Below are positions 1-64,000 of a DNA stretch of 64,000 nt, in pieces. The stretch spans positions 9,721 to 73,720 of the forward strand of contig JAQTMH010000001.1 in the NCBI GenBank assembly GCA_028714495.1, read 5' to 3'. The stretch comes from Patescibacteria group bacterium (lineage in GTDB: Bacteria > Patescibacteriota > Patescibacteriia > JAHIZJ01). The notes under the pieces were generated by a model that searched no databases, had not been told where the DNA came from, and saw nothing but the letters and a program-made list of their open reading frames with translations. The translations under genes and the position numbers were made by a program. Positions within the stretch are counted from its first letter, which is position 1. Every line of letters starts with the position of its first letter.

Positions 1-1
1 T

Positions 2-496
2 TCAGTTCTCTGGCGGCTGGAGCTCGATGGTGGCCGTAAAACGCTGCTCCACCCAGGCATCAGAGAGTTTGTCCAGAAAATCCGCTCCCAGTGCTTCAAT
101 CAGCGAGACAACCGTCCCGCCAATCGTCTTGTAGATCACCACCGTGATGTCAAGTTCCTGCCCGTAACGAAACGTGGCTGGCTTGATATCCATTCCCCGG
201 CTGCCCGTATAGCTGTCCGACAAGACGACAATCGATGGTTCTACATGATCCACCACGTACAGCCCGATTGCCCGGTCATTGCCGTTGATGAAAGTGATGG
301 TCTTGCCGGCAATGGTGCCGAAATTGAACTGAAGTTCGACATTGCCGATCTTCTTTACCGTGACATCCGTGTCAGAGCAAGGCCTCAAGACTTCTTTCTC
401 GCCACAGCCCACGGTATTCGATAGCAGGATAACCAGCAACAGCCAGGCCGGCCAGGCCAATATGGCTGCTACCACGGTTCTCAACAGCTTTTTCAT
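2..496 (-). CDS. Hypothetical secreted lipoprotein (164 aa)
   Basis: Hydrophobic signal peptide followed by a Cys (lipobox-like LSNTVGC). Lies in a GC-rich patch. No recognisable catalytic motif. Confidence 0.45.
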   Translation of the reverse strand: MKKLLRTVVAAILAWPAWLLLVILLSNTVGCGEKEVLRPCSDTDVTVKKIGNVELQFNFGTIAGKTITFINGNDRAIGLYVVDHVEPSIVVLSDSYTGSRGMDIKPATFRYGQELDITVVIYKTIGGTVVSLIEALGADFLDKLSDAWVEQRFTATIELQPPEN

Positions 497-677
497 GACC
501 CACCCTCCTTCTATTGAAATGGGCAGAAATACCTAGGATATTACCAGTTTTCCGAGAAAATTACTTTATCGCAAAAATAGGAATATTGTCAACTTACTTT
601 TTGTAGTTTGACCATAAAAAAAGCGGCTCTCGATGTATTGATCAGCCGCTCAGATGTCCTAATAGAACGGGGCCAGG

Positions 678-1037
678 CTATGCCAGCAAAGGTCTAACTC
701 GAAAGAGCACCTGATTCTTGCTGACTGTTTGTCCTTCCTGAACCAACACGGCTGAAATGGTCCCCGCTCTATCGGCGTTGATTGCGTTATGCATCTTCAT
801 CATCTCAACCATACACACTTGTTGCCCGGCCTGAACAGTCTGGCCAACCTCGACAAATGGCTTGCCTCCAGGACTCGGTCCCAAATATGCGGTTCCTTGA
901 AACGGCGACAGAATTAATGTCTCCGTTACTACTTGGCCGCCTTGATCCGGCCCATCCCTCGGGGTTGTGGCCTGTCCCGACTTTACCACATCGATGAAAT
1001 TCACATAGCAGTCTTCTTCATCGTCGCCGCTACCCAT
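678..1037 (-). CDS. Biotin carboxyl carrier protein-like (biotinyl/lipoyl attachment domain)
   Basis: C-terminal ~70 aa align with the AccB biotinyl domain (VEVGQTVQAGQQVCMVEMMKMHNAINADRAGTI; E/A-M-K-M biotinylation motif). The N-terminus is short and atypical. GC-rich. Confidence 0.65.
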   Translation of the reverse strand: MGSGDDEEDCYVNFIDVVKSGQATTPRDGPDQGGQVVTETLILSPFQGTAYLGPSPGGKPFVEVGQTVQAGQQVCMVEMMKMHNAINADRAGTISAVLVQEGQTVSKNQVLFRVRPLLA

Positions 1038-1442
1038 GGCTTCCTCCTAGATTTATTGCTTGCCTGGTGTTAAACCCTTTTCCTTACCAGCTAATTGAAC
1101 AGAAGGAGCTGTCTCGATGTTATCGAATATCCTCAATATTGTAAAGAATCCCACAAAAAACTAGCCTATTTTGGCTAGTTTATGTCTGATCTTCAAATTA
1201 CTACCAACAAGCGCAAGAATCCGCCCGATAAACGAGCTTCACCTTGTCTTGCGGGCTACTCGAGCAGATAGGAGGGGTTCCTGCTGTTTTCGCCGCTTGC
1301 TGGCAGTAATTAAAAGGTCAAAACGCGGGATGTCCTAGCTTAGCAAATAATAAATATTTGTCAAGGGGGTATGTTTTGAAATCTTATTATCCCCTTGTTC
1401 CCTTGTTTCTTTTCAAAATTCATGCTAAACTAAGGGTAGTAC

Positions 1443-4400
1443 ATGAAAAAAACGCATCGCCTAGAGGCAAGCTCTAAAGGTGTTTTTGCTTTTTCAGGAC
1501 TGCCTTCAGAATCTGCCCAAACCCACTTTTTAGCCCATCTTAACGCCCCAAATTTAAAACATGAGGCGGTTTTGTGGTTTGTGCCAGAGCCAAAAGACGC
1601 CAGAAGGCTGGCTTCGCTTTTCCGATTTTGGACCCTTGAAAGCTGGCCCGACCCCCTGCTAATTCCTGGGGAAACCCCGGATTCGCTCATCCTCTGGCAC
1701 TTACTAAACGGCCAACCAGGAATCATCTTCCTGCCAATCAGCCTGCTCGACCAGCCTACTGTCTCGCCTGAGACCTTTTCCAAAGAGGGTCTCTCGCTCC
1801 GACCCGGCGTCAGGTTTTCCCCGGCTGAGATCTGCGCTGAATTAGTCAGGCTGGGTTACGATTTTAACACCAAAGCTGAAGCGCCCGGGTATTTTGCCAG
1901 GCGAGGCAATCTTGTTGACGTTTGGCCAATCCAAAATAACCAGCCGGTCAGAATTGAATTCGGCCAAACGGTTATTGACTCACTGACGGTTTACGACAGA
2001 ATTACCGGTAAAATCGGAGAGTGTTTGGAGATGGCGCAAATTATTCCAGCCCGAGTCGACCAATATGAATCGGCTAGCATTTGGCTGGAATATTTGAAAA
2101 CCGCCAAAGAGAAAAAGCGCCTCTTCATCTACGCTGACCCGGACGAACTCGATCTGAAAACCCCGCATTGGTCAGAGGTCAAATTGCTCATCAAGTCCAA
2201 ACCGCAAATTATTTTTTATCCCCTGCCCGAAACCAATACAAAAGACCTGGAATATTCCCACGCCCCTCTCTACCATGGCAACTATAAATCGCTGCTGGCT
2301 GATTTGAAAAAGTGGCAGCGTGAAAAATATACCATCTATTTCCCTGATTCGCTTCAGGTCGCCTTGGCTGATCTCTGGCGCGAGCATAAGCAGGAAGTGG
2401 AGCTTAAAGCTCAGTTTCTTTCTTCGGCTTACCTCGACGACCAGGCCGAAGGCTTTATCTGGCAAGCTAATAAAACGGTTTTTCTGACTAAACGCGAAAT
2501 TGTCGGTTTGCGCGATCATGAACCAGCAATAAAAAAACATCGGCTCGACCTCCATTTTATCGCTGAATTAAAGCCGAACGATTACGTAGTCCACTTGGAT
2601 CATGGCATCGGGCATTTTCGCGGCTTAGTGAAAAATGTGGTGGATGGAATACCCAAGGAGTATTTCCTCCTTGAATACGCGGCCAAAGACAAGCTTTCGG
2701 TGCCGATTGAACTGGCCTATAAAATAGATAAATATATCGGCTCTGAGGTGCCGAAGATCCATCGCCTCTCGAATACCACCTGGTATCAGATGAAGTGCCG
2801 AATCAGCCAAGAAGCGAAAAAAATCGCTGGCGAGCTTTTACAGCTTTACGCCCAGCGCGCTACTGCCACGGTCGAGCCTTGGCTGCCGCCAACCCCGGCT
2901 GAGATAGAGCTAGAAAAAAGCTTTCCCTTCGATGAAACACCAGACCAGCTTCAAGCCATCCGCGAAGTGAGTCAAAATCTGGAAGGCGACACACCAATGG
3001 ACCGGCTGATTTGCGGGGACGTGGGTTTCGGCAAAACCGAAGTGGCAATCCGGGCTGCTTTTAAGGCCGTGATGAACGGCAAGCAGGTGGCGGTCATGGC
3101 TCCGACCACGATTCTGGCCCAGCAACACTATGATACCTTTGTAAATCGCCTGAAGAAATTTCCCGTAAAAATTGAATCTTTGAGCCGTTTCAAAACAAAA
3201 AGCCAGCAAAAAGAGGTGGTGGCAAAATTAAAAACCGGCGAAGTCGATATCGCCATCGGCACGCATCGCCTGCTGTCATCGGATATTGAATTTAAAAAGC
3301 TGGGTTTAATCATTATTGACGAGGAACAACGCTTCGGCGTCCAGCATAAAGAAAAGTTAAAATCCTTGAGAGTCAACGCCCACATTCTGACCTTAACCGC
3401 CACGCCGATTCCGCGGACCCTGAATCTCGGCCTGTCAACCCTGCGCGACATGAGCGTAATCCGTACTCCGCCAGAGGGGCGCCAGCCGATTGAAACCATT
3501 ATCCAAAAACACAACGAGGAGACAGTTAAAAAAGCCGTCAATTTTGAATTAGCCCGCGGCGGCCAGGTTTATTTCCTGTATAATCGGGTTGAAACTATCA
3601 ACCTAAAGGCCAATCAGCTGAAAGAGCTCGTTCCCAAGGCTAAAATCGGCGTCATTCATGGTCAGTTGCCTGAGTCCCAGCTCGCCCACACCATGTCCGA
3701 ATTCGACAATCGAAAAATCAACGTGCTGGTTTCGACCACCATTATTGAAAACGGTCTCGATCTGCCGAATGTCAATACCCTGATTGTCGAAGACGCGACT
3801 CGCTTCGGCCTGGCCCAGCTTTATCAGCTGCGCGGGCGGATTGGCCGGGGCGACCGGCAAGCCTATGCTTATTTTCTCTACCCCCAGAGAAAGCTTACCG
3901 GCGAGGCTAAAAAAAGGCTTCAAGCTATTCTCGAGGCCAAGGAGCTGGGCTCTGGCTTTCAGCTGGCTCTGCGCGACCTGGAAATCCGCGGCGTCGGCAA
4001 TATCCTCGGCAGCGAACAGCATGGCCGGGTCAATGCCGTAGGTTTGAGCCTATATACCCGCCTCCTCAGCCAGGCCATCGAAGAGATTAGAACCGGACAG
4101 CCGGCAAAAATTCTCCGCGATATCGCGATTGACCTCCCGCTGCCTATCACCATCCCAGCTGACTACATCCCCCTGGAAAACCAGAGGCTGAAAGTTTATC
4201 GCGAGCTTTCCGAAGCCAATGAACTTTCCGAACTTGACGAGCGCCTCCAGGGCGTGGAAAAACAATACGGAAACTTGCCGCCCAATGTTAAAAACCTCCA
4301 TTGGCTGCTTAAGCTCCGGCTGCTGGCCCAAGATACCAACATCGCCTGCCTTGATACCATCCACGTGACCGAGGCTGGCATCGTGAAGCCGCGCCTGGTT

Positions 4401-4568
4401 ATCAAATTCAACGCCCAGTACACCCCGCCGCAAATAAAAGATTTGCTGGATTTGAATTCCAACTGGGTGCTGGGCGAAAACCAGGTAAAAATAGATTTTG
4501 AGCTACTGGATAAAAAATGGGCTCCGGAAATCGAGCAGGTGGTGGAAATATTTAGAATAAAGGAGTAA
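1443..4568 (+). CDS. mfd: Transcription-repair coupling factor
   Basis: 1041 aa. DEAD-like helicase motifs (GDVGFGKTEVA, IIIDEEQRFG, LTLTATPIPRTL, QLRGRIGRG) and a C-terminal TRCF domain. Confidence 0.9.
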   Translation: MKKTHRLEASSKGVFAFSGLPSESAQTHFLAHLNAPNLKHEAVLWFVPEPKDARRLASLFRFWTLESWPDPLLIPGETPDSLILWHLLNGQPGIIFLPISLLDQPTVSPETFSKEGLSLRPGVRFSPAEICAELVRLGYDFNTKAEAPGYFARRGNLVDVWPIQNNQPVRIEFGQTVIDSLTVYDRITGKIGECLEMAQIIPARVDQYESASIWLEYLKTAKEKKRLFIYADPDELDLKTPHWSEVKLLIKSKPQIIFYPLPETNTKDLEYSHAPLYHGNYKSLLADLKKWQREKYTIYFPDSLQVALADLWREHKQEVELKAQFLSSAYLDDQAEGFIWQANKTVFLTKREIVGLRDHEPAIKKHRLDLHFIAELKPNDYVVHLDHGIGHFRGLVKNVVDGIPKEYFLLEYAAKDKLSVPIELAYKIDKYIGSEVPKIHRLSNTTWYQMKCRISQEAKKIAGELLQLYAQRATATVEPWLPPTPAEIELEKSFPFDETPDQLQAIREVSQNLEGDTPMDRLICGDVGFGKTEVAIRAAFKAVMNGKQVAVMAPTTILAQQHYDTFVNRLKKFPVKIESLSRFKTKSQQKEVVAKLKTGEVDIAIGTHRLLSSDIEFKKLGLIIIDEEQRFGVQHKEKLKSLRVNAHILTLTATPIPRTLNLGLSTLRDMSVIRTPPEGRQPIETIIQKHNEETVKKAVNFELARGGQVYFLYNRVETINLKANQLKELVPKAKIGVIHGQLPESQLAHTMSEFDNRKINVLVSTTIIENGLDLPNVNTLIVEDATRFGLAQLYQLRGRIGRGDRQAYAYFLYPQRKLTGEAKKRLQAILEAKELGSGFQLALRDLEIRGVGNILGSEQHGRVNAVGLSLYTRLLSQAIEEIRTGQPAKILRDIAIDLPLPITIPADYIPLENQRLKVYRELSEANELSELDERLQGVEKQYGNLPPNVKNLHWLLKLRLLAQDTNIACLDTIHVTEAGIVKPRLVIKFNAQYTPPQIKDLLDLNSNWVLGENQVKIDFELLDKKWAPEIEQVVEIFRIKE

Positions 4569-4586
4569 GGCTAAAATAGAAGAAGG

Positions 4587-4805
4587 TCAGATAATTTCAA
4601 ATACCTTATTTTTTGATTTTCTCCCGGCAATCAGACTGACTCTGGTCGGCGGCACCTTTAAATAATCAGCCAATGCCTTGATTATCGCCTGATTAGCGTA
4701 ATTTTCAATGGCTCGCTCTTTCACCGCTACGATAAAATTGCCATCGCTTAATTTTTCGATTCTGGGCTTTTTTGAATTCGGTTTTGACAAAACACATACT
4801 TTCAT
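4587..4805 (-). CDS. DUF167/YggU-family small protein
   Basis: 72 aa. The KVCVLSKPNSKK...FIVAVKERAIENYANQAIIKALADYL pattern is typical of UPF0235/YggU. Confidence 0.55.
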   Translation of the reverse strand: MKVCVLSKPNSKKPRIEKLSDGNFIVAVKERAIENYANQAIIKALADYLKVPPTRVSLIAGRKSKNKVFEII

Positions 4806-5173
4806 ATTGATACCTTTCTCTATATAGCCATACTATCAATCTACTTGGCTAGTGTAAATACCAATCTTGAATACTTGGGGGTTTTTTGTTTGTGAATATT
4901 TTTAACAAATGAGTAGATGAAAAAATATAATTTACGTTTATTATAGGGTTATTAAATGGCCTAGCCATTTGTTCTTTTGTCAGCAAAAGAACCAAAACTG
5001 CTGGGGGTAATAATTCACTCTCATTGGCATGGTTTCTCTGTACGGTCTACTCTGACGTTCAGTATTACCCCCAGACCCCCAGTCCGCTTGGCATGGTTTG
5101 CTAAAAATATTTATTATTGCTACTATATAAAAAGAACGCAGGGAGAACCTGGGTTTTTTGTTATTACCCGGAT

Positions 5174-5344
5174 CTACCTGCGCGCTTGCGAGGGCGAAAG
5201 AGCCAGAGAAATTCCCCAGGGAAGGAGAAACGCTAGTCCGCCAGCAACCAGGCCGATGAGTGACAGAAGCGGCGTGATCAAAATGAGGAGAACTGCCAGA
5301 ATTCCGTAACCCCAATACTTCAGGTTCTTTATGACCGAGCTCAT
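5174..5344 (-). CDS. Small hydrophobic membrane protein (56 aa)
   Basis: Not in the ORF track (<60 aa). Hand translation gives MSSVIKNLKYWGYGILAVLLILITPLLSLIGLVAGGLAFLLPWGISLALSPSQARR*. Strong SD AGGAGG 6 nt upstream of the ATG. Two predicted TM helices. Confidence 0.4.
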   Translation of the reverse strand: MSSVIKNLKYWGYGILAVLLILITPLLSLIGLVAGGLAFLLPWGISLALSPSQARR

Positions 5345-5424
5345 CCCAGCCTCCTGCTACTGCTAGCCTTAAACCTCGCTTAATCACCTCAACTCTATCT
5401 AAACCAATATCCCAAGTCAAGCCC

Positions 5425-6300
5425 ATGGAAAAATACCCAATCAAAACAATCACCCTCCAAGACAAAGCTTATCCCAGCCTGCTGAAAGAAATTTACCATC
5501 CGCCAAAAATTTTGTACTACCGAGGGAAGCTGGATGAGCCTGGCCAATACATTCTCTCAGTCGTGGGGACTCGCAAACCCTCTGCCTATGGCCAGCGCGT
5601 AACGCGCGACCTGGTTCAAACCATCGCCTCCAGGAATATTCTGATCGTGTCTGGACTGGCATTCGGCATCGACGCCCTGGCTCATGCCGCGGCCATTGAA
5701 GCCGGGGGTAAAACCTGGGCAATCCTGGGTTCTGGTCTGGATCAAATCTACCCAGCCACCAATCGTTTCCTGGCTGAAAAAATCCTGGAAACCGGTGGCG
5801 CTCTGATTTCAGACTATCCGGCTGGAACGCCTCCTTTGAAACAGCACTTCCCGGCCAGAAACCGCATTATTGCCGGTTTAAGCAAGGGTACCCTAATCGT
5901 TGAGGCGCCAGACAAATCAGGCGCTCTGATTACCGCCAATTTCGCCCTGGAAGATAACCGGGAAGTCCTGTCTGTCCCCGGCGAGATATTTAATCAGAAT
6001 GCGGTCGGTACGAACCGCCTGATTAAACAGGGAGCGAGACCGGTTGTTGACGCCGCTGATATTTTGGAAATATTCGATCTGGAAATTGTCCCGAAAGGCG
6101 GGAGAGAATCAATATTTCAACCCCAAACCCAGGAAGAGAAAATAATAGTCGAAGTCCTGCAGGCTGGACCGCAGACAGTTGACCAAATCCTGGAGAAGTG
6201 TAAACTGGAGATTAGTATTATTAATTCTACGCTCTCGGTTCTGGAAATGTCAGGCAAGATAATCCAGACTGAAATGCAAACTTACGCCTTGAATCTCTAA
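5425..6300 (+). CDS. dprA: DNA processing protein DprA (Smf)
   Basis: Rossmann-like DprA core (VVGTRKPSAYG, SGLAFGIDALAHAAAIEAGGKTWAILGSGLD). Conserved dprA-topA synteny. Confidence 0.85.
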   Translation: MEKYPIKTITLQDKAYPSLLKEIYHPPKILYYRGKLDEPGQYILSVVGTRKPSAYGQRVTRDLVQTIASRNILIVSGLAFGIDALAHAAAIEAGGKTWAILGSGLDQIYPATNRFLAEKILETGGALISDYPAGTPPLKQHFPARNRIIAGLSKGTLIVEAPDKSGALITANFALEDNREVLSVPGEIFNQNAVGTNRLIKQGARPVVDAADILEIFDLEIVPKGGRESIFQPQTQEEKIIVEVLQAGPQTVDQILEKCKLEISIINSTLSVLEMSGKIIQTEMQTYALNL

Positions 6301-6303
6301 AAA

Positions 6304-8541
6304 ATGGCGAAACAGCTTGTCATCGTGGAATCTCCCACCAAAGCTAAAACCATCTCCCGTTTCCTCGGGAAGGCTTTTATTATAAAATCATCAAACGGCC
6401 ATGTGCGCGATTTGCCCAGGAGCAAAATGGGCGTGGATATTGAGCATGATTTCGCACCGCAATACGTGATCCCGACGCGCAGCCGGAAAACCGTCACCGC
6501 CCTGAAAAAGGAGGCCAAAGCGGCCGATTCCATTCTCTTCGCGACAGACGAAGACCGCGAAGGCGAGGCCATATCCTGGCATTTAGCTCAATTGTTGGAA
6601 GTTCCCGATGAAAAAGTTAAGCGGATTACCTTTGAAGAAATTACCGAAGGCGCTATCAAAAAGGCGGTGGTGAATCCGCGCCGAATTGACACAAACTTGG
6701 TTAACGCCCAGCAAGCCCGCCGAATCCTAGACCGGCTTTTGGGCTATGAACTCTCTCCCTTTCTCTGGAAAAAGGTGGCCAAGGGCTTGTCAGCTGGCCG
6801 GGTGCAATCCGTCGCCTTGAGAATCATCGTCGAGCGGGAACAGGCTATCTTGGCTTTCAAACCGGTGGAGTATTGGCTAATCCAGGGAGAATTTGACAAG
6901 TCAGACCATTCAGAACCGCATATCACCGCCCGCCTCTTTCAATACAAAGACAAGCGCTTTGAGAAGCTTTCTCTCACCAGCAAGGACGCGGGAGAAAAGG
7001 TTGTCAAAGATTTGAAAGATGCCACCTTCGCGGTCCACAAGCTTGAGCAGAAAGAAATGAGGCGCTGGCCCTTGCCGCCTTTTACCACCTCGACTCTCCA
7101 GCAGGAAGCTAATCGCCGGTTTGGTTTCTCAACCCGGCAAACCATGTTTTTAGCTCAAACCCTTTACGAAGGTCTTCCTGTGGGCGATGAAGGCCCGGTC
7201 GGTCTGATTACTTACATGCGAACCGACTCGGTCAATCTGTCTGAAGAATTTCTATTAAAAGCCGTGAAATTTGTCAAAGATACCTACGGACCAGACTATA
7301 CCGGCTCCCAGCCTCGGCGCTATACCACTAAGCAGAGACTGGCCCAGGAAGCCCACGAGGCCATCCGGCCAACCGACGTCACCCGCACTCCGGAAAAAGT
7401 CAAACCATATCTTGATTCGGCTTCCTACCGCGTTTATTCCCTGATCTGGTCCCGGGCCGTGGCCTCGCAGATGACCGAGGCGGTTATGGATCAAACGACT
7501 ATCGATATAAAAAGTTCCAGCGATTATATCTTCCGGGCCACGGGCAGCGTCGTGAAATTCGACGGTTATCAAAAAGTTTACGTGACCAACCAAAAAGACG
7601 TGGTCCTGCCAAAAGTCGCGGCCAACGAACCCCTGAACCTCCTGGATTTAAAACACGAGCAGAAATTCACCGAACCGCCCAGCCGCTTTTCCGAGGCTGG
7701 CCTGGTCAAAGCCCTTGAGGAATACGGCATTGGCCGGCCGTCAACCTATTCCCCGACCATCTCAACCCTGGTCGAGAGAAAATACGTGGAAAAAGAGCGC
7801 CGCCGGCTAAAACCCACTGAAATCGGCATCCTCGTCACGGATTTGCTGGTCAAGCATTTTCCCCAGGTGGTTGATTATAAATTCACGGCTCAAATGGAAG
7901 AGGGGCTTGATTTAATCGCCGCCGGGAAAAAAGAATGGGTGCCTCTGCTCAAAGATTTTTATACGCCCTTCAAAGAGCATCTCACGAAAAAAGAGCTTGA
8001 GATTTCAAAGAAAGAACTGACCGAAACCGCCACTGACCAGGTTTGTGAAAAATGCGGCAAGCCCATGGTTATAAAAATGGGGCGCTTCGGCAAATTTATG
8101 GCCTGCTCCGGCTACCCCGAGTGTAAAAATACTAAGCAATTAAACGGCGACGGCACCGGTCCGGAAGCTGTCGAGCTGACCGATGAAAAATGTCCGGAGT
8201 GCGGCAAACCCTTGCAGCGGAAAGTCGGCCGCTTCGGCCCCTTCTTCGGCTGTACCGGCTACCCCGATTGTAAATTCATTAAAAATATCGAAAAGTCCAC
8301 CGGCGTTAAATGTTCCCAGTGCGGCGAGGGCGATTTAATTGAGAAACGAAGCTTCAAAGGCCGAACCTTTTATTCCTGCAACCAATATCCCAAATGCCGT
8401 TTTGCCCTGTGGTCAAAACCCACCGGCGAAAAATGCCCGGACTGCGGCTCACTCCTGGTCTACGCGAAAAAAGGCACTATTGCCTGCTCCAGCAAGGAGT
8501 GCAAATTTACCAAATCAGCCGACGAGATAAAAACGGGATAA
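6304..8541 (+). CDS. topA: DNA topoisomerase I with C-terminal Zn-ribbon repeats
   Basis: N-terminal Toprim (LVIVESPTKAKTI), catalytic region (YMRTDS) and several CxxC...CxxC zinc ribbons at the C-terminus. Confidence 0.9.
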   Translation: MAKQLVIVESPTKAKTISRFLGKAFIIKSSNGHVRDLPRSKMGVDIEHDFAPQYVIPTRSRKTVTALKKEAKAADSILFATDEDREGEAISWHLAQLLEVPDEKVKRITFEEITEGAIKKAVVNPRRIDTNLVNAQQARRILDRLLGYELSPFLWKKVAKGLSAGRVQSVALRIIVEREQAILAFKPVEYWLIQGEFDKSDHSEPHITARLFQYKDKRFEKLSLTSKDAGEKVVKDLKDATFAVHKLEQKEMRRWPLPPFTTSTLQQEANRRFGFSTRQTMFLAQTLYEGLPVGDEGPVGLITYMRTDSVNLSEEFLLKAVKFVKDTYGPDYTGSQPRRYTTKQRLAQEAHEAIRPTDVTRTPEKVKPYLDSASYRVYSLIWSRAVASQMTEAVMDQTTIDIKSSSDYIFRATGSVVKFDGYQKVYVTNQKDVVLPKVAANEPLNLLDLKHEQKFTEPPSRFSEAGLVKALEEYGIGRPSTYSPTISTLVERKYVEKERRRLKPTEIGILVTDLLVKHFPQVVDYKFTAQMEEGLDLIAAGKKEWVPLLKDFYTPFKEHLTKKELEISKKELTETATDQVCEKCGKPMVIKMGRFGKFMACSGYPECKNTKQLNGDGTGPEAVELTDEKCPECGKPLQRKVGRFGPFFGCTGYPDCKFIKNIEKSTGVKCSQCGEGDLIEKRSFKGRTFYSCNQYPKCRFALWSKPTGEKCPDCGSLLVYAKKGTIACSSKECKFTKSADEIKTG

Positions 8542-8786
8542 TTACCAGTATTCGTTTCATTATCGAAAAAATATCACTGTTTGCCAGCCCACCCGGCAGA
8601 CAATTATTCGAATTCAAGAAGATAGATTTCCTGGGGTCCATAAAGAAGCGCTCTTGCCTACAACCAGGGCAATCGCGGAATTGCCTGAGTTTGGGAGTGC
8701 CTCAATTATCTTTATTCCGTCTGGAATAATCAATAGCGCTTGACTCCAATCCATTTCAGTGCTACATTAACAAGCTCATTTGCTGT

Positions 8787-10196
8787 TTGAAATCACGATC
8801 CCTAGACCTCCAATCCCGCGTCGCGGGTGATGAAAGGAGTCTGTCCATGAAAACGGGCCTCATTACCTGCGCCGTCCTCGCCCTCGTACTCGCTGGCTGC
8901 GGCGAGAATGGAACCGAACCGGACGAGCACGGCACCATCATCTGCCAAACGTTGCCGGATAGCGCGGCCATCTGGCTTGACGGTATCGACACCGGCAAGG
9001 TGACGGATGCCGAGCTGACCGACATTGACTTTGGCGAACATGTGGTTACCTTCACGATCCACGGCTACCACGACTATGCTGAAACGGTCACAGTCAATGC
9101 TTCCCCCGTCATGGTGTACCGCAATTTCCCGGAACATAAACCGCCTGCCCTGCGCGTACTGTCAAATCCGCCCGGGGCAATCATCACGCTCAACGACACG
9201 ACACTGTCTGTTGTCACGCCGGCGGTCTTCCCCGACGTTCCGCTTGGCTGCAACGACCAATGCGACGTCTACCTGCGCTTGCCAGGCTATTACCCGCATT
9301 TTGAAACGGTACTGCTAGACAGCGAGAACACAATCACGGTCTCAGCCACGCTCGAGCCCTGCCCGGACATCGACCTTACGTTCGCGCGGAACGATACGCT
9401 CTATGCCATGAAAGCCGACGGCTTGACGCGGCGGGTGCTGGCGACCGGACTGGGCAATGGCGGCCTGTACCAGGTATCGCCCAACGGCCAGTATATCGCC
9501 TACTCGGCTATTACCGGTATCGTCGTCGCGAATCGGGACGGCAGCATCAGGGCTGAGATGCCAAGTCTGTACGGCGGAGATGACTACGCCTGGTCAAACT
9601 CAGGCGACCAGCTCGTCTTCGGCCAGTTCGTCGACGGCATCTATCTTTACGACGCGCCGTCGAACACTACCCGGGAGATTCTTGAGACGCGGGGCTTTCT
9701 CTACGACCACAGCCCGACTTTCTCGCCCGGGGATTCATATGTCGCCTATGTCTATTACGCCGACGGGAACGACGCCGCCATCAAGGTGATGCGAGCCGAC
9801 GGAAGCGAAGCGCGCACGGTCTTCTCGCGGGCCAGAACCAAGTATGACGCGTCGTCGCTGCGACTTTGTTGGGCAGCTTCCAACGCGATCATCTGGACCA
9901 ACACCAGTGGCATCTACCGGGTGGATCCGAATGCCGGAACCAACGAAAAGGTGGTAGACGCCTACCTGACCTCTGTCGCCTATTCACCCGATCGGACGAA
10001 ATACGCGTTTATCGAGAGCGGTGACCAACACGGCCTGTACATCGGAACGGTCGGCCAGTGGGATCGCCGCCGCCTGCTGGACACCCACGCGGACGCGCCG
10101 CGCTGGCTGCCTGGGAATGACTGTCTTCAGTACTGGGGAGACGGCCATCTCAAGTTGATGTCCTCGGACGGCACCACGCACATCATTGCTCCATAG
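8787..10196 (+). CDS. Secreted lipoprotein with PEGA-like domains and a TolB-like beta-propeller region
   Basis: The true start is probably the internal Met near 8847 (MKTGLITCAVLALVLAGCG lipobox). Two PEGA-like segments and repeated YSPD/beta-propeller-like motifs. About 60% GC. Confidence 0.55.
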   Translation: MKSRSLDLQSRVAGDERSLSMKTGLITCAVLALVLAGCGENGTEPDEHGTIICQTLPDSAAIWLDGIDTGKVTDAELTDIDFGEHVVTFTIHGYHDYAETVTVNASPVMVYRNFPEHKPPALRVLSNPPGAIITLNDTTLSVVTPAVFPDVPLGCNDQCDVYLRLPGYYPHFETVLLDSENTITVSATLEPCPDIDLTFARNDTLYAMKADGLTRRVLATGLGNGGLYQVSPNGQYIAYSAITGIVVANRDGSIRAEMPSLYGGDDYAWSNSGDQLVFGQFVDGIYLYDAPSNTTREILETRGFLYDHSPTFSPGDSYVAYVYYADGNDAAIKVMRADGSEARTVFSRARTKYDASSLRLCWAASNAIIWTNTSGIYRVDPNAGTNEKVVDAYLTSVAYSPDRTKYAFIESGDQHGLYIGTVGQWDRRRLLDTHADAPRWLPGNDCLQYWGDGHLKLMSSDGTTHIIAP

Positions 10197-10468
10197 TATA
10201 ACAAACCACCGCCTCGGCTTAACAGCCTGGGCGGATTTTCTTTTTTATAAATTCGGGATAGTATCACTTGCCAGCCCGGTAGATAATCATTCGAATTCGG
10301 GCGGATGGAATAGATGAGGAATCCATGATTATTTTATTTTAGTTTAGGTCTTCTAATAATTACTCTTGACAGAATCATTTTTCTGCGCTATACTTTTTTG
10401 TTCATAATGTTTAGTTGAACCCCCCGTTGCGAGGGCCTCGCGACACAGTTCATTTGGAGGGACAAGTG

Positions 10469-10744
10469 ATGTCAAAGACATACCATGACCTGAGCGATGA
10501 TGAGATCAGGCGGGCCGCAAGGCAAATCGTAAGCGACTCCTCAAGTGACGATGAGATCAGGGCAGGCCTGCGTGACAAGCTGGGTTACCCCTACAGTGCA
10601 GCTATCACCTCGTGTCAGCCTGCTGACCAGGTCGGTCGCGAGGCCCGAGCCATAGCGCAGGGTCTCGGCGGTCTCGTCCGCAAGGACGGTGCCATGGTGA
10701 TGGTGATGATGCACAGCCCGCGGGGTGACACGATCTCGCTCTGA
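10469..10744 (+). CDS. Hypothetical small protein (GC-rich island cargo)
   Basis: The ORF track begins at a TTG (10415). An internal ATG at 10469 has a GGAGGG SD. No recognisable domain. Followed by a rho-independent terminator. Confidence 0.35.
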   Translation: MSKTYHDLSDDEIRRAARQIVSDSSSDDEIRAGLRDKLGYPYSAAITSCQPADQVGREARAIAQGLGGLVRKDGAMVMVMMHSPRGDTISL

Positions 10745-10768
10745 AGTTGCCGCCGCCAGCATCGCAAT

Positions 10769-10808
10769 AGGCTCCTCGTGGCATTCGCCGCTTGGAGCCT
10801 CTTTTTTT
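10769..10808 (+). terminator. Rho-independent terminator
   Basis: AGGCTCC...GGAGCCT stem followed by CTTTTTTT. Confidence 0.55.
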
Positions 10809-10914
10809 AATACAGAAAAATGATGCCCTGCTTCAGACGGAATTTAGAATATCCTAATAAACAAAAAGGATGAAGATATATTGCTCATTGTTCTAGCTTG
10901 TACAAATCTTTTGT

Positions 10915-11035
10915 CAAAACCCACCGGCGAAAAATGCCCGGACTGCGGCTCACTCCTGGTCTACGCGAAAAAAGGCACCATCGCCTGCTCCAGCAAGGAG
11001 TGCAAATTCACCAAATCAGCCGACGAGATAAAATA
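10915..11035 (+). repeat. Duplicate of the topA 3' end (right-hand direct repeat)
   Basis: About 121 nt nearly identical to 8413-8541. Three substitutions, all synonymous in the topA frame, and a different terminal codon context. Confidence 0.85.
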
Positions 11036-11097
11036 ACCAGGATATAAAAAATCGCTTCATTTCTAAAATGAGGTATTTTATTGGTGTATTTGTTTAT

Positions 11098-12168
11098 TTA
11101 TTCTAGAACTGACTTTTCAAATTCGCATATTCCGAATATTTTCTCAAATTCGGTTGTGGTTTTTATCAGCTTTCCATGAGGGAAAATATTTCGCAAGAGC
11201 GGTTTATTTTTAATTCTGGATATCATTTCATCGGTCGGCCGCCAATCAATCCCCGCCTGATCAAATAACATTTTCAGCTGGTAACACTCCTGTTTCATTA
11301 CTAATGATTTCAAATCTTCAAAATCCAGTTGGCGGATCTCTTTATATATTTCAGTGGCTTTGAAGGAAAATTCGTCAATAAGATTATCGATGGTTATCGC
11401 ATCCAAAGGTTTTTTATCCGCAGATACGGCAAATTTTTTCATGCCCTCAACCGGGCTTAGCCCGTGAGAAATCGTATGGCAGCCGACAAAGGATATTTCC
11501 AATTCCACGCCCGAATAAACGGTATAAATGATAATTTCTTTTGCGCTCGCCAAATATCTTTTTGGCCACAACTCTTTTGGTCGGAGATTGGGAAAATGAC
11601 GGATTAAAAATATCTGTTTAGATTCTAAGTGATAAGGTCCATAAGCGTCCCAGCCGAGATCAGTAACCAAATCATTATAGAGACCATGGACAAACGAACC
11701 AACCGCGGTTATTAGTCGTCCAATTTTTCTGGCATATTGAATATCGGCTTTATTCCATTTAATATTCTTTATCAATCCATCAATCTCTGATTTTGTCTGA
11801 AACGGATTTGATTTAAGAGCGAATGGATCGTCCGGGCAGCTCTCCTTGAGCAGACGCGCGAAAAAATTCGCGACTAACTTGTAATCCTTCAGATAATACT
11901 CTTTATTTTCTGCGTGACTGGCATGATAAGAGGATATCAGCTTCATGAGAATCGCGCGCATGTTTGAAGGCGGCGGCAGTATTTCTCTAATCTCATTAAA
12001 ATGTCTTGATTCTAAGTCCAATTTTGTGATCGCCTGCGAGATGCGGGCGATCCACAGGTCATACCAAAGAGGGAAGAAATGATAAAAATCAAGCGGTTGA
12101 AACCCCTCTAATACCTGCCCCTTGAGCAGGTTTGAGGCGGATCTTGAAAATTCTTTAACCCAGGTCAT
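11098..12168 (-). CDS. Hypothetical protein (356 aa), overlapped by the upstream PEP-utilizer domain gene
   Basis: Start overlaps the preceding gene by 14 nt. No recognisable motif. Possibly the C-terminal partner of a split or permuted protein. Confidence 0.5.
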   Translation of the reverse strand: MTWVKEFSRSASNLLKGQVLEGFQPLDFYHFFPLWYDLWIARISQAITKLDLESRHFNEIREILPPPSNMRAILMKLISSYHASHAENKEYYLKDYKLVANFFARLLKESCPDDPFALKSNPFQTKSEIDGLIKNIKWNKADIQYARKIGRLITAVGSFVHGLYNDLVTDLGWDAYGPYHLESKQIFLIRHFPNLRPKELWPKRYLASAKEIIIYTVYSGVELEISFVGCHTISHGLSPVEGMKKFAVSADKKPLDAITIDNLIDEFSFKATEIYKEIRQLDFEDLKSLVMKQECYQLKMLFDQAGIDWRPTDEMISRIKNKPLLRNIFPHGKLIKTTTEFEKIFGICEFEKSVLE

Positions 12169-12484
12169 ATATTTCTCCTTTTTGGCCGTCGACCCGGATG
12201 CGCCTGCCGTTTTTTATTTTTTCGGTTGCCTTTTTCGTATTAACAATACAGGGAATTCCCATTTCGCGACTGAGTATTGCCGGATGCGAAGTAATCCCCC
12301 CGATGTCCGTAATAATTGCCGCGGCTTTTATCATCGCGGTCACCATGGTGGGGTCGGTAATGGCGGCTACCAAAACATCGCCCTCCTTGAATGAAGACGG
12401 GTCGTCCCCGGAATGAAATATCCTGGCTGCGCCCTCGGCTATTCCCGGGCTGGCGCCTATGCCTTTTAGCAATATTTTTTTCAT
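12155..12484 (-). CDS. PEP-utilizing enzyme mobile (phosphohistidine swivel) domain protein
   Basis: GGITSHPAILSREMGIPCIV matches the PEP-utilizers His-domain signature (GG-x-TSHAAI-x-RE-x-G-x-P). Confidence 0.7.
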   Translation of the reverse strand: MKKILLKGIGASPGIAEGAARIFHSGDDPSSFKEGDVLVAAITDPTMVTAMIKAAAIITDIGGITSHPAILSREMGIPCIVNTKKATEKIKNGRRIRVDGQKGEIYDLG

Positions 12485-12557
12485 GTTGTAGAATAATCAG
12501 ATATTTCGTCTAACGTTCGCGTCTCATGCGCTGTCCGCCTCCGTTTGTCAAATACGT

Positions 12558-12962
12558 TTAAATATTGTCCAAATTTCCGTGTAGCACTACCGAATCTACC
12601 GCGATAAGTTCTTCATAGTGCGGATGGTCTTCGTGTATCGGATTAAGTAAAAATATTTTCTTTTGAAGAAAGATGGCAACAGATAGTTCCATTAAAGTAT
12701 TTGACCCAAAGTAACCCTTAATACCCTTCTTCTCGTGGTTTATTATTAATATGGCGTCGGAACTTTCGATCCTTTTGAAATGAAACTTGGTCCAAACAGG
12801 TTTCATTGCTAACAAATTTTCACGGCCATTATTTTTCTGATACCACTCCTCGGTAACTAATGGATCTGGAACATAAATCTCATGGCCTTTTTTCTTTAAA
12901 TGTTCAGCAGCCTTGCCCATTTCTTCCGCAAAGGTGGCACTTCCACATATTGTAATAATCAT
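12558..12962 (-). CDS. Nucleoside 2-deoxyribosyltransferase-like protein
   Basis: Small Rossmann-like protein (MIITICGS...GSNTLMELSVA) with a conserved Glu in a G-T-x-x-E-l context. Family assignment is tentative. Confidence 0.4.
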   Translation of the reverse strand: MIITICGSATFAEEMGKAAEHLKKKGHEIYVPDPLVTEEWYQKNNGRENLLAMKPVWTKFHFKRIESSDAILIINHEKKGIKGYFGSNTLMELSVAIFLQKKIFLLNPIHEDHPHYEELIAVDSVVLHGNLDNI

Positions 12963-12987
12963 AGAATTGAAAATATGTTGTGCGCTG

Positions 12988-13365
12988 TTAGATATATTTT
13001 CTGCAATTTTTGCTGCCGCAATCGCACTTAAAGTGCAGCTGTATATCGGCTACCGAGTAATCTGATGTGATTTCCTCGCCTTTTTTAATATCTTTGATCG
13101 CCACATCGCAGTTATTCCCTACTTTGGTATTTGGATCGCAAGAGTGATTTACAAATCGCTCAGGCTTTTGTTGCAGCAGGAATTCACCAGGCGTGTAGTG
13201 TGAGACATGGTGCCGTTCAGACTCAGGCAGCCTATCCACTTCTTCTTTTGTCAAAACCTTTTTAGATTTCCATTTCAACACTACTTCACCGCGTTTGAAA
13301 TTTCGTATGGCAAAAACCCCCTTCTTATTGAGTTTCGATTTTTTTACAACAATATCTTTTGACAT
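12988..13365 (-). CDS. SET-domain protein-lysine methyltransferase with post-SET Cys cluster
   Basis: GVFAIRNFKRGEVV (GxG region), NHSCDPN (NHSCxPN motif), EEITSDY (ELxxDY) and a C-terminal CDCGSKNC post-SET cluster. Confidence 0.8.
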   Translation of the reverse strand: MSKDIVVKKSKLNKKGVFAIRNFKRGEVVLKWKSKKVLTKEEVDRLPESERHHVSHYTPGEFLLQQKPERFVNHSCDPNTKVGNNCDVAIKDIKKGEEITSDYSVADIQLHFKCDCGSKNCRKYI

Positions 13366-13408
13366 AAGAAATGAGGAATGGTGTATAACATTTGTGTCTC
13401 ATGCGCTG

Positions 13409-13870
13409 TTAAGTTATTCCTAGCTGTTTATCTAATGGGGGATTTGAAAAATATACACGTACCGCAGTACCAGGTTCCATATATTCTATCATCTCAAAGT
13501 TGCCTTTATCGATTAGTGAAAAGCCCTTTTGATTAAGATGTGCCTTTTTGAATTCATCATAGTTAGACAGGGTGAAATCAGCATCACCCCGCTCAGGCCT
13601 GGTGGGATCAGGTTTGCGTATTTTAAGCAACTGTAGGTTCCCGGCCACAGTCGGTAAAGGTGCAATTTGAAAAAGAGGACCGGTTTTTGTTTCTTGGACC
13701 ACCTTTCCTAACTGCCCAGCAAGATTAATAACTGAGGTATATTCCTCATCGTTTTGGCAAAAAATGCAAGCATAATTCACTGGAGCAGGGTCATTGACAA
13801 ACTTCCGTTTCAGTACTTCAGCCTGAGCGATAATATCTTGTATGGTATTCTTCAAATCATCTATGTTCAT
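13409..13870 (-). CDS. Hypothetical protein (153 aa)
   Basis: ORF with a CxxC (CIFCQ) near the N-terminus. No recognisable family. Confidence 0.4.
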   Translation of the reverse strand: MNIDDLKNTIQDIIAQAEVLKRKFVNDPAPVNYACIFCQNDEEYTSVINLAGQLGKVVQETKTGPLFQIAPLPTVAGNLQLLKIRKPDPTRPERGDADFTLSNYDEFKKAHLNQKGFSLIDKGNFEMIEYMEPGTAVRVYFSNPPLDKQLGIT

Positions 13871-14126
13871 ATCTTATGTTTAATAATCCTATGCGCCGAA
13901 GTGTATGGCTGATAACGTTTGCGTATATCTGATGTCGTGCGTAGCGGGATATAGGCGGAGGCTCGCCGGAGGCGAACCGGAGCCAGATATACGCTGTTAG
14001 ATGGTGTATGCTTTTCTTTTCTCGACGATGAGTCGGGCTACTTTTCTGTAATGAACAAATTTTATTTTCGTCTTGGCGAAAGGGCATAGGGGTCGGGGGT
14101 GAATGCCCCGTAGGCAAGACACGTTA

Positions 14127-15512
14127 TCATGGTAATTCTGGAAAAGTAACAATACCGCCTATCCCATTTTTTATTACATCGCGACACCTTTTTGCAAATT
14201 CTTCATTCTTTGTCTCTTTCACATATTTTGCAACACGGAAAAGGTCAGCAGTTCTTACTAAAACACAATTTGATGATTTCGCTGTATTAATACATTTCGT
14301 CGTAAATTGTTCTGCTCGTTCAGATGGTTTCGTGAGTCGAAAACCATTTCCGAATAAAATACCAACCGCGGGGTACTCCACCTCGCCTCTTTGCAGATCC
14401 TCATGAATATTTACAGCAAGTTGCCTAAATTTATCAATGTTTATCGCGGAAGTATCCTTGCCTTCGGCCTCACCAATAAATCGATCTTTTTCCGGCGAAG
14501 TGATAATGTGATCTAATTCAAGATTACCATCATTATAGTTTTCCGAAGAATACCCTAAAATTTCTAGGGCGGTAGTAATTGCATTCTCGAGTATCTTTCC
14601 TTTTTCAAAAAGTAAATCTCTTAATTTAATTTCCTCATCAATTTTTTTCAGCAGTTCGTTCTTTTGTGAGATGAGTTTTTCAATTTCCTTTGCTTTATTT
14701 TCAACACCTTTATGCAAAACCTCCACTTGTGCCAATCGAAAATCTATCTCGTTTGTCCAATCAGGAGGAGGAGTTACATCTCCGCCTTTTCGGAGCGCTT
14801 TATCAATATCAACTAGTGATTTGGCTAAAGATTTACCAAACTGAGTTGCCTTTTTCGTCCAGTATTTATTCCTTCCCTTCCCCTTAGATTCAGTAAATTT
14901 TTTCTCATCGTAACTTATATAAGGCAAAACGATCAGATTGCCACTTTTAACCTTGAAGATTGCTCCTAAAAGCTTTGTCTTATCCTTACCTGTAAAAAGA
15001 ATCTGCGCCTCAGGCGTGTTTTCTATATAGAGCTGATATCCTAAATATTCTTTAAACTTATCGTAAAAATCACTAACTATTGGGTTTCCAGAAAATGTAA
15101 CGTTTTTTCCGGAGGCGGATACTAATGTTCCGATACTGATTGGTAAAAAATCATAGTTAGTTTTCGTATATGTACTGTGTAAATTTTCGCCTTTCCTGGG
15201 GTGTGATACTCCAGATGAAAGCATCTGAGTTTTTTCTTTGGACAGAATGATAAAAACACTTTTTCCAGATTGTAAAAAATCTGCTATTTCTTTTTTGAGA
15301 TGAGAAATTTTTTCCTCATATTCACGTGATGTTGGAGCATTGTAGCAACCTCCTCCTGACGAAAATTCGACCCAACTCCCTCTTGGATATAGTTCTTCTG
15401 GTGAAATCAATAATATATCAGCGTCCATCAGGGACACATCATCATAAAAATCAATATAACTTTCATCCAATGTTGGTATTGTATACCCGATTGTGAAAAT
15501 CAGTTTTTCCAT
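14127..15512 (-). CDS. Hypothetical protein (461 aa) with central coiled coil
   Basis: Long Lys/Glu-rich coiled-coil segment (KEIEKLISQKNELLKKIDEEIKLRDLLFEKGK). The C-terminal region has a D...E-x-K-like arrangement (LELDHII...GEAEGKD) faintly reminiscent of PD-(D/E)xK nucleases. Unverified. Confidence 0.45.
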   Translation of the reverse strand: MEKLIFTIGYTIPTLDESYIDFYDDVSLMDADILLISPEELYPRGSWVEFSSGGGCYNAPTSREYEEKISHLKKEIADFLQSGKSVFIILSKEKTQMLSSGVSHPRKGENLHSTYTKTNYDFLPISIGTLVSASGKNVTFSGNPIVSDFYDKFKEYLGYQLYIENTPEAQILFTGKDKTKLLGAIFKVKSGNLIVLPYISYDEKKFTESKGKGRNKYWTKKATQFGKSLAKSLVDIDKALRKGGDVTPPPDWTNEIDFRLAQVEVLHKGVENKAKEIEKLISQKNELLKKIDEEIKLRDLLFEKGKILENAITTALEILGYSSENYNDGNLELDHIITSPEKDRFIGEAEGKDTSAINIDKFRQLAVNIHEDLQRGEVEYPAVGILFGNGFRLTKPSERAEQFTTKCINTAKSSNCVLVRTADLFRVAKYVKETKNEEFAKRCRDVIKNGIGGIVTFPELP

Positions 15513-15735
15513 AGTTGAAAATAATCCTTTTCGAGGTGTAGCTGGGAAAGCACCATAGCCCCCCCTTTAAAAAATTCGAAAATAAAATTTGTTCATTGCA
15601 GATAAAGTATAGGCGTCAGCCGTGAAAAGAAAAGCATATGCCATATAACTCGTTTTTATGCGAATAAAGTGTGTGATATACCCCAATTATTGCATATTCT
15701 ACGAAATATGGCTAATTATCGCCATAAGTGGATAT

Positions 15736-15766
15736 ATAAAATCACCCCGCTTAGCGAGGTGATTTC
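15736..15766 (-). terminator. Rho-independent terminator of the 776-aa membrane protein gene
   Basis: Minus strand: AAATCACC-loop-GGTGATTT followed by TTTTATATAT. Confidence 0.55.
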
Positions 15767-15790
15767 TTTATCTGCTTGGATTATTTTTAC

Positions 15791-18121
15791 TTATAGCGTT
15801 ACGCCAAGATCCTGGAGCTTTTGCTTGATCGTGGCATTATTCGGGTTATTGTCATATATTCTCTTGAAGAGGGTGATCGCCCCGTCTCTATCTCCCTCGG
15901 CGAGAATGATTTCACCCAGCTGATAAGCCGCGTTAGCGTGGTTGGGCGAGATATTCAGCACGTCGACAAACATCTGCTTAGCCTGGTCCTTTTTATCAGC
16001 CGCGAGATACAGCTGTCCCAATTCATATTTAATATCAACCACGTCGGGGTAGCGGGTGGCCAAGGCTTCCAGTCCGGTCGTCGCCTTGCTTGGATCGCCC
16101 AATAATTCATAAACCACTTCGTGTTTAAATTCCGCGACCGCGTAATCAGTTTTTAGTTCGGCGGCTTTCTGATAATAGGTCTGGGCTTTGGCATAGGCCT
16201 GCTTGGACTGTTCGGTAAGCTCGGCGGCCTGATCCTTATTGTCTTCGGTGATGCTCGCGGCAATGGCTTGGCCCATCAGCACGGAGTTATCCCCGGCTTC
16301 GATATAGGCCAGGGGATTGTTTTTGTCATGCTCAATCCACTGGTCAAAAATACCGGACAAATCAGAATACACGCTCGGCACCAGCTGATCCAGGCCGGAA
16401 TAAATGCTGATAAAGTTCTGGTAGGCCATCGCGTCTGTTTTATCCAGGCTGAGGCCGTCATTTAAAGATATCAAAGCCTGGGTCACGAGCTGATTAAATT
16501 TAGTGGCATCGCTAAAATTCTGATCAGAAGCCAGAATCTGAATTTCCGTTACTAGGCTCTGGGCGAGCGCGAAATGGTAGGCTGATTCACGATCATTGAG
16601 CTCAATTGCCCGGTTGAATTGCTTCTCAGCTGTTTGATAGTCGCTCTGAGCTAAAGCCCGGCTGCCCCTGACGTAGTGATTCTCCGCGAGCCAAACCGTG
16701 CCAGCCACGTAAAGAAACACCAGCCCCAAAACCACCACTAACGAAAATATTATGGAGCTCATAAAGCCGCTCGCGCCGGTTGGCTGGGTTTTGATAGTTT
16801 CCTCTTTATTTTCAGTCACCGTACAGACGCCGAGAGCGATCAGCAGCCAGAGGGTGAAACTCAAGATGAAACAATACGGGTAAAAGAAACCCACGGCGAA
16901 TAGCATTGCCCAAGCCGTGAAAAGGGTGGACCTCAACATCCAGGTAAAAGCCTCGCTCCGATCTTTTATCGCCTGGCGCAGCAACTTAATGCCGAATCTG
17001 ACTAATAGGAAGAGCAGCACAATCGTGGCTAAGGTGCCGGTGGTTATTAAAATCTGCAAGAATTCGCTCGAGCCTTTGATAAAGCTTAGGTTCCACAAGT
17101 CTGTATTATTGAAGGCGATCGGACGGTGAAGCGCCAGGGCCCGGTCAAAAAGCTCAGGACCAATTCCAAAGAGCGGCGAGCTCTTTAGAGTCGAGGTAGC
17201 GACCGACCAAGTGGTTTGCTGGCTTAAGACCACGTCTTCAGACAGACTAATATCGGTCAAACTCGGGACATCGACAAAAATCAAAACCGCTGACAGCACT
17301 AGCAATATGGTCGGCAGGATCACCCAGCGGGATTCCAGCTCCCGCGATTTAAGAGTGAGGAATATCAAGAAAACAAACAGTCCGCCGATGACCGTGTACC
17401 AGACTAAATTCATGTCCAGCAAAAATAATACGGCAAAATCGATCAGACAGCCCAAAGCCAGGAGGAATCGCGGTAGGGGTTTTTTGACAAACATTAAAAA
17501 GCCCAACATCAACGGCAGCACCACGGCCATGAAAATCCCCAATACCAAGGCCGAATTAAAAAGCAAATTAAAGCCCTGCGTTTTGGTCGTGTCCGAAAGG
17601 AAGACATAAACCTTGAACATCTGCAAAAGCGCCACCAACCCCACGAGCGCGCTAGAAACCAGAAACGCCACGACCAGTTTCACGATTTCTTTCAGGGACC
17701 GAAAATTATTCACCACTAAAAAGTAAAACAAGACAAAAAACATTACCAGAATAAAAGTGTGATGATAATAATTTGTCACGCCGGCCAAACTGACATACCA
17801 GTTTTTCGAAAACAACGTAACCACCAGGTAAATCAGGCCGAATACTACCACCGGCACATCCAGGAATGACCGGCGGAAATTAACCTTTTTCTGAAAAACC
17901 ATCTGCCCCAGCCAGGCCATAACGCCGATCAGCGTCAAAATGCAAAAAAGCAGGCTCTTATTAAAATCAAAAACGCCGGGCGTGGCGGTTAAGAAGAAAA
18001 GTGGCGTGAAAATTACGCTGAGATAGACTGACGCCTTAATAATCAGATTAGCCCAGGAAAACGATTCTCGGTGAAAGAGCGAAGAAAAAAATCGCGGTTT
18101 TTGGGTTTGAAAGACTTCCAT
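15791..18121 (-). CDS. Polytopic membrane protein, O-antigen ligase/polymerase-like N-terminal domain fused to C-terminal TPR repeats
   Basis: More than ten predicted TM helices in the first ~430 aa. The C-terminal ~330 aa are degenerate TPR repeats (AYHFALAQS..., YELGQLYLAAD..., AAYQLGEIILAEGD...). Confidence 0.55.
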   Translation of the reverse strand: MEVFQTQKPRFFSSLFHRESFSWANLIIKASVYLSVIFTPLFFLTATPGVFDFNKSLLFCILTLIGVMAWLGQMVFQKKVNFRRSFLDVPVVVFGLIYLVVTLFSKNWYVSLAGVTNYYHHTFILVMFFVLFYFLVVNNFRSLKEIVKLVVAFLVSSALVGLVALLQMFKVYVFLSDTTKTQGFNLLFNSALVLGIFMAVVLPLMLGFLMFVKKPLPRFLLALGCLIDFAVLFLLDMNLVWYTVIGGLFVFLIFLTLKSRELESRWVILPTILLVLSAVLIFVDVPSLTDISLSEDVVLSQQTTWSVATSTLKSSPLFGIGPELFDRALALHRPIAFNNTDLWNLSFIKGSSEFLQILITTGTLATIVLLFLLVRFGIKLLRQAIKDRSEAFTWMLRSTLFTAWAMLFAVGFFYPYCFILSFTLWLLIALGVCTVTENKEETIKTQPTGASGFMSSIIFSLVVVLGLVFLYVAGTVWLAENHYVRGSRALAQSDYQTAEKQFNRAIELNDRESAYHFALAQSLVTEIQILASDQNFSDATKFNQLVTQALISLNDGLSLDKTDAMAYQNFISIYSGLDQLVPSVYSDLSGIFDQWIEHDKNNPLAYIEAGDNSVLMGQAIAASITEDNKDQAAELTEQSKQAYAKAQTYYQKAAELKTDYAVAEFKHEVVYELLGDPSKATTGLEALATRYPDVVDIKYELGQLYLAADKKDQAKQMFVDVLNISPNHANAAYQLGEIILAEGDRDGAITLFKRIYDNNPNNATIKQKLQDLGVTL

Positions 18122-18129
18122 ATAAAGTC

Positions 18130-18996
18130 CTATTCGTTATTAATTAATCTATTAGTTAGCGAGCGAAGTTCCTCCTCCGAGTAGTATTCAATGACGATTT
18201 TGCCCCCGCTCCCCTGCTTGGTAATTTTTACCTTAGTGCCGAGTTTTCCGGCCAGCTTTTCTTCCAGGCTTCGGATTTCCGGTTCCGGACCGATTTTCCG
18301 GCGGTGGGCTTTGACGCTGACTGAGCGAATTTGCCCCTCGGTTTGGCGCACGGTCAGGCCGTGAACGATGATCCTTTTTAAATACTTCAGCTGTTCCTCG
18401 GCGCTGGATAAACTTAAGAGGGCCTTAGCATGCCCCTCCGAAATGGTGTTCCCTATTATAGCCTCTTTCACCTCTTGAGGCAAATTGAGCAGCCGCAGGG
18501 TGTTGGTAATCTGACTGCGGCTCTGGCCGACCTTTCTGGACACCTCTTCCTGGGTTAATCCAAATTCATCGATCAGTTGCTGAAAAGCCCGGGCTCGATC
18601 CAAGGGATTTAAATTCTCGCGCTGGAGATTCTCGATCAAGGCTATTTCCAGCTTTTCATTATCTCTCAGGGTACGAATAAGCGCTGGTATGGTTTTCAGG
18701 CCGAGCATTTTTGACGCCTGATACCGCCGCTCTCCGGCAATCAGTTGATAGCCATTTTTGCTTGGCGAGACCAGGACCGGCTGAATTATGCCGTGCGCCT
18801 TAATCGAATTGACTAAATCTTCCAGGTCGTGGCGATCCATTTTAGAACGCGGCTGTCTGGGATTCGCTGAAATTTCTTCCAGCGGTATATCGACAACTTC
18901 TTTCTTGCCCATAATTGGTCTGGTGCTGACCGCTTTGTCGGCGCGTTCCGGGATGAGGGCGTTTAATCCCCGTCCGAGGCCCTGAAGTTTATTCAT
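18130..18996 (-). CDS. parB: Chromosome partitioning protein ParB/Spo0J
   Basis: ParB-box motifs (GLGRGLNALIP, LIAGERRYQASKMLGL) and an HTH. Confidence 0.85.
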   Translation of the reverse strand: MNKLQGLGRGLNALIPERADKAVSTRPIMGKKEVVDIPLEEISANPRQPRSKMDRHDLEDLVNSIKAHGIIQPVLVSPSKNGYQLIAGERRYQASKMLGLKTIPALIRTLRDNEKLEIALIENLQRENLNPLDRARAFQQLIDEFGLTQEEVSRKVGQSRSQITNTLRLLNLPQEVKEAIIGNTISEGHAKALLSLSSAEEQLKYLKRIIVHGLTVRQTEGQIRSVSVKAHRRKIGPEPEIRSLEEKLAGKLGTKVKITKQGSGGKIVIEYYSEEELRSLTNRLINNE

Positions 18997-19781
18997 GGTT
19001 TAGGTGTATTAATTGGTTTTATTTCAGTATCGATAACTTCTCGGCCCAGCCGCTGATAGGCGTTGGCTGCCCGGGAGCGCAGAGCGTAGTCCCGAATCGG
19101 CAGGCCGTGGCTGGGCGCTTCGGCTAGTTTGATATTTCGGGGAATGACTGAACGGAAAATGCGGTTGGGAAAGTATTTGTAAAGTTCTTCCATTACTTCC
19201 CGGGTCAATTTATATCTCGGATCATACATAGTCATGACCGCGCCCAGAATCTGCAAATCACTGTTTAGATTGTTTCTTACCAAATCAATCGTATTCAGAA
19301 GCTGGCCCAAGCCCTCCAGGGCAAAATATTCGCACTGGACTGGAATCAGCACCTCCCGCGAGGCGACCAGGCCATTGATCGTCAATAAGCCGAGCGAGGG
19401 CGGGCTGTCGATAATAATATAGTCATAGTCTGACAATACTTCACGAAGATTGTCTTGCAAAAGATACTCCCGGCGCGGCAAATTTACCAGTTCGACTGTC
19501 GCCCCGGCCAGAGAAATGGTCGCCGGAGCAATTTTATAGCCGTATAAATGGGTGTCGCGAACAACCTCGCTCAAGGACGTCGGGGTCAAGAGAACCTCGT
19601 AAATGCCCCGGTCTATTTCTCGGTGGTTCAGGCCTAATCCGCTGGTGGCATTGGCCTGCGGATCAATATCAATCAGCAGGACAAATTTGCCCATGGCGGC
19701 TAAAGCCGCGCCAAGGTTTATGGCCGTGGTGGTCTTCCCCACTCCGCCCTTTTGATTGACAACCGAAATTATCCTGGACAT
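18993..19781 (-). CDS. parA: Chromosome partitioning ATPase ParA/Soj
   Basis: Deviant Walker A (KGGVGKTTTAINLGAALA). 4-nt overlap with parB. Confidence 0.9.
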   Translation of the reverse strand: MSRIISVVNQKGGVGKTTTAINLGAALAAMGKFVLLIDIDPQANATSGLGLNHREIDRGIYEVLLTPTSLSEVVRDTHLYGYKIAPATISLAGATVELVNLPRREYLLQDNLREVLSDYDYIIIDSPPSLGLLTINGLVASREVLIPVQCEYFALEGLGQLLNTIDLVRNNLNSDLQILGAVMTMYDPRYKLTREVMEELYKYFPNRIFRSVIPRNIKLAEAPSHGLPIRDYALRSRAANAYQRLGREVIDTEIKPINTPKP

Positions 19782-20001
19782 TATCCCGGGTTACTGCTTA
19801 ACTAATGACCTAAGTATAAAATAAAAATGGTATTATTTCAATAGCGTTAATCAGCAATTTTTTATCAATAATATTCATTGACAAAAAGCTAATTTTTCCT
19901 TACGCTTACTGCTGAAAGCCGGAGTGGCGGAACCCCGCACTACAACTCACTCCGTTCGTCGAGTACGGGGCAGGCTGGCAGACGTATCCCGCATCTGTGG
20001 T

Positions 20002-20088
20002 GGGCGAGTGGCGGAACTGGCAGACGCACAGGACTCAAAATCCTGCGAGCGCAAGCTCATGAGAGTTCGATTCTCTCCTCGCCCACCA
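20002..20088 (+). tRNA. tRNA-Leu (anticodon CAA)
   Basis: Hand-folded cloverleaf: acceptor GGGCGAG/CTCGCCC, anticodon loop CUCAAAA, long variable arm GAGC-GCAA-GCUC, T-loop TTCGATT, 3' ACCA encoded. Flanked by an extended stem of more than 15 bp (ATCCCGCAT...ATGCGGGAT). Confidence 0.8.
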
Positions 20089-20401
20089 CTAGTGCGGGAT
20101 ATGCGGGACTCTAGCCCAGTACCGGAGCAGAGCGACTGGTACTGGGCAAAATCGTGCGGGGATGATCCCATGTCGATTCGACGGAGTTTATCCTGACGAA
20201 TGTCAGGAATCGGCGGCACTAACTACCTGAATTTCTCTAGCGCACGGACACGTCTGATGACTTGAGATAAATTACAATTCACCTTTTAGTTAAAAGGTGA
20301 ATTGAGACCCGTCGACGGCACCAGCTGGTGGTGATTACCGTTCCTTGATAAATATTCCAATATGCGCTATTATATAAACCACGGATAATATCCGTTAACG
20401 T

Positions 20402-20477
20402 CGCGGGGTGGAGCAGTTGGCAGCTCGCAAGGCTCATAACCTTGAGGTCGCCGGTTCGAGTCCGGCCCCCGCAACCA
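20402..20477 (+). tRNA. tRNA-Met, initiator type (anticodon CAU)
   Basis: Acceptor CGCGGGG/CCCCGCA gives a C1xA72 mismatch. U8, A11:U24, anticodon loop CUCAUAA, T-loop TTCGAGT, CCA encoded. Confidence 0.8.
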
Positions 20478-20617
20478 TGAACGACTCGCTGACGCTCGCA
20501 TTCATGGCTTGCGCCAGACATAATCGACACACTGACGCTCGCATTCATGGCTTGCGCCAACAAGATTCGGCGAGTCATTCATGCCTTGAACCAAAATACA
20601 TTATTTGGTTCAGGGCG
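20478..20617 (+). repeat. Structured tRNA-trailer element, copy 1
   Basis: AACGACTCGCTGACGCTCGCATTCATGGC...TTCGGCGAGTCATT forms a long-range inverted repeat. It contains an internal 28-nt direct repeat (20489-20516 and 20532-20559) and ends in hairpin TGAACCAAAAT...ATTTGGTTCA. Homologous to 21060-21180. Confidence 0.6.
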
Positions 20618-20654
20618 ATTAAAGTGATGGCACGGGAGATAAGGAGTATCATAA

Positions 20655-21005
20655 GTGAAAAACTGGTTCTATGTTTATGTCCTTATCAGTCTACTGGATG
20701 GCATGTTCTATCTTGGTTATACGACGAATCTCCGACAGAGAGTTATACAACACAATAACGGACTGAATGTCTCCACCGCTAAACCTCGTCCGCTTCGTCT
20801 CATCTACTATGAAGCTCATCGATCACAAGAAGATGCATTTCGCCGGGAAAGTTATTTCAAAACAGCCAAAGGAAAGATAATGCTTCGCTATATTATCCGT
20901 TCATCTTTAAGAGAGCGACAAACTCAAATCGCAAAGCTGGGTACCGCCGATGGCGTATACCCGAGCGAAGCGAGTGGTATACGCCAGGGTAGCTCAGTTG
21001 GTTAG
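20655..21005 (+). CDS. GIY-YIG nuclease-domain small protein (UPF0213-like)
   Basis: GTG start with an AAGGAG SD. YVYVL...FYLGYTTNLRQRVIQHN matches the GIY-YIG core (GIY...YIG...R...H/N). The ORF as drawn runs 23 nt into the next tRNA, so the true stop or C-terminus is uncertain. Confidence 0.6.
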   Translation: MKNWFYVYVLISLLDGMFYLGYTTNLRQRVIQHNNGLNVSTAKPRPLRLIYYEAHRSQEDAFRRESYFKTAKGKIMLRYIIRSSLRERQTQIAKLGTADGVYPSEASGIRQGSSVG

Positions 21006-21059
21006 AGCGTGGGACTCATAAGCCCAAGGTCGTGGGTTCGATCCCCACCCCTGGTACCA
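20983..21059 (+). tRNA. tRNA with CAU anticodon (elongator Met or Ile2/lysidine type)
   Basis: Acceptor GCCAGGG/CCCTGGT (G1-U72 wobble), D-arm GCTC/GAGC, anticodon loop CUCAUAA (31-39 non-canonical), T-loop TTCGATC, CCA encoded. Confidence 0.7.
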
Positions 21060-21180
21060 TAAACGACTCGCTGATGCTCGCATTTATGGCATAAGCCAGT
21101 AATACTCGACATATTGACATTCAGATTCGGAGCTTGCGCTAGCTAAGGTTCGGCGAGTCGTTTACGCCCTGAACCCGACC
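21060..21180 (+). repeat. Structured tRNA-trailer element, copy 2
   Basis: AAACGACTCGCTGATGCTCGCATTTATGGC...GGTTCGGCGAGTCGTTTACGCCCTGAACC. Same architecture and about 80% local identity to copy 1. Confidence 0.6.
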
Positions 21181-21263
21181 ATGGACCATAGCGGTTCATG
21201 GGATTGGTTTAGAGCGAAAGTGAATGAAGGGCTGAAGTATATTTATACCTGTAAATAGGTAAA

Positions 21264-21797
21264 ATGTTTCTCACCACTCACGCGGCAGCGGGCGTTTTAA
21301 TCAGTCAGAGGTTTGATTCGCCCCTGTTGGTTTTTTTTATTTCGATTTTTGCCCATTTTGTCATGGATTTTATCCCGCACGGCGATGAAAATCTCTATCA
21401 GGAATGGGATCCGAAAAAAAGAATGCGGGCCGCTCGGGTAAGTGTTATTGACTTCCTGATCGTCGTAATTATGATAATGGTTCTCTATCGCACCACCGAC
21501 CTGCCGCGCTTCGGGCTGGTCAGCGCTGGTTTGGCCGGATCGCTTTTACCCGACCTGGCCTCAAATTTTTTTCCCTTGCTGCATAAAAAATTCCGCGAGG
21601 TTTTCATCTTTCGTTCGCTTGGCTTCCTGAGAAAAAAGATTTTTCTGCTTCATCCGATTATGAAAAGACAGGACATTTGGCATCGTTGGTTCCACCGTTT
21701 TTTTGACCACTTTCTGGACTACCGCATTTCTCCAGTGGCGGGCATAGCGATTCAAATTATTATTATCGCGATATTTCTAATCACTGAAATTCGTTGA
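21264..21797 (+). CDS. Small polytopic membrane protein, YdjM/DUF457-like (paralog 1)
   Basis: N-terminal T-H-AAAG and D-F-I-P-H-G-D motifs resemble membrane-bound metal-dependent hydrolase (YdjM) signatures. About 4 TM helices. Confidence 0.45.
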   Translation: MFLTTHAAAGVLISQRFDSPLLVFFISIFAHFVMDFIPHGDENLYQEWDPKKRMRAARVSVIDFLIVVIMIMVLYRTTDLPRFGLVSAGLAGSLLPDLASNFFPLLHKKFREVFIFRSLGFLRKKIFLLHPIMKRQDIWHRWFHRFFDHFLDYRISPVAGIAIQIIIIAIFLITEIR

Positions 21798-21798
21798 T

Positions 21799-22317
21799 AT
21801 GTTTATCACGGTCCACGCCTCCTGCGGTATTTTTATCAGCCAGGCGGTTAAATCGCCTATTTTAGTTTTTTTACTGTCTTTATTTTCACATTACCTTCTG
21901 GACATTATTCCCCACGGTGATCGGGACTTAAGCGAGTGGATCGGGAAAAAGCCGGTTCGACTTTTTAAAATAGAAGCGATCGACCTGACAATACTGGCAG
22001 TCTATTTGGGAATCCTTTTCTGGCAAGGCTCCGAATCCAATATATTATTATTGGTAATTAGCATAATCGGCGCGGCTCTACCCGACATCCTGTCAGAAAT
22101 ACGCCATCAATCAATAAATAGTCTGGCGACTTTTTATCGGCAATTTCGTCTGCTTGATCGCATCAGATTAATAAAAGGATTCCTTAACTGGCAAAACCGC
22201 GTTCATGATAAACTTCATTGGCTGATTAAAACAAACATGGGATGGGTTGGGGGAATTTCGATACAAGTAATACTGGTATTGATGTTTTTCTTTCTTACTG
22301 CCAAATTTTTTAAATAA
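21799..22317 (+). CDS. Small polytopic membrane protein, YdjM/DUF457-like (paralog 2)
   Basis: Tandem paralog of the previous gene (MFITVHASCGIFISQ...LLDIIPHGDRD). Starts 1 nt after the upstream stop. Confidence 0.45.
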   Translation: MFITVHASCGIFISQAVKSPILVFLLSLFSHYLLDIIPHGDRDLSEWIGKKPVRLFKIEAIDLTILAVYLGILFWQGSESNILLLVISIIGAALPDILSEIRHQSINSLATFYRQFRLLDRIRLIKGFLNWQNRVHDKLHWLIKTNMGWVGGISIQVILVLMFFFLTAKFFK

Positions 22318-22318
22318 A

Positions 22319-22350
22319 AAAGGGGCAGTTTCAGATGAAACCGCCCCATT
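22319..22350. terminator. Bidirectional terminator hairpin between convergent genes
   Basis: AAAAAGGGGC-AGTTTCAGATGAAACC-GCCCCATT. A GC stem with A/T runs on both sides. Confidence 0.5.
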
Positions 22351-22373
22351 AAGAATGTGCATTCCGGTGTCAG

Positions 22374-23474
22374 TCATCGGAACAGGGGTCTGCCCGGTGG
22401 CTCAATCACCTTCAACCGTACCACGACCTCACCTTCGCAATTGTTCGGATCATAGTACAGAGTTCCGTCGTCCTGTTCGCGGCACCTTGAGGGGTTGAAG
22501 TCCACCCAGAGAATCCCTCCGGGCAGAGACACCATCCCTTTATAGATGCCGCTCCACGTAAAGGGAGCGCACCATTCCCCATCGCCGATGCGATACATGA
22601 AAGCGCCGCATGGCACATCCCGGTTTTTGAACCAACCGGGATGTTCGTAATCCCTGGGGTATCTCGGCATTCCATTGCCCAAGGTGTCGCCAGACACAGA
22701 AACCCAGCGTTCCTTGTGCTTTTGATTGCCCCAGTATTTGTACACTACTCCGGGGACTTTCTCCCAGACCAATCGCGACCCGGGTCGAAGTTCGAGATTG
22801 CCTTGGCCGATCTGAATAGGATGCGGTCCTTGCGACCGGGTGTCGAAGCGGATCAGGGCGCCGTCAGAACTTCTGGGATCACCTTCGAGTATGGCGTACT
22901 CGACTGACACGCCCTGGGTGTTTCCGGGCACTCCTTTGGCTGAAGGGAAAACGAACCCCTTGGCGTTGACCAACGTAAGCACCAGCAGGATCAGGTAGAG
23001 AATCTTGATGGCCAAGTTCCAGCGCCAGGCAATAACCACCGCCATGAGAGCGATGACGACTGCATAGAACGACCAGACTGGTCCGATTGTACCCAAATGG
23101 CTTAGTGCGCCCTGAACCGCGCCGGGTAAGATATTGGACAAACCCCGAGGAATCAAGAGAAAGAGCACCACAAGGGTCAACGCAACCTGGAGTAACATGA
23201 TGAATCTGCCCCCTATTCGTTTGATGAATAGGGCGTAACCTAAGGTGCCAAGTAACAGAATGCCAACGATGAGTGTGATGACGTTGGAAAACTTGTACCG
23301 TCCGACTAGGATTCCGACAACCACAAACGCGATGAAAAGACCAGAAAGCCACTTGGCATTACCGTCCCATAATAGATAGAGTCCCCAGGGTCTATCTCCG
23401 CGTCTGGGATTTTTCGGGACTATCAACCTAGCGATGAACCAGAGAAAGGCAAGCGCGCCGATCAAATACCACAT
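22374..23474 (-). CDS. Membrane-anchored protein with extracytoplasmic beta-rich C-terminal domain (GC-rich island)
   Basis: Five to six N-terminal TM helices, then a ~190-aa Gly/Trp/Cys-containing soluble domain. No recognised family. About 58% GC. Confidence 0.5.
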   Translation of the reverse strand: MWYLIGALAFLWFIARLIVPKNPRRGDRPWGLYLLWDGNAKWLSGLFIAFVVVGILVGRYKFSNVITLIVGILLLGTLGYALFIKRIGGRFIMLLQVALTLVVLFLLIPRGLSNILPGAVQGALSHLGTIGPVWSFYAVVIALMAVVIAWRWNLAIKILYLILLVLTLVNAKGFVFPSAKGVPGNTQGVSVEYAILEGDPRSSDGALIRFDTRSQGPHPIQIGQGNLELRPGSRLVWEKVPGVVYKYWGNQKHKERWVSVSGDTLGNGMPRYPRDYEHPGWFKNRDVPCGAFMYRIGDGEWCAPFTWSGIYKGMVSLPGGILWVDFNPSRCREQDDGTLYYDPNNCEGEVVVRLKVIEPPGRPLFR

Positions 23475-23556
23475 TGCTAGTCCTCCTCCTTCAAAGCAGC
23501 GGCAGTCGTGGCCTTAGAGTTTACCAGGCCACAGACACAAACGCCCGCCTGGTTGG

Positions 23557-25629
23557 TTAGGGTTTCTTCCCCTTACCCGATTCGGTATCAACCTCTCTTG
23601 TGTCTTCAGGTGCGGCTCTCCCGGCCTTTTTCAGTAGCGTGGCCAGTAAAGCCTCGCTGGTACTACTTTCGCCAATCTGAACAATGGCCCCACCCTTGGC
23701 CGCGGCAACTGTGTCAAGCCGAGCCAGATCCCGACCCAGCTCTGGACCCTTGTCAGCGTAGGCTTGTACCCGCTGTCTGATGAAAGCAGCTTCGCCTCGA
23801 CCTTCAGTTTCCCGGGCGACGGCTTTCCGTTCAGCCACAATCTGCATGGACAATAGATCTTTTCCTTCCTGGTCCACGGGATTGACTTCCTCAATTGCTA
23901 GAGCAGTAATGACCACGCCGCATTGCTGTAAAGCCATGCGCAGGATATCGGCTTTCCGGCTATAGACGATCAATTGACCGTCGGCGCCAACCGTCTGCTG
24001 GGCTGTGTCTTTCGTATCCAACACTTCGATCCGATATCTCGGCTTGCCCGTCTCTTTGTCCTGAGGCATGGGTGTCACGCAGACCACTCGCTTATTGCCC
24101 TTGACCCCCTCAATGATGAACTCAGCCAATGGCCCCCGTGCGTCAAAAACTGCGAAAAATGGTAAGGCCCTGCTCAAATCTCTGGTTACATCCGAGGCAT
24201 TAGTGATGACGACCTTACGCCAGTTGTCGATCTCGAAGTAAGCCTTATATACATTTCTCACATTGACATAGAGAGTCATGAAGAACTCAACGGCCGGACC
24301 ATCGGCTGTTTCAGCCTTTACCACATGAACGCGCAATTGAATCCGGCCGAGGCCGATTTCCTTGAATTGAAGGGTTTCGGATCCTGGTATACGAACTTTC
24401 ACGCCCTTGTCGTCCACTTTATCAGTCCAGGTTTCGATTTGAACGGTGTGTTCCATCACGGTATCCCAGGGCGCCCCGATCACACGCAAACCGCCCAAGA
24501 TCCCGTGGCGCGGACTTTGGACATTGCGGCAGTCAGCAATGCACCAATCAAGCATATCGGGCGGCAGTCCGGGGATTTCATCCACCAGCTCTTGATGCGT
24601 CATGATATCGTATTTCCAGAATCGCTCTTCATACGCTGGTATGTGAGAGATGGCATCGAGGATTCTCTGGGCCTCAGATTCATTAAAGGCGACAATCTGC
24701 CTAGCCAGTTCCAAATCGCTTTGTATGTTGCTGGCTTCGCTCGTGATCCCACGGAAAGGCTCGGCGTCACCCAAAGCTGCCCGCAGAGCATCCAAGACAT
24801 CTTTGACCTGTGCTTTACGCGAACAGATCAGGAAGTACAGACAATTCAGTCTCAAGGCCGCCTGGGTAGTGATCATCCGCCGGTTTCTGAAGGTCCAGCC
24901 GACCCTCAAAAACATTCCTTTTCTGACGAATATCATGGCAGCGGCTTCTCTGATGTAGGCGAAGCAGAGCTCTCGCTTAGCTAAACCATCAACAACATAG
25001 ATGGTGGTAATCAGCCAAGCGATGAAGATGACCAAACCGACCAACCGATCTGGTATCAAGGCGCAAAGAAGAAAAACCACGCAGCTGGTCGCAATGAAGA
25101 TGAGAAAATACCAGATTTTCAGCGTTTGGTCATCAAGGGTGTAAATCCAGCGATCCAGCCAATGGCTGAACCGCTGATGGACTTTCGATTTGGCGACAAG
25201 GTGTAGCGCCAAACCGATCACCAGAAGGGTGCCAGTGGCGCCAAACAACATGCGCACGTTCTTGCTGATCACTGACGTATGCGCCAGCGACAAGGCAATA
25301 CCGACAATTCCGAGCACCGCCCAGACAACAACAATCCAAATCTTGTGCTTAGACGCACTTCTTTCAACTCGCAGGATTGTCTGCCACAAGCCGGTGCCGG
25401 ATTTCTTCCAACCGTCTCCAGGCATCTTGATTGCCTTTCTTTTCCTCCTAGCCACTCGATGGCTCTCAATCAAATCTCTGATCTGCCGTTGCCGAACAGT
25501 TTCTTCGGATCCCGCCACCATCTGTCTCATGCGTCTGGCCGCCACGACTCTACGCCAACAAACCGTGGCTATAAAGCCAATTACGGTGACAGCCAAAACA
25601 ACGATCAGGACCACTAGCGATTTAGGCAT
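23557..25629 (-). CDS. SPFH/band-7 (flotillin/YqiK-like) protein with N-terminal polytopic membrane region
   Basis: C-terminal half has the band-7 signature (YFEIDNWRKVVITNASDVTRDLSRALPFF...IVAERKAVARETEGRGEAAFIRQRVQAYADKGPELGRDLARLDTVAAAKGGAIVQIGE). N-terminal ~250 aa carry several TM helices. Strong AAGGAGG SD. Confidence 0.7.
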   Translation of the reverse strand: MPKSLVVLIVVLAVTVIGFIATVCWRRVVAARRMRQMVAGSEETVRQRQIRDLIESHRVARRKRKAIKMPGDGWKKSGTGLWQTILRVERSASKHKIWIVVVWAVLGIVGIALSLAHTSVISKNVRMLFGATGTLLVIGLALHLVAKSKVHQRFSHWLDRWIYTLDDQTLKIWYFLIFIATSCVVFLLCALIPDRLVGLVIFIAWLITTIYVVDGLAKRELCFAYIREAAAMIFVRKGMFLRVGWTFRNRRMITTQAALRLNCLYFLICSRKAQVKDVLDALRAALGDAEPFRGITSEASNIQSDLELARQIVAFNESEAQRILDAISHIPAYEERFWKYDIMTHQELVDEIPGLPPDMLDWCIADCRNVQSPRHGILGGLRVIGAPWDTVMEHTVQIETWTDKVDDKGVKVRIPGSETLQFKEIGLGRIQLRVHVVKAETADGPAVEFFMTLYVNVRNVYKAYFEIDNWRKVVITNASDVTRDLSRALPFFAVFDARGPLAEFIIEGVKGNKRVVCVTPMPQDKETGKPRYRIEVLDTKDTAQQTVGADGQLIVYSRKADILRMALQQCGVVITALAIEEVNPVDQEGKDLLSMQIVAERKAVARETEGRGEAAFIRQRVQAYADKGPELGRDLARLDTVAAAKGGAIVQIGESSTSEALLATLLKKAGRAAPEDTREVDTESGKGKKP

Positions 25630-25810
25630 AGCGAACCTCCTTCTTTAGCCCAGAGCTGATTAGCTCTTTTCTTGCCTGGTTAGCGAAGTTCCCTTGGTCA
25701 TTAAGACCCGATCTATCTGTGAATTGTCAATGGACAAATCAATCACTTAGATTGACCTTCGATATTTACATATTTATTACTTTTTGTCAAGGTCAGATAC
25801 GCACAATATA

Positions 25811-25831
25811 AAAAACGGGTTTTAGCCCGTC
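25811..25831 (-). terminator. Rho-independent terminator downstream of lgt
   Basis: Minus strand: ACGGG-CTAAAA-CCCGT followed by TTTTTT. Confidence 0.6.
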
Positions 25832-25860
25832 ATTCTAATTTTGCAAGGGAGTTAAATTGT

Positions 25861-26637
25861 CTAGCCCGCTTGTTTTGCCTTCCTTTTTAAAAATAGCGCA
25901 AGCAGTCCAATCGCGATAGCCCCAAGCGAGAAGAATTGGCTTGGATGCAGGCCCAACCAGACAACCGGATCAGAGCCCGGCAAATCAGTGGCCCTTAGCA
26001 TGTCGGAGAAAAACCTAAACAGGCCATAGAGAACAAAAAACACGAGAATTAACCGCCCAGACTGTTTCTGAAACCAGGGCTTATTTCTCAGCCAGACAAA
26101 AAGCCCATACACTACCAAACCGAAAACAATCTCGTAAAGCGCTGTCTCGTGGCGGATAGTGCCGTCAGCGGTTTTTATTCCCCAAGGCAGAGCTGTAATC
26201 CGGCCCAGGTGGTCAAGAAACAGAAAACACCCGATCCGACCGAAAGCCAAGCCCAGCGGCAAAACAAACCCGATCGCGTCAGCGAAAGTCCAGAAAGGGA
26301 GCTTTTTCAGTCTCAAGTATGCCCAACCGGCAAGCACCGCGCCGATGAACCCGCCATAGATTCCCAGCCCGCCTTCCCAAATCTTCAAAGCCTCGATAAG
26401 GTTGTCGTGATAATAACCCCATTCGTTAAAAACATAAAAAATCCGTCCCCCAATCAACGAAGCGATTAATATCACTATGGCCAAATCTAAAACTGATTCG
26501 CCGGCTAAGCCGCGTCTCCTGGCTTCACGATAGCCTAACAGCGTGGCAGCCAGAAACGCCAGGGCGACAGAAAAACCCCAGACATTTATCGTGACAGGTC
26601 CAAGATTAAAACTGTAGATTTCAAAATAGGGTATCAT
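25861..26637 (-). CDS. lgt: Prolipoprotein diacylglyceryl transferase
   Basis: 258-aa polytopic protein with the Lgt signature region (GGRIFYV, LGLHPSQFFSLG). Confidence 0.85.
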   Translation of the reverse strand: MIPYFEIYSFNLGPVTINVWGFSVALAFLAATLLGYREARRRGLAGESVLDLAIVILIASLIGGRIFYVFNEWGYYHDNLIEALKIWEGGLGIYGGFIGAVLAGWAYLRLKKLPFWTFADAIGFVLPLGLAFGRIGCFLFLDHLGRITALPWGIKTADGTIRHETALYEIVFGLVVYGLFVWLRNKPWFQKQSGRLILVFFVLYGLFRFFSDMLRATDLPGSDPVVWLGLHPSQFFSLGAIAIGLLALFLKRKAKQAG

Positions 26638-26733
26638 CTAAATCTAAGTATAATAAAAATATCGATTTCCTACAACAAAAAACCGCCCGAAGGCGTCTAG
26701 AACTTTGCGACTATTAATTATCAGGCCAGAAGT

Positions 26734-26997
26734 TTAGATGTATTTGAATACGATACGCATTTTCTCTTTCTCAAGCATGTCACCGCAACGGCAGGAACCA
26801 GGATTCTTCGCCTCAGTCCAGCACGACGGACAAATATAGCGCGAGCGGTTTAACAGGCGCGCCCTGGCTGCGGTTTTCCGATAATGGACTTTGACTTTCA
26901 TATCAACCTTATCATAGGACAAACGGGTTTTATCTAGAAGTTGACGAGGTGTTGAAAAGCCATCTTTTACGGTGAATAAACCTGTTGAAAAGAACAA
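26734..26997 (-). CDS. Small zinc-ribbon protein (hypothetical)
   Basis: CPSC...CRCG cysteine pairs. The true start may be the internal MKVKVHY. No family assignment. Confidence 0.3.
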   Translation of the reverse strand: MFFSTGLFTVKDGFSTPRQLLDKTRLSYDKVDMKVKVHYRKTAARARLLNRSRYICPSCWTEAKNPGSCRCGDMLEKEKMRIVFKYI

Positions 26998-27017
26998 CGC
27001 CTGGGCTAACCTTGGGA

Positions 27018-27797
27018 TTAATTTATCTCACCGTTTATTTCAGTATTAACCGTGTCTGATTCCAGCTCTTGCCCGGGCAAAAGATAATTAATGATGTCGA
27101 CGAAGTTTTGAGCTGTCAGAGCTCCTTCAGCTTTATAGCCATTGAAGAAAAACGTCGGGACGCCCCTGATGCCGGCAGCCAGACCCGCCTGCGTATCCGC
27201 CTGTACTTCCTTTTGATAACGTCGAGACTCATAGCAACTCTTGAAATTATTTTGATCGAGACCGATATCTCCAGCCAATTTATATATTTGCTCGTCATTT
27301 AATAGCTCGCTCTGCAAAAATAAACGGTCGTGCATTATCCAAAATTTGCCCTGCTCATTAGCGCACTGGGCGGCTTCAGCTAAGCGGCCCGCTCTCTCGT
27401 CAGAATCCGTAACGAAGTCCCGAAAAATCAATTTGACACTTCCGTTGTACACTGACACTATATCCCGAATAGTCTTAGCGGTCTCTTGACAATAGCTTGA
27501 ATGCCAGTCGCAAAATTCAACAATGGTTACCAGAGACGACGTTCCGCCGACAGCCGGATCATCCGCGGTCTCAACCGAATAGGGACTGCCGAGAAATATT
27601 TCTTCTGCCGTTAAGTTGGCTTGAGCTTGATTGGTCAGCTCTGAGACGGACTTCCCGAAAACCAATCCTTGGCAGACGAGATAGACCGCTGACAATATAA
27701 AGATTATGACGAAGGCTATCGCCAAAATCCCCCACCACCGAGCAAACCACGGCAAGGAACGTGATTGATTTTCTGCCGGCCGATCGGACATAAGCAA
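27018..27797 (-). CDS. DsbA-like thioredoxin-fold protein with atypical active site, membrane-anchored
   Basis: N-terminal TM anchor. Thioredoxin-fold hallmarks (VTIVEF-C-DWHSSY-C, cis-Pro motif GVPTFFFNG). The Cys pair is spaced CxxxxxxC rather than CxxC. Confidence 0.5.
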   Translation of the reverse strand: MLMSDRPAENQSRSLPWFARWWGILAIAFVIIFILSAVYLVCQGLVFGKSVSELTNQAQANLTAEEIFLGSPYSVETADDPAVGGTSSLVTIVEFCDWHSSYCQETAKTIRDIVSVYNGSVKLIFRDFVTDSDERAGRLAEAAQCANEQGKFWIMHDRLFLQSELLNDEQIYKLAGDIGLDQNNFKSCYESRRYQKEVQADTQAGLAAGIRGVPTFFFNGYKAEGALTAQNFVDIINYLLPGQELESDTVNTEINGEIN

Positions 27798-27840
27798 TTC
27801 AAAGACGCCCCTCGGTTAGAGGCAGCGTCTTTAGATCAAA

Positions 27841-28638
27841 TTATTTTGAGAGTAGTTGTTTGACTTCGGCTTCAAGCGTGGCATAGGGAACCGCGCCACC
27901 AAGTGATTCATTGTTCAGGAAGTTTCCGGGTGTGCCCTGGACGCCTTTTGAAATTCCCAGCTGGGCGTCAGCGTCAATCTTATCAGCGTATTTATCTGAA
28001 CTGACGCAGTCATTGAATTTATCAATATTCAAGCCAAGTTTGGTGGCAGTTTCTACGTAAAAGTCGGCGCCCAGAGAATCTTGATTCGCGTATAGCTCAT
28101 CAGCAAAGCTCCAAAATCCGTCGTTTCCTTTCTGTTCAGCCGCGCACTCTGCGGCTAAAGCCGCGGGTTGAGCCTCGGCATGGAAATCGAGAGGAAAATG
28201 TTTAAAGACCCACCGGACATCGTTCGGATATTTCTCTAGAAGCTGGTTCATGGTATCGTGGAATTTCGAGCAGTATGGGCATTGAAAATCAGACCACTCC
28301 AGAATAGTCACTTTAGCGTCAGCTTTACCGCGAACATAATCCTGGTCAGTCACCGTGTAATCAATCTTTTCTGGCACAGCCGCGGCTTGATTGGTATTGA
28401 CTTGGGCGTTGGTATTGGCATTGGTATTAACCTTTTCGGTGCCGGCTACGGAACCGTTTGTGTCATTTGAATTATCCATTCCGCCCTGGATGTAAACGGT
28501 CAACAGGACAAAGAAGCCGATTGTGCATAAAAGCATCACTCCACCGACTAAACCGGTTACAAAGCTGGCTCTAGGCGAAAGACTGGCAAAAACGCCTTTT
28601 GGCCCCTGAGATGGGGTTTCGTTGTTGTATTGGGACAT
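27841..28638 (-). CDS. DsbA-family thiol:disulfide oxidoreductase, membrane-anchored
   Basis: TM anchor, then ILEWSDFQCPYCSKFH (CPYC active site) and GVQGTPGNFLNNE cis-Pro loop. Confidence 0.75.
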   Translation of the reverse strand: MSQYNNETPSQGPKGVFASLSPRASFVTGLVGGVMLLCTIGFFVLLTVYIQGGMDNSNDTNGSVAGTEKVNTNANTNAQVNTNQAAAVPEKIDYTVTDQDYVRGKADAKVTILEWSDFQCPYCSKFHDTMNQLLEKYPNDVRWVFKHFPLDFHAEAQPAALAAECAAEQKGNDGFWSFADELYANQDSLGADFYVETATKLGLNIDKFNDCVSSDKYADKIDADAQLGISKGVQGTPGNFLNNESLGGAVPYATLEAEVKQLLSK

Positions 28639-28866
28639 TGATTTTAGTCTCCTCTTTTACATTAATTAAATTGCTCTCTCCTATGGGGTACAGTGTAACA
28701 TAAAATATATTCTTGTCAAATTCACATGAATGCTATTTTCCCCATAACCCTACGTCTAACCCTACATCAGCAAAAAATAGCTCGGGCCGACTACAATATC
28801 AACCTGAATTTATGGTCCTTGAAAACAAAAACGGCCATATCCCGCAGCCAGGAGGTTTTGGCTGAA

Positions 28867-29397
28867 TTATTGTTTTTTGTATTTTTTCAAGACGTAGATA
28901 ATCGCCCCAGCTCCGAGAATCGGCCAGACAATTAAGAATATTGACCAAAAAAGCAGTGAGTTTGTTTGGCTAGTCGCCTGGTCTTCCTGGCCAAGCTGGT
29001 TCAAATAATCGTCGAGCAGCGTTTGCGGAGAAGGGCAAATATTTGACTGGCAATAGAGAATTTCTTCTTCTATCCCGGCCACGACATTCACGTCATAGCC
29101 GGTAAATACCTTCGAGCCGATAATTACGGTCGGTACTGACAAACTAGTCTGTCGGTAAATCGCCATAAAATCCTGAAATACCGCCTGCTTATGTTCATCG
29201 GAACTGACGTCAACTTTGGCTATGGTCAATTCGGGATATTTGGCGTCCAGCACATTAAGCGCGTCAGTCATTCCCTGGCAGGGTTGGCAATCGGTATTTA
29301 AAAAATAAAAAATCTCGATCGCCTCTTTAGCCTGAGCCGCCCTGGGCAAAATAAAAAACGCGGCGAAAATAATAATCAAAAACAGCTTTTTTGGCAT
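28867..29397 (-). CDS. Secreted thioredoxin/glutaredoxin-like protein (CQPC) with C-terminal TM anchor
   Basis: Signal peptide, FYFLNTDCQPCQ active-site-like motif, C-terminal hydrophobic helix. Confidence 0.5.
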   Translation of the reverse strand: MPKKLFLIIIFAAFFILPRAAQAKEAIEIFYFLNTDCQPCQGMTDALNVLDAKYPELTIAKVDVSSDEHKQAVFQDFMAIYRQTSLSVPTVIIGSKVFTGYDVNVVAGIEEEILYCQSNICPSPQTLLDDYLNQLGQEDQATSQTNSLLFWSIFLIVWPILGAGAIIYVLKKYKKQ

Positions 29398-29400
29398 ATC

Positions 29401-31176
29401 TTAAAAGTGTATTACCTGCCCAGGTCTAAGATGCCGGTCGCCCCTTGATTGGGTTTGACCCCCGGGCCTTCTCGGAAATCGGGGTTGCTGATTTTGGGGC
29501 TTCCGGAAGTTTTTAAAAGACATCGGCTCCCGAGTTAAAGCCTCTTTGAGGCTGATCGGCGTCGGGATTGATGATGCTTCTTCGACAATCTTCAAATCCT
29601 TTTCTACCGGCGCTGCTTTGGCTTCCTTTTTTCTTTCGGCTGGCGCGTTTTGATCACCGGCCATAGCCTGCAGAAAATTAATTCCTTCTCTATTCTTGTC
29701 TGGCGCTGTCTCGCGCGGCTTGACCTGCCGTGTTTCAGGCCTCGGACTAACTTTCCCTCGACCCTGCTCGGGATAAGCAGTCGGGGCATTTCTCTCAACC
29801 TTGCCCTGAAATACCATTTTCTCGATTTTTTCTTTTTCTTCGCGCCGCTGTCCATTTTCACCATTTTCCCCTTCCTCCATCTCAGCCATGCCGCTCCAGC
29901 GCATTATTTTATCCTCAACTACCGCCCGAGGCGTGGCATAACGCTCTCGCGAAACCCGGATGATCTTCTCGAGATTTCCCTCCTTAGCTCGGCTGTGAAG
30001 CGGGGGCAGGCCATGAGCTGAGAATGGCTCTGAAGCCACTCCGTCAATCATCAGCTTGAGATACATCTCAAATTTGGTCAGGTTTACCAGATCATTCTGC
30101 ATGAAAACGGGTTCAAATTCTTTTTCGAGATATTCCGCGTCAGTCGCGCCAACCCGGAAAGCCACAATTGTGCCGACATTGCCAAAAACCGCCGCCTGGA
30201 CTTCCTCGTCAAGCTGTTCAATGTACTGGTGGGCGATAATCAGGTCAAGGCGGTATTTCCGGGCTTCAGACAAGATATTGGCAAAACTCTCAGTGGCAAA
30301 ATTCTGAAACTCATCAACGTAAAGAAAGAAGTCGCGCCGTTCCTCCTCCGGAATGTCAACCCGGCTCATGGCCGCCAGCTGTAATTTCGTGATCATCATA
30401 GCGCCAAGTAAAGCCGCGTTATCCTCACCGATCCGGCCTTTAGATAGATTCATAATCAATATTTTCCCGGTATCCATGATTTCCCGCATATCGACTGAAC
30501 TCTTGGTTTGACCCACGATGTTGCGAATCACCGAACTGGATAAAAACTGGCCGACTTTGTTTTGGATTGGCGAAATCGCCTCGGTTCGGAATTGATTGCC
30601 ATAAGCCGCGTACTCCTCAAGCCAAAAGGTTCTCAAAATCGGGTCGTTAATTTTTGACACGACTTTTTTTCGATATTTGTTATCAACCAGTAGCCGGGTA
30701 ATGCCCAAGAGAGTTGAGCCCGGGTATTCCAAAAGGGATAGAACGGTATTGCGGAGTACGTATTCGAGACGCGGGCCCCAGGAATCAGCCCAAATTTTCT
30801 TGAAAACTCCCACTAGACCGGAGGCCACCAGGTGACGGTGGACTGGATTGACTGATTCGAGAACATTGAAGGCAATCGGGTAGTCAATATCGGCCGGATT
30901 GAAATATATCACGTCGTTGATCCGATCGGCTGGAATGTAATCCAATATTTCCTCGGCCAAATCACCGTGAGGATCAACCAGCGCCACGCCCCGGCCAGCC
31001 GTGATATCAGCCACGATCATCTGTTGCAATAGCGTGGTCTTGCCCATGCCGGTTTTACCGATGACATACATATGCCGGCGCCGGTCATCTAATTTAATGC
31101 CAAAACTCCTCCGCTGATTACGGAAATTTGTCTGGGCAAATAGAGCAATGTCTTTGTTGTCGGTGTCGTCGGGCAT
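29401..31176 (-). CDS. VirD4/TraG/FtsK-superfamily P-loop ATPase (T4SS coupling-protein-like) with charged low-complexity C-terminal tail
   Basis: Walker A YVIGKTGMGKTTLL, Walker B FLYVDEFQNF, IIAHQYIEQL. No N-terminal TM segments. The last ~190 aa are E/K/R/P-rich. Confidence 0.6.
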   Translation of the reverse strand: MPDDTDNKDIALFAQTNFRNQRRSFGIKLDDRRRHMYVIGKTGMGKTTLLQQMIVADITAGRGVALVDPHGDLAEEILDYIPADRINDVIYFNPADIDYPIAFNVLESVNPVHRHLVASGLVGVFKKIWADSWGPRLEYVLRNTVLSLLEYPGSTLLGITRLLVDNKYRKKVVSKINDPILRTFWLEEYAAYGNQFRTEAISPIQNKVGQFLSSSVIRNIVGQTKSSVDMREIMDTGKILIMNLSKGRIGEDNAALLGAMMITKLQLAAMSRVDIPEEERRDFFLYVDEFQNFATESFANILSEARKYRLDLIIAHQYIEQLDEEVQAAVFGNVGTIVAFRVGATDAEYLEKEFEPVFMQNDLVNLTKFEMYLKLMIDGVASEPFSAHGLPPLHSRAKEGNLEKIIRVSRERYATPRAVVEDKIMRWSGMAEMEEGENGENGQRREEKEKIEKMVFQGKVERNAPTAYPEQGRGKVSPRPETRQVKPRETAPDKNREGINFLQAMAGDQNAPAERKKEAKAAPVEKDLKIVEEASSIPTPISLKEALTREPMSFKNFRKPQNQQPRFPRRPGGQTQSRGDRHLRPGQVIHF

Positions 31177-31179
31177 ATT

Positions 31180-32613
31180 TTATTCAAACGGTAAATTTGA
31201 TGGCGGCTTACTTTTGAATGACGGCGGCGGTGTCTGGGTTTGGGGAACCGACGGCGTTGGCGCTGGCGCCGCTTGAGGGGCTTGGGCCGGAACGCTGGTC
31301 ACCGGTTTAAGCGGCGATCCAACTGATTCTATCGGCAAACCAACTGGCGGCTCACCGCGCTTGCTTTCGATCCTCTTCACCAGCGGCGCCTTCACGGTCA
31401 GGGTCGGGAAATGGAAAATGCTGGCTAATTCTTCCGTATTCAAGATAATGCCCGTACCGGCTAGTCGTTTCTTGTAGTTCTTGACTAGTTTGCGCTGAAG
31501 TGAGTGTAATCTAAGTTTTTTGAAAAAGATAAAGTTGGTCTTAGTAAAGGTTCGCTTATCAGGCCTAAAGCTATTCATGTCCATGGCCGCGAATTGATTG
31601 AGAGAACCGAATATCGCGTTGATTCCGATGCCTTTATTGACTAGCTCTTTTTCAGCCACATAAACGTAGCGGAACTTGGTTTCGAAGGATTTCTTTGAAG
31701 TTTTTATTTGAATGGCTTCAACGACAGATTTTTCTCTCGGGGTGAGCTGCATCATCCAGTTCTTCGGCTGATTTTGTGGCTTTTGTACTTGTTCTGACGG
31801 CGATATCAGAGATGCCGTAATTGTTTCATAGGTGCCATGAGTCACTCCGCCAACTGAACCCAATAGCCCCTTGCTTACGACTTTTTTCTCGCCAATAATT
31901 TTATTAATAATTGATTGGGCTTGGCTGAGGTATTTCTTACCCTCGGTCGGCCGGAGCACCATCTGGATCCAAATTTGCTCACCCTGCTTGATCTTGCTTA
32001 ATATTTCCAGGAGCGAGGCCATCGGATCGGCAAACTGCTGCGACAGACTGTGCTCAAACTCAATATAGGTTTTTATCGGGTAGGGATTCGGCCGATTAAA
32101 GCTAATCACCGAGCCAAACGCTTCATATTTATCATTAGGATATTTTACCGGAATATCAGCCGTGTAATCCTCCACTTCGGTTATCACGGTCTCGGGATAC
32201 TGAGCGTAAATGGCTGATTCAACTAAATCACGATATTTTTCCGGTGTCCGAATTATAAACTGGATATACCCGCCGATACTCACCAGCTCGACGCTAATCG
32301 TCAGCTGGACCTTACCCTTGATATATTTTTCGACGATATTCGGCACGGAAAATACTCCGAAAAAATGGGAATATATGTGTTCGATCGCCTTTAAGTTCGG
32401 CTCAATCTCCCGCGGCACGTCTATCGCCAGCAAGACAAATTTTGTCGAGGCAATAAATTTATTCCGGATGGTTAAAAGCCAGTAATCCCAAAGGATTAAA
32501 ACCATGCCAAACACGAAAAAAATCCAGCCGCCATCAATAAAAAACTGCCAAAGAAAAGAAAACGGTAGGATGTCAGAGACGGAAAAAGCCGTTGAATCAA
32601 TGGCTGTTGGCAT
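31180..32613 (-). CDS. Membrane protein (2 N-terminal TM helices) with Pro-rich C-terminus; putative partner of the ATPase
   Basis: 4-nt spacing to the ATPase gene. C-terminal PAPTPSVPQTQTPPPSFKSKPPS. Confidence 0.45.
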   Translation of the reverse strand: MPTAIDSTAFSVSDILPFSFLWQFFIDGGWIFFVFGMVLILWDYWLLTIRNKFIASTKFVLLAIDVPREIEPNLKAIEHIYSHFFGVFSVPNIVEKYIKGKVQLTISVELVSIGGYIQFIIRTPEKYRDLVESAIYAQYPETVITEVEDYTADIPVKYPNDKYEAFGSVISFNRPNPYPIKTYIEFEHSLSQQFADPMASLLEILSKIKQGEQIWIQMVLRPTEGKKYLSQAQSIINKIIGEKKVVSKGLLGSVGGVTHGTYETITASLISPSEQVQKPQNQPKNWMMQLTPREKSVVEAIQIKTSKKSFETKFRYVYVAEKELVNKGIGINAIFGSLNQFAAMDMNSFRPDKRTFTKTNFIFFKKLRLHSLQRKLVKNYKKRLAGTGIILNTEELASIFHFPTLTVKAPLVKRIESKRGEPPVGLPIESVGSPLKPVTSVPAQAPQAAPAPTPSVPQTQTPPPSFKSKPPSNLPFE

Positions 32614-32636
32614 ATGATTTTTAGATTTATTTTTCT

Positions 32637-33797
32637 TTAGCTGTTTGTTTTTTGAGTATCGGCCTCTTTCGACGATCCTGGCGTCTGTGCAATAGTATAA
32701 CGACCGTCAGATTGTTTGGTAAATCTCTTTTGATCAGTCAGGGCGAGATGAATGGTATTTCGTTTTACCATCCGCTGGGCTAGAACACCTTTGACAATCT
32801 CATCGCGAGTCAGCGACTGATTGGCTCGCTTCAGAACCTCAACGATAACATCGGCCACGACGCCCGGTTTATAGCCCCACTCTTTCAAAGCATAGATGCC
32901 CCGACCGACTAAGACATATCGGTCGTTAAGAATTAATTCGTTGTGAACCGTCGGCGGGTAGGCTTGACGATTATCAAAATGAATTTTGTTTATTCTTTCG
33001 GCAATCTGAGTGAAATGCATCGGTTTGCCTTCTTTCTTGAGCACCAGGTAAATTTTGTCATTCATGCGGCGCGGCACTATCGTCCCCCATTCGGTCAAAC
33101 CGTATTCGCCGAAAGGATTCCGACTGACTTTTTGGCTCATGGTCAGATAACCGACAATTGTCTGATCGCTTATGTCCGAATCCGTGTTTGGATCTTTAAC
33201 CGAATGGGCCGTCTGAAAAGCCTGGATGAAATCAGATTCGGAGAGGGGCTGGTTCTTGCTTTTGATCAGATTGATTAATTTATCAATGACCCTTTTTACC
33301 TTCTCCAGCGATACTGTCGGTAAATACCACGAAGAACGGAAATAGTCGTTAGCTGGCTGGCTTACGAAACGATCGCTTAAAAGCTGCGAAATGATGAATG
33401 ACACTGATTGCCGGCTGATCGGTGTATCAGTGGAGAATTCAAAAAGCTCTTCCATTAGCCTCTCTTTTGACATAGCTCCGCCGTTTTGTTCGAGGACGGA
33501 TTGAATCGCGTGTTCAATCGGTTCAATCAAATTGGTAAAGTTTTTTAAACCCTTTGTTTTTTTAATGGCCGTGCTCTCGATTTGACGGATCCGTTCTCTG
33601 GTTAGATTATAAAACTTCCCGATTTCCTCAAGGGTTTGCTTGGATTTACCATTTAAACCATAGCGGCGGCGCAGGATATCCTCCTCTTTATTGCTCAGCT
33701 GTTTAAGCAAAGAGGCGGCCACTTCGGGTGGGTTGAATTCCCTCAATTCCTGGCTCTGTTTGCTGGAAATTACTTTGTCGAGAATAGACTCTTCCAT
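32637..33797 (-). CDS. Sigma-70 region-4-like HTH domain protein (386 aa)
   Basis: ILRRRYGLNGKSKQTLEEIGKFYNLTRERIRQIESTAIKK is a near-textbook sigma-70 region 4 HTH. The rest of the protein is unassigned. Confidence 0.65.
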   Translation of the reverse strand: MEESILDKVISSKQSQELREFNPPEVAASLLKQLSNKEEDILRRRYGLNGKSKQTLEEIGKFYNLTRERIRQIESTAIKKTKGLKNFTNLIEPIEHAIQSVLEQNGGAMSKERLMEELFEFSTDTPISRQSVSFIISQLLSDRFVSQPANDYFRSSWYLPTVSLEKVKRVIDKLINLIKSKNQPLSESDFIQAFQTAHSVKDPNTDSDISDQTIVGYLTMSQKVSRNPFGEYGLTEWGTIVPRRMNDKIYLVLKKEGKPMHFTQIAERINKIHFDNRQAYPPTVHNELILNDRYVLVGRGIYALKEWGYKPGVVADVIVEVLKRANQSLTRDEIVKGVLAQRMVKRNTIHLALTDQKRFTKQSDGRYTIAQTPGSSKEADTQKTNS

Positions 33798-33815
33798 GAA
33801 TATTTTACCTTATAA

Positions 33816-33835
33816 TTAGGCCAAATTCGGCCTAA
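33816..33835. promoter_or_regulatory. Perfect 20-bp palindrome (operator-like) upstream of the sigma-r4 gene
   Basis: TTAGGCC-AAATTC-GGCCTAA lies 19-38 nt upstream of the start codon at 33797. Confidence 0.35.
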
Positions 33836-34108
33836 TCGCATATCTTAATACAATTTGCCTGCCAAGTCAATCCTTTACCTTTCTCCTATTAGTATAGCAT
33901 AACTAAGAATTTGTGTCAAGCGCGAAATGGCACGCCCTGATAACCATGCATATAGAATATTACTGCGGAATACTTAGAATTTTCGCATTACTGCTCTTAT
34001 GGGTATAGAAAACATTGGAGTGGATATAAATAATGTTGAGACAGGATTTTATTATCCAAATTAAAAAATGCCCCCGAGGCAGATGTTATCTTGGCAGTTT
34101 ATCCTATA

Positions 34109-35014
34109 TTATGAACGCTTTCTGGATTTGATTTTTTGCCAAATAACCAGGAGCGGGCTGGCAATAAATATTGACGAATAGGTACCGGCGATAATGCCGA
34201 CAATCATGGCAAAAACAAACCACCGGATTGACTCGCCGCCAAACAAATACAGGGCCACCAGTACAAAAATTGTGGTGAGCGAGGTGTTTAATGACCGGGC
34301 TATAGTCTGATTGACGCTGTCGTTAATGATTGTCTCAAAGTCCTGGCCAGAACCGTGAAGCATGTGTTCGCGGATTCGATCAAAAACTACGATCGTATCA
34401 TGGACCGAGAAACCCAGAATAGTCAGCAGGGCGGTAATAAAGAGCGCCCCGACCTCAACCTGATAAAAATATCCGAGAAAAGCGTATAGACCGAGCATAA
34501 AGAGCATGTCATGGGCCAGGGCGATAATCGCGGCTAAGCCCATAACCCAGCTCGGAATGATTGTCGCCTTTGATATTTTTCGAAAAGCAAAGGTGATATA
34601 AAAAATAATTCCCAGCATAACAAGGATAACAGCCGTCACTGCCCGCTGTTTTAATTCTTTGCCGATTGTTGGACCGACTGTTTCATAGGCTTCTTCAGCC
34701 AATCCTGGATAGGTTTCTTGAATGCTTTGCAGGAGCTGGACTCGCTTTTCATTGTCAATCGCCTGCGATCTTATTGTCACACCCTGGTCACCGACTGGCT
34801 GGACCGTCAAATTGTTCAAACCCAATTCCTTCAGCTTTGTCTCCAGCTCTTGGACGGTTGGACGATTCGCGGCAAATTTAAGTTGCCACATCGTACCGCC
34901 AGTGAAGTCGATATTTGGTTTCAATCCGCCCAGTACTAAAAAGATGGCCCCGGGAATGAGCAACAGGCCGGAAAGAGTGAACCAAAGATATTTTTTTTGT
35001 ACTATTCGGTACAT
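34109..35014 (-). CDS. secF: Protein translocase subunit SecF
   Basis: 301 aa with SecD/SecF transmembrane architecture (IDFTGGT..., C-terminal six-TM bundle). Confidence 0.85.
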   Translation of the reverse strand: MYRIVQKKYLWFTLSGLLLIPGAIFLVLGGLKPNIDFTGGTMWQLKFAANRPTVQELETKLKELGLNNLTVQPVGDQGVTIRSQAIDNEKRVQLLQSIQETYPGLAEEAYETVGPTIGKELKQRAVTAVILVMLGIIFYITFAFRKISKATIIPSWVMGLAAIIALAHDMLFMLGLYAFLGYFYQVEVGALFITALLTILGFSVHDTIVVFDRIREHMLHGSGQDFETIINDSVNQTIARSLNTSLTTIFVLVALYLFGGESIRWFVFAMIVGIIAGTYSSIFIASPLLVIWQKIKSRKRS

Positions 35015-35015
35015 A

Positions 35016-36689
35016 CTAGAGATTAGCTCCTATTAATTTCTTATGCTTAAGCATCCATTCTCCGACAATGAGGCGCAAAAAAGTCCGGGTGATGGTAATT
35101 GCCGAAAACATACTCACGAGAATACCAATAGCCAGGGTCAGGGCGAAGCCTTTAATCAAGCTGCTGCCAAACCAGGTTAGAATCAGGCAGGTAATTAAAC
35201 TTGAAACGTTGGAATCGCGAATCGAAAGCCAGGCCCGCCGGAATCCCTCATCAATAGCGCTGGCTATCGGTTTACCCAAACGTATCTCTTCTTTCAATCT
35301 TTCGAAAATCAGAACATTGGCGTCAACGGCCATGCCGATTGACAGGATAAAGCCAGCCACGCCCGCCAATGTCAGAGTCACCGGCCAAAGCTTGAAAATC
35401 GCCAAAACAATCAGGGAATAAATCAGAAGCGCGATCACGGCCAATGCTCCGGGCAGACGGTAATAAGAAATCATGAAGATCGCGACAATCAATATCCCAA
35501 TCAAGCCGGCTAAAAGACTTTTTTCTACCGAACTTTTTCCTAAAGACGCGCCAATATTCTGTTGATTCACCAATTTAATCGGAACCGGAAGCGCGCCTGA
35601 ATTCAATCGCTGGGCCAGAGTCTTGGCTTCTGGCAGAGTGAATGAGCCCGTAATCACCGCCTCGCCTGAATCGATTTCCTGCTGGACCACAGGCTGACTG
35701 ATAGGCGAACCATCCAGGTATATTCCAACGATCTTGCTGACATTCCGTTTGGTAATGGCGGCAAAAAGTTCTTTGCCTTCGTCATTAAACTTCAGGGACA
35801 CCTGCGGCGCGCCGCTATTCGGATCGAATTGAACGTCAGCGCGCTTCAATTGCTTGCCTGACAATCCGGTATTAACAAATTCCGCAGTGGCCGCAGGCTC
35901 TTCTGACTGTTTCAGTAATAAAATATGGCTGGCGCGCGCCTCGACCGTTGCTTGATCGCCTTCGCCGGTTGTCCGCTCGTCTGTTTTCTTGATAATGTGA
36001 TATCCATACTGAGTTTCCACCAGTTCGGGATAAACTTCTCCAACCTTCATTTTATCAAAGACCACCGTTTCGAATTCCGTCACCATTGTCCCGCGCGCGA
36101 AAAAATCTAAATCCCCGCCGTTCTGGCTCTGGACATTCGACTGATCCTCGGAATACTGATTGGCTAGCGCCGCGAAATCGGCTCCTGGCTGCAAGGCTTG
36201 TTTTAATATGTCTTCGGCCTTTTTCTTCTGCTCGGCGTTCAAAGCCTGGATCGCTTTCTTCTGCTCATCAGTCAAAGGCTCGGGTGTTTTTTGCTCCCGG
36301 AATTCCAAGAGCGGAGTTTCGCCGATCTGCTTAATCGCCTCATTCACGTCAAATACTCCGGCTAATTCAACGATTACCCGCCATTTATCCCCGACCTTGC
36401 TGGTCTGAATCACCGGCTCGGATACGCCAAAAGCGTTGACCCGGCGCTCAATCACGTCCCTGACGCCATCCAAAGCTGAAGAGCGGTCAGCCTCCGCGAT
36501 ATTCGCCACGTCAGCTTCATAAACCAAATGCGACCCGCCCTGTAAATCAAGACCGAGCCTGACGTTAAGTTCTCGAGTTTTACTGCCAATTTTAAGATCC
36601 GGACCCTTCGGATAATCCACCACTCCGGCTAATCCAGCCAAAATGAGGATAAAAAGAAACATTATCCAGACCTTTTTTCGCGTGGTCAT
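35016..36689 (-). CDS. secD: Protein translocase subunit SecD
   Basis: 557 aa (LGLDLQGGSHLVYEAD, C-terminal TM bundle homologous to SecF). Adjacent to secF. Confidence 0.85.
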   Translation of the reverse strand: MTTRKKVWIMFLFILILAGLAGVVDYPKGPDLKIGSKTRELNVRLGLDLQGGSHLVYEADVANIAEADRSSALDGVRDVIERRVNAFGVSEPVIQTSKVGDKWRVIVELAGVFDVNEAIKQIGETPLLEFREQKTPEPLTDEQKKAIQALNAEQKKKAEDILKQALQPGADFAALANQYSEDQSNVQSQNGGDLDFFARGTMVTEFETVVFDKMKVGEVYPELVETQYGYHIIKKTDERTTGEGDQATVEARASHILLLKQSEEPAATAEFVNTGLSGKQLKRADVQFDPNSGAPQVSLKFNDEGKELFAAITKRNVSKIVGIYLDGSPISQPVVQQEIDSGEAVITGSFTLPEAKTLAQRLNSGALPVPIKLVNQQNIGASLGKSSVEKSLLAGLIGILIVAIFMISYYRLPGALAVIALLIYSLIVLAIFKLWPVTLTLAGVAGFILSIGMAVDANVLIFERLKEEIRLGKPIASAIDEGFRRAWLSIRDSNVSSLITCLILTWFGSSLIKGFALTLAIGILVSMFSAITITRTFLRLIVGEWMLKHKKLIGANL

Positions 36690-36734
36690 AACTTATTTAG
36701 TATATCAAATAGTTCAAATTTTTACAAAAACCCG

Positions 36735-36763
36735 TTGACAAGTTTGCCCGGGTATGTTAATGT
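36735..36763 (+). promoter_or_regulatory. Sigma-70-like promoter for the phosphatase gene
   Basis: TTGACA-17 nt-TAATGT. An AAGGAGGGG SD precedes the ATG at 36854. Confidence 0.4.
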
Positions 36764-36853
36764 TTCCAGTTCGTTCAGTACTTGCTCTTTTTTGGCAATT
36801 AAACCGGAGGTTTCGGCTTCCTGTATACTTCAACTCCAACAAGGAGGGGTCGG

Positions 36854-37471
36854 ATGTCTACGAGACTGGTTGAGTTCTATGTCATGCGGCACGGTGAGAA
36901 GGACGGTGACGCTCTGACTGAAACAGGAAGGGAACAGGTCAGGCAGGCGACTCGCGAATATCTCGCAGATGCCGGGTTCTTCGCAGCTCTGTCTTCGGAG
37001 ATGGCCCGGGCTCATGAGACCACTCGGGTAGCACTCAAAGAACTGGATCAGGCTATGCTGACCACCCGCCAAGATCCGGGCTTCGGCTACGAGCATGCCA
37101 CCCGGGACTATCCCGAGGACACCATCCAAGCAGCCATGCTGAATGTTCAGTCTGCAGTAAAGGCAGGCGCAAAGGAAACAGTCAGGCTCTGGCTCCGACT
37201 CCGACCTGCTTCATGCCAGATCCGCGGCCGGTTCACCGAGTGCCTGTTCAAGTGGGCAGCTCGGTATGCAGACCGCATGGAGGGTGAACCCCTCATGTTC
37301 CTGGTCGGCAGCCACTCGCCTTGCAGCGAGTTGGCTGTCCTGGATCCTGACAACACCCCGCGTCTCGACTTGGCTGGGATCGTGAAGTATGTGGTCCGGG
37401 TCGATACCGAGACCCTGGAAGCCCAACTGGTCGGCTCCGAGGTGATCTTCCAAGGCTTCCCCGAGGTGTAA
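36854..37471 (+). CDS. Histidine phosphatase (phosphoglycerate-mutase superfamily)
   Basis: N-terminal RHGE catalytic motif (FYVMRHGEKDGD). About 58% GC. Own promoter and terminator. Confidence 0.6.
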   Translation: MSTRLVEFYVMRHGEKDGDALTETGREQVRQATREYLADAGFFAALSSEMARAHETTRVALKELDQAMLTTRQDPGFGYEHATRDYPEDTIQAAMLNVQSAVKAGAKETVRLWLRLRPASCQIRGRFTECLFKWAARYADRMEGEPLMFLVGSHSPCSELAVLDPDNTPRLDLAGIVKYVVRVDTETLEAQLVGSEVIFQGFPEV

Positions 37472-37494
37472 CCAACCTCATCATCATCGCTCAT

Positions 37495-37548
37495 TGCGCC
37501 CCCCCCATCTATCGTTCAATCCGATAGTGTGGGGGCTTTTTCTTTTTA
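37495..37548 (+). terminator. Rho-independent terminator after the phosphatase gene
   Basis: GC-rich imperfect hairpin (CCCCCATCTATCG...CGATAGTGTGGGGG) followed by CTTTTTCTTTTT. Confidence 0.5.
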
Positions 37549-37566
37549 AACTATTTTATTTCTTTG

Positions 37567-37590
37567 CTCCCATGCTATGTAGCATGGGAG
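37567..37590. repeat. REP-like perfect palindrome
   Basis: CTCCCATGCTA-TG-TAGCATGGGAG (11-bp arms). Related to the palindrome at 39828-39851. Confidence 0.6.
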
Positions 37591-37634
37591 CGCTGTTTAT
37601 ATCTCTATGACGGCTATATCAAGACTAACAATGG

Positions 37635-38111
37635 TCAGTTTATATCTGTAAAATCAATCACCGGATAGCTCATTTCTAAATCATTTATATATTCAACGCC
37701 GAATTTCTCCCTATACCAGTTATAACTTGAATATGGATACTCTCGATTCGCCTTTGCATAACCATGCTTAACCGGATTATGATGTATATAATTCAGCCTA
37801 GTAAAAAAATCTTTTTCCCCACGAATACAATTGTCCCAATAATTCCACCAGACTTTAGGGCCAGCTAGATTATCTAATCTGTTCAATTCATGCGCGCTTC
37901 CGCCATTAATAAATCTCGTCAAAGAACTTAACAATTTACCTCTTGGGAGGCTGAAAAGGATGTGGTAGTGATTCATCAATACTACCCATCCGTATAGATT
38001 AATCCCATATTTAATAATCGATTTTCGTAAACGATCTATTACAATTTCCATCTTCTGATTTGTGTTAAACAACCTTTTGCCATCAATTGTTCTTGAGGTA
38101 ACAAAATACAC
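37635..38111 (-). CDS. IS200-like HUH/Y1 transposase (TnpA), candidate REP-associated tyrosine transposase (RAYT)
   Basis: HUH motif (VVLMNHYHILF) and C-terminal catalytic Tyr region (RLNYIHHNPVKHGY). Single ORF without an IS605-type tnpB. Surrounded by hairpin repeats. Confidence 0.7.
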   Translation of the reverse strand: MYFVTSRTIDGKRLFNTNQKMEIVIDRLRKSIIKYGINLYGWVVLMNHYHILFSLPRGKLLSSLTRFINGGSAHELNRLDNLAGPKVWWNYWDNCIRGEKDFFTRLNYIHHNPVKHGYAKANREYPYSSYNWYREKFGVEYINDLEMSYPVIDFTDIN

Positions 38112-38213
38112 CCCGTCGTCAATATAGAGGTGTAATGGTATGTGGCGCTTAAATCTAGATATAAATTACTCCTTTATCTCCCCACTGTTTTAAGATACCA
38201 CACGCCACTGCGG

Positions 38214-38350
38214 CTTGTAAAGCTTTAGCTTTACCAAAACGCCACCACACATCGCTCCGGCCTGTAAAGCTTTAGCTTTACCAAAACACCACCACGGGCT
38301 CGGGGCCATTTAATCCAGAGTGGATTGTTTTGTAAATCTAAAGATTTACA
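38214..38350. repeat. Cluster of REP-like hairpins upstream of the RAYT-like gene
   Basis: Two direct copies of TGTAAAGCTTTAGCTTTACCAAAAC(G/A)CCACCAC, each with an 8-bp perfect hairpin GTAAAGCT-TT-AGCTTTAC. A third related hairpin TGTAAATCT-AA-AGATTTACA lies at 38329-38350. Confidence 0.65.
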
Positions 38351-38362
38351 AGCCTGGAACGG

Positions 38363-39805
38363 TCAGAGCTTTCTAATTACGCCCTCGCTTGCATCCACCT
38401 CCACCTTATCCCCATCCTTAAATACTTTAGTCGCGATTTTTGTGCCGACGATGCATGGTTTATGCAATTCCCGCGCCACAATGGCCGCGTGACAAGTAAT
38501 ACCGCCTTCGTCCGTGACAATCGCCGCGGCTCTCTTCATCACCGGAACGTATTCCGGCAGGGTCATGCCACAGATTAAAACATCCCCACCTTTTACTTTC
38601 CGGCTCGCCTCAGCCACGCCATTGCACACGCGCGCCCGCGCCCGAACAATGCCACTTGTCACACCCAAGCCCTTCAGCTCAGCTACCGCCCGCACAAATG
38701 AGCCAAGCGTCTGCTGCCGTTTTGTCAGAGCGCGACGGCCGCTTAAAATAGTTAAACGGGATTTATTGGCCAGGACAAACATTGTTTTCTTCCTCGTGAC
38801 TAATTCGCGCCGATTAAACTTCTGGCCGCGGAGAAATCGAAATATCTCATGGGAATAAAACCATTCGAGATCCTTGGCTGAAATGCCCAACTGACGCCCC
38901 GCCGCCCGCAGCCAGAGATGAAAGGCGTAGATGCTTCGGCATTGCATTTCTTTACGCCGATCGTGGTAATAGGCGTAACGGTCGAGAACCGCGAGCCAGT
39001 GCCTGATAGCGGATGAAAGTCTATATTTTTTAAGAAGCTTCTTGCGATTCTCGGCCGCGCGCTGAACCAGAGAAGCCATTTTGTTCAATTGCGTCTGACT
39101 GGGACGGTTTTTCCGGAAATGAACAGTCTTCTTAAGATAATCGTCTTCGCGGATAATCCTGGCCTCCTCCCAACCCAAAGGTGTCCACCAATAGCGCTCA
39201 TACAACCTATGAACATCAGCTGTTCTCAATCCCCGCCGAATCGCCTGATCCATGGCTAATTCTTCCTCGGCTACGTAAGTCTGATGAATTGGTGTGGCTA
39301 GTTGCTTGTAAATTTCGGCAAATTTTGCCTCTGACAAACCTTGGGGAAGCTCCTGACGCAGCCTGTCAATCAAGAATGTCTCAAAGACCGCATCCACCGC
39401 GTCAATGTCAAAATCAAGCCAGCCGTGCGCTGGTCCGGTTTCTTGAAAAAGCCACAGATTGAGCTTGATCAACTCGTCGTTGCTCAATCGGCGCAAATCC
39501 ATTTGTCGGACTTTCTCCGAGGCTTGATTCGCGTGCTCAATCAACTTTTGAATATCGCGAAAATGCCTGGCCTGACCGGATTTGGTTGAGCATTTATTTA
39601 TTATTTTTCTCCCCACGGTAAAAAGCTGCCGTTCATCCCAGCCCCAGGTCAAGTTTTGGCCATGCACGGTATAAAGCGCTCGGTCGGCGCGTGACCCGTT
39701 GTACCTAGTGCCGAACACCTGTACCCCCCGTAAGGCGATTTCAAGCCGATAAGCGGGGATGGTGCCGCGGGTGTAGGTAAACCATTTTTGTTTGATAGAA
39801 TTCAT
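38363..39805 (-). CDS. Protein with C-terminal PEP-utilizer phosphohistidine swivel domain (paralog A, 480 aa)
   Basis: C-terminal GGITCHAAIVARELHKPCIVGTKIATKVFKDGDKVEVDASEGVIRK. The N-terminal ~380 aa are helical and R/K-rich with no recognised motif. Confidence 0.7.
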   Translation of the reverse strand: MNSIKQKWFTYTRGTIPAYRLEIALRGVQVFGTRYNGSRADRALYTVHGQNLTWGWDERQLFTVGRKIINKCSTKSGQARHFRDIQKLIEHANQASEKVRQMDLRRLSNDELIKLNLWLFQETGPAHGWLDFDIDAVDAVFETFLIDRLRQELPQGLSEAKFAEIYKQLATPIHQTYVAEEELAMDQAIRRGLRTADVHRLYERYWWTPLGWEEARIIREDDYLKKTVHFRKNRPSQTQLNKMASLVQRAAENRKKLLKKYRLSSAIRHWLAVLDRYAYYHDRRKEMQCRSIYAFHLWLRAAGRQLGISAKDLEWFYSHEIFRFLRGQKFNRRELVTRKKTMFVLANKSRLTILSGRRALTKRQQTLGSFVRAVAELKGLGVTSGIVRARARVCNGVAEASRKVKGGDVLICGMTLPEYVPVMKRAAAIVTDEGGITCHAAIVARELHKPCIVGTKIATKVFKDGDKVEVDASEGVIRKL

Positions 39806-39827
39806 GATTGTAATAGTTAATCAGGCG

Positions 39828-39851
39828 CTATCATGCTATATAGCATGATAG
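39828..39851. repeat. REP-like perfect palindrome between paralogs A and B
   Basis: CTATCATGCTA-TA-TAGCATGATAG. Same CATGCTA-NN-TAGCATG core as 37567-37590. Confidence 0.6.
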
Positions 39852-39860
39852 CATTCACCA

Positions 39861-41309
39861 TTACCTTATCTTTTTTACTATTCCTTTTGTGGCATCAACC
39901 TCAACCCTATCTCCATCCTTCAAAACTTGAGTGGCGATCTTAGTGCCGATGATGCAGGGCTTGCCCATTTCGCGTGAGACAATTGACGCATGGCAGAGAA
40001 TCCCGCCTTCATCAGTGACAAAGGCGGCCGCTTTTTCCATGGCCGATATGAAATTCGGAAAAGTCATGACCGCCACCATGACATCGCCGCGTTTTACTCG
40101 CGATAAATCGCGCGTCGATCGCACGATTCGGACCGTGCCTTTCATCTTTCCTTTATAGGCAACCGTGCCGAAAAACTGTTTATTATCCGGGTGTGTAGAA
40201 AATATCATTCTAAGTCTTTTTTTCCATGTCCGGCCAGAAAAAACGTAATATTTTCCCTCGTGATACCATTCTCCATAAAACTGTTTCCGACGCCGTATTT
40301 CCTCCTTGGAAACAGGCGCCCGACCGGTTTTGGCCATGCGCATCAGTTCAATAAAAGTCAGATAGACAACATCATCTTCAGGAAAGCGCGCGCGTCGGGC
40401 AATTTCATAAAAAAGATTTCGGGCAAAATACCCGGCCGAATATATCGTATCAGAACGCCACGTCCGCAAATAGGCAAATTCTTTCGCTAGTGAAATACAT
40501 GTTTTGAGTATGCGCTGGCGAGTTATTTTTAATTGACGATTTAATGCCTGAGCTCTTTGAAATATCACCCGGCGCTGCGTCTCAATCCTTCGCAACTCAC
40601 GAGCGGGATTTTTCTTTTGCGCTCTAAGCTCTTTTAGACGTATCTCAATGTCTTTTTCGGTCCAGGCGTCATCCCACCAATATCCGCGGGCGCCGATCCA
40701 AGCGAATTTTTCCACATGTTTGGCAAGCCGCAGACGATATGCGGCACGATTCTTCCGAAACAGTTGGAGAAGTTTATACAATGAACGTTCCTCTGTCATA
40801 TGGCTGTTTTCCCTATCTGGAAAAGTTAGCGTGCGTAACCACTCTCTCTTTTTCTCTTCCGGCGCAGGCGGTAATTCATCTAAAATTACCTGGCTAAGGT
40901 ATGAATCTACCACCGCGAGCGGAGTCAGAAAATTATGAGCACATGAAGCGTAACGATGGTATTTCTTTGCATAATATACTAATCGTCTTCGCGGCCAACT
41001 CGAGCATTCCTGCTTTTCCAAGAAATGGGCTAAGCGATCAAGACGCGTAACATGACAGACAAGACGTTGCCTAAATCGACTCAAGAGCTTAACCCCGCCT
41101 CGCTGATATATTTCAGAGAGATTTGCCAGGCAGTGATCGCCGTAGATAAGCGGTCCCTCTGATAACCGAAAAACGTTTTTGACCGGCCAGTGGAATCCGG
41201 CGGCTCGGTAAAAATATTCCCCCGCGTTGTCCGTTATTGAGCGCATAAGCAGGGCTTCACGCCGCGAAACCAGTTGCTGCCACTCGATTTTTTTGATTTT
41301 GTCCAGCAT
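39861..41309 (-). CDS. Protein with C-terminal PEP-utilizer phosphohistidine swivel domain (paralog B, 482 aa)
   Basis: C-terminal GGILCHASIVSREMGKPCIIGTKIATQVLKDGDRVEVDATKGIVKK. Confidence 0.7.
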   Translation of the reverse strand: MLDKIKKIEWQQLVSRREALLMRSITDNAGEYFYRAAGFHWPVKNVFRLSEGPLIYGDHCLANLSEIYQRGGVKLLSRFRQRLVCHVTRLDRLAHFLEKQECSSWPRRRLVYYAKKYHRYASCAHNFLTPLAVVDSYLSQVILDELPPAPEEKKREWLRTLTFPDRENSHMTEERSLYKLLQLFRKNRAAYRLRLAKHVEKFAWIGARGYWWDDAWTEKDIEIRLKELRAQKKNPARELRRIETQRRVIFQRAQALNRQLKITRQRILKTCISLAKEFAYLRTWRSDTIYSAGYFARNLFYEIARRARFPEDDVVYLTFIELMRMAKTGRAPVSKEEIRRRKQFYGEWYHEGKYYVFSGRTWKKRLRMIFSTHPDNKQFFGTVAYKGKMKGTVRIVRSTRDLSRVKRGDVMVAVMTFPNFISAMEKAAAFVTDEGGILCHASIVSREMGKPCIIGTKIATQVLKDGDRVEVDATKGIVKKIR

Positions 41310-41310
41310 A

Positions 41311-42825
41311 TTATATTCGTTTTACTATCCCCTTAGTCGCATCAACCTCCACACGATCTCCATCTTTAAATACCTTGGTCGCGATTTTTGTGCCAATCAC
41401 ACAGGGCACGCCGAGCTCGCGCGAGATAATGGCGGCATGCGAAGTTATTCCGCCAGCATCTGTTACGATAGCTGATGCTCTTCGCATGGCTGGAACTAAT
41501 TCTGGAGAAGTTGCCGGTGATATAATAATGTCTCCAGCATCGAATTTCGCCAGATCAGAAGCACTGCGCAGAATAACCGCGTGGCCTTGCGCCCGGCCCG
41601 TACAAGCGCACATGCCCGTCAACTCCCGATAAGTCCCTCTAACTTTTAACGAGTTATTAATCTCATTTATCACCCGTTTGGCCTGATTGGCTGGTAAAAC
41701 ACTCCACTTTAAGCCATCAAGCCAAACCACGGTTTCCTTGGCTCGTTTGAGTAATTCCTTCCGGGTGTAATGTTTTTGAATCAAGACTCGACGCATTTCC
41801 CAAGGAGCCAGCGATTGAATGGCAATCAAAGGGACATTAATTCGTCTGGCTATTTCAACCAGCAGCTCATGAATTAAATATTGGCCTTGAACCGTCAACT
41901 TCTTACGCCAACGTTTCAAGCCGCCAATGTCCCGCAAGGTGATAAATTTACGGCGCTGGCTTGAATCCATTTTTAATCGCTTAAACCAGACGGCCTGCTT
42001 CTGCCTAACCGTTTTATCCGCATGTTTCAGGGCACTCAATTGTTTCTGAAGCTGTCGGCGTGGCTGGCTGGCGTGGCGGAGAATATCATCAAGCGTTTCT
42101 AGAAGTCTTTTTTTGGGGCCGCTGTAACCATACGACAAATAAGCAAACCGCTCATGGTAGGCGGAAATTCGCTTCAGGGTTTTTGAATCATTTTTCTGCA
42201 AGTAGGATAATAAAGCTTCTGGAGATTTGGATTTATTAATATCTGACCGTAAGACTATTTTTATTAGCTCAATTTCAGCCAGCCGGTTTTCATTTTCACC
42301 AACCGGCGTGGTCAGGACCGTAAAGATAGTCCCAGCATCTGATCGTAATCTTTTCGGCGCGGCTGTTTGAAGATATTCATATAGCGGACCGGACAAAACC
42401 GGCTCCTCAAACTCCATCACTGTTCCATAGGTACTGGCGGCCAAAATCCCCTGGGCTAATTTTGACCATTGCTCGTATAATTTTAATAGTTCAATATTGG
42501 CCAGGCTTCGCAAATCTGTCTGGTAAATCTTCTGTGATAGCTTTAAAAACGGTTTAATCAATCGGCGAGTTGTCTGCCACATCCAGGGTAAAAATTTTCG
42601 ATCGGTTTCCAGGCGCTCGAGGATTTTTCGGCCAGGTTCAGCTAAGCCGTTTTTTACCACGCATTCGCGAACCGAACGGCCATGGTAAATTAAAGCGATC
42701 GGTCCGGATCGGGCGCCGACCTTGTGTGAGGCGATTGACGCGCCCATGTAATAAAGCGTCATGGGAAAATTTGCCGCCGGCTCTTCATCAAGCTGTACCC
42801 ATTGACGCGAAATGACCTTGCTCAT
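41311..42825 (-). CDS. Protein with C-terminal PEP-utilizer phosphohistidine swivel domain (paralog C, 504 aa)
   Basis: C-terminal GGITSHAAIISRELGVPCVIGTKIATKVFKDGDRVEVDATKGIVKRI. 1-nt spacing to paralog B. Confidence 0.7.
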   Translation of the reverse strand: MSKVISRQWVQLDEEPAANFPMTLYYMGASIASHKVGARSGPIALIYHGRSVRECVVKNGLAEPGRKILERLETDRKFLPWMWQTTRRLIKPFLKLSQKIYQTDLRSLANIELLKLYEQWSKLAQGILAASTYGTVMEFEEPVLSGPLYEYLQTAAPKRLRSDAGTIFTVLTTPVGENENRLAEIELIKIVLRSDINKSKSPEALLSYLQKNDSKTLKRISAYHERFAYLSYGYSGPKKRLLETLDDILRHASQPRRQLQKQLSALKHADKTVRQKQAVWFKRLKMDSSQRRKFITLRDIGGLKRWRKKLTVQGQYLIHELLVEIARRINVPLIAIQSLAPWEMRRVLIQKHYTRKELLKRAKETVVWLDGLKWSVLPANQAKRVINEINNSLKVRGTYRELTGMCACTGRAQGHAVILRSASDLAKFDAGDIIISPATSPELVPAMRRASAIVTDAGGITSHAAIISRELGVPCVIGTKIATKVFKDGDRVEVDATKGIVKRI

Positions 42826-42827
42826 AC

Positions 42828-43754
42828 TTATATTACCTTTTTAATCTGTAATTCCCGGCGCGAGAGGAAAAAGAAAAACCCCACCACGATAAATGTTATG
42901 ACCGGCGATACCCAGGAAGAAACGTGAATCTCAAAGCTTTCCAAAATCATAATCAAACCTAAGAGGCCAATCGAGTACATTGCGCCGTTTTTCAAATAGG
43001 CGTATTTCTTTACTGTGTTAATTCCATGCACGGTTAAATATCGGACAATAAACGCACCGATGCCATTGCCCACAATGATCAGCGGAACGGAGATCGTGAA
43101 TGCGAACGCGCCCAGCACGCCATCAATTGAAAAAGAGGCATCAATCAATTCTAGGTACAAAACCTTGCTGATATCACTTAAATGGCCGTGCATTAGCTGT
43201 TTTTCCTTTTCTTCCGCGTTCCTCTTGAAACCGCTGACGATAAAAAAGGCCGTTGATCCAACCACGGCGCCAAGTGAAATAAGAGGATTAAGCCTGATGG
43301 TCGACCAGACGATTACCAGCAGAATAACCGAAGCGATGGCGTAAAACCAAAAACCAAGCTTGTGGTGAATATGCCGCTCGATGAAAAAGGCGTATTTCTT
43401 TTCTTCGAGAAAAAGCCAATGCAAAAAGAGGAAAATGAGAAAAATGCCGCCACCAGCCAAAAGCACCGGCGCCTGTTTCTCAATCGCTTCTTTGGCGCCG
43501 CCGCCTTGGGAAAACGTCGCGATGAAAGCCTCCCCGATGCTCAAGCCCGGCGTGGAAAGATAGACGATCAAGAGCGGCAGAAGTCCGCGGATGACAAATA
43601 CGGCGAAAAATATACCGTAAATCAAAAACCATCGCCGCCAGCGCGCCGACATAGTACCGAGGATGTCTGCGTTCACAACCGCGTTATCAACACTGGTGAT
43701 TGTTTCAAACAAAACTAGTCCTACAACAACGACGATGATACTTTCTAGGCCCAT
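42828..43754 (-). CDS. Integral membrane protein, DUF475/TerC-like
   Basis: About 8 TM helices. LYLELIDASFSIDGVLGAFAFT matches the DUF475 conserved segment. Confidence 0.5.
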   Translation of the reverse strand: MGLESIIVVVVGLVLFETITSVDNAVVNADILGTMSARWRRWFLIYGIFFAVFVIRGLLPLLIVYLSTPGLSIGEAFIATFSQGGGAKEAIEKQAPVLLAGGGIFLIFLFLHWLFLEEKKYAFFIERHIHHKLGFWFYAIASVILLVIVWSTIRLNPLISLGAVVGSTAFFIVSGFKRNAEEKEKQLMHGHLSDISKVLYLELIDASFSIDGVLGAFAFTISVPLIIVGNGIGAFIVRYLTVHGINTVKKYAYLKNGAMYSIGLLGLIMILESFEIHVSSWVSPVITFIVVGFFFFLSRRELQIKKVI

Positions 43755-43890
43755 TTATTAAAAAGTTTGCGTTATTTATGCTTAAATAATAAGCTATTAT
43801 TGGTCATTTGTCCATCGGTAATCGGTATTGATACAAACGTAGGCGAGGATGATCATCCTCGCCTACTGCGAAACTATTATCCAAAATTAT

Positions 43891-45306
43891 TTATGTCACC
43901 AGCGTCAGCCGGTCCTTTTCTTTCCTTATCGTTGCCCACTTAAAAGTGCCGGTGACTGTATCGATAAAAGACGCCTTCAGGTATTTTCGGCCGAGAAGAT
44001 TGGCCAGTTTGGTGGCAATTCTGGCTGAATCAGACTCCAGCATCCCGATTTTGTTTCTTAGAATATACTGCAACCACAGGCTGTAAAAAATCGGGTCAGC
44101 CGGCATCTTGCTAAATTGATCCTCTGCCTCGACGCCGTATTTATCCTTGAGCGACTGGCGAAAACCCGCGTCAGCGGCCATGACCGTGAAGAAGTCCTGG
44201 GTTTTAGCCAAAACAATCAAAAAGGCCACCAGTTTAATCCGATCGCGCTTCTGAATCACCTCATCCAATTCTTGCCTAACATTAAGCGTGCCCTGGCCGA
44301 CTTGAGCTAGAATTGCCCTTTCTTCCTCGGCAATCGCTCTCTGCTCTTCGGGATTCTGGGTGTAGGCCTTGATTATATCTCTTGTCTGCAAATGTCTAGC
44401 TGTCTCTGGCTTAGTAATTTGTTTTTCCTCAATCTCTGGCTTTAACCGGTTAGTTGTTATCCTGTCAGTATCAATATTGTCTGGCGCGTTTCCTGTCTTA
44501 GTCTTTACTGGCGACATTGCGAGATATTTTGCCACCTCGGTTATATTCATCTTTTCTTTTTTATATTCCTCATATTTGTCTAAAACACCTCCGCGAATCG
44601 CCCCAATTGCATCTTCTTCATCGATGTCAGCCACCGACTCAAAACCGGCAGGATCATCAGATGGTGTCTTCAGCTTTTCAACCAAAATTAAAAGCGAACG
44701 CAATTTTTCTCGAGAGTCGGCAGAAATATTTTTCGTGTTAGGACTATTAACTAAGTAATCGGCAAGTTGTACTATCGGGATGCTCTTAGTGCCTAGATTG
44801 ATTACCGAATCTATAAGCCAGCTTTTGATCGTGCCCTTTTGTTCCACCCCGTCCTTAGTCACGGTCTCGGGAGTAAAAATCTCATTATTCTCCCTCAAGG
44901 CTTCAATAATTTTCCTTTTGTACAGGTTGCGGCTTTCCAGCGTCACCATGCTCACGAGAAGGCTTTTTATTTTTTGCCAGGGATCGTAATCAGGTATTTC
45001 ATAAACTAGCGAAAAATGGTTTTTAAAAAATTCTAAAGCCTTGTCTTCGGGATATTGCGTCAATGCGATAAAATTGAGTTTCCACTGCAGTCTGTCGTAT
45101 CCGCGATAAAGCTCGGGCGAGCTTGTCTCCAAGTCGCTCTGGAGTTCCAGCAATCGTTTGATGTTATCTGCCAACATAAAAGCCCCCTCGCTATTGTCAA
45201 ACTTAGCGAATTTTTCATAATACGACTGAAATTCTCTCAGGGTTTCCGGTTTTCGCAAATCCGGCAATTCAACTGGCGGTTTTTTAGTTGCGGAATTGAT
45301 AGCCAT
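43891..45306 (-). CDS. Hypothetical protein (471 aa)
   Basis: Soluble, charged, helical. No recognised motif. Last gene of the giant-protein operon direction. Confidence 0.45.
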   Translation of the reverse strand: MAINSATKKPPVELPDLRKPETLREFQSYYEKFAKFDNSEGAFMLADNIKRLLELQSDLETSSPELYRGYDRLQWKLNFIALTQYPEDKALEFFKNHFSLVYEIPDYDPWQKIKSLLVSMVTLESRNLYKRKIIEALRENNEIFTPETVTKDGVEQKGTIKSWLIDSVINLGTKSIPIVQLADYLVNSPNTKNISADSREKLRSLLILVEKLKTPSDDPAGFESVADIDEEDAIGAIRGGVLDKYEEYKKEKMNITEVAKYLAMSPVKTKTGNAPDNIDTDRITTNRLKPEIEEKQITKPETARHLQTRDIIKAYTQNPEEQRAIAEEERAILAQVGQGTLNVRQELDEVIQKRDRIKLVAFLIVLAKTQDFFTVMAADAGFRQSLKDKYGVEAEDQFSKMPADPIFYSLWLQYILRNKIGMLESDSARIATKLANLLGRKYLKASFIDTVTGTFKWATIRKEKDRLTLVT

Positions 45307-45329
45307 ACTATTAATATATACCTCAATCT

Positions 45330-48212
45330 TTAAGTAACAGACCTTTTAACATCATGAGCGCGCAGGGTTTCACCAACCTGTCTGATCTTTTCCATTTCGT
45401 CCGTAGACACGCCTCCTTCTTCCGGCTGGGTAGCGGCAAAGTGTTGCAACTGGATTAAAGCATTATCATATTCCTCTAACTTAACATCGACATATTTCTT
45501 CTGAAATACCGGGACCTTAGCATCAATAATCTTGCCATCGCTTCCCAGATACTCTTTCTTCAATTCGGGTGATGCTTCTTTGCTTCTAAGATAACGCTCG
45601 AGCGTACTCCTAGTTTCTGCTTCGGATTTCAGGGTTCTCTCGGTCATTTCGCGCAATGGCCCGGTCAATAAATCCATATTGTATCTGACCAGGTGTGCCG
45701 CGGCATTGGCGTTATATCGCTCTTTTCCAATCAGACTGCTGATAGCTGGAAATTTCTCCACGAACATCGAAGCCCCAGCCTGATTAAACCGTGAATATCG
45801 ACCCTTTGAGGGATCTTTCGGATCATACAGAAATTCATCGCAGGGTGATAATCGACTCGACCTACGCATATGATTTTCGAAATCCATTTTCGACTGCTCA
45901 ATTTTTGACCGCGTCTGCTGGTCATCTGTCGCCCGCTGAAAGAATTTGCCTCGCCTCGAACCAACTCCCTCGATAATTCCGTCATGTCCAGTCTCATAGG
46001 CGATTTTGCTGACGTCACTCTGGAGTCCAAAAGCGGTTTGCTTGTCCTGCCCTAGCTGCCTGACGAACGCTTCCTGGACAAAGGCGCTTAAGCCTCTCTG
46101 GCTATATTCAAAGTGGTCGCCAACCTCGGCAAATGGATTACCTTTATTGTCAAACTGTTTTTCTATCTGTTCTTTGGTCAATTCATGTTTTTTGATATAA
46201 GCCCTCATGTCATTCTCATTCATTACGCCTTCTCCGGCAATTCCTCTAGCCGCATCGCCCCGATGGTGATAATAGTTTGTCGTCGCCGCCGGTCCATAAT
46301 TACATAATTCATTTTCATGCCCGACTTTTGCCGCTTGGAGAAAAATTCCTCTAGCCGCATCAGCATCTCCGCGCGCCATAGCGCCATTGAACGAATCTAT
46401 CAATTCATCGGCAACGTTTGTCGGATATTTCTTTCTTTCCTCCTCGTCCTTAATCCGCCTCATTTGTTGATACAGAGTATCCCGAGGCGCATACCCCTCC
46501 CAGTGCGCTATATCTTTTTTTAAACGATTCACTTGCGAACTCGCGCTGTCCCTTCTCCTGACTGCCGCTATATATTCATCTCCGCCATGTTTCTCAGCTA
46601 ATTCCTTCTGGACCTGGGCAACTATTCTCGGATCATTGATATCTTTTATTCCTGTCTTATCGGCAATTTCACGCTGTCTATTTAAGTATTCAAATGCCAG
46701 CGCGGGGTTTTTTGCCACTGCTTCTTCTATATCTTTTGTCGCTTTATCAGCGCTGCTTAGACCTTTTTCCTTTTCTCGAAGATCTTCGTCTTTTTTCTTT
46801 AACATACCCTTATGGACCAGGGTCTTTAAACCATGAGAATAAGCAAAACCTCGAAAATATGTCGTAACCAGAGAAGGCGCAGCCGCCCCTAATAACGGAG
46901 CTGTGAGGCCGCCTTTCATTAGTCTTTCCTCGGCATACATCTGTTTGAGAAAATCCTCCTCGCCGCGCTTACCAGCCATTCCCCGTTTGATGTTCTGATA
47001 CACATCCACGGGATTGAGCGGCAGACCTTTTAATCTTTCTCCGCCCAGCCATTTTGGCAAACGGCCGGCTGAAGCCTTTCTTGAAAGCCAGTTATAACCT
47101 TGAAACGGCGCCTTGGCGATCCTCGAAGAAACCCCCTGCCTGACTGACTGGGCGAGATTACCACCCAGAGTTTTTAATTCGTTCGCCGCCATGCTCGCCG
47201 CGAAGAGCAAAGCCACGGCCACGATATAATTCATCAAATTTTTCGAACTGGAAATGTCTGAAATCGCCGCGGAGATGCCTAACGGGTTCACTGAATCCTC
47301 GGTGGTTGTAAGACTGTTATTCGCGCCAGCGCTTGCCAATTCTTCACCCGCCTGCCCGGGATGAGCCGGATTAGATAATACGGTCATGGCCAACCACAGG
47401 AAAAAAGCCAAAACAGGCCCCACTACCAAATATTGTCCGAACATCTTCCACCACTTCGAAGCCAGGGACTTCATCTTGTCCATGGCCTCGCCCAGATAAG
47501 CCAACGGCGACAATACCACTAAAATCCATAACATTAGAATCCGCCCCAGCAGAATAATCGTTACCATCAGCACCGCCCCGATCATAATGGCCAGCAAAAT
47601 AATGCCTAAGATGATGGCGCCGATCACCTCGCCCACCTCGACCTTCTGGTCGCCGATCTGCTCGGAAAACATCAAAATTTTCTGCAGGCCCGCCCCGCTG
47701 GTCAGATTACCCGCCGCCGCGTCCTTAAAGGCGTTGACAAAAGTCATCATGATGACTTGCGACAAGTCAATGAAAAATCCGGCAATCGACTTCGAGAAAT
47801 TTATCAGGAAAGCCATGAGGATAAATTTCGGCAAGGAGCGTTTGTAATGATACGATTCGATCCTCATGACCGTGCCCCAGGCGATGATCAGCAGGACTAT
47901 TATTAGCAGCATGTTGCAAAGATCGCGCACCGCTACCCAGCCCTTTTCAACCGCGTATGACCTGACGAAATTATTAAACTTGGCGACTGTCAACATTATG
48001 TCGATCAGCACCAGCAATAATTTACCAAGCAAGGAGAGTATGGTAAATAGGACTTTTGCCAAAAAATTAGCCAACGTTTCATCCAATGGACCAAACAGGC
48101 CTGCCCGCGCCGGGGACCAGGCAACCAAAACTCCTATCAATATAAAAACTACCGAGCCGATAATCAGCCAGCGCCGCGTCTTTTGACTGGGATGGAAATC
48201 TAATCTAAGCAT
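45330..48212 (-). CDS. Polytopic membrane protein (960 aa) with large hydrophilic C-terminal domain; possibly VirB6/TrbL-like
   Basis: Seven to eight TM helices in the first ~330 aa, then ~600 aa charged/helical. 10-nt gap to the giant gene. The VirB6 analogy rests on topology only. Confidence 0.5.
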   Translation of the reverse strand: MLRLDFHPSQKTRRWLIIGSVVFILIGVLVAWSPARAGLFGPLDETLANFLAKVLFTILSLLGKLLLVLIDIMLTVAKFNNFVRSYAVEKGWVAVRDLCNMLLIIVLLIIAWGTVMRIESYHYKRSLPKFILMAFLINFSKSIAGFFIDLSQVIMMTFVNAFKDAAAGNLTSGAGLQKILMFSEQIGDQKVEVGEVIGAIILGIILLAIMIGAVLMVTIILLGRILMLWILVVLSPLAYLGEAMDKMKSLASKWWKMFGQYLVVGPVLAFFLWLAMTVLSNPAHPGQAGEELASAGANNSLTTTEDSVNPLGISAAISDISSSKNLMNYIVAVALLFAASMAANELKTLGGNLAQSVRQGVSSRIAKAPFQGYNWLSRKASAGRLPKWLGGERLKGLPLNPVDVYQNIKRGMAGKRGEEDFLKQMYAEERLMKGGLTAPLLGAAAPSLVTTYFRGFAYSHGLKTLVHKGMLKKKDEDLREKEKGLSSADKATKDIEEAVAKNPALAFEYLNRQREIADKTGIKDINDPRIVAQVQKELAEKHGGDEYIAAVRRRDSASSQVNRLKKDIAHWEGYAPRDTLYQQMRRIKDEEERKKYPTNVADELIDSFNGAMARGDADAARGIFLQAAKVGHENELCNYGPAATTNYYHHRGDAARGIAGEGVMNENDMRAYIKKHELTKEQIEKQFDNKGNPFAEVGDHFEYSQRGLSAFVQEAFVRQLGQDKQTAFGLQSDVSKIAYETGHDGIIEGVGSRRGKFFQRATDDQQTRSKIEQSKMDFENHMRRSSRLSPCDEFLYDPKDPSKGRYSRFNQAGASMFVEKFPAISSLIGKERYNANAAAHLVRYNMDLLTGPLREMTERTLKSEAETRSTLERYLRSKEASPELKKEYLGSDGKIIDAKVPVFQKKYVDVKLEEYDNALIQLQHFAATQPEEGGVSTDEMEKIRQVGETLRAHDVKRSVT

Positions 48213-48221
48213 TATGAAAAT

Positions 48222-51200
48222 TTATGAGGTAACTTTTACAATTCCTGAGAAATAGCTCGAACAATAGGCGGGTGAACTGCCGCAAGGGAACGGCTCCGCT
48301 TCAGACCATCGACAAGTCGCGAACGGCGTATCACCGCCCCGGCACGCTCCTTGGCAGCTACCACCAAAACACTCAGCATTATTAGCGCATTGCTGGCCGT
48401 CACGATCACCACCAGAACAATTTCCGCTGCCCTTTTCCCAATTGTCCTGAACCCACACTCTCACGTAGCAGCCATCTGCACAGCTTGGATATACATACTC
48501 ATGGTGGGCATAGTGATAGGGACCATCGGGATTTGAGAGCGGTCCGATTGCTACGTTTATTGTCTGGAGGGGTGTGCCGTCGCCCCAGTCAATAAATATA
48601 TTCTTTATTGGTATCTGTTCAGAATCGACCGTCGAATTAAAGCTCAATATGGCCGTGCCGCCGCCGTTTGGAATTTGTATTGCCCCGGTCCGGTTGTTAA
48701 TCTTGATATTAAATACCGACGGCTGGATCCAACAATAATCATAGGGAAAGCCGCTGGTTTGATCGGGCCGCGTATCAGAACTTTCGCCGGTATTATTTAC
48801 TAAGCGGCATTGAGGCATGCTAGCGAAATCATTGTTATAGGCTGTCCTAAAGAGCGTGGTGTCTTCGAAATATTTAGTGTCGCCCGGATTATAAGTCAGG
48901 CCGTCATCAATCTGATTGCAATAATTATCAGGATTTGTGTAGCCGCCCTGTAACTCATCGCATTGCTGTCCAGACAGTAGGCCGCCAACACAGACCTTAT
49001 CACCGCATTTATCCGGCGCACTAGGGCATTCTTCAATGACGCAGGGACAATCATCCTCGACATTACATCCTTCGCCAATATTATCGCCGACCGTGCAGAC
49101 ACCAATATATTCCTCACAGACGCCGCCGCTCACTCCGAAACAAGCCGCGTCAGAACCGCAGGCCTGGCCGCAGTAATATCCGCAACCTCCGGTTTGCTCA
49201 TCACCTTGCCAGGCGCAAACTGCTTCAGCGCAAAAACCATCCGGCACCTGATTGCCGTGTTCGTCAATGCCCCCCTCGCAATCATTGTCGTCTTCACAAG
49301 CCAGCTTGTCGTTTAAGCCTCCGACGCAGACTGCGTCAGCGCATACCCCCCCGGCTCCGCAAACGCCGGTTTCTTCGCAAAGCTCAAGCGACGTACTGCA
49401 CCTTTCTCTTTCACTGCAGGCCACTCCAGGTTCACAATTGCACCTATTAGCGCTCTTACGGCAGATATCCGCGTCGCTAAGGCAGGTGCCTAAACCCTGA
49501 CAATAATTCTGAGGCGTACCATTTGAAGCGCAAAGCTGGCTCGGCCGGCCGCTGCATACTCCATTAGCGCAGAAGCCGCCTGTGCCCTCGCAGTCGCATT
49601 CAAAAGTTCCGTAGGTACATTTGGAATTTGTATTGCAGGTATAAGTAGTCGGGCAATTGTTTTCAATGCTGCACGACACTGTTGTGTCTCCGTCACAACG
49701 CTGTCTCACCGCGCCGCACATATTGTCTACGGGCAGACACACATCCTTTGGCGGTGGCAGGCCTATGCAATCATCATTAGTCACACAAGGCCTGGAGCCT
49801 AAGGTTCTGCCTCCGCACCACCAACCGCATTCCTCATCTTCCGTGCAAGCGGGACCAGTAAGGTCATCCTGACAAACCGTGACCGTGGTGCAAGTGCCAA
49901 TACCCGGACAGTCGCAGTCTGGATTTGTGTTGGAAACGCACTTTTTATCTCCGCCGACCGAGGAACAGGTCGCGCCGAGCGGACAATTATTTGATATCGA
50001 GCAGGCTGCTCCTGGTTCATCTCCGCCTTCGCAGCGCTCGGATACACAGGCATCGTCTCCTCCGCCAGTACAAATAGAAAGGCCACAGGTTGTGGTCGTT
50101 CCCTCACAGACCCATTTGGGTTCACACACTTCTCCTGCCGGACAGCCGCAAGGCTCACCTTCTTTTTCACCGCCGACGCAGATTTTACCAGCGCAAACGC
50201 CGGCCGCGATATTACAATTCGAATTATCACCTTCGCTGCAGTTTTCTCCGGCCAGCAGGTAGTCCGGGTTACTCGAGGTGCAGGAATATTCATTCACGTC
50301 CGTACACCGTCCATCACCCCAGACCCAGACGCCTAGCACGTCGGCAAAAAGCCTCTCAACCCTCTTCAAACCTAAGCCACCGCCTTCAGCTTCATAACCT
50401 GTCGGCGGCTGTCCGGGCAAGGGCGGATACCCGGGCATGGCCGGATCCAAGCTCCCACTGAACTGCTCAATCGGCTTAAAAGTACTCGGAAATACGTCAT
50501 CGCAGGCTGTTACCCCGCTAGTATTGTGCTTGCACGAATATGGCGCTCCAGCCCGGGCAAGCTCTAAATAACTTGAATCCCAGAAACTCGCGTATGGATT
50601 TAGATCACCGCTTAGATAATAAATCGGCTGCATTTTTGATTTCAAATCATAGGCCTCGGTAAAAGGATCTCCCCAGGCCGAGTTGAAGTCCGAATCCCAG
50701 GTTCCCGGGTCATTAATGTCATTCGTTCCTTCAGCAGTCAGGCTCTGTTCGCCGGGTGGCACTAGGCTGCCGTAGTTATCTAGGTCCGAAGTGGGTTTTT
50801 CCGTATAGCCGATATCCCAAACCGCCGAGAGACCTCCATTTATCCTCTGCGCCCAAGCCGTGTTCTCGCCGTTTGAATCAACCGCCCGGCCGACCACATC
50901 ACAGCGCAGCGCCAATACTTCGGTCTTCAAATATGGGTAATCCCAGGGGCTGTTTCTTCCGCCGACAAGATTTCCATCAAAAGGCGCCCAGAAGCCAGCC
51001 AGGGGTTCTTTTTTACTCGTATATTCTAACGGCTCATCATGATCATCCCCATGTTCATAGTAATCGCAAACATCGCTCGACGGTATCCCATCTGGAATGC
51101 AAACATGCCAGCATTGATCCTGGTGACCGCCACCCCTGACAGCCTTTTCGCAGAGGAATTTATAATAACCATCAGCGCATTTATGGTTATGCGCGTAATT

Positions 51201-54200
51201 GCAGTTATGAAATGCTACGGTGTAGGGTCTCCGATATTCATAGAAGCTCGACTGAAGACAATAATAGAGCGGGGCATCGCCATAATATCCGACGACTTCG
51301 CCACCGCCGAAAATATTCGATTCGCCTTCAATAATATCAACCGGCCACCACTGCAGGCAAATATTAGAGTTCTGCGGATCACGCTCAAGGCAATAGCCCT
51401 TCCAACCCTTGTAAATACGGCTTTGTTCATCGACATAATCACAGGAGAGGGAATTGGCCGCGGGATAGAGCCGGCAAGACCGCTGAACCATGCGCTCGTC
51501 ATCGGGAAGTTCCGGCGGCTGGTCAGTCGCCTTCTTTTCCAGGACGGCTTGAAGCAATATGTCGTCTAAATAGAATTTTATCGGCGGCTCAAGCCCTCCG
51601 CCCTCGCCGTTGGGCAGAGCTTTCACAAAACTCAAATACGTCTGGCTGACAACATTGTCTGTTTTCAAGCTAAGAGTATAGTACTGCCAAAAATCAGTAG
51701 CGATCACCCGGCCGAATTCCTGGCAATTGTCGTTGTCATCGTTGTTATAGCAGTATTGAACCTTAATTGTCTCTCGCGAATCACTTAAAATTCTAAAGCT
51801 GATAATATAATTGCTGTCATTTTGCACCAGCGAACTCATCGAGGTTTTGGCCCCAGCATCCCGATCGGATGGATTAACCATCAATACTTTATTGTCCCCC
51901 GGATTTTTGGGATCATCAATCACGCTGATGTTGCTGGGAATCTGTTCCATGTTTCTGGCTTGCCAGGGACTGATACTGCCATTTTCGAAATCATGGTTCG
52001 GTAGATCCAATCCGCCGCCGATTTGCCTCATCGCGGCTGTCGGATAATAGCCGTGAACTACCCGGCAAATATTGCCGTCATTGGGTGTGCCACATTGATC
52101 ATCCTGGCAGCCGTTGGCTACGCCCGGACAATCATCTTGATCCCGGCATAATCCGCCGTCATTTTCACCGCCTTCGCATATTCCATCGCGCCAACACGAG
52201 GCACCATCTGCGGAACAGCCCCAGGTTAGTCCCACTCTCGAATAGCCGGAGAGATACCTGACCGCGTCTACCGTGGCCGGAGTATAAGTCAAATCAGTCG
52301 GGTGCGATGGAGCGGTGACCAAACGTTCAAGATATTCAGCCGGGGCCGGGGTGTCCGGATGCTCATATTGCGGAGGACGGACGCACTTGCCATTATTTTC
52401 GCAATCAGCGTCCAAACGGCAGGCTCTTTTCGGATCATTGTCGCACTGTCCTTCGCCCACCGGCTTGGTGCATTCGCCGTTCGAACCCATCTCCTGGCAA
52501 TTGCCGATGTCGTAACAAAGTCTCTCGTCTTGCCCATCCTGATTCGTGGAAGTGAAGCTGGTCTTGCAGTAAAGCCATTGATTGCAGACGCGGTCCCGAT
52601 CAACCTTGATAATGGTATTTGAATCGGCTTTACAATTGTCCACGCCTGGGCATTGGACCGGGCTGCCCTTATTTTCATCAATATCGCCGTAGGTCAGATC
52701 GCTATCATAGGTTAACTGGCCGCCGCTGGTATTATTAAAGAGGATGCACCCTTCGTCGGAATTAACCACGCCATAGCATGACGCCGTATCCGTCGAACCC
52801 TTTATGTAATAGTAAGGTTGACAGCCCGGCAAATAGTCTCCTGGCTCGCTGTAAGCGAAAGGATCGCAGTCTCCGTCTAGTTTATAGAAATTGCCCTGGG
52901 CGTCATACTCCACCCGGCAAGAAGCGCGGCAACCCTGATAAACGCACTCGCCGCCATCGCCGCAAGCAGAGTCAGAATCACAGTAGGCCCCAGGGGTCGG
53001 ACCGCCGGCGCAGATTCTATTGTTAGTGCTGGACACCAAAGATGGCTGCGGGTCTTGCGGATCACGGTACTCGTTGCAGCCGCTGGCCTTGTCTTTACAT
53101 TCACCGACCCAATACTCCGAGCAGGAAAGGCCAGCAACACCAGTTATGGACTCGCTGCAATCATCATCGGTCTGGCAGGCTCTTTCGGCGCAATAGCCGT
53201 CATTATCGCCATCTGAATCAGCGCATCCGAAATCCGGATCGTTCGGGTCAGCGTCAGAATCGCATGATTGACCAGCCCGATTACCGCCGTAGCATACTTC
53301 CGCGTGATCAGTGCAGAATCCGTCATTATCGCTGTTTGGATCATCACAGCCCAGGACCGGATCCTGACCGTCTGCCTGAGAGCTGCATTTCTGGTCATTA
53401 CGGTATCCGCCGTGGCAATATTCCTGCTGCTGCGGACCGCATACTTTGGTCGGCTGGGGATTTCCCAGATACTGTTCGCAACTGCCGTCAGGGCACTCGC
53501 CGCCTCCGCCAAAACAGGCCTTGCCTGCATTAGCCCCACCCACACAGGTATATTTCTCGACCGGACAAAGTTTATCGCTTCCCGCCTTAAACCAAGTATC
53601 ATAAAGCTTGCCCAGGATATTTACGCCGGTCCGATATTCGCAGGTCTGCTCGTTCGGGTCTTTGAAATTCGCATAGCTTCCGCCCTCACCGCCGATCGCG
53701 TATGCCTCGCAGGCCTGCTGCGACGCTTCGCAAAGACTGGTGGCATAGTTGTCAGGAACATTCCTAAGGTAAACGGTGTCATATTTATTGACCCGACCGT
53801 CCTGATCGAAGCTTGGTCGGCCGAGAGCCTGGCAGCCTTTTGCCTCGGCCTGGCAATAGCGCTTAGAGTCATTGACCAATGGATGCACGCTGTCAGCCAC
53901 CGTGACCTGGCCTAGGGTATCGGTCTCAAAAGGTGAAACAGAATTCTGGGTATCAATCACGCTTTCACAGCCAACTTTTTCCGGCCGGCACAGGCTGGTG
54001 AAACTCTTTAAGTAATAATCATTCTTTTTACTGTCTCGATAAAGAGAGCAGCCCACCCATTCATCCGGACACTCATTAAAGCTGTTGTATTTAAGATAAA
54101 CATTGCCCTTAGTTTCCCAGAGGATGATATTGTCAATGAAAAACGCGCTGGTGCCGGAAATCTTGAATACCTCATTAGGATCGACATTGGCCAAAAACTG

Positions 54201-57200
54201 GGCTGGACCGAGCACGTAACGATTCCAGCCTTGCTTGGTAGCAACCGCCTCGCCGGCAAAACTAGTGCCACTGGGATCAAAAGAAGCGGTCAGAGTCGAG
54301 TCCGCGTCCACGGCCTTGGCCCAAAACTCCACCAGATAGGTCCGGCCAGTTTCTATCAATGAGGAAACTGAATATCGCATTTCAGAGGGCACTCTGACTG
54401 AAAGGCCGCCGGCCTTGAGCGACTCTGAGCTGATTGCGACTTCAGCCGGCTCCCAACCGTTGGCATCGCCATCTTCAAAATCATCCTGGATAACCCGGCG
54501 GATATTGTAGCCGGTGCTGCCTCGATATTCACGGCAGCCAGCCTGATTACTCGGGCATCTGATACTCTGGGCCGGGATGGCGTTATAGACTGTGCCGTCC
54601 AGAGTATTTCTCAAAGGATGGCAATCGTCAGAACAAGTTATTGTTTTCGTATTCAAACACAAGTAGCTGTTACCGTTCTGGGCATAGTATGGAGTGCAGC
54701 CAGCTTCAGTCGCGGGATCGCAATCACATGTCCCATCAGTTAATTCAGGCGGTCCGCTCGCCGAGCCTTTCAATGATTCGGCCACCAGCTGATAACCTCG
54801 AACATCATCACCTTCCCAGCGGTAATAGGTCGCGCACTCTGGTCCGGGCTTTAAGCACTGACGGATATAAGTATAGTATTCCAGGCCTTCGCCGCCCGCC
54901 GCCACTTCGTCAAGATTAGTGTATTCCTCGCAACCGACGTAGGCGGCTTCGCAGGTTTGGCCGCTCTTGGCGATTAAATTGAAATTAGGCAGACCGGTTT
55001 CCTGATTAATGCCGTTTCTCTCAACCAGGCTTAAATCAGTACCATTGGCTAACGACATCTGCATATACGATTTGCATCCTTCAAATTCAGCCGGGCAATA
55101 ATCAGCCGGAGTGACTACGCCGGGCACCTTGTCGCCTGCTTCAGCCGGGTCATAAAGTTCACAGCCGACCTCATCCATCCGACAAACCAAGGACTCTGAT
55201 GATAAAGACATGCCAATATTATCAACTACTCCGCCACTAAGATTAATTCGAACAAAGGCCGCGCCGCTATTATCAGCCTCTATGCCAAAATCAACCCAGG
55301 TCCATGAGCCATTATCAGCTATGACCTGAGTCCTGGCGTCACTGGCATTGGCAGTCAGATTACAGTCAGCCAAGACGGCGTGGCTTTGGTCCAGACATTC
55401 AGTTGTAATCGGGGCGGCGGCTCCGCCAGTCTTGACCCAGGCATAAACATCATAACGGGAACCTGGGCTTACCGAGACGTCTTGGAAACCGCCCGAACCA
55501 GCGTATTTGTCTCCATAGCCCGCGTCAATGTTTATGGTTGTACCGATCCAGCCGTCAGCCGAACTGTTGCCTGGCTCTCGCGAACTACGATAACCCGCGC
55601 CAATGCCCGGATCATTATTGTACGCCGGATAAAAATCAGTGCCGTTATCAATACTGAAACTGCCATTAGCCACTAGATTCTCACTCTGGTCTTTGACATA
55701 AATTTGATTGGAGCCGGCGTAGTTGACATAAGAGGTAACATCACCCAGTTCAAGCTGAACCGCATCAAGATAGAGTTGGCAAGCCGGCTTGATAATTTTG
55801 AGACCGATCTTGGTGTCATTATCAAAAGGCGTTTCCGGCCGATCTGGAATCGTTGCCGAAACCACCAGTCTCTTCCACTCTCCGGCCGCTATATCAAACG
55901 ACGGATATTGAACTGGATCAACATAGTTTTCCATGATATCATCGCCGTTATGATCAGCGCCTATCTGCATTTCTAGTCCGTTGCAGCCATCGCTCGAGCG
56001 GCCGAAAAACGAGAGGGTAAAAGATTTTCCGTAAGTTTGGGCTGCCGTATCAATCGTATATTCTAGCGCGCCGGACCCGGTAGTCAGCATTGAGTAGCTT
56101 CCCTCATACATCTGGCTAGTGGCATAGGTTGTAATTGTACCGTCTTTCTTCCACTCCCAGTGCGGGTAGCTCGCCATGAAATTATCGGCAAAATTTGAAT
56201 CTGGCGGATCACCCTGGTCATCGGCTTTGCCTGAATCAGGCAGACCTTCGATCTGGCCAAACGACTCAAAGCCCGAATTAGCCACTAAGTTGGTTCCGGG
56301 CACGAGCCTGATGTATTCATGGCAGCCCTGATCTTTCTTTTCACATCCTTCGACGCTGCCGTCAAAGCGTATTTTATCGCCGGAGGCGAGATAGTCTTCC
56401 GAACTGCAGACAAACGAATCCAGGCCAGTCGAATAATCCTGGCAATACCACTGGCAACCGGCGTTATCGCCTGAACAAGAATCGTAATTTACCGTATTTT
56501 GAATATAGGAAACGGTTTTATTATCCGAGTCGGTGAACGTCTGGCAACTGTTTTCGTAGGCCTCGCACTCTGTGCCCTGGAATTTCCAGATCGGCTTTTC
56601 TTCGGTACAGTAGCCGTAAAATTTACAGCTGCCGTCCTCCGCTTCGGCGATACAGGTCCTTTCGTCAGCGCAATAGTTGTTTCGGCTCACAATCCGCTGG
56701 GGCTCATCGGCTTCGTTAATGACATCATCACCATTAGTATCTTTGGTTCTTTCATACTGGTCCGTGACCAGTTGCTCGCCCGGTCCCTCGCGCTTGCAGA
56801 AAGTGTCGGATACCTTCAAAACCCAGTTGGGGTCAATAAGATGATAGAAAGGATTATTTCCGTTTTCCGGTGTCGGCTCAACGTCATACAGATCAACCAG
56901 CTCTTGCAGGCCGAAATTCTTTGCCGGCGAAACGTAATTTTTTATGTAAAGCGCGGCCGCTTCCCAGGTCGATGGGATTATTCGGTATTTTCTTAATATC
57001 ACAAGGCTGCGGTAGGGATAGCCATTGAAATATTCTGGCTCCTGGCCAGTGGCGTCATAGCCAAACGTCCGATCGCCTTTGAGGAGTCCGGCTTCAAGCG
57101 CTTCCTTCACCGTCATCTTCTGATCAAGCGCCGCCCGAAAATCATCGTCTATTACGCAATTATTCGTTTCCTTGAACTCAGCTGGACAGCTTACTAAAGT

Positions 57201-58217
57201 ATTTAATATATCGATTGGTCCGCGCACCCGGAAACTCGGCTTGGTTAATTCCAAATTATAACTCTTGGCCGCCGCGATGCCCGGCCGGCCCATCCCGCCG
57301 GGCGTCAGCGAACCATAATCGGATGGAGCAACGCCCTTTTCAAATATGGTTTTATATAACCGGCTGATCAAGGTATTGGAAAATATATCGATAGCATCGG
57401 CAATAATGCTGCCCGTCGTTGTCGTTTCAGCCTTAGTCGCCATCTCAAGAGTCTTATTAATCACCGCCTCATCCCATTCTCTTGAGGTTTTTATATCCCC
57501 GGTAACAGTATCTTTTGTACCCTCGAAGCTGCTGGCAGTCCGTTCTAGCTCGGCCGTAGCCTTAGCTTCGTACTTGGTATCCGAAACTGTGGACAGGATT
57601 GACATAAAAGCGCCGATCTCGCTCGAGGTGTAATCAAAGCTTTTCTGAAAATCAATCATATCGCTGGTGGTCATCTTACTGATCCGGTCGATATTCCTCT
57701 CTATCTGATGGAGCGGGCATTTAAAAGTCTTATCAATGTCTGGTTCCAGAGTACGCCTGGCCATGATAGTTAGTTTGATCTGCACTTGCGGAGTAAAGGT
57801 GCAAAGGCTCTTGCCAAAATAGGCGGTAGTAATATTATCCAAAAATTCTCCAGCCGCTCCGTCACCAATTTGCTGCATGAATTTACCCGGATTAGTCCAG
57901 AAAAGTGGTTTTTGCCCCTTGCCGCCAGAGCCCAAATAGACTGCCGCGTCATAGGCGACTTTATTGGCAAAATAAGAAAGCGCTTTTTTGTAAGCCACCA
58001 TTCCCGCGTTCTGGGCTACGAACTTCGTCAAAGTCCAGATATAGCTAATCGTATCAGGTATACTGGCCAGAACGCTCACCGGAAAGCCTGCCTGGGTCTT
58101 TGGCACGGTAAATAAAAAGACTCCCACTAAGGAAGAGAAGACAACCGAGAAAAGCATTCCGACAATAAACAATCTAGCGCTTTTTCTTCTGGGAGATTTT
58201 GATTTAGAAGCTTCCAT
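48222..58217 (-). CDS. Giant (3331 aa) Cys-rich cell-surface protein with N-terminal signal anchor
   Basis: Uninterrupted 10-kb ORF. N-terminal MEASKSKSPRRKSARLFIVGMLFSVVFSSLVGVFLF anchor. The C-terminal ~1500 aa are extremely Cys/Gly/Asp-rich with recurring C-x-x-G-x-C, CVGG and D-x-D-x-D-G-x-C (thrombospondin-type-3-like) repeats. Confidence 0.8.
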   Translation of the reverse strand: MEASKSKSPRRKSARLFIVGMLFSVVFSSLVGVFLFTVPKTQAGFPVSVLASIPDTISYIWTLTKFVAQNAGMVAYKKALSYFANKVAYDAAVYLGSGGKGQKPLFWTNPGKFMQQIGDGAAGEFLDNITTAYFGKSLCTFTPQVQIKLTIMARRTLEPDIDKTFKCPLHQIERNIDRISKMTTSDMIDFQKSFDYTSSEIGAFMSILSTVSDTKYEAKATAELERTASSFEGTKDTVTGDIKTSREWDEAVINKTLEMATKAETTTTGSIIADAIDIFSNTLISRLYKTIFEKGVAPSDYGSLTPGGMGRPGIAAAKSYNLELTKPSFRVRGPIDILNTLVSCPAEFKETNNCVIDDDFRAALDQKMTVKEALEAGLLKGDRTFGYDATGQEPEYFNGYPYRSLVILRKYRIIPSTWEAAALYIKNYVSPAKNFGLQELVDLYDVEPTPENGNNPFYHLIDPNWVLKVSDTFCKREGPGEQLVTDQYERTKDTNGDDVINEADEPQRIVSRNNYCADERTCIAEAEDGSCKFYGYCTEEKPIWKFQGTECEAYENSCQTFTDSDNKTVSYIQNTVNYDSCSGDNAGCQWYCQDYSTGLDSFVCSSEDYLASGDKIRFDGSVEGCEKKDQGCHEYIRLVPGTNLVANSGFESFGQIEGLPDSGKADDQGDPPDSNFADNFMASYPHWEWKKDGTITTYATSQMYEGSYSMLTTGSGALEYTIDTAAQTYGKSFTLSFFGRSSDGCNGLEMQIGADHNGDDIMENYVDPVQYPSFDIAAGEWKRLVVSATIPDRPETPFDNDTKIGLKIIKPACQLYLDAVQLELGDVTSYVNYAGSNQIYVKDQSENLVANGSFSIDNGTDFYPAYNNDPGIGAGYRSSREPGNSSADGWIGTTINIDAGYGDKYAGSGGFQDVSVSPGSRYDVYAWVKTGGAAAPITTECLDQSHAVLADCNLTANASDARTQVIADNGSWTWVDFGIEADNSGAAFVRINLSGGVVDNIGMSLSSESLVCRMDEVGCELYDPAEAGDKVPGVVTPADYCPAEFEGCKSYMQMSLANGTDLSLVERNGINQETGLPNFNLIAKSGQTCEAAYVGCEEYTNLDEVAAGGEGLEYYTYIRQCLKPGPECATYYRWEGDDVRGYQLVAESLKGSASGPPELTDGTCDCDPATEAGCTPYYAQNGNSYLCLNTKTITCSDDCHPLRNTLDGTVYNAIPAQSIRCPSNQAGCREYRGSTGYNIRRVIQDDFEDGDANGWEPAEVAISSESLKAGGLSVRVPSEMRYSVSSLIETGRTYLVEFWAKAVDADSTLTASFDPSGTSFAGEAVATKQGWNRYVLGPAQFLANVDPNEVFKISGTSAFFIDNIILWETKGNVYLKYNSFNECPDEWVGCSLYRDSKKNDYYLKSFTSLCRPEKVGCESVIDTQNSVSPFETDTLGQVTVADSVHPLVNDSKRYCQAEAKGCQALGRPSFDQDGRVNKYDTVYLRNVPDNYATSLCEASQQACEAYAIGGEGGSYANFKDPNEQTCEYRTGVNILGKLYDTWFKAGSDKLCPVEKYTCVGGANAGKACFGGGGECPDGSCEQYLGNPQPTKVCGPQQQEYCHGGYRNDQKCSSQADGQDPVLGCDDPNSDNDGFCTDHAEVCYGGNRAGQSCDSDADPNDPDFGCADSDGDNDGYCAERACQTDDDCSESITGVAGLSCSEYWVGECKDKASGCNEYRDPQDPQPSLVSSTNNRICAGGPTPGAYCDSDSACGDGGECVYQGCRASCRVEYDAQGNFYKLDGDCDPFAYSEPGDYLPGCQPYYYIKGSTDTASCYGVVNSDEGCILFNNTSGGQLTYDSDLTYGDIDENKGSPVQCPGVDNCKADSNTIIKVDRDRVCNQWLYCKTSFTSTNQDGQDERLCYDIGNCQEMGSNGECTKPVGEGQCDNDPKRACRLDADCENNGKCVRPPQYEHPDTPAPAEYLERLVTAPSHPTDLTYTPATVDAVRYLSGYSRVGLTWGCSADGASCWRDGICEGGENDGGLCRDQDDCPGVANGCQDDQCGTPNDGNICRVVHGYYPTAAMRQIGGGLDLPNHDFENGSISPWQARNMEQIPSNISVIDDPKNPGDNKVLMVNPSDRDAGAKTSMSSLVQNDSNYIISFRILSDSRETIKVQYCYNNDDNDNCQEFGRVIATDFWQYYTLSLKTDNVVSQTYLSFVKALPNGEGGGLEPPIKFYLDDILLQAVLEKKATDQPPELPDDERMVQRSCRLYPAANSLSCDYVDEQSRIYKGWKGYCLERDPQNSNICLQWWPVDIIEGESNIFGGGEVVGYYGDAPLYYCLQSSFYEYRRPYTVAFHNCNYAHNHKCADGYYKFLCEKAVRGGGHQDQCWHVCIPDGIPSSDVCDYYEHGDDHDEPLEYTSKKEPLAGFWAPFDGNLVGGRNSPWDYPYLKTEVLALRCDVVGRAVDSNGENTAWAQRINGGLSAVWDIGYTEKPTSDLDNYGSLVPPGEQSLTAEGTNDINDPGTWDSDFNSAWGDPFTEAYDLKSKMQPIYYLSGDLNPYASFWDSSYLELARAGAPYSCKHNTSGVTACDDVFPSTFKPIEQFSGSLDPAMPGYPPLPGQPPTGYEAEGGGLGLKRVERLFADVLGVWVWGDGRCTDVNEYSCTSSNPDYLLAGENCSEGDNSNCNIAAGVCAGKICVGGEKEGEPCGCPAGEVCEPKWVCEGTTTTCGLSICTGGGDDACVSERCEGGDEPGAACSISNNCPLGATCSSVGGDKKCVSNTNPDCDCPGIGTCTTVTVCQDDLTGPACTEDEECGWWCGGRTLGSRPCVTNDDCIGLPPPKDVCLPVDNMCGAVRQRCDGDTTVSCSIENNCPTTYTCNTNSKCTYGTFECDCEGTGGFCANGVCSGRPSQLCASNGTPQNYCQGLGTCLSDADICRKSANRCNCEPGVACSERERCSTSLELCEETGVCGAGGVCADAVCVGGLNDKLACEDDNDCEGGIDEHGNQVPDGFCAEAVCAWQGDEQTGGCGYYCGQACGSDAACFGVSGGVCEEYIGVCTVGDNIGEGCNVEDDCPCVIEECPSAPDKCGDKVCVGGLLSGQQCDELQGGYTNPDNYCNQIDDGLTYNPGDTKYFEDTTLFRTAYNNDFASMPQCRLVNNTGESSDTRPDQTSGFPYDYCWIQPSVFNIKINNRTGAIQIPNGGGTAILSFNSTVDSEQIPIKNIFIDWGDGTPLQTINVAIGPLSNPDGPYHYAHHEYVYPSCADGCYVRVWVQDNWEKGSGNCSGGDRDGQQCANNAECFGGSCQGACRGGDTPFATCRWSEAEPFPCGSSPAYCSSYFSGIVKVTS

Positions 58218-58222
58218 ATTTA

Positions 58223-59050
58223 TTATTCTTGGGGGGTCTCATCAATCGCCTGGTTGAAAATCGATTTCAGTGTTTCGTCATCTACTCCGCTCAGGGTGTC
58301 TGCCGGAATGCCGGACAGCTCCATCAGTGTTCTGATTTCAGCGGCGCTAAGCTGTCGGAGTTTATCAATCGACAAGTCGCTGGTCAGGTCTGTCTGATTT
58401 TGATTATTAACGCTGGTATTTGAATTGGCCGGCGCCTGATTGACGTTCGCGTTTACCGTTTCCTCCTTGAGAGCGTCCGCGTACATCTCCCTCAAATCGG
58501 CATCGCTGATTTGATTCAGCTTTTCCTCTGGCACGCCGGAACTTAAGAGCACTTCCCGAAGCTGTTCAATCGGCAATTCATCGGGAGAAGGATTTACATT
58601 CGCGTTTGACGAATTGCTATTGGAGTTGGCATTAGTCGGGAGATTGGCATTCGTCGAGGTATTGGTATTTTCATTGAGCAGATCGTAAAGATTCGTCTGA
58701 GTGTTTGTATTAGCCGTCGGTGTGCGGCAGGTTTTTCCTTCGGGACAATTCGGGTCCGTTCCCATCTGCAGCTCCTGTTTATCAGAAACACTATCGCTAT
58801 CAGAATCTGCCAGGTAGGGCGAGGTGTCATAGATATAAAGTTCGTCAAAATCCGACAACCCGTCATTGTCCGTATCTTTTTGCCGAAGAGCTTGAATTTC
58901 AGCTGTGGCAACTTTTTCGTTGGACGTCTCTGCCAAATCACTAAATGGTCCTTTGATCGACTTGGCCACCTGAAAAAAACCCAAGACTACGCCAGACAGA
59001 CCGACTGCCAGAATAATCCCCGCTATGGTTTTATCTTTTATTTTCATCAA
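58223..59050 (-). CDS. Membrane-anchored protein with thrombospondin-type-3-like Ca-binding repeat and Asn-rich low complexity
   Basis: TM anchor, DTDNDGLSDFDELYIYDTSPYLADSDSDSVSD (DxDxDGxxDxxE repeat) and an N/T/S-rich middle. Its stop lies 6 nt before the giant-gene start. Confidence 0.55.
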   Translation of the reverse strand: MMKIKDKTIAGIILAVGLSGVVLGFFQVAKSIKGPFSDLAETSNEKVATAEIQALRQKDTDNDGLSDFDELYIYDTSPYLADSDSDSVSDKQELQMGTDPNCPEGKTCRTPTANTNTQTNLYDLLNENTNTSTNANLPTNANSNSNSSNANVNPSPDELPIEQLREVLLSSGVPEEKLNQISDADLREMYADALKEETVNANVNQAPANSNTSVNNQNQTDLTSDLSIDKLRQLSAAEIRTLMELSGIPADTLSGVDDETLKSIFNQAIDETPQE

Positions 59051-59133
59051 ATAATTTTGTTTTCTAACCGTTCAATATATGGGAATATTGCTCAAATTTT
59101 ACTACCCCATTATATCACATTAGATGGTATGTG

Positions 59134-59982
59134 TCAAATCGAGGTTTTTGCCTGATTTGTAGCCTTTTCTTGGGTATTTATAGATGTTACCAACATATTC
59201 CAGTCGTCTAGTGACAGCTCCTGGGCTCTGGCTTTTAGGCTAATGCCGCACTTATCAAAAATCTGGTTTATCTCCGAGACATCCAGATGTAATCCGGCGC
59301 GTAAATTATTCTGAAGCTGTTTTCGCCGGGAGGAAAAGCCGATACGGACCAAGCGGAAAAAATCCTTATCCGACTCTTTGGTTTCTCTCAAATGATTGAT
59401 CTGAACCACCGCCGAATCAACTTCCGGCTCAGGCCAAAATAATTCTCGCGGCACTAAAAACATTTTTTTAACGTCGGCGTAATATTGAACTGATACGGCC
59501 AATAAACTTAATTCTCCGGGCTGGGCAGTCAGCCGATCAGCCACCTCATTCTGAATAAGCAAGGTCAGGCTTTTGGGCTTAGGCGGCTGGGAAATAAATT
59601 CCTTGAGCAGATGCGCTGTCAAATAATAGGGCAGGTTAGCTACTATCTTATAATTAAACTCTGGCAAGCTTGAGCCGGCTTTTGCCCGCCAATAAAAAAT
59701 ATCATCACAGATTATTTCGACATTGGAATATGTTTTTAAATTCTTTTTTAAAATTGGCAAAAGCCGGCGATCGCGTTCAACGGCAATAACCTTTTTGCAG
59801 GCTTGGGCTAATAGTTCAGTCAGATTGCCCGGGCCAGCCCCGATTTCAAGCACTAGGTCTTCTTGTGTCAGGTTCGCGGCGCCAACAATTTTTTTAAGAG
59901 TCGCCTGGTCAATTAAAAAATTTTGACCAGTGTCTTTATCCGGCTTATGGCCAAAATCTCTAAGCTGTTTTTTTAGATCCAT
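59134..59982 (-). CDS. rsmA: 16S rRNA (adenine1518/1519-N6)-dimethyltransferase
   Basis: GQNFLIDQATLKKIV, LEIGAGPGNLTELL SAM-binding motif. 282 aa. Confidence 0.85.
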   Translation of the reverse strand: MDLKKQLRDFGHKPDKDTGQNFLIDQATLKKIVGAANLTQEDLVLEIGAGPGNLTELLAQACKKVIAVERDRRLLPILKKNLKTYSNVEIICDDIFYWRAKAGSSLPEFNYKIVANLPYYLTAHLLKEFISQPPKPKSLTLLIQNEVADRLTAQPGELSLLAVSVQYYADVKKMFLVPRELFWPEPEVDSAVVQINHLRETKESDKDFFRLVRIGFSSRRKQLQNNLRAGLHLDVSEINQIFDKCGISLKARAQELSLDDWNMLVTSINTQEKATNQAKTSI

Positions 59983-60001
59983 TTAAACCACGTGATACTA
60001 A

Positions 60002-61168
60002 TTATAAAAAATTATACAGAAGTGACATAGCCCCGGCCAGAAGAAAGGCAAAGACAAATCCGGCTGATAGCCCAAAAAACTGAATCACCAAAATAATACT
60101 GATCAGGGCAAGTACCTTCCCGACTACTAGGGCCATCTCCAGGAAAAGAACCCGGTTCATAATATCGTGACGCCGCGCCTTCAGATAAGTAATGGCTATC
60201 ACCGGCACATAAATCATGTTTTTTGAAATGCGCGAAAGAGTGTCGGCCAAAAAAATCAAGCCGGTCGAGCTAGCCAGATACCGCAGCCACCAGGAAATCA
60301 GATATAAAATACTGCCCAGCTTTATGACCGGGTGTTTATGGTGCTTATCGCAAATCCGGCCGACAAAGAGCGTAACCAGAGCTGTAACCAGGGTGGCCAA
60401 TGCGATAACTGATCCTATTTTCCAATAGCTTTTTATTATCAAATAGATGAAAATCGGCCAGATTACCATGACAACCAGCTCCTCGCCAAAACCCATATAG
60501 GCAAAAAGCCGGCGCCGGCGCTTCGGATGAATCAACTTCTTGTAGGCGTCGCCGTAGGAAAAAGGCTTGGGTGTGACCCGCTCTTCGGTCAGGAGAAACG
60601 GCAGGTTTGAAACCATAATCAGAACGATTACCACGATAAACAGCGTATTGAAACTGGCTAGGGTGATAATTAAACCGCCGATGAGCGGCCCCAGGACATA
60701 AACCAGGTCGTTTATAACTTTCAGAGTGCTTATTTCTCTGGCTTGCTCGCTCTCATCGGAAAAACTGGCAAAGTTCGCGTGATAGCCAGGCCAGTAAAAC
60801 ATTTTTTGCAGGGCTATGGCCGCGGCCGCGAAATAGATGAGCCAGGGCACCAAGGGCAGGGCGTAGAGACAGAGGTAGAAGGCAATCAAGAAAAATGTAC
60901 TGATTAAAATACTTTTTTCATAGCCTCGGGCGTTGGCGTACTTCGCGCCCAGCGGCATAATGGCAAAATACAGGGCGTACATGCCAAGGTAAAAAAGTAA
61001 TATTTTTGCCACCGAATAACCGATGGTGTAGAAATAAATCGGCTCGAAGATTGTCACCGCGGCCGTAGCGAAATCCATTATGGCTACGGAAAGATAAAGC
61101 TCACGCATGGGCCGTTTGAGGCGGCGGGCGAAGAAATGAGACGGATTGTAATTAAAAATTTTAAACAT
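60002..61168 (-). CDS. MFS-type transporter (paralog 1)
   Basis: 388 aa, about 12 predicted TM helices. Paralogous to 61789-62955. Confidence 0.5.
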   Translation of the reverse strand: MFKIFNYNPSHFFARRLKRPMRELYLSVAIMDFATAAVTIFEPIYFYTIGYSVAKILLFYLGMYALYFAIMPLGAKYANARGYEKSILISTFFLIAFYLCLYALPLVPWLIYFAAAAIALQKMFYWPGYHANFASFSDESEQAREISTLKVINDLVYVLGPLIGGLIITLASFNTLFIVVIVLIMVSNLPFLLTEERVTPKPFSYGDAYKKLIHPKRRRRLFAYMGFGEELVVMVIWPIFIYLIIKSYWKIGSVIALATLVTALVTLFVGRICDKHHKHPVIKLGSILYLISWWLRYLASSTGLIFLADTLSRISKNMIYVPVIAITYLKARRHDIMNRVLFLEMALVVGKVLALISIILVIQFFGLSAGFVFAFLLAGAMSLLYNFL

Positions 61169-61784
61169 TCTGGGCGGGAATCTTAATTGCTCCGGCGCGT
61201 AAAACTACCAGCCGGCCCTTGACCACCTGGATAATAGTGGAAGGCGGGCTTGGTTTCAATTTCCCTCCGTCGATAATTAAATCCGGCTGATCGTGCGCCT
61301 TCTCAAATTGAGCAAAAATTTCCTTGACCGAAAAACAGGGCGGTCGGCCGGACAAATTGGCGCTGGTTGAGGTGATCGGCCGGCCGTATTTTTTCAGCAG
61401 GGCCAGGACAAAGGCGTGCTTAGGCTTTCTGGCGGCAATGGTGTCACGACCACCCGTCAGAAGCTTCGGCACCAGATCAGTTTTCGGAAAAACCAGGGCG
61501 AGCGGTCCCGGCCAATATTTCTTCATCACTTCCTCATCCTCCGACGACACCCGGGCCACCGTGTCGAGCTGGGCCCGATTATAAACTACAACCTGAATCC
61601 CTTTGGTGGCTAACCGGCCTTTTATCTGAATCACCCGTTCGATCGCCCGCTGGTCAAAAGGATCAGCACCTAGGCCGTACATGGTTTCGGTCGGGTAGAC
61701 GATAACGCCGCGGGATTTCAAGACTCGGCCAGCCAGGTCAATCACCTGTTTTTGATTAGTTCGCGTCAGCTTGATTATTTTCAT
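61161..61784 (-). CDS. tsaC: L-threonylcarbamoyladenylate synthase (YrdC/Sua5 family)
   Basis: VIVYPTETMYGLGADPFDQRAIERVIQIKGR and the YrdC fold signature. 207 aa. Confidence 0.8.
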   Translation of the reverse strand: MKIIKLTRTNQKQVIDLAGRVLKSRGVIVYPTETMYGLGADPFDQRAIERVIQIKGRLATKGIQVVVYNRAQLDTVARVSSEDEEVMKKYWPGPLALVFPKTDLVPKLLTGGRDTIAARKPKHAFVLALLKKYGRPITSTSANLSGRPPCFSVKEIFAQFEKAHDQPDLIIDGGKLKPSPPSTIIQVVKGRLVVLRAGAIKIPAQNV

Positions 61785-61788
61785 CTGG

Positions 61789-62955
61789 CTAAATTAAATT
61801 CATAAAAAGCGAAAAAATAGCCGCGAACCAGAAAATGCTTTTCAAGCTTACGATTCCGACCAGAATCAAAAGGACTAAATACATTAAAGCCTTGCCGAGA
61901 TTCAACGACATTTCGCGAAAAACCGTCATTTCATCAACGTAATGTCCGGCATCGGCCATCCGTTCATACGTCATGGCGTCAAAGGGCGTGCGCATTACCG
62001 ATTGAGCCAGATTGTGGTAGGTGGAAACCAAAAAAATTTGATAGCCGGTCTCGACGAATACTTTCAATATCCAGCCGACCGAGTAAATCAAGGTGCCCAG
62101 GTTGAGCAGGCGGCGTTTCGGCATTTGATCGGTGTATTTGCCGGTCAGTAAGCGCAAAACTATCGTGGCGAAAATTATCAAAGCGGAGATCGCGCCGATG
62201 TCAAGGTAATTGCCCTTTAATACCTCGTAAATAAACAGCGGCCAAATCACCAAACCGATCGCATTTTCAGCGCCTTCAGCGCCGTAGGCATAGAGCAGAC
62301 GCCGGTGTTTCGTGAAAAGCCGGCGGAAGGTTTCGAAATAGCCATAGGAATAATTTTCCTTGACCGTTCGGGTAAAAATCAAAGGAAACATCGAAACAAC
62401 CACCAAAATAATCACCATCACGATCAGACTCTGATAACCAAATTTCGCGATAATGAAGCCCGATAGAACCGGCGCCAATACCCCGATCAAAGCCGTGATG
62501 GATTCGAGAAAGCCGATTTGCTTGCCCCGATTCGCCCGGTCCGTGAATTCCGCGAACTCCGTGTGATAGGGCACCCAATATAGCATCCGCCAGACGGTGG
62601 CCGCGATAATCGACATGATTAAAAAGCTCCAGGCATTGCCGACATCGACAAAATACAGGGCGAGGTAGAAAAGAGCCAGGAACGGCACGCTCAACATCAT
62701 CGAGAGCTTCAGGCCGAATTTGCTCATCAGCCTGGCGCCGGGTTGAACCAGAAATAAATACATCAGCCACGTTAAAAAATAATACAGCATCACCGCCGAC
62801 AGGGAGAAATTCAGCTTCTCATACAAAAAAATCGGCAGAAAAAGACCGAGCAAGCCGATCGCCAGTCCCTGAATCAACCGTTGGGAATAGAGCGCGATAA
62901 TGTCAGATGAAAAATGTGTTTTCGGAAAGATGAGGCTCAGCCAGGATTTTTTCAT
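61789..62955 (-). CDS. MFS-type transporter (paralog 2)
   Basis: 388 aa with the same architecture as 60002-61168. 4-nt overlap with leuS. Confidence 0.5.
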   Translation of the reverse strand: MKKSWLSLIFPKTHFSSDIIALYSQRLIQGLAIGLLGLFLPIFLYEKLNFSLSAVMLYYFLTWLMYLFLVQPGARLMSKFGLKLSMMLSVPFLALFYLALYFVDVGNAWSFLIMSIIAATVWRMLYWVPYHTEFAEFTDRANRGKQIGFLESITALIGVLAPVLSGFIIAKFGYQSLIVMVIILVVVSMFPLIFTRTVKENYSYGYFETFRRLFTKHRRLLYAYGAEGAENAIGLVIWPLFIYEVLKGNYLDIGAISALIIFATIVLRLLTGKYTDQMPKRRLLNLGTLIYSVGWILKVFVETGYQIFLVSTYHNLAQSVMRTPFDAMTYERMADAGHYVDEMTVFREMSLNLGKALMYLVLLILVGIVSLKSIFWFAAIFSLFMNLI

Positions 62956-64000
62956 TTTTTGACCACGAGATTAATCAATCGGCCTGGTACGTAAATTACT
63001 TTTTTAGGCTCCTGGCCGTTGAGAAATGTATTTATTTTTTCGCTGGTCATGGCTTTGGTCTTTGCTTGTTCCTCAGAAATGCCGGCTGGGACCGTGATTC
63101 GATCGCGCACCTTGCTATTGACCTGCACCACCAGGTCAAACGTTTCCTCTTTTATCAGTTCGGGGTCAAATTTCGGCCAGCTGGAATTAAATACTGAATT
63201 TTTCTCACCTAGTCTCCCCCAGAGCTCCTCAGCCAGGTGCGGGGCAAAAGGCGATAGTAATTTAACAAAGCTGCCAAAATCTTTCTTGGAAATTGAAGAT
63301 TCGGCCATCAACCGGTTCGTGAAAATCATCAGGCTGCTTACGCCGGTATTAAAATTGAACGTCTCGATATCGCTCCCTACTTTTCTAATCGTCTGGTGGA
63401 GCAGGCGAAGTGTTTCGCTGTCAGTCGAAGCGCCGACCTTTTCCTGGACAGACCAAACCTTATCAAGGAATCTTTTCACGCCGATCAGGCCATTCGTCTT
63501 CCAGGGCTTGACCGCTTCAAACGGCCCCATGAACATCTCATAAATCCGAACCGTGTCAGCTCCGAATTTCTTGATCATTTCGTCTGGATTGACGACATTG
63601 CCGCGCGATTTGGACATTTTCTGGTTGTCCTCGCCCAGAATTAAACCTTGATTTTTCAACTTTTGGAACGGCTCGGGCGTCGGTATCAATCCCGCGTCGA
63701 ATAAAACCATGTGCCAGAACCGCGCATACATCAAATGAAGCACCGCGTGTTCAGCTCCGCCCACGTACAGATCAACCGGCTGCCAATATAACATTTTCTT
63801 ATTTTGTCTACGCAGCCACTTTTCTAAAAACCTGATCTTCGCGTCATCGCCTAAATTCTTTCGCGTGTCTGATTCGCGTTTATTAATGTAATTGTAGTGG
63901 CTGAGATTGTATTTTGGTGAAACCACCCGGTAGCTGAAATCGAACAGCCTTCCGAGTTCAGCGCTGGGCAAATCAGCCGGTTTCATTTTCTGTGCGGCGT
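62952..64000 (-). CDS. leuS: Leucine--tRNA ligase, C-terminal part (gene continues beyond window end)
   Basis: Class I KMSKS motif (KMSKSRGNVVNP), anticodon-binding and C-terminal LeuRS region. The N-terminus lies past position 64000. Confidence 0.8.
   Translation of the reverse strand, partial: AAQKMKPADLPSAELGRLFDFSYRVVSPKYNLSHYNYINKRESDTRKNLGDDAKIRFLEKWLRRQNKKMLYWQPVDLYVGGAEHAVLHLMYARFWHMVLFDAGLIPTPEPFQKLKNQGLILGEDNQKMSKSRGNVVNPDEMIKKFGADTVRIYEMFMGPFEAVKPWKTNGLIGVKRFLDKVWSVQEKVGASTDSETLRLLHQTIRKVGSDIETFNFNTGVSSLMIFTNRLMAESSISKKDFGSFVKLLSPFAPHLAEELWGRLGEKNSVFNSSWPKFDPELIKEETFDLVVQVNSKVRDRITVPAGISEEQAKTKAMTSEKINTFLNGQEPKKVIYVPGRLINLVVKK

Follow-up and report, generated by a model that had tools for sequence, protein, structure and literature searches.

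The 64-kb stretch of Patescibacteria DNA analysed here (hereafter the window) carries a four-gene operon, A to D, which, as judged from its sequence and its relatives, is the envelope-side half of a known Patescibacteria T4SS locus, split in this genome from the half that encodes the ATPase. The cassette is a variant of a known system, and what is newly added is the giant Cys-rich protein encoded by gene B, its TSP3 partner (protein A) and protein D. We favor, with somewhat better than even confidence, a reading in which protein B is a Sec-exported, disulfide-stabilized adhesin for host glycans that acts together with the T4SS, the operon serving as the envelope-side module of that system.

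Genes A-D span positions 43891-59050, all on the minus strand and with the coordinates at which they were first read (Table 1), and are separated by 5, 9 and 23 nt (A-B, B-C and C-D). A 12/12 match to a sigma-70-type promoter and a strong terminator-like hairpin enclose exactly these four genes, which argues that they form one transcription unit and a real operon. An earlier note on this DNA had proposed as much. The tight packing that it described is borne out, although each of its 6- and 10-nt spacings was one too high and it gave no value for the third gap.

Table 1. Coordinates of the operon, of features within gene B and of other window genes discussed in the text.
Feature	Position	Strand	Details
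Promoter-like site	59109..59137	-	TTGACA, 17 nt, TATAAT plus upstream TG; ~60 nt 5′ of gene A
Gene A	58223..59050	-	MDD5341763.1, PHI73_00275; 275 aa from TTG; NCBI start is ATG at 59047, 274 aa
Gene B	48222..58217	-	MDD5341762.1; 3331 aa, giant secreted protein (predicted)
B residues 1-43, probable Sec signal peptide	58089..58217	-	K/R-rich start, ~20-aa hydrophobic core, VPKTQA/GF
B residues 44-560, family-defining N-terminal domain	56538..58088	-	long helices, compact alpha/beta unit (~340-470), Cys-rich beta-hairpin region
B residues ~688-795, weak CBM_4_9-like beta-sandwich	55833..56156	-	Pfam E 1.3e-4, below cut-off
B residues 2074-2197, CBM_4_9 carbohydrate-binding module	51627..51998	-	best Pfam match of protein B
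B residues 2591-3110, densest Cys/Gly/Asp region	48888..50447	-	68 Cys, 13%
B residues ~3150-3262, conserved C-terminal domain	48432..48770	-	IDWGDG...DNW motifs; PKD-like by motif only
Gene C	45330..48212	-	PHI73_00265; 960 aa; "extended VirB6"
Gene D	43891..45306	-	MDD5341760.1, PHI73_00260; 471 aa
Terminator-like hairpin	43839..43866	-	12-bp stem, 7 G-C pairs; 25 nt past gene D stop
T4CP/VirD4-like ATPase	29401-31176	-	outside operon, probably related
Grx/Trx-like protein	28867-29397	-	176 aa; weak TraF-like match, E 0.021
DsbA-like oxidoreductases, two	27841-28638, 27018-27797	-	outside operon, probably related
lgt	25861-26637		confirmed in window

The assignment to a T4SS begins with gene C, whose product had been described as having 7-8 transmembrane helices and a large tail. 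That description holds (8 hydrophobic segments, one of them a probable signal peptide, with ~7 transmembrane helices in residues 1-345), and the VirB6 identity of the protein had been missed. The remaining ~560 aa (residues 400-960) form a charged tail poor in cysteine, probably located in the cytoplasm. AlphaFold modeled protein C with a pLDDT of 84.5, with long helices at 80-96 and residues 580-930 above 95, and the top five matches of this model in a Foldseek search of the PDB were all TrwI/VirB6 of R388, with probabilities of 0.89-1.0 at E-values of only 0.02-0.09 and with 11-16% identity (PDB 7o3v, 8rtd). The Pfam model TrbL/VirB6 (PF04610) matched at 17.5 bits (E=0.0037), below its gathering cut-off of 25.9. 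The same weak, below-threshold match was found in 6 of 27 protein C homologues (best 1.5e-4), and some more distant family members carry a precomputed PF04610 annotation, one of them under the JGI name 'VirB6-like'. PDB sequence and profile searches with protein C gave nothing, and tblastn with the VirB6-like membrane domain gave no match among 72,556 plasmids. Protein C thus combines a polytopic region of at least five transmembrane helices and a fold resembling solved VirB6 structures with a large hydrophilic domain, the combination that marks 'extended VirB6', a recognized class (PMC12857230), and on sequence and model we assign it as a VirB6-like T4SS channel subunit of that kind. Tail length varies among its homologues, which span 817-2082 aa. 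It differs from R388 TrwI/VirB6 in that its 560-aa tail is without a structural relative and in that the R388 protein carries a VirB5 pentamer, whereas no VirB5 homologue is recognizable here.

Gene D encodes the 471-aa soluble protein already noted, which is free of cysteine and for which a PDB search returned no relative. It lies downstream of gene C in 72 of 80 related loci and next to the VirB6-like gene in 55 of 70, and by this measure is the constant downstream partner of that gene.

We examined the co-occurrence of the four genes, a check that the earlier note had called for, in 80 Patescibacteria loci from 80 assemblies. The order small TSP3 protein, giant protein, VirB6-like protein, D is conserved across this set. 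Of the 56 loci with enough flank, 48 have a B-family ORF ahead of the VirB6-like gene. Downstream, 41 of the 52 loci with sufficient flank continue into PrgI/VirB3, a TrsD-like gene and VirB4, and DsbA and RadA are frequent companions. Among the 28 loci that hold the giant gene, 19 have VirB4 in this position. In Pfam these genes give PrgI and P-loop_TraG matches, and the ATPase family bears the NCBI name 'VirB4-like conjugal transfer ATPase, CD1110 family'. The cassette is therefore physically linked to VirB3/VirB4 in relatives, and it is this contiguity of the four genes with PrgI/VirB3, the TrsD-like gene and VirB4 that points to operon A-D as the envelope-side half of a T4SS. A division of the loci into two paralogous types, with and without the giant N-terminal domain, was dropped, as the "short" B proteins start at the very limit of the 10-kb flank, which makes truncation the probable cause.

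In the 64-kb window itself we found no homologue of VirB4, PrgI, the TrsD-like protein, X or Y, and none of the best 120 VirB4 homologues listed lies on the source contig. If it works with an ATPase half at all, the cassette is separated from it by 44 kb or more in this genome. In the nearest relatives (L002-L004) it is also apart from VirB4, and this separation, along with the predicted Sec signal peptide that protein B has of its own, would suit a different arrangement, in which B serves alone at the surface as an adhesin, tether or glycan-capturer, sharing promoter and neighborhood with the VirB6-like gene but having no physical part in secretion; that B touches the T4SS is, after all, something we infer. 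We consider a stand-alone role unlikely, given that the order of B and the VirB6-like gene persists in dozens of species-level genomes despite 27-56% protein identity, a pattern that usually indicates functional coupling, and given that DsbA is retained in the cluster in 17 loci. Of the earlier proposal, a surface adhesin remains the most economical reading of protein B, since the protein is predicted to be exported, is acidic and Cys-rich and carries carbohydrate-binding modules. The operon itself is better read as part of the T4SS already described than as a free-standing adhesin operon.

A reading of protein B presupposes that its ORF is real. The source is a metagenome-assembled genome, and a sister assembly of this type has A and D on different contigs, so mis-assembly or a decaying pseudogene, with cysteine richness of no functional import, deserved consideration. 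The 3331-aa ORF was recovered at the coordinates first given and has no internal stops. Orthologues of 3314-3320 aa from three other assemblies are collinear with it over their full length, and their cysteines are ~100% conserved in many 100-residue stretches. With the NCBI deposit (Table 1) and an independent Logan assembly that recovers the 3′ end of gene B together with the two downstream genes, these orthologues indicate that the ORF is intact and no assembly artefact. The family to which it belongs comprises at least 1288 representative clusters (50% identity, E<=1e-3), nearly all of 2200-3600 aa, and an artefactual origin is effectively refuted. Family size was determined by an exhaustive phmmer search with the N-terminal domain; a word-indexed search of a 5.8-billion-protein database with the N-terminal 900 aa gave only 15 matches.

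The mature form of protein B has a predicted mass of ~356 kDa, a pI of 4.3 and 190 cysteines, which make up 5.7% of its residues vs 0.82% across the other 38 window proteins. Cysteines are dense from residue ~500 on and peak in residues 2591-3110, a lineage-specific insertion without a Pfam match that is common to the nearest relatives only. The Cys/Gly/Asp density claimed for the C-terminal half is thus present, although the "dozens" of C-x(2-4)-C pairs amount to 22 and the further D-x-D-x-D-G motifs to only 2. A degenerate C-x-G-G...C...C motif occurs in 9 copies, compared with 0.3-1.0 in shuffled sequences. Nonetheless, the description of this region as repeats was rejected; BLAST self-comparison revealed no true internal repeats, only conserved cysteine spacing.

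Protein B probably enters the Sec pathway, and its N terminus had been taken for a signal anchor. This is probably wrong. A P-x-x-A-x-A motif follows the hydrophobic segment and recurs in most of the orthologue N termini listed, and this conserved AxA signal-peptidase site suggests that the signal peptide is cleaved. The N-terminal domain that follows has no Pfam model. AlphaFold modeled residues 1-570, from 16 sequences, with a pLDDT of 53.8 and with only residues 340-470 confident, and a Foldseek search with this poor model gave noise and no structural match. With respect to a likeness to VirB5/TraC, the domain offers a signal peptide and long helices in that same low-confidence model, and PDB sequence and profile searches gave no match. 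No known anchoring motif was found in protein B (LPXTG, C-terminal transmembrane segment or lipobox), and Pfam and NCBIfam place it in no adhesin family. A phage origin is without support, with no matches in PHROGs.

What can be recognized in protein B is of the carbohydrate-binding type. Residues 2074-2197 match CBM_4_9 (PF02018) at 72.4 bits against a cut-off of 25.9; a second stretch also matches, a related module lies at ~1240-1385, and CBM_4_9 was found in 13 of 16 family members. The weak beta-sandwich at ~688-795 gave, in a PDB profile search, a weak match (E 0.24) to a T9SS C-terminal target domain protein, and a Pfam search with the conserved C-terminal domain gave no match. The PDB relatives of protein B are carbohydrate-binding modules only, from laminarinase (CBM4, 1gui, 3.4e-5), xylanase and endoglucanase. 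As CBM_4_9 modules usually accompany glycoside hydrolases, and as ~80% of the protein is without any match, including residues ~2240-2320, a core that is highly conserved, B might instead be a secreted enzyme that degrades polysaccharide or attacks walls through a catalytic domain of unrecognized type, feeding the cell or breaching the host wall as has been proposed for the giant genes of predatory Omnitrophota. Searches of Pfam, NCBIfam and the PDB with protein B, whole or in segments, revealed no catalytic domain, and we regard an enzyme as improbable.

Gene A lies directly upstream of the giant gene, as does an A-like gene in 19 of 21 related loci. Its product was correctly described as a membrane-anchored protein with TSP3-type repeats: this small, signal-anchored protein has a single N-terminal transmembrane segment, one exact DxDxDGxxDxxE motif at residue 59 (DTDNDGLSDFDE) that is kept in its homologues, and a second TSP3-like stretch, the two stretches together scoring 27.8 bits against Pfam TSP3_bac (PF18884; gathering cut-off 25). 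A C-P-x-G-x-x-C pair, N/T-rich linkers and a duplicated ~45-aa helical motif complete the protein. We classify it from these features as a membrane-anchored TSP3 protein and putative calcium binder. That it anchors the giant protein, as the earlier note had it, is plausible, the one point in favor being the conserved position of the A-like gene.

The two DsbA-like oxidoreductases (27018-28638), the Trx-like protein and lgt all proved to be present in the window. Their proposed tie to oxidative folding is firmer than at first reading, with a DsbA-like gene located inside the T4SS gene cluster in 17 related loci. The window also carries DprA, and its T4CP-like ATPase is labeled 'DNA-binding domain'. 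A comparable pairing is found in F-type conjugation, in which the Cys-rich, exposed TraN, a ~600-aa outer-membrane protein of diderms, stabilizes cell-cell contact and the gene cluster encodes the thioredoxin-fold oxidoreductases TrbB/TraF. The likeness lies in having a Cys-rich exposed protein and thiol-disulfide oxidoreductases in the same gene cluster. A TraN-type mating-pair stabilizer was nonetheless rejected for protein B, which shows no TraN similarity in Pfam, NCBIfam or the PDB; the sole trace of the F-type system is the TraF-like match of the Grx-like protein.

A second precedent is provided by PrgA, PrgB and PrgC of Enterococcus pCF10, large surface proteins encoded at the 5′ end of an operon with PrgH (VirB6), PrgI (VirB3) and PrgJ (VirB4), which mediate target-cell contact for a monoderm T4SS. 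Gene B likewise encodes a large protein 5′ of a VirB6-type gene in the same operon. Sequence and domain similarity to the Prg adhesins is absent; protein B is ~2.5x larger, Cys-rich and CBM-bearing, and with no LPXTG-like motif near its C terminus and no PrgB adhesin domains, a PrgB-type adhesin was rejected. Giant predicted exoproteins with FhaB domains, read as host adhesins, are known from the same bacterial class in Patescibacterium danicum (ABY1; PMC11809585). Those are lineage-specific proteins with FhaB/DUF2341 domains, no full-length homologues and no link to a T4SS, whereas the B family is widely conserved, collinear and adjoins VirB6.

The closest known system is the Patescibacteria T4SS itself, which is related to the Gram-positive MPF-FATA type (PMC10633639, PMC12102498) and is established, being indispensable to the epibiotic growth of Saccharimonadia (Wang et al. 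2023, PMC10633639). It occurs in the same phylum, and the related loci hold its VirB6-like, PrgI/VirB3, TrsD-like and CD1110-type VirB4 components; as in that system, the cassette is chromosomal, no relaxase was seen, and RadA lies nearby as reported for class ABY1. Published accounts center on VirB4 neighborhoods and VirB2-like pilin arrays and do not mention the giant Cys-rich protein, the TSP3 partner or protein D. VirB6, VirB3 and VirB4 were detected in a phylum-wide 2025 survey, which reported 'no adhesins such as PrgB' (Quinonero-Coronel et al., PMC12102498). The cassette of the present genome differs further in being detached from VirB4.

With these features in mind, the host-glycan adhesin could operate as part of an ABY1-like version of the Patescibacteria T4SS, related to Gram-positive systems, in which C would be an extended VirB6 channel subunit and D its constant cytoplasmic partner. 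Protein B would be exported by Sec, its signal peptide probably removed, while A would sit in the membrane as a calcium-binding TSP3 protein. DsbA-type oxidoreductases would convert the 190 cysteines of B into disulfides, and B would be kept at the surface, as we assume, with the VirB6 assembly and/or protein A gripping its conserved N-terminal domain. The CBM_4_9 modules and the conserved C-terminal domain would then extend outward and bind glycans of the host cell, holding the epibiont with its T4SS channel facing the host envelope. A more far-reaching version, which we put forward only tentatively, makes B an integral extracellular part of the T4SS, with its N-terminal helical domain seated on VirB6 in the position that VirB5 occupies in R388. 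A single ~350-kDa tether, disulfide-knotted and calcium-stiffened, would take the place of a pilus in ABY1-type Patescibacteria, host range would follow from variable CBM and Cys-rich inserts at the distal end, and A would act as a membrane clamp.

No T4SS before that of the Patescibacteria had been shown to be essential to the bacterium carrying it, and the B family, very large and unannotated, lies directly upstream of a VirB6-like gene across many species. With its predicted calcium-binding partner it supplies candidate determinants of host recognition and host range that can be tested across a large share of uncultivated bacteria, and its delimited N-terminal domain can be modeled against VirB6. 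In a split T4SS locus such as this one, VirB4-centered annotation misses half.

The same genes might alternatively equip a machine for DNA uptake or exchange, the T4SS working in ComB-type import or in conjugation and A and B capturing extracellular DNA or mating partners. In 20 loci RadA is the last gene of the cluster, comF, recG and radA have been reported in ABY1 T4SS loci (PMC12102498), and the DprA gene and so-labeled ATPase of the window would also fit. Relaxases, however, are rare in Patescibacteria T4SS loci (PMC12102498), the Southlakia T4SS is essential independently of ComEC (PMC12857230), and the recognizable modules of B are of the carbohydrate-binding rather than the DNA-binding type, which makes such a role highly improbable. 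In one related locus (L034) a homologue of the T4CP/VirD4-like ATPase is encoded upstream of the VirB6-like gene, at a distance of ~8 kb.

ORF calling recovered, all on the minus strand and at precisely the stated positions, the four genes from which an earlier note had proposed an operon for a Cys-rich giant surface protein: a small TSP3 protein (A), the giant itself (B), a membrane protein (C) and a further protein (D). The intergenic gaps A-B, B-C and C-D are only 5, 9 and 23 nt, and since a promoter-like site precedes A and a terminator-like hairpin follows D, the genes form one transcription unit. Housekeeping genes flank it on both sides: KsgA, MFS transporters and Sua5 upstream, a DUF475/TerC protein and three PEP-utiliser-domain paralogues downstream. 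In NCBI the operon proteins come from a Patescibacteria MAG (locus tags PHI73_00260 to 00275), B being MDD5341762.1, 'carbohydrate binding domain-containing protein'. Relatives bear the names Falkow-, Kerfeld-, Komeili-, Veblen-, Buchanan- and Uhrbacteria, which suggest the ABY1-like part of the phylum.

Features of the operon, of protein B and of the wider window
Feature	Position	Strand	Basis
Gene A	58223-59050	minus	ORF call
Gene B, 3331 aa	48222-58217	minus	ORF call
Gene C, 960 aa	45330-48212	minus	ORF call
Gene D, 471 aa	43891-45306	minus	ORF call
Promoter-like site just before A, TTGACA-17-TATAAT, 12/12 match, TG upstream	59137-59109	minus	
Terminator-like hairpin just after D, 12-bp stem, then T-rich tail	43866-43839	minus	
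Three tandem PEP-utiliser paralogues, 480-504 aa	38363-42825	minus	
Second T4SS-flavoured block	27018-32613	minus	family matches, NCBI name
lgt, after second block	25861-26637		
B family-defining domain	B residues 44-560		HMMER scan
CBM_4_9-like module, weak	B residues ~688-795		
CBM_4_9-related module	B residues ~1240-1385		
CBM_4_9 module, strong	B residues 2074-2197		Pfam
Densest Cys region, insertion common only to nearest relatives	B residues 2591-3110		

B is conserved and intact. Orthologues of 3314-3320 aa in three other assemblies (loci L002-L004) are collinear over their full length, with 33-76% identity per 100-residue bin and Cys conservation near 100% in many bins, and the 3' end of B, with C and D, was recovered in an independent Logan assembly; a pseudogene or mis-assembly was rejected on these grounds. 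B contains 190 Cys (5.7%, vs 0.82% in the window's other 38 proteins), 22 C-x(2-4)-C pairs and two DxDxDG-like loops. BLAST found no internal sequence repeats. Nine copies of a degenerate C-x-G-G...C...C module are present, where shuffled sequences give about one at most. The Cys-rich parts matched nothing in Pfam, NCBIfam, PHROGs or PDB; the match to a characterised adhesin family that would have spoken against the earlier note thus did not turn up. Judging from sequence, the N-terminus is probably a cleavable Sec signal peptide rather than the signal anchor first assigned: most of the orthologue N-termini listed open rich in K/R, continue with a hydrophobic core of ~20 residues and have the motif P-x-x-A-x-A. 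The putative cleavage site in B falls between VPKTQA and GF, and the predicted mature protein (~356 kDa, pI 4.3) has no LPXTG motif, C-terminal TM or lipobox.

When 1.84 billion representatives were scanned in full with HMMER, the family-defining domain turned up in 1288 clusters at E<=1e-3, and in 739 at the stricter E<=1e-30; almost all of these proteins measure 2200-3600 aa. It has no Pfam model, and its structure model is poor except at residues 340-470. CBM_4_9 is present in 13 of 16 family members, and the conserved C-terminal domain bears IDWGDG...DNW motifs. PDB relatives of the family profile are carbohydrate-binding modules only (laminarinase, xylanase, endoglucanase, hyaluronate lyase).

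Several independent lines identify C as VirB6-like. The match to Pfam TrbL/VirB6 is weak (E=0.0037, below cut-off) and recurs, equally weak, in 6/27 homologues. Among 5.8 billion proteins searched, C has more than 600 relatives, nearly all of them patescibacterial; PF04610 is precomputed for a few, and JGI calls one 'VirB6-like'. From an alignment of 78 sequences AlphaFold produced a confident model (mean pLDDT 84.5), and the top five Foldseek matches among 350,542 PDB chains were all TrwI/VirB6 of the R388 type IV secretion system (T4SS) stalk. A conserved AxA motif lies behind the first hydrophobic segment of C. By the positive-inside rule, C would cross the membrane seven times with its N-terminus outside and its C-terminus inside, which would probably place the 560-aa charged tail in the cytoplasm; with this tail and its membrane part, C fits the 'extended VirB6' class named in a recent review (PMC12857230).

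A has an above-threshold Pfam TSP3_bac match and one exact DxDxDGxxDxxE motif. In its homologues the N-in signal anchor is kept and precedes an x-P-F motif, also conserved, with no AxA site; both TSP3 repeats, the C-P-x-G-x-x-C pair and a helical motif of ~45 aa, present in duplicate, are kept as well. D is Cys-free and has no relatives in PDB or Pfam.

With the C alignment as query, a scan in which a single genome stood for each GTDB species yielded 80 loci in 80 assemblies. ORFs called in these loci and compared by phmmer and jackhmmer show a recurrent order: A and B, in some loci a ~200-aa gene, then C, D, X (~500 aa, fused to D in some loci), PrgI/VirB3 (150 aa), a TrsD-like protein (225 aa), VirB4 (~630 aa) and a membrane protein of ~200 aa. 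In a representative locus Pfam confirms PrgI and P-loop_TraG/AAA_10; the ATPase belongs to the family that NCBI calls 'VirB4-like conjugal transfer ATPase, CD1110 family'. A-like genes immediately precede B in 19/21 loci, and D follows C in 72/80. Where the downstream flank spans at least 7 kb, VirB4 is present in 41/52 loci, and in 19 of the 28 such loci showing B's N-domain. A B-family ORF occurs in 48 of the 56 loci whose upstream flank spans at least 9 kb. DsbA comes next in 17 loci and RadA in 20; radA, recG and comF have been noted at ABY1 T4SS loci (PMC12102498).

Between B and C, 39/80 loci carry the ~200-aa gene (for instance at L015:9323-9931 and L070:9169-9849), which the window lacks. 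Por_Secre_tail proteins (Pfam; Por secretion-system C-terminal sorting domain), unexpected for Patescibacteria, occur within two T4SS neighbourhoods (L017:5927-7216, L070:15794-17125). P0129 (JGI, 895 aa, 3-kb contig) joins an A-like TSP3 protein and a B-like N-terminus in one ORF; this may be a genuine fusion, or a stop codon was missed.

No homologue of VirB4, PrgI, the TrsD-like protein or the genes X and Y of these loci lies within the 64-kb window, and the genome's own VirB4 was not found among the best 120 VirB4 homologues. Loci without a downstream VirB4 include the window's closest relatives, which share with the window the placement of PEP-utiliser paralogues after D. In the related locus L064 a block of these paralogues lies between D and X-PrgI, an arrangement suggesting that an insertion split the T4SS locus. 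Each paralogue consists of ~400 unannotated N-terminal residues and, at the C-terminus, a PEP-utilising-enzyme mobile domain; in 13 related loci, homologues adjoin the giant/VirB6 cassette.

In pCF10, the PrgA/B/C surface protein genes precede PrgH (VirB6), PrgI (VirB3) and PrgJ (VirB4), much as A and B lie ahead of C, although B is not of that family. F-type systems, in which the Cys-rich TraN works with plasmid-encoded thioredoxin-fold proteins, offer a second parallel; B is not a member of the TraN family. The best-supported reading is that the A-D operon is the envelope-side half of a Patescibacteria T4SS. B would be exported by Sec and oxidatively folded by DsbA-type enzymes; DsbA genes within the same cluster in many genomes support the oxidative-folding idea of the earlier note. 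The conserved N-domain may keep B at the surface, via VirB6 and/or A, with the CBM modules and distal domains binding host glycans. Among rival readings, a stand-alone adhesin is unlikely, a hidden enzyme quite improbable and a role of the cassette in DNA uptake highly improbable. The original observation is confirmed, its interpretation partly supported.

T4SSs are known in Patescibacteria, and in Saccharimonadia epibiotic growth requires them (PMC10633639). VirB4, TrsD, VirB3, VirB6 and VirB2 arrays were described in a 2025 survey, which detected no adhesins such as PrgB (PMC12102498); giant FhaB-type proteins have been reported from one ABY1 genus, as lineage-specific and without homologues (PMC11809585). 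In the literature searched we found no description of the conserved B family or its VirB6 link. The secretion system itself is known; its giant accessory protein is very widespread but undescribed. The family is large, its locus architecture clear and the hypothesis directly testable; its functions we infer.

The two DsbA-like proteins, Trx/Grx-like protein and lgt noted ~20 kb away are real. All but lgt belong to the second block, with a 477-aa protein without family and a T4CP/VirD4-like ATPase (NCBI: 'type IV secretion system DNA-binding domain-containing protein'); the 176-aa Grx/Trx-like protein has a weak TraF-like match. In the related locus L034 a homologue of this ATPase lies ~8 kb upstream of the VirB6-like gene. 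Directly upstream of the block is a 386-aa protein with sigma-70 region 4 and HARE-HTH domains (32637-33797, minus). A SecD-like protein (35016-36689, minus) carries a PpiC-type peptidyl-prolyl isomerase domain (residues ~144-238) between the first periplasmic segment and the P1 head, an unusual fusion of export component and folding catalyst. Window positions 12001-16000 are low in GC (0.38-0.42 vs ~0.48 elsewhere) and hold several ORFs without Pfam match, among them a 125-aa ORF with 4% Cys (12988-13365).
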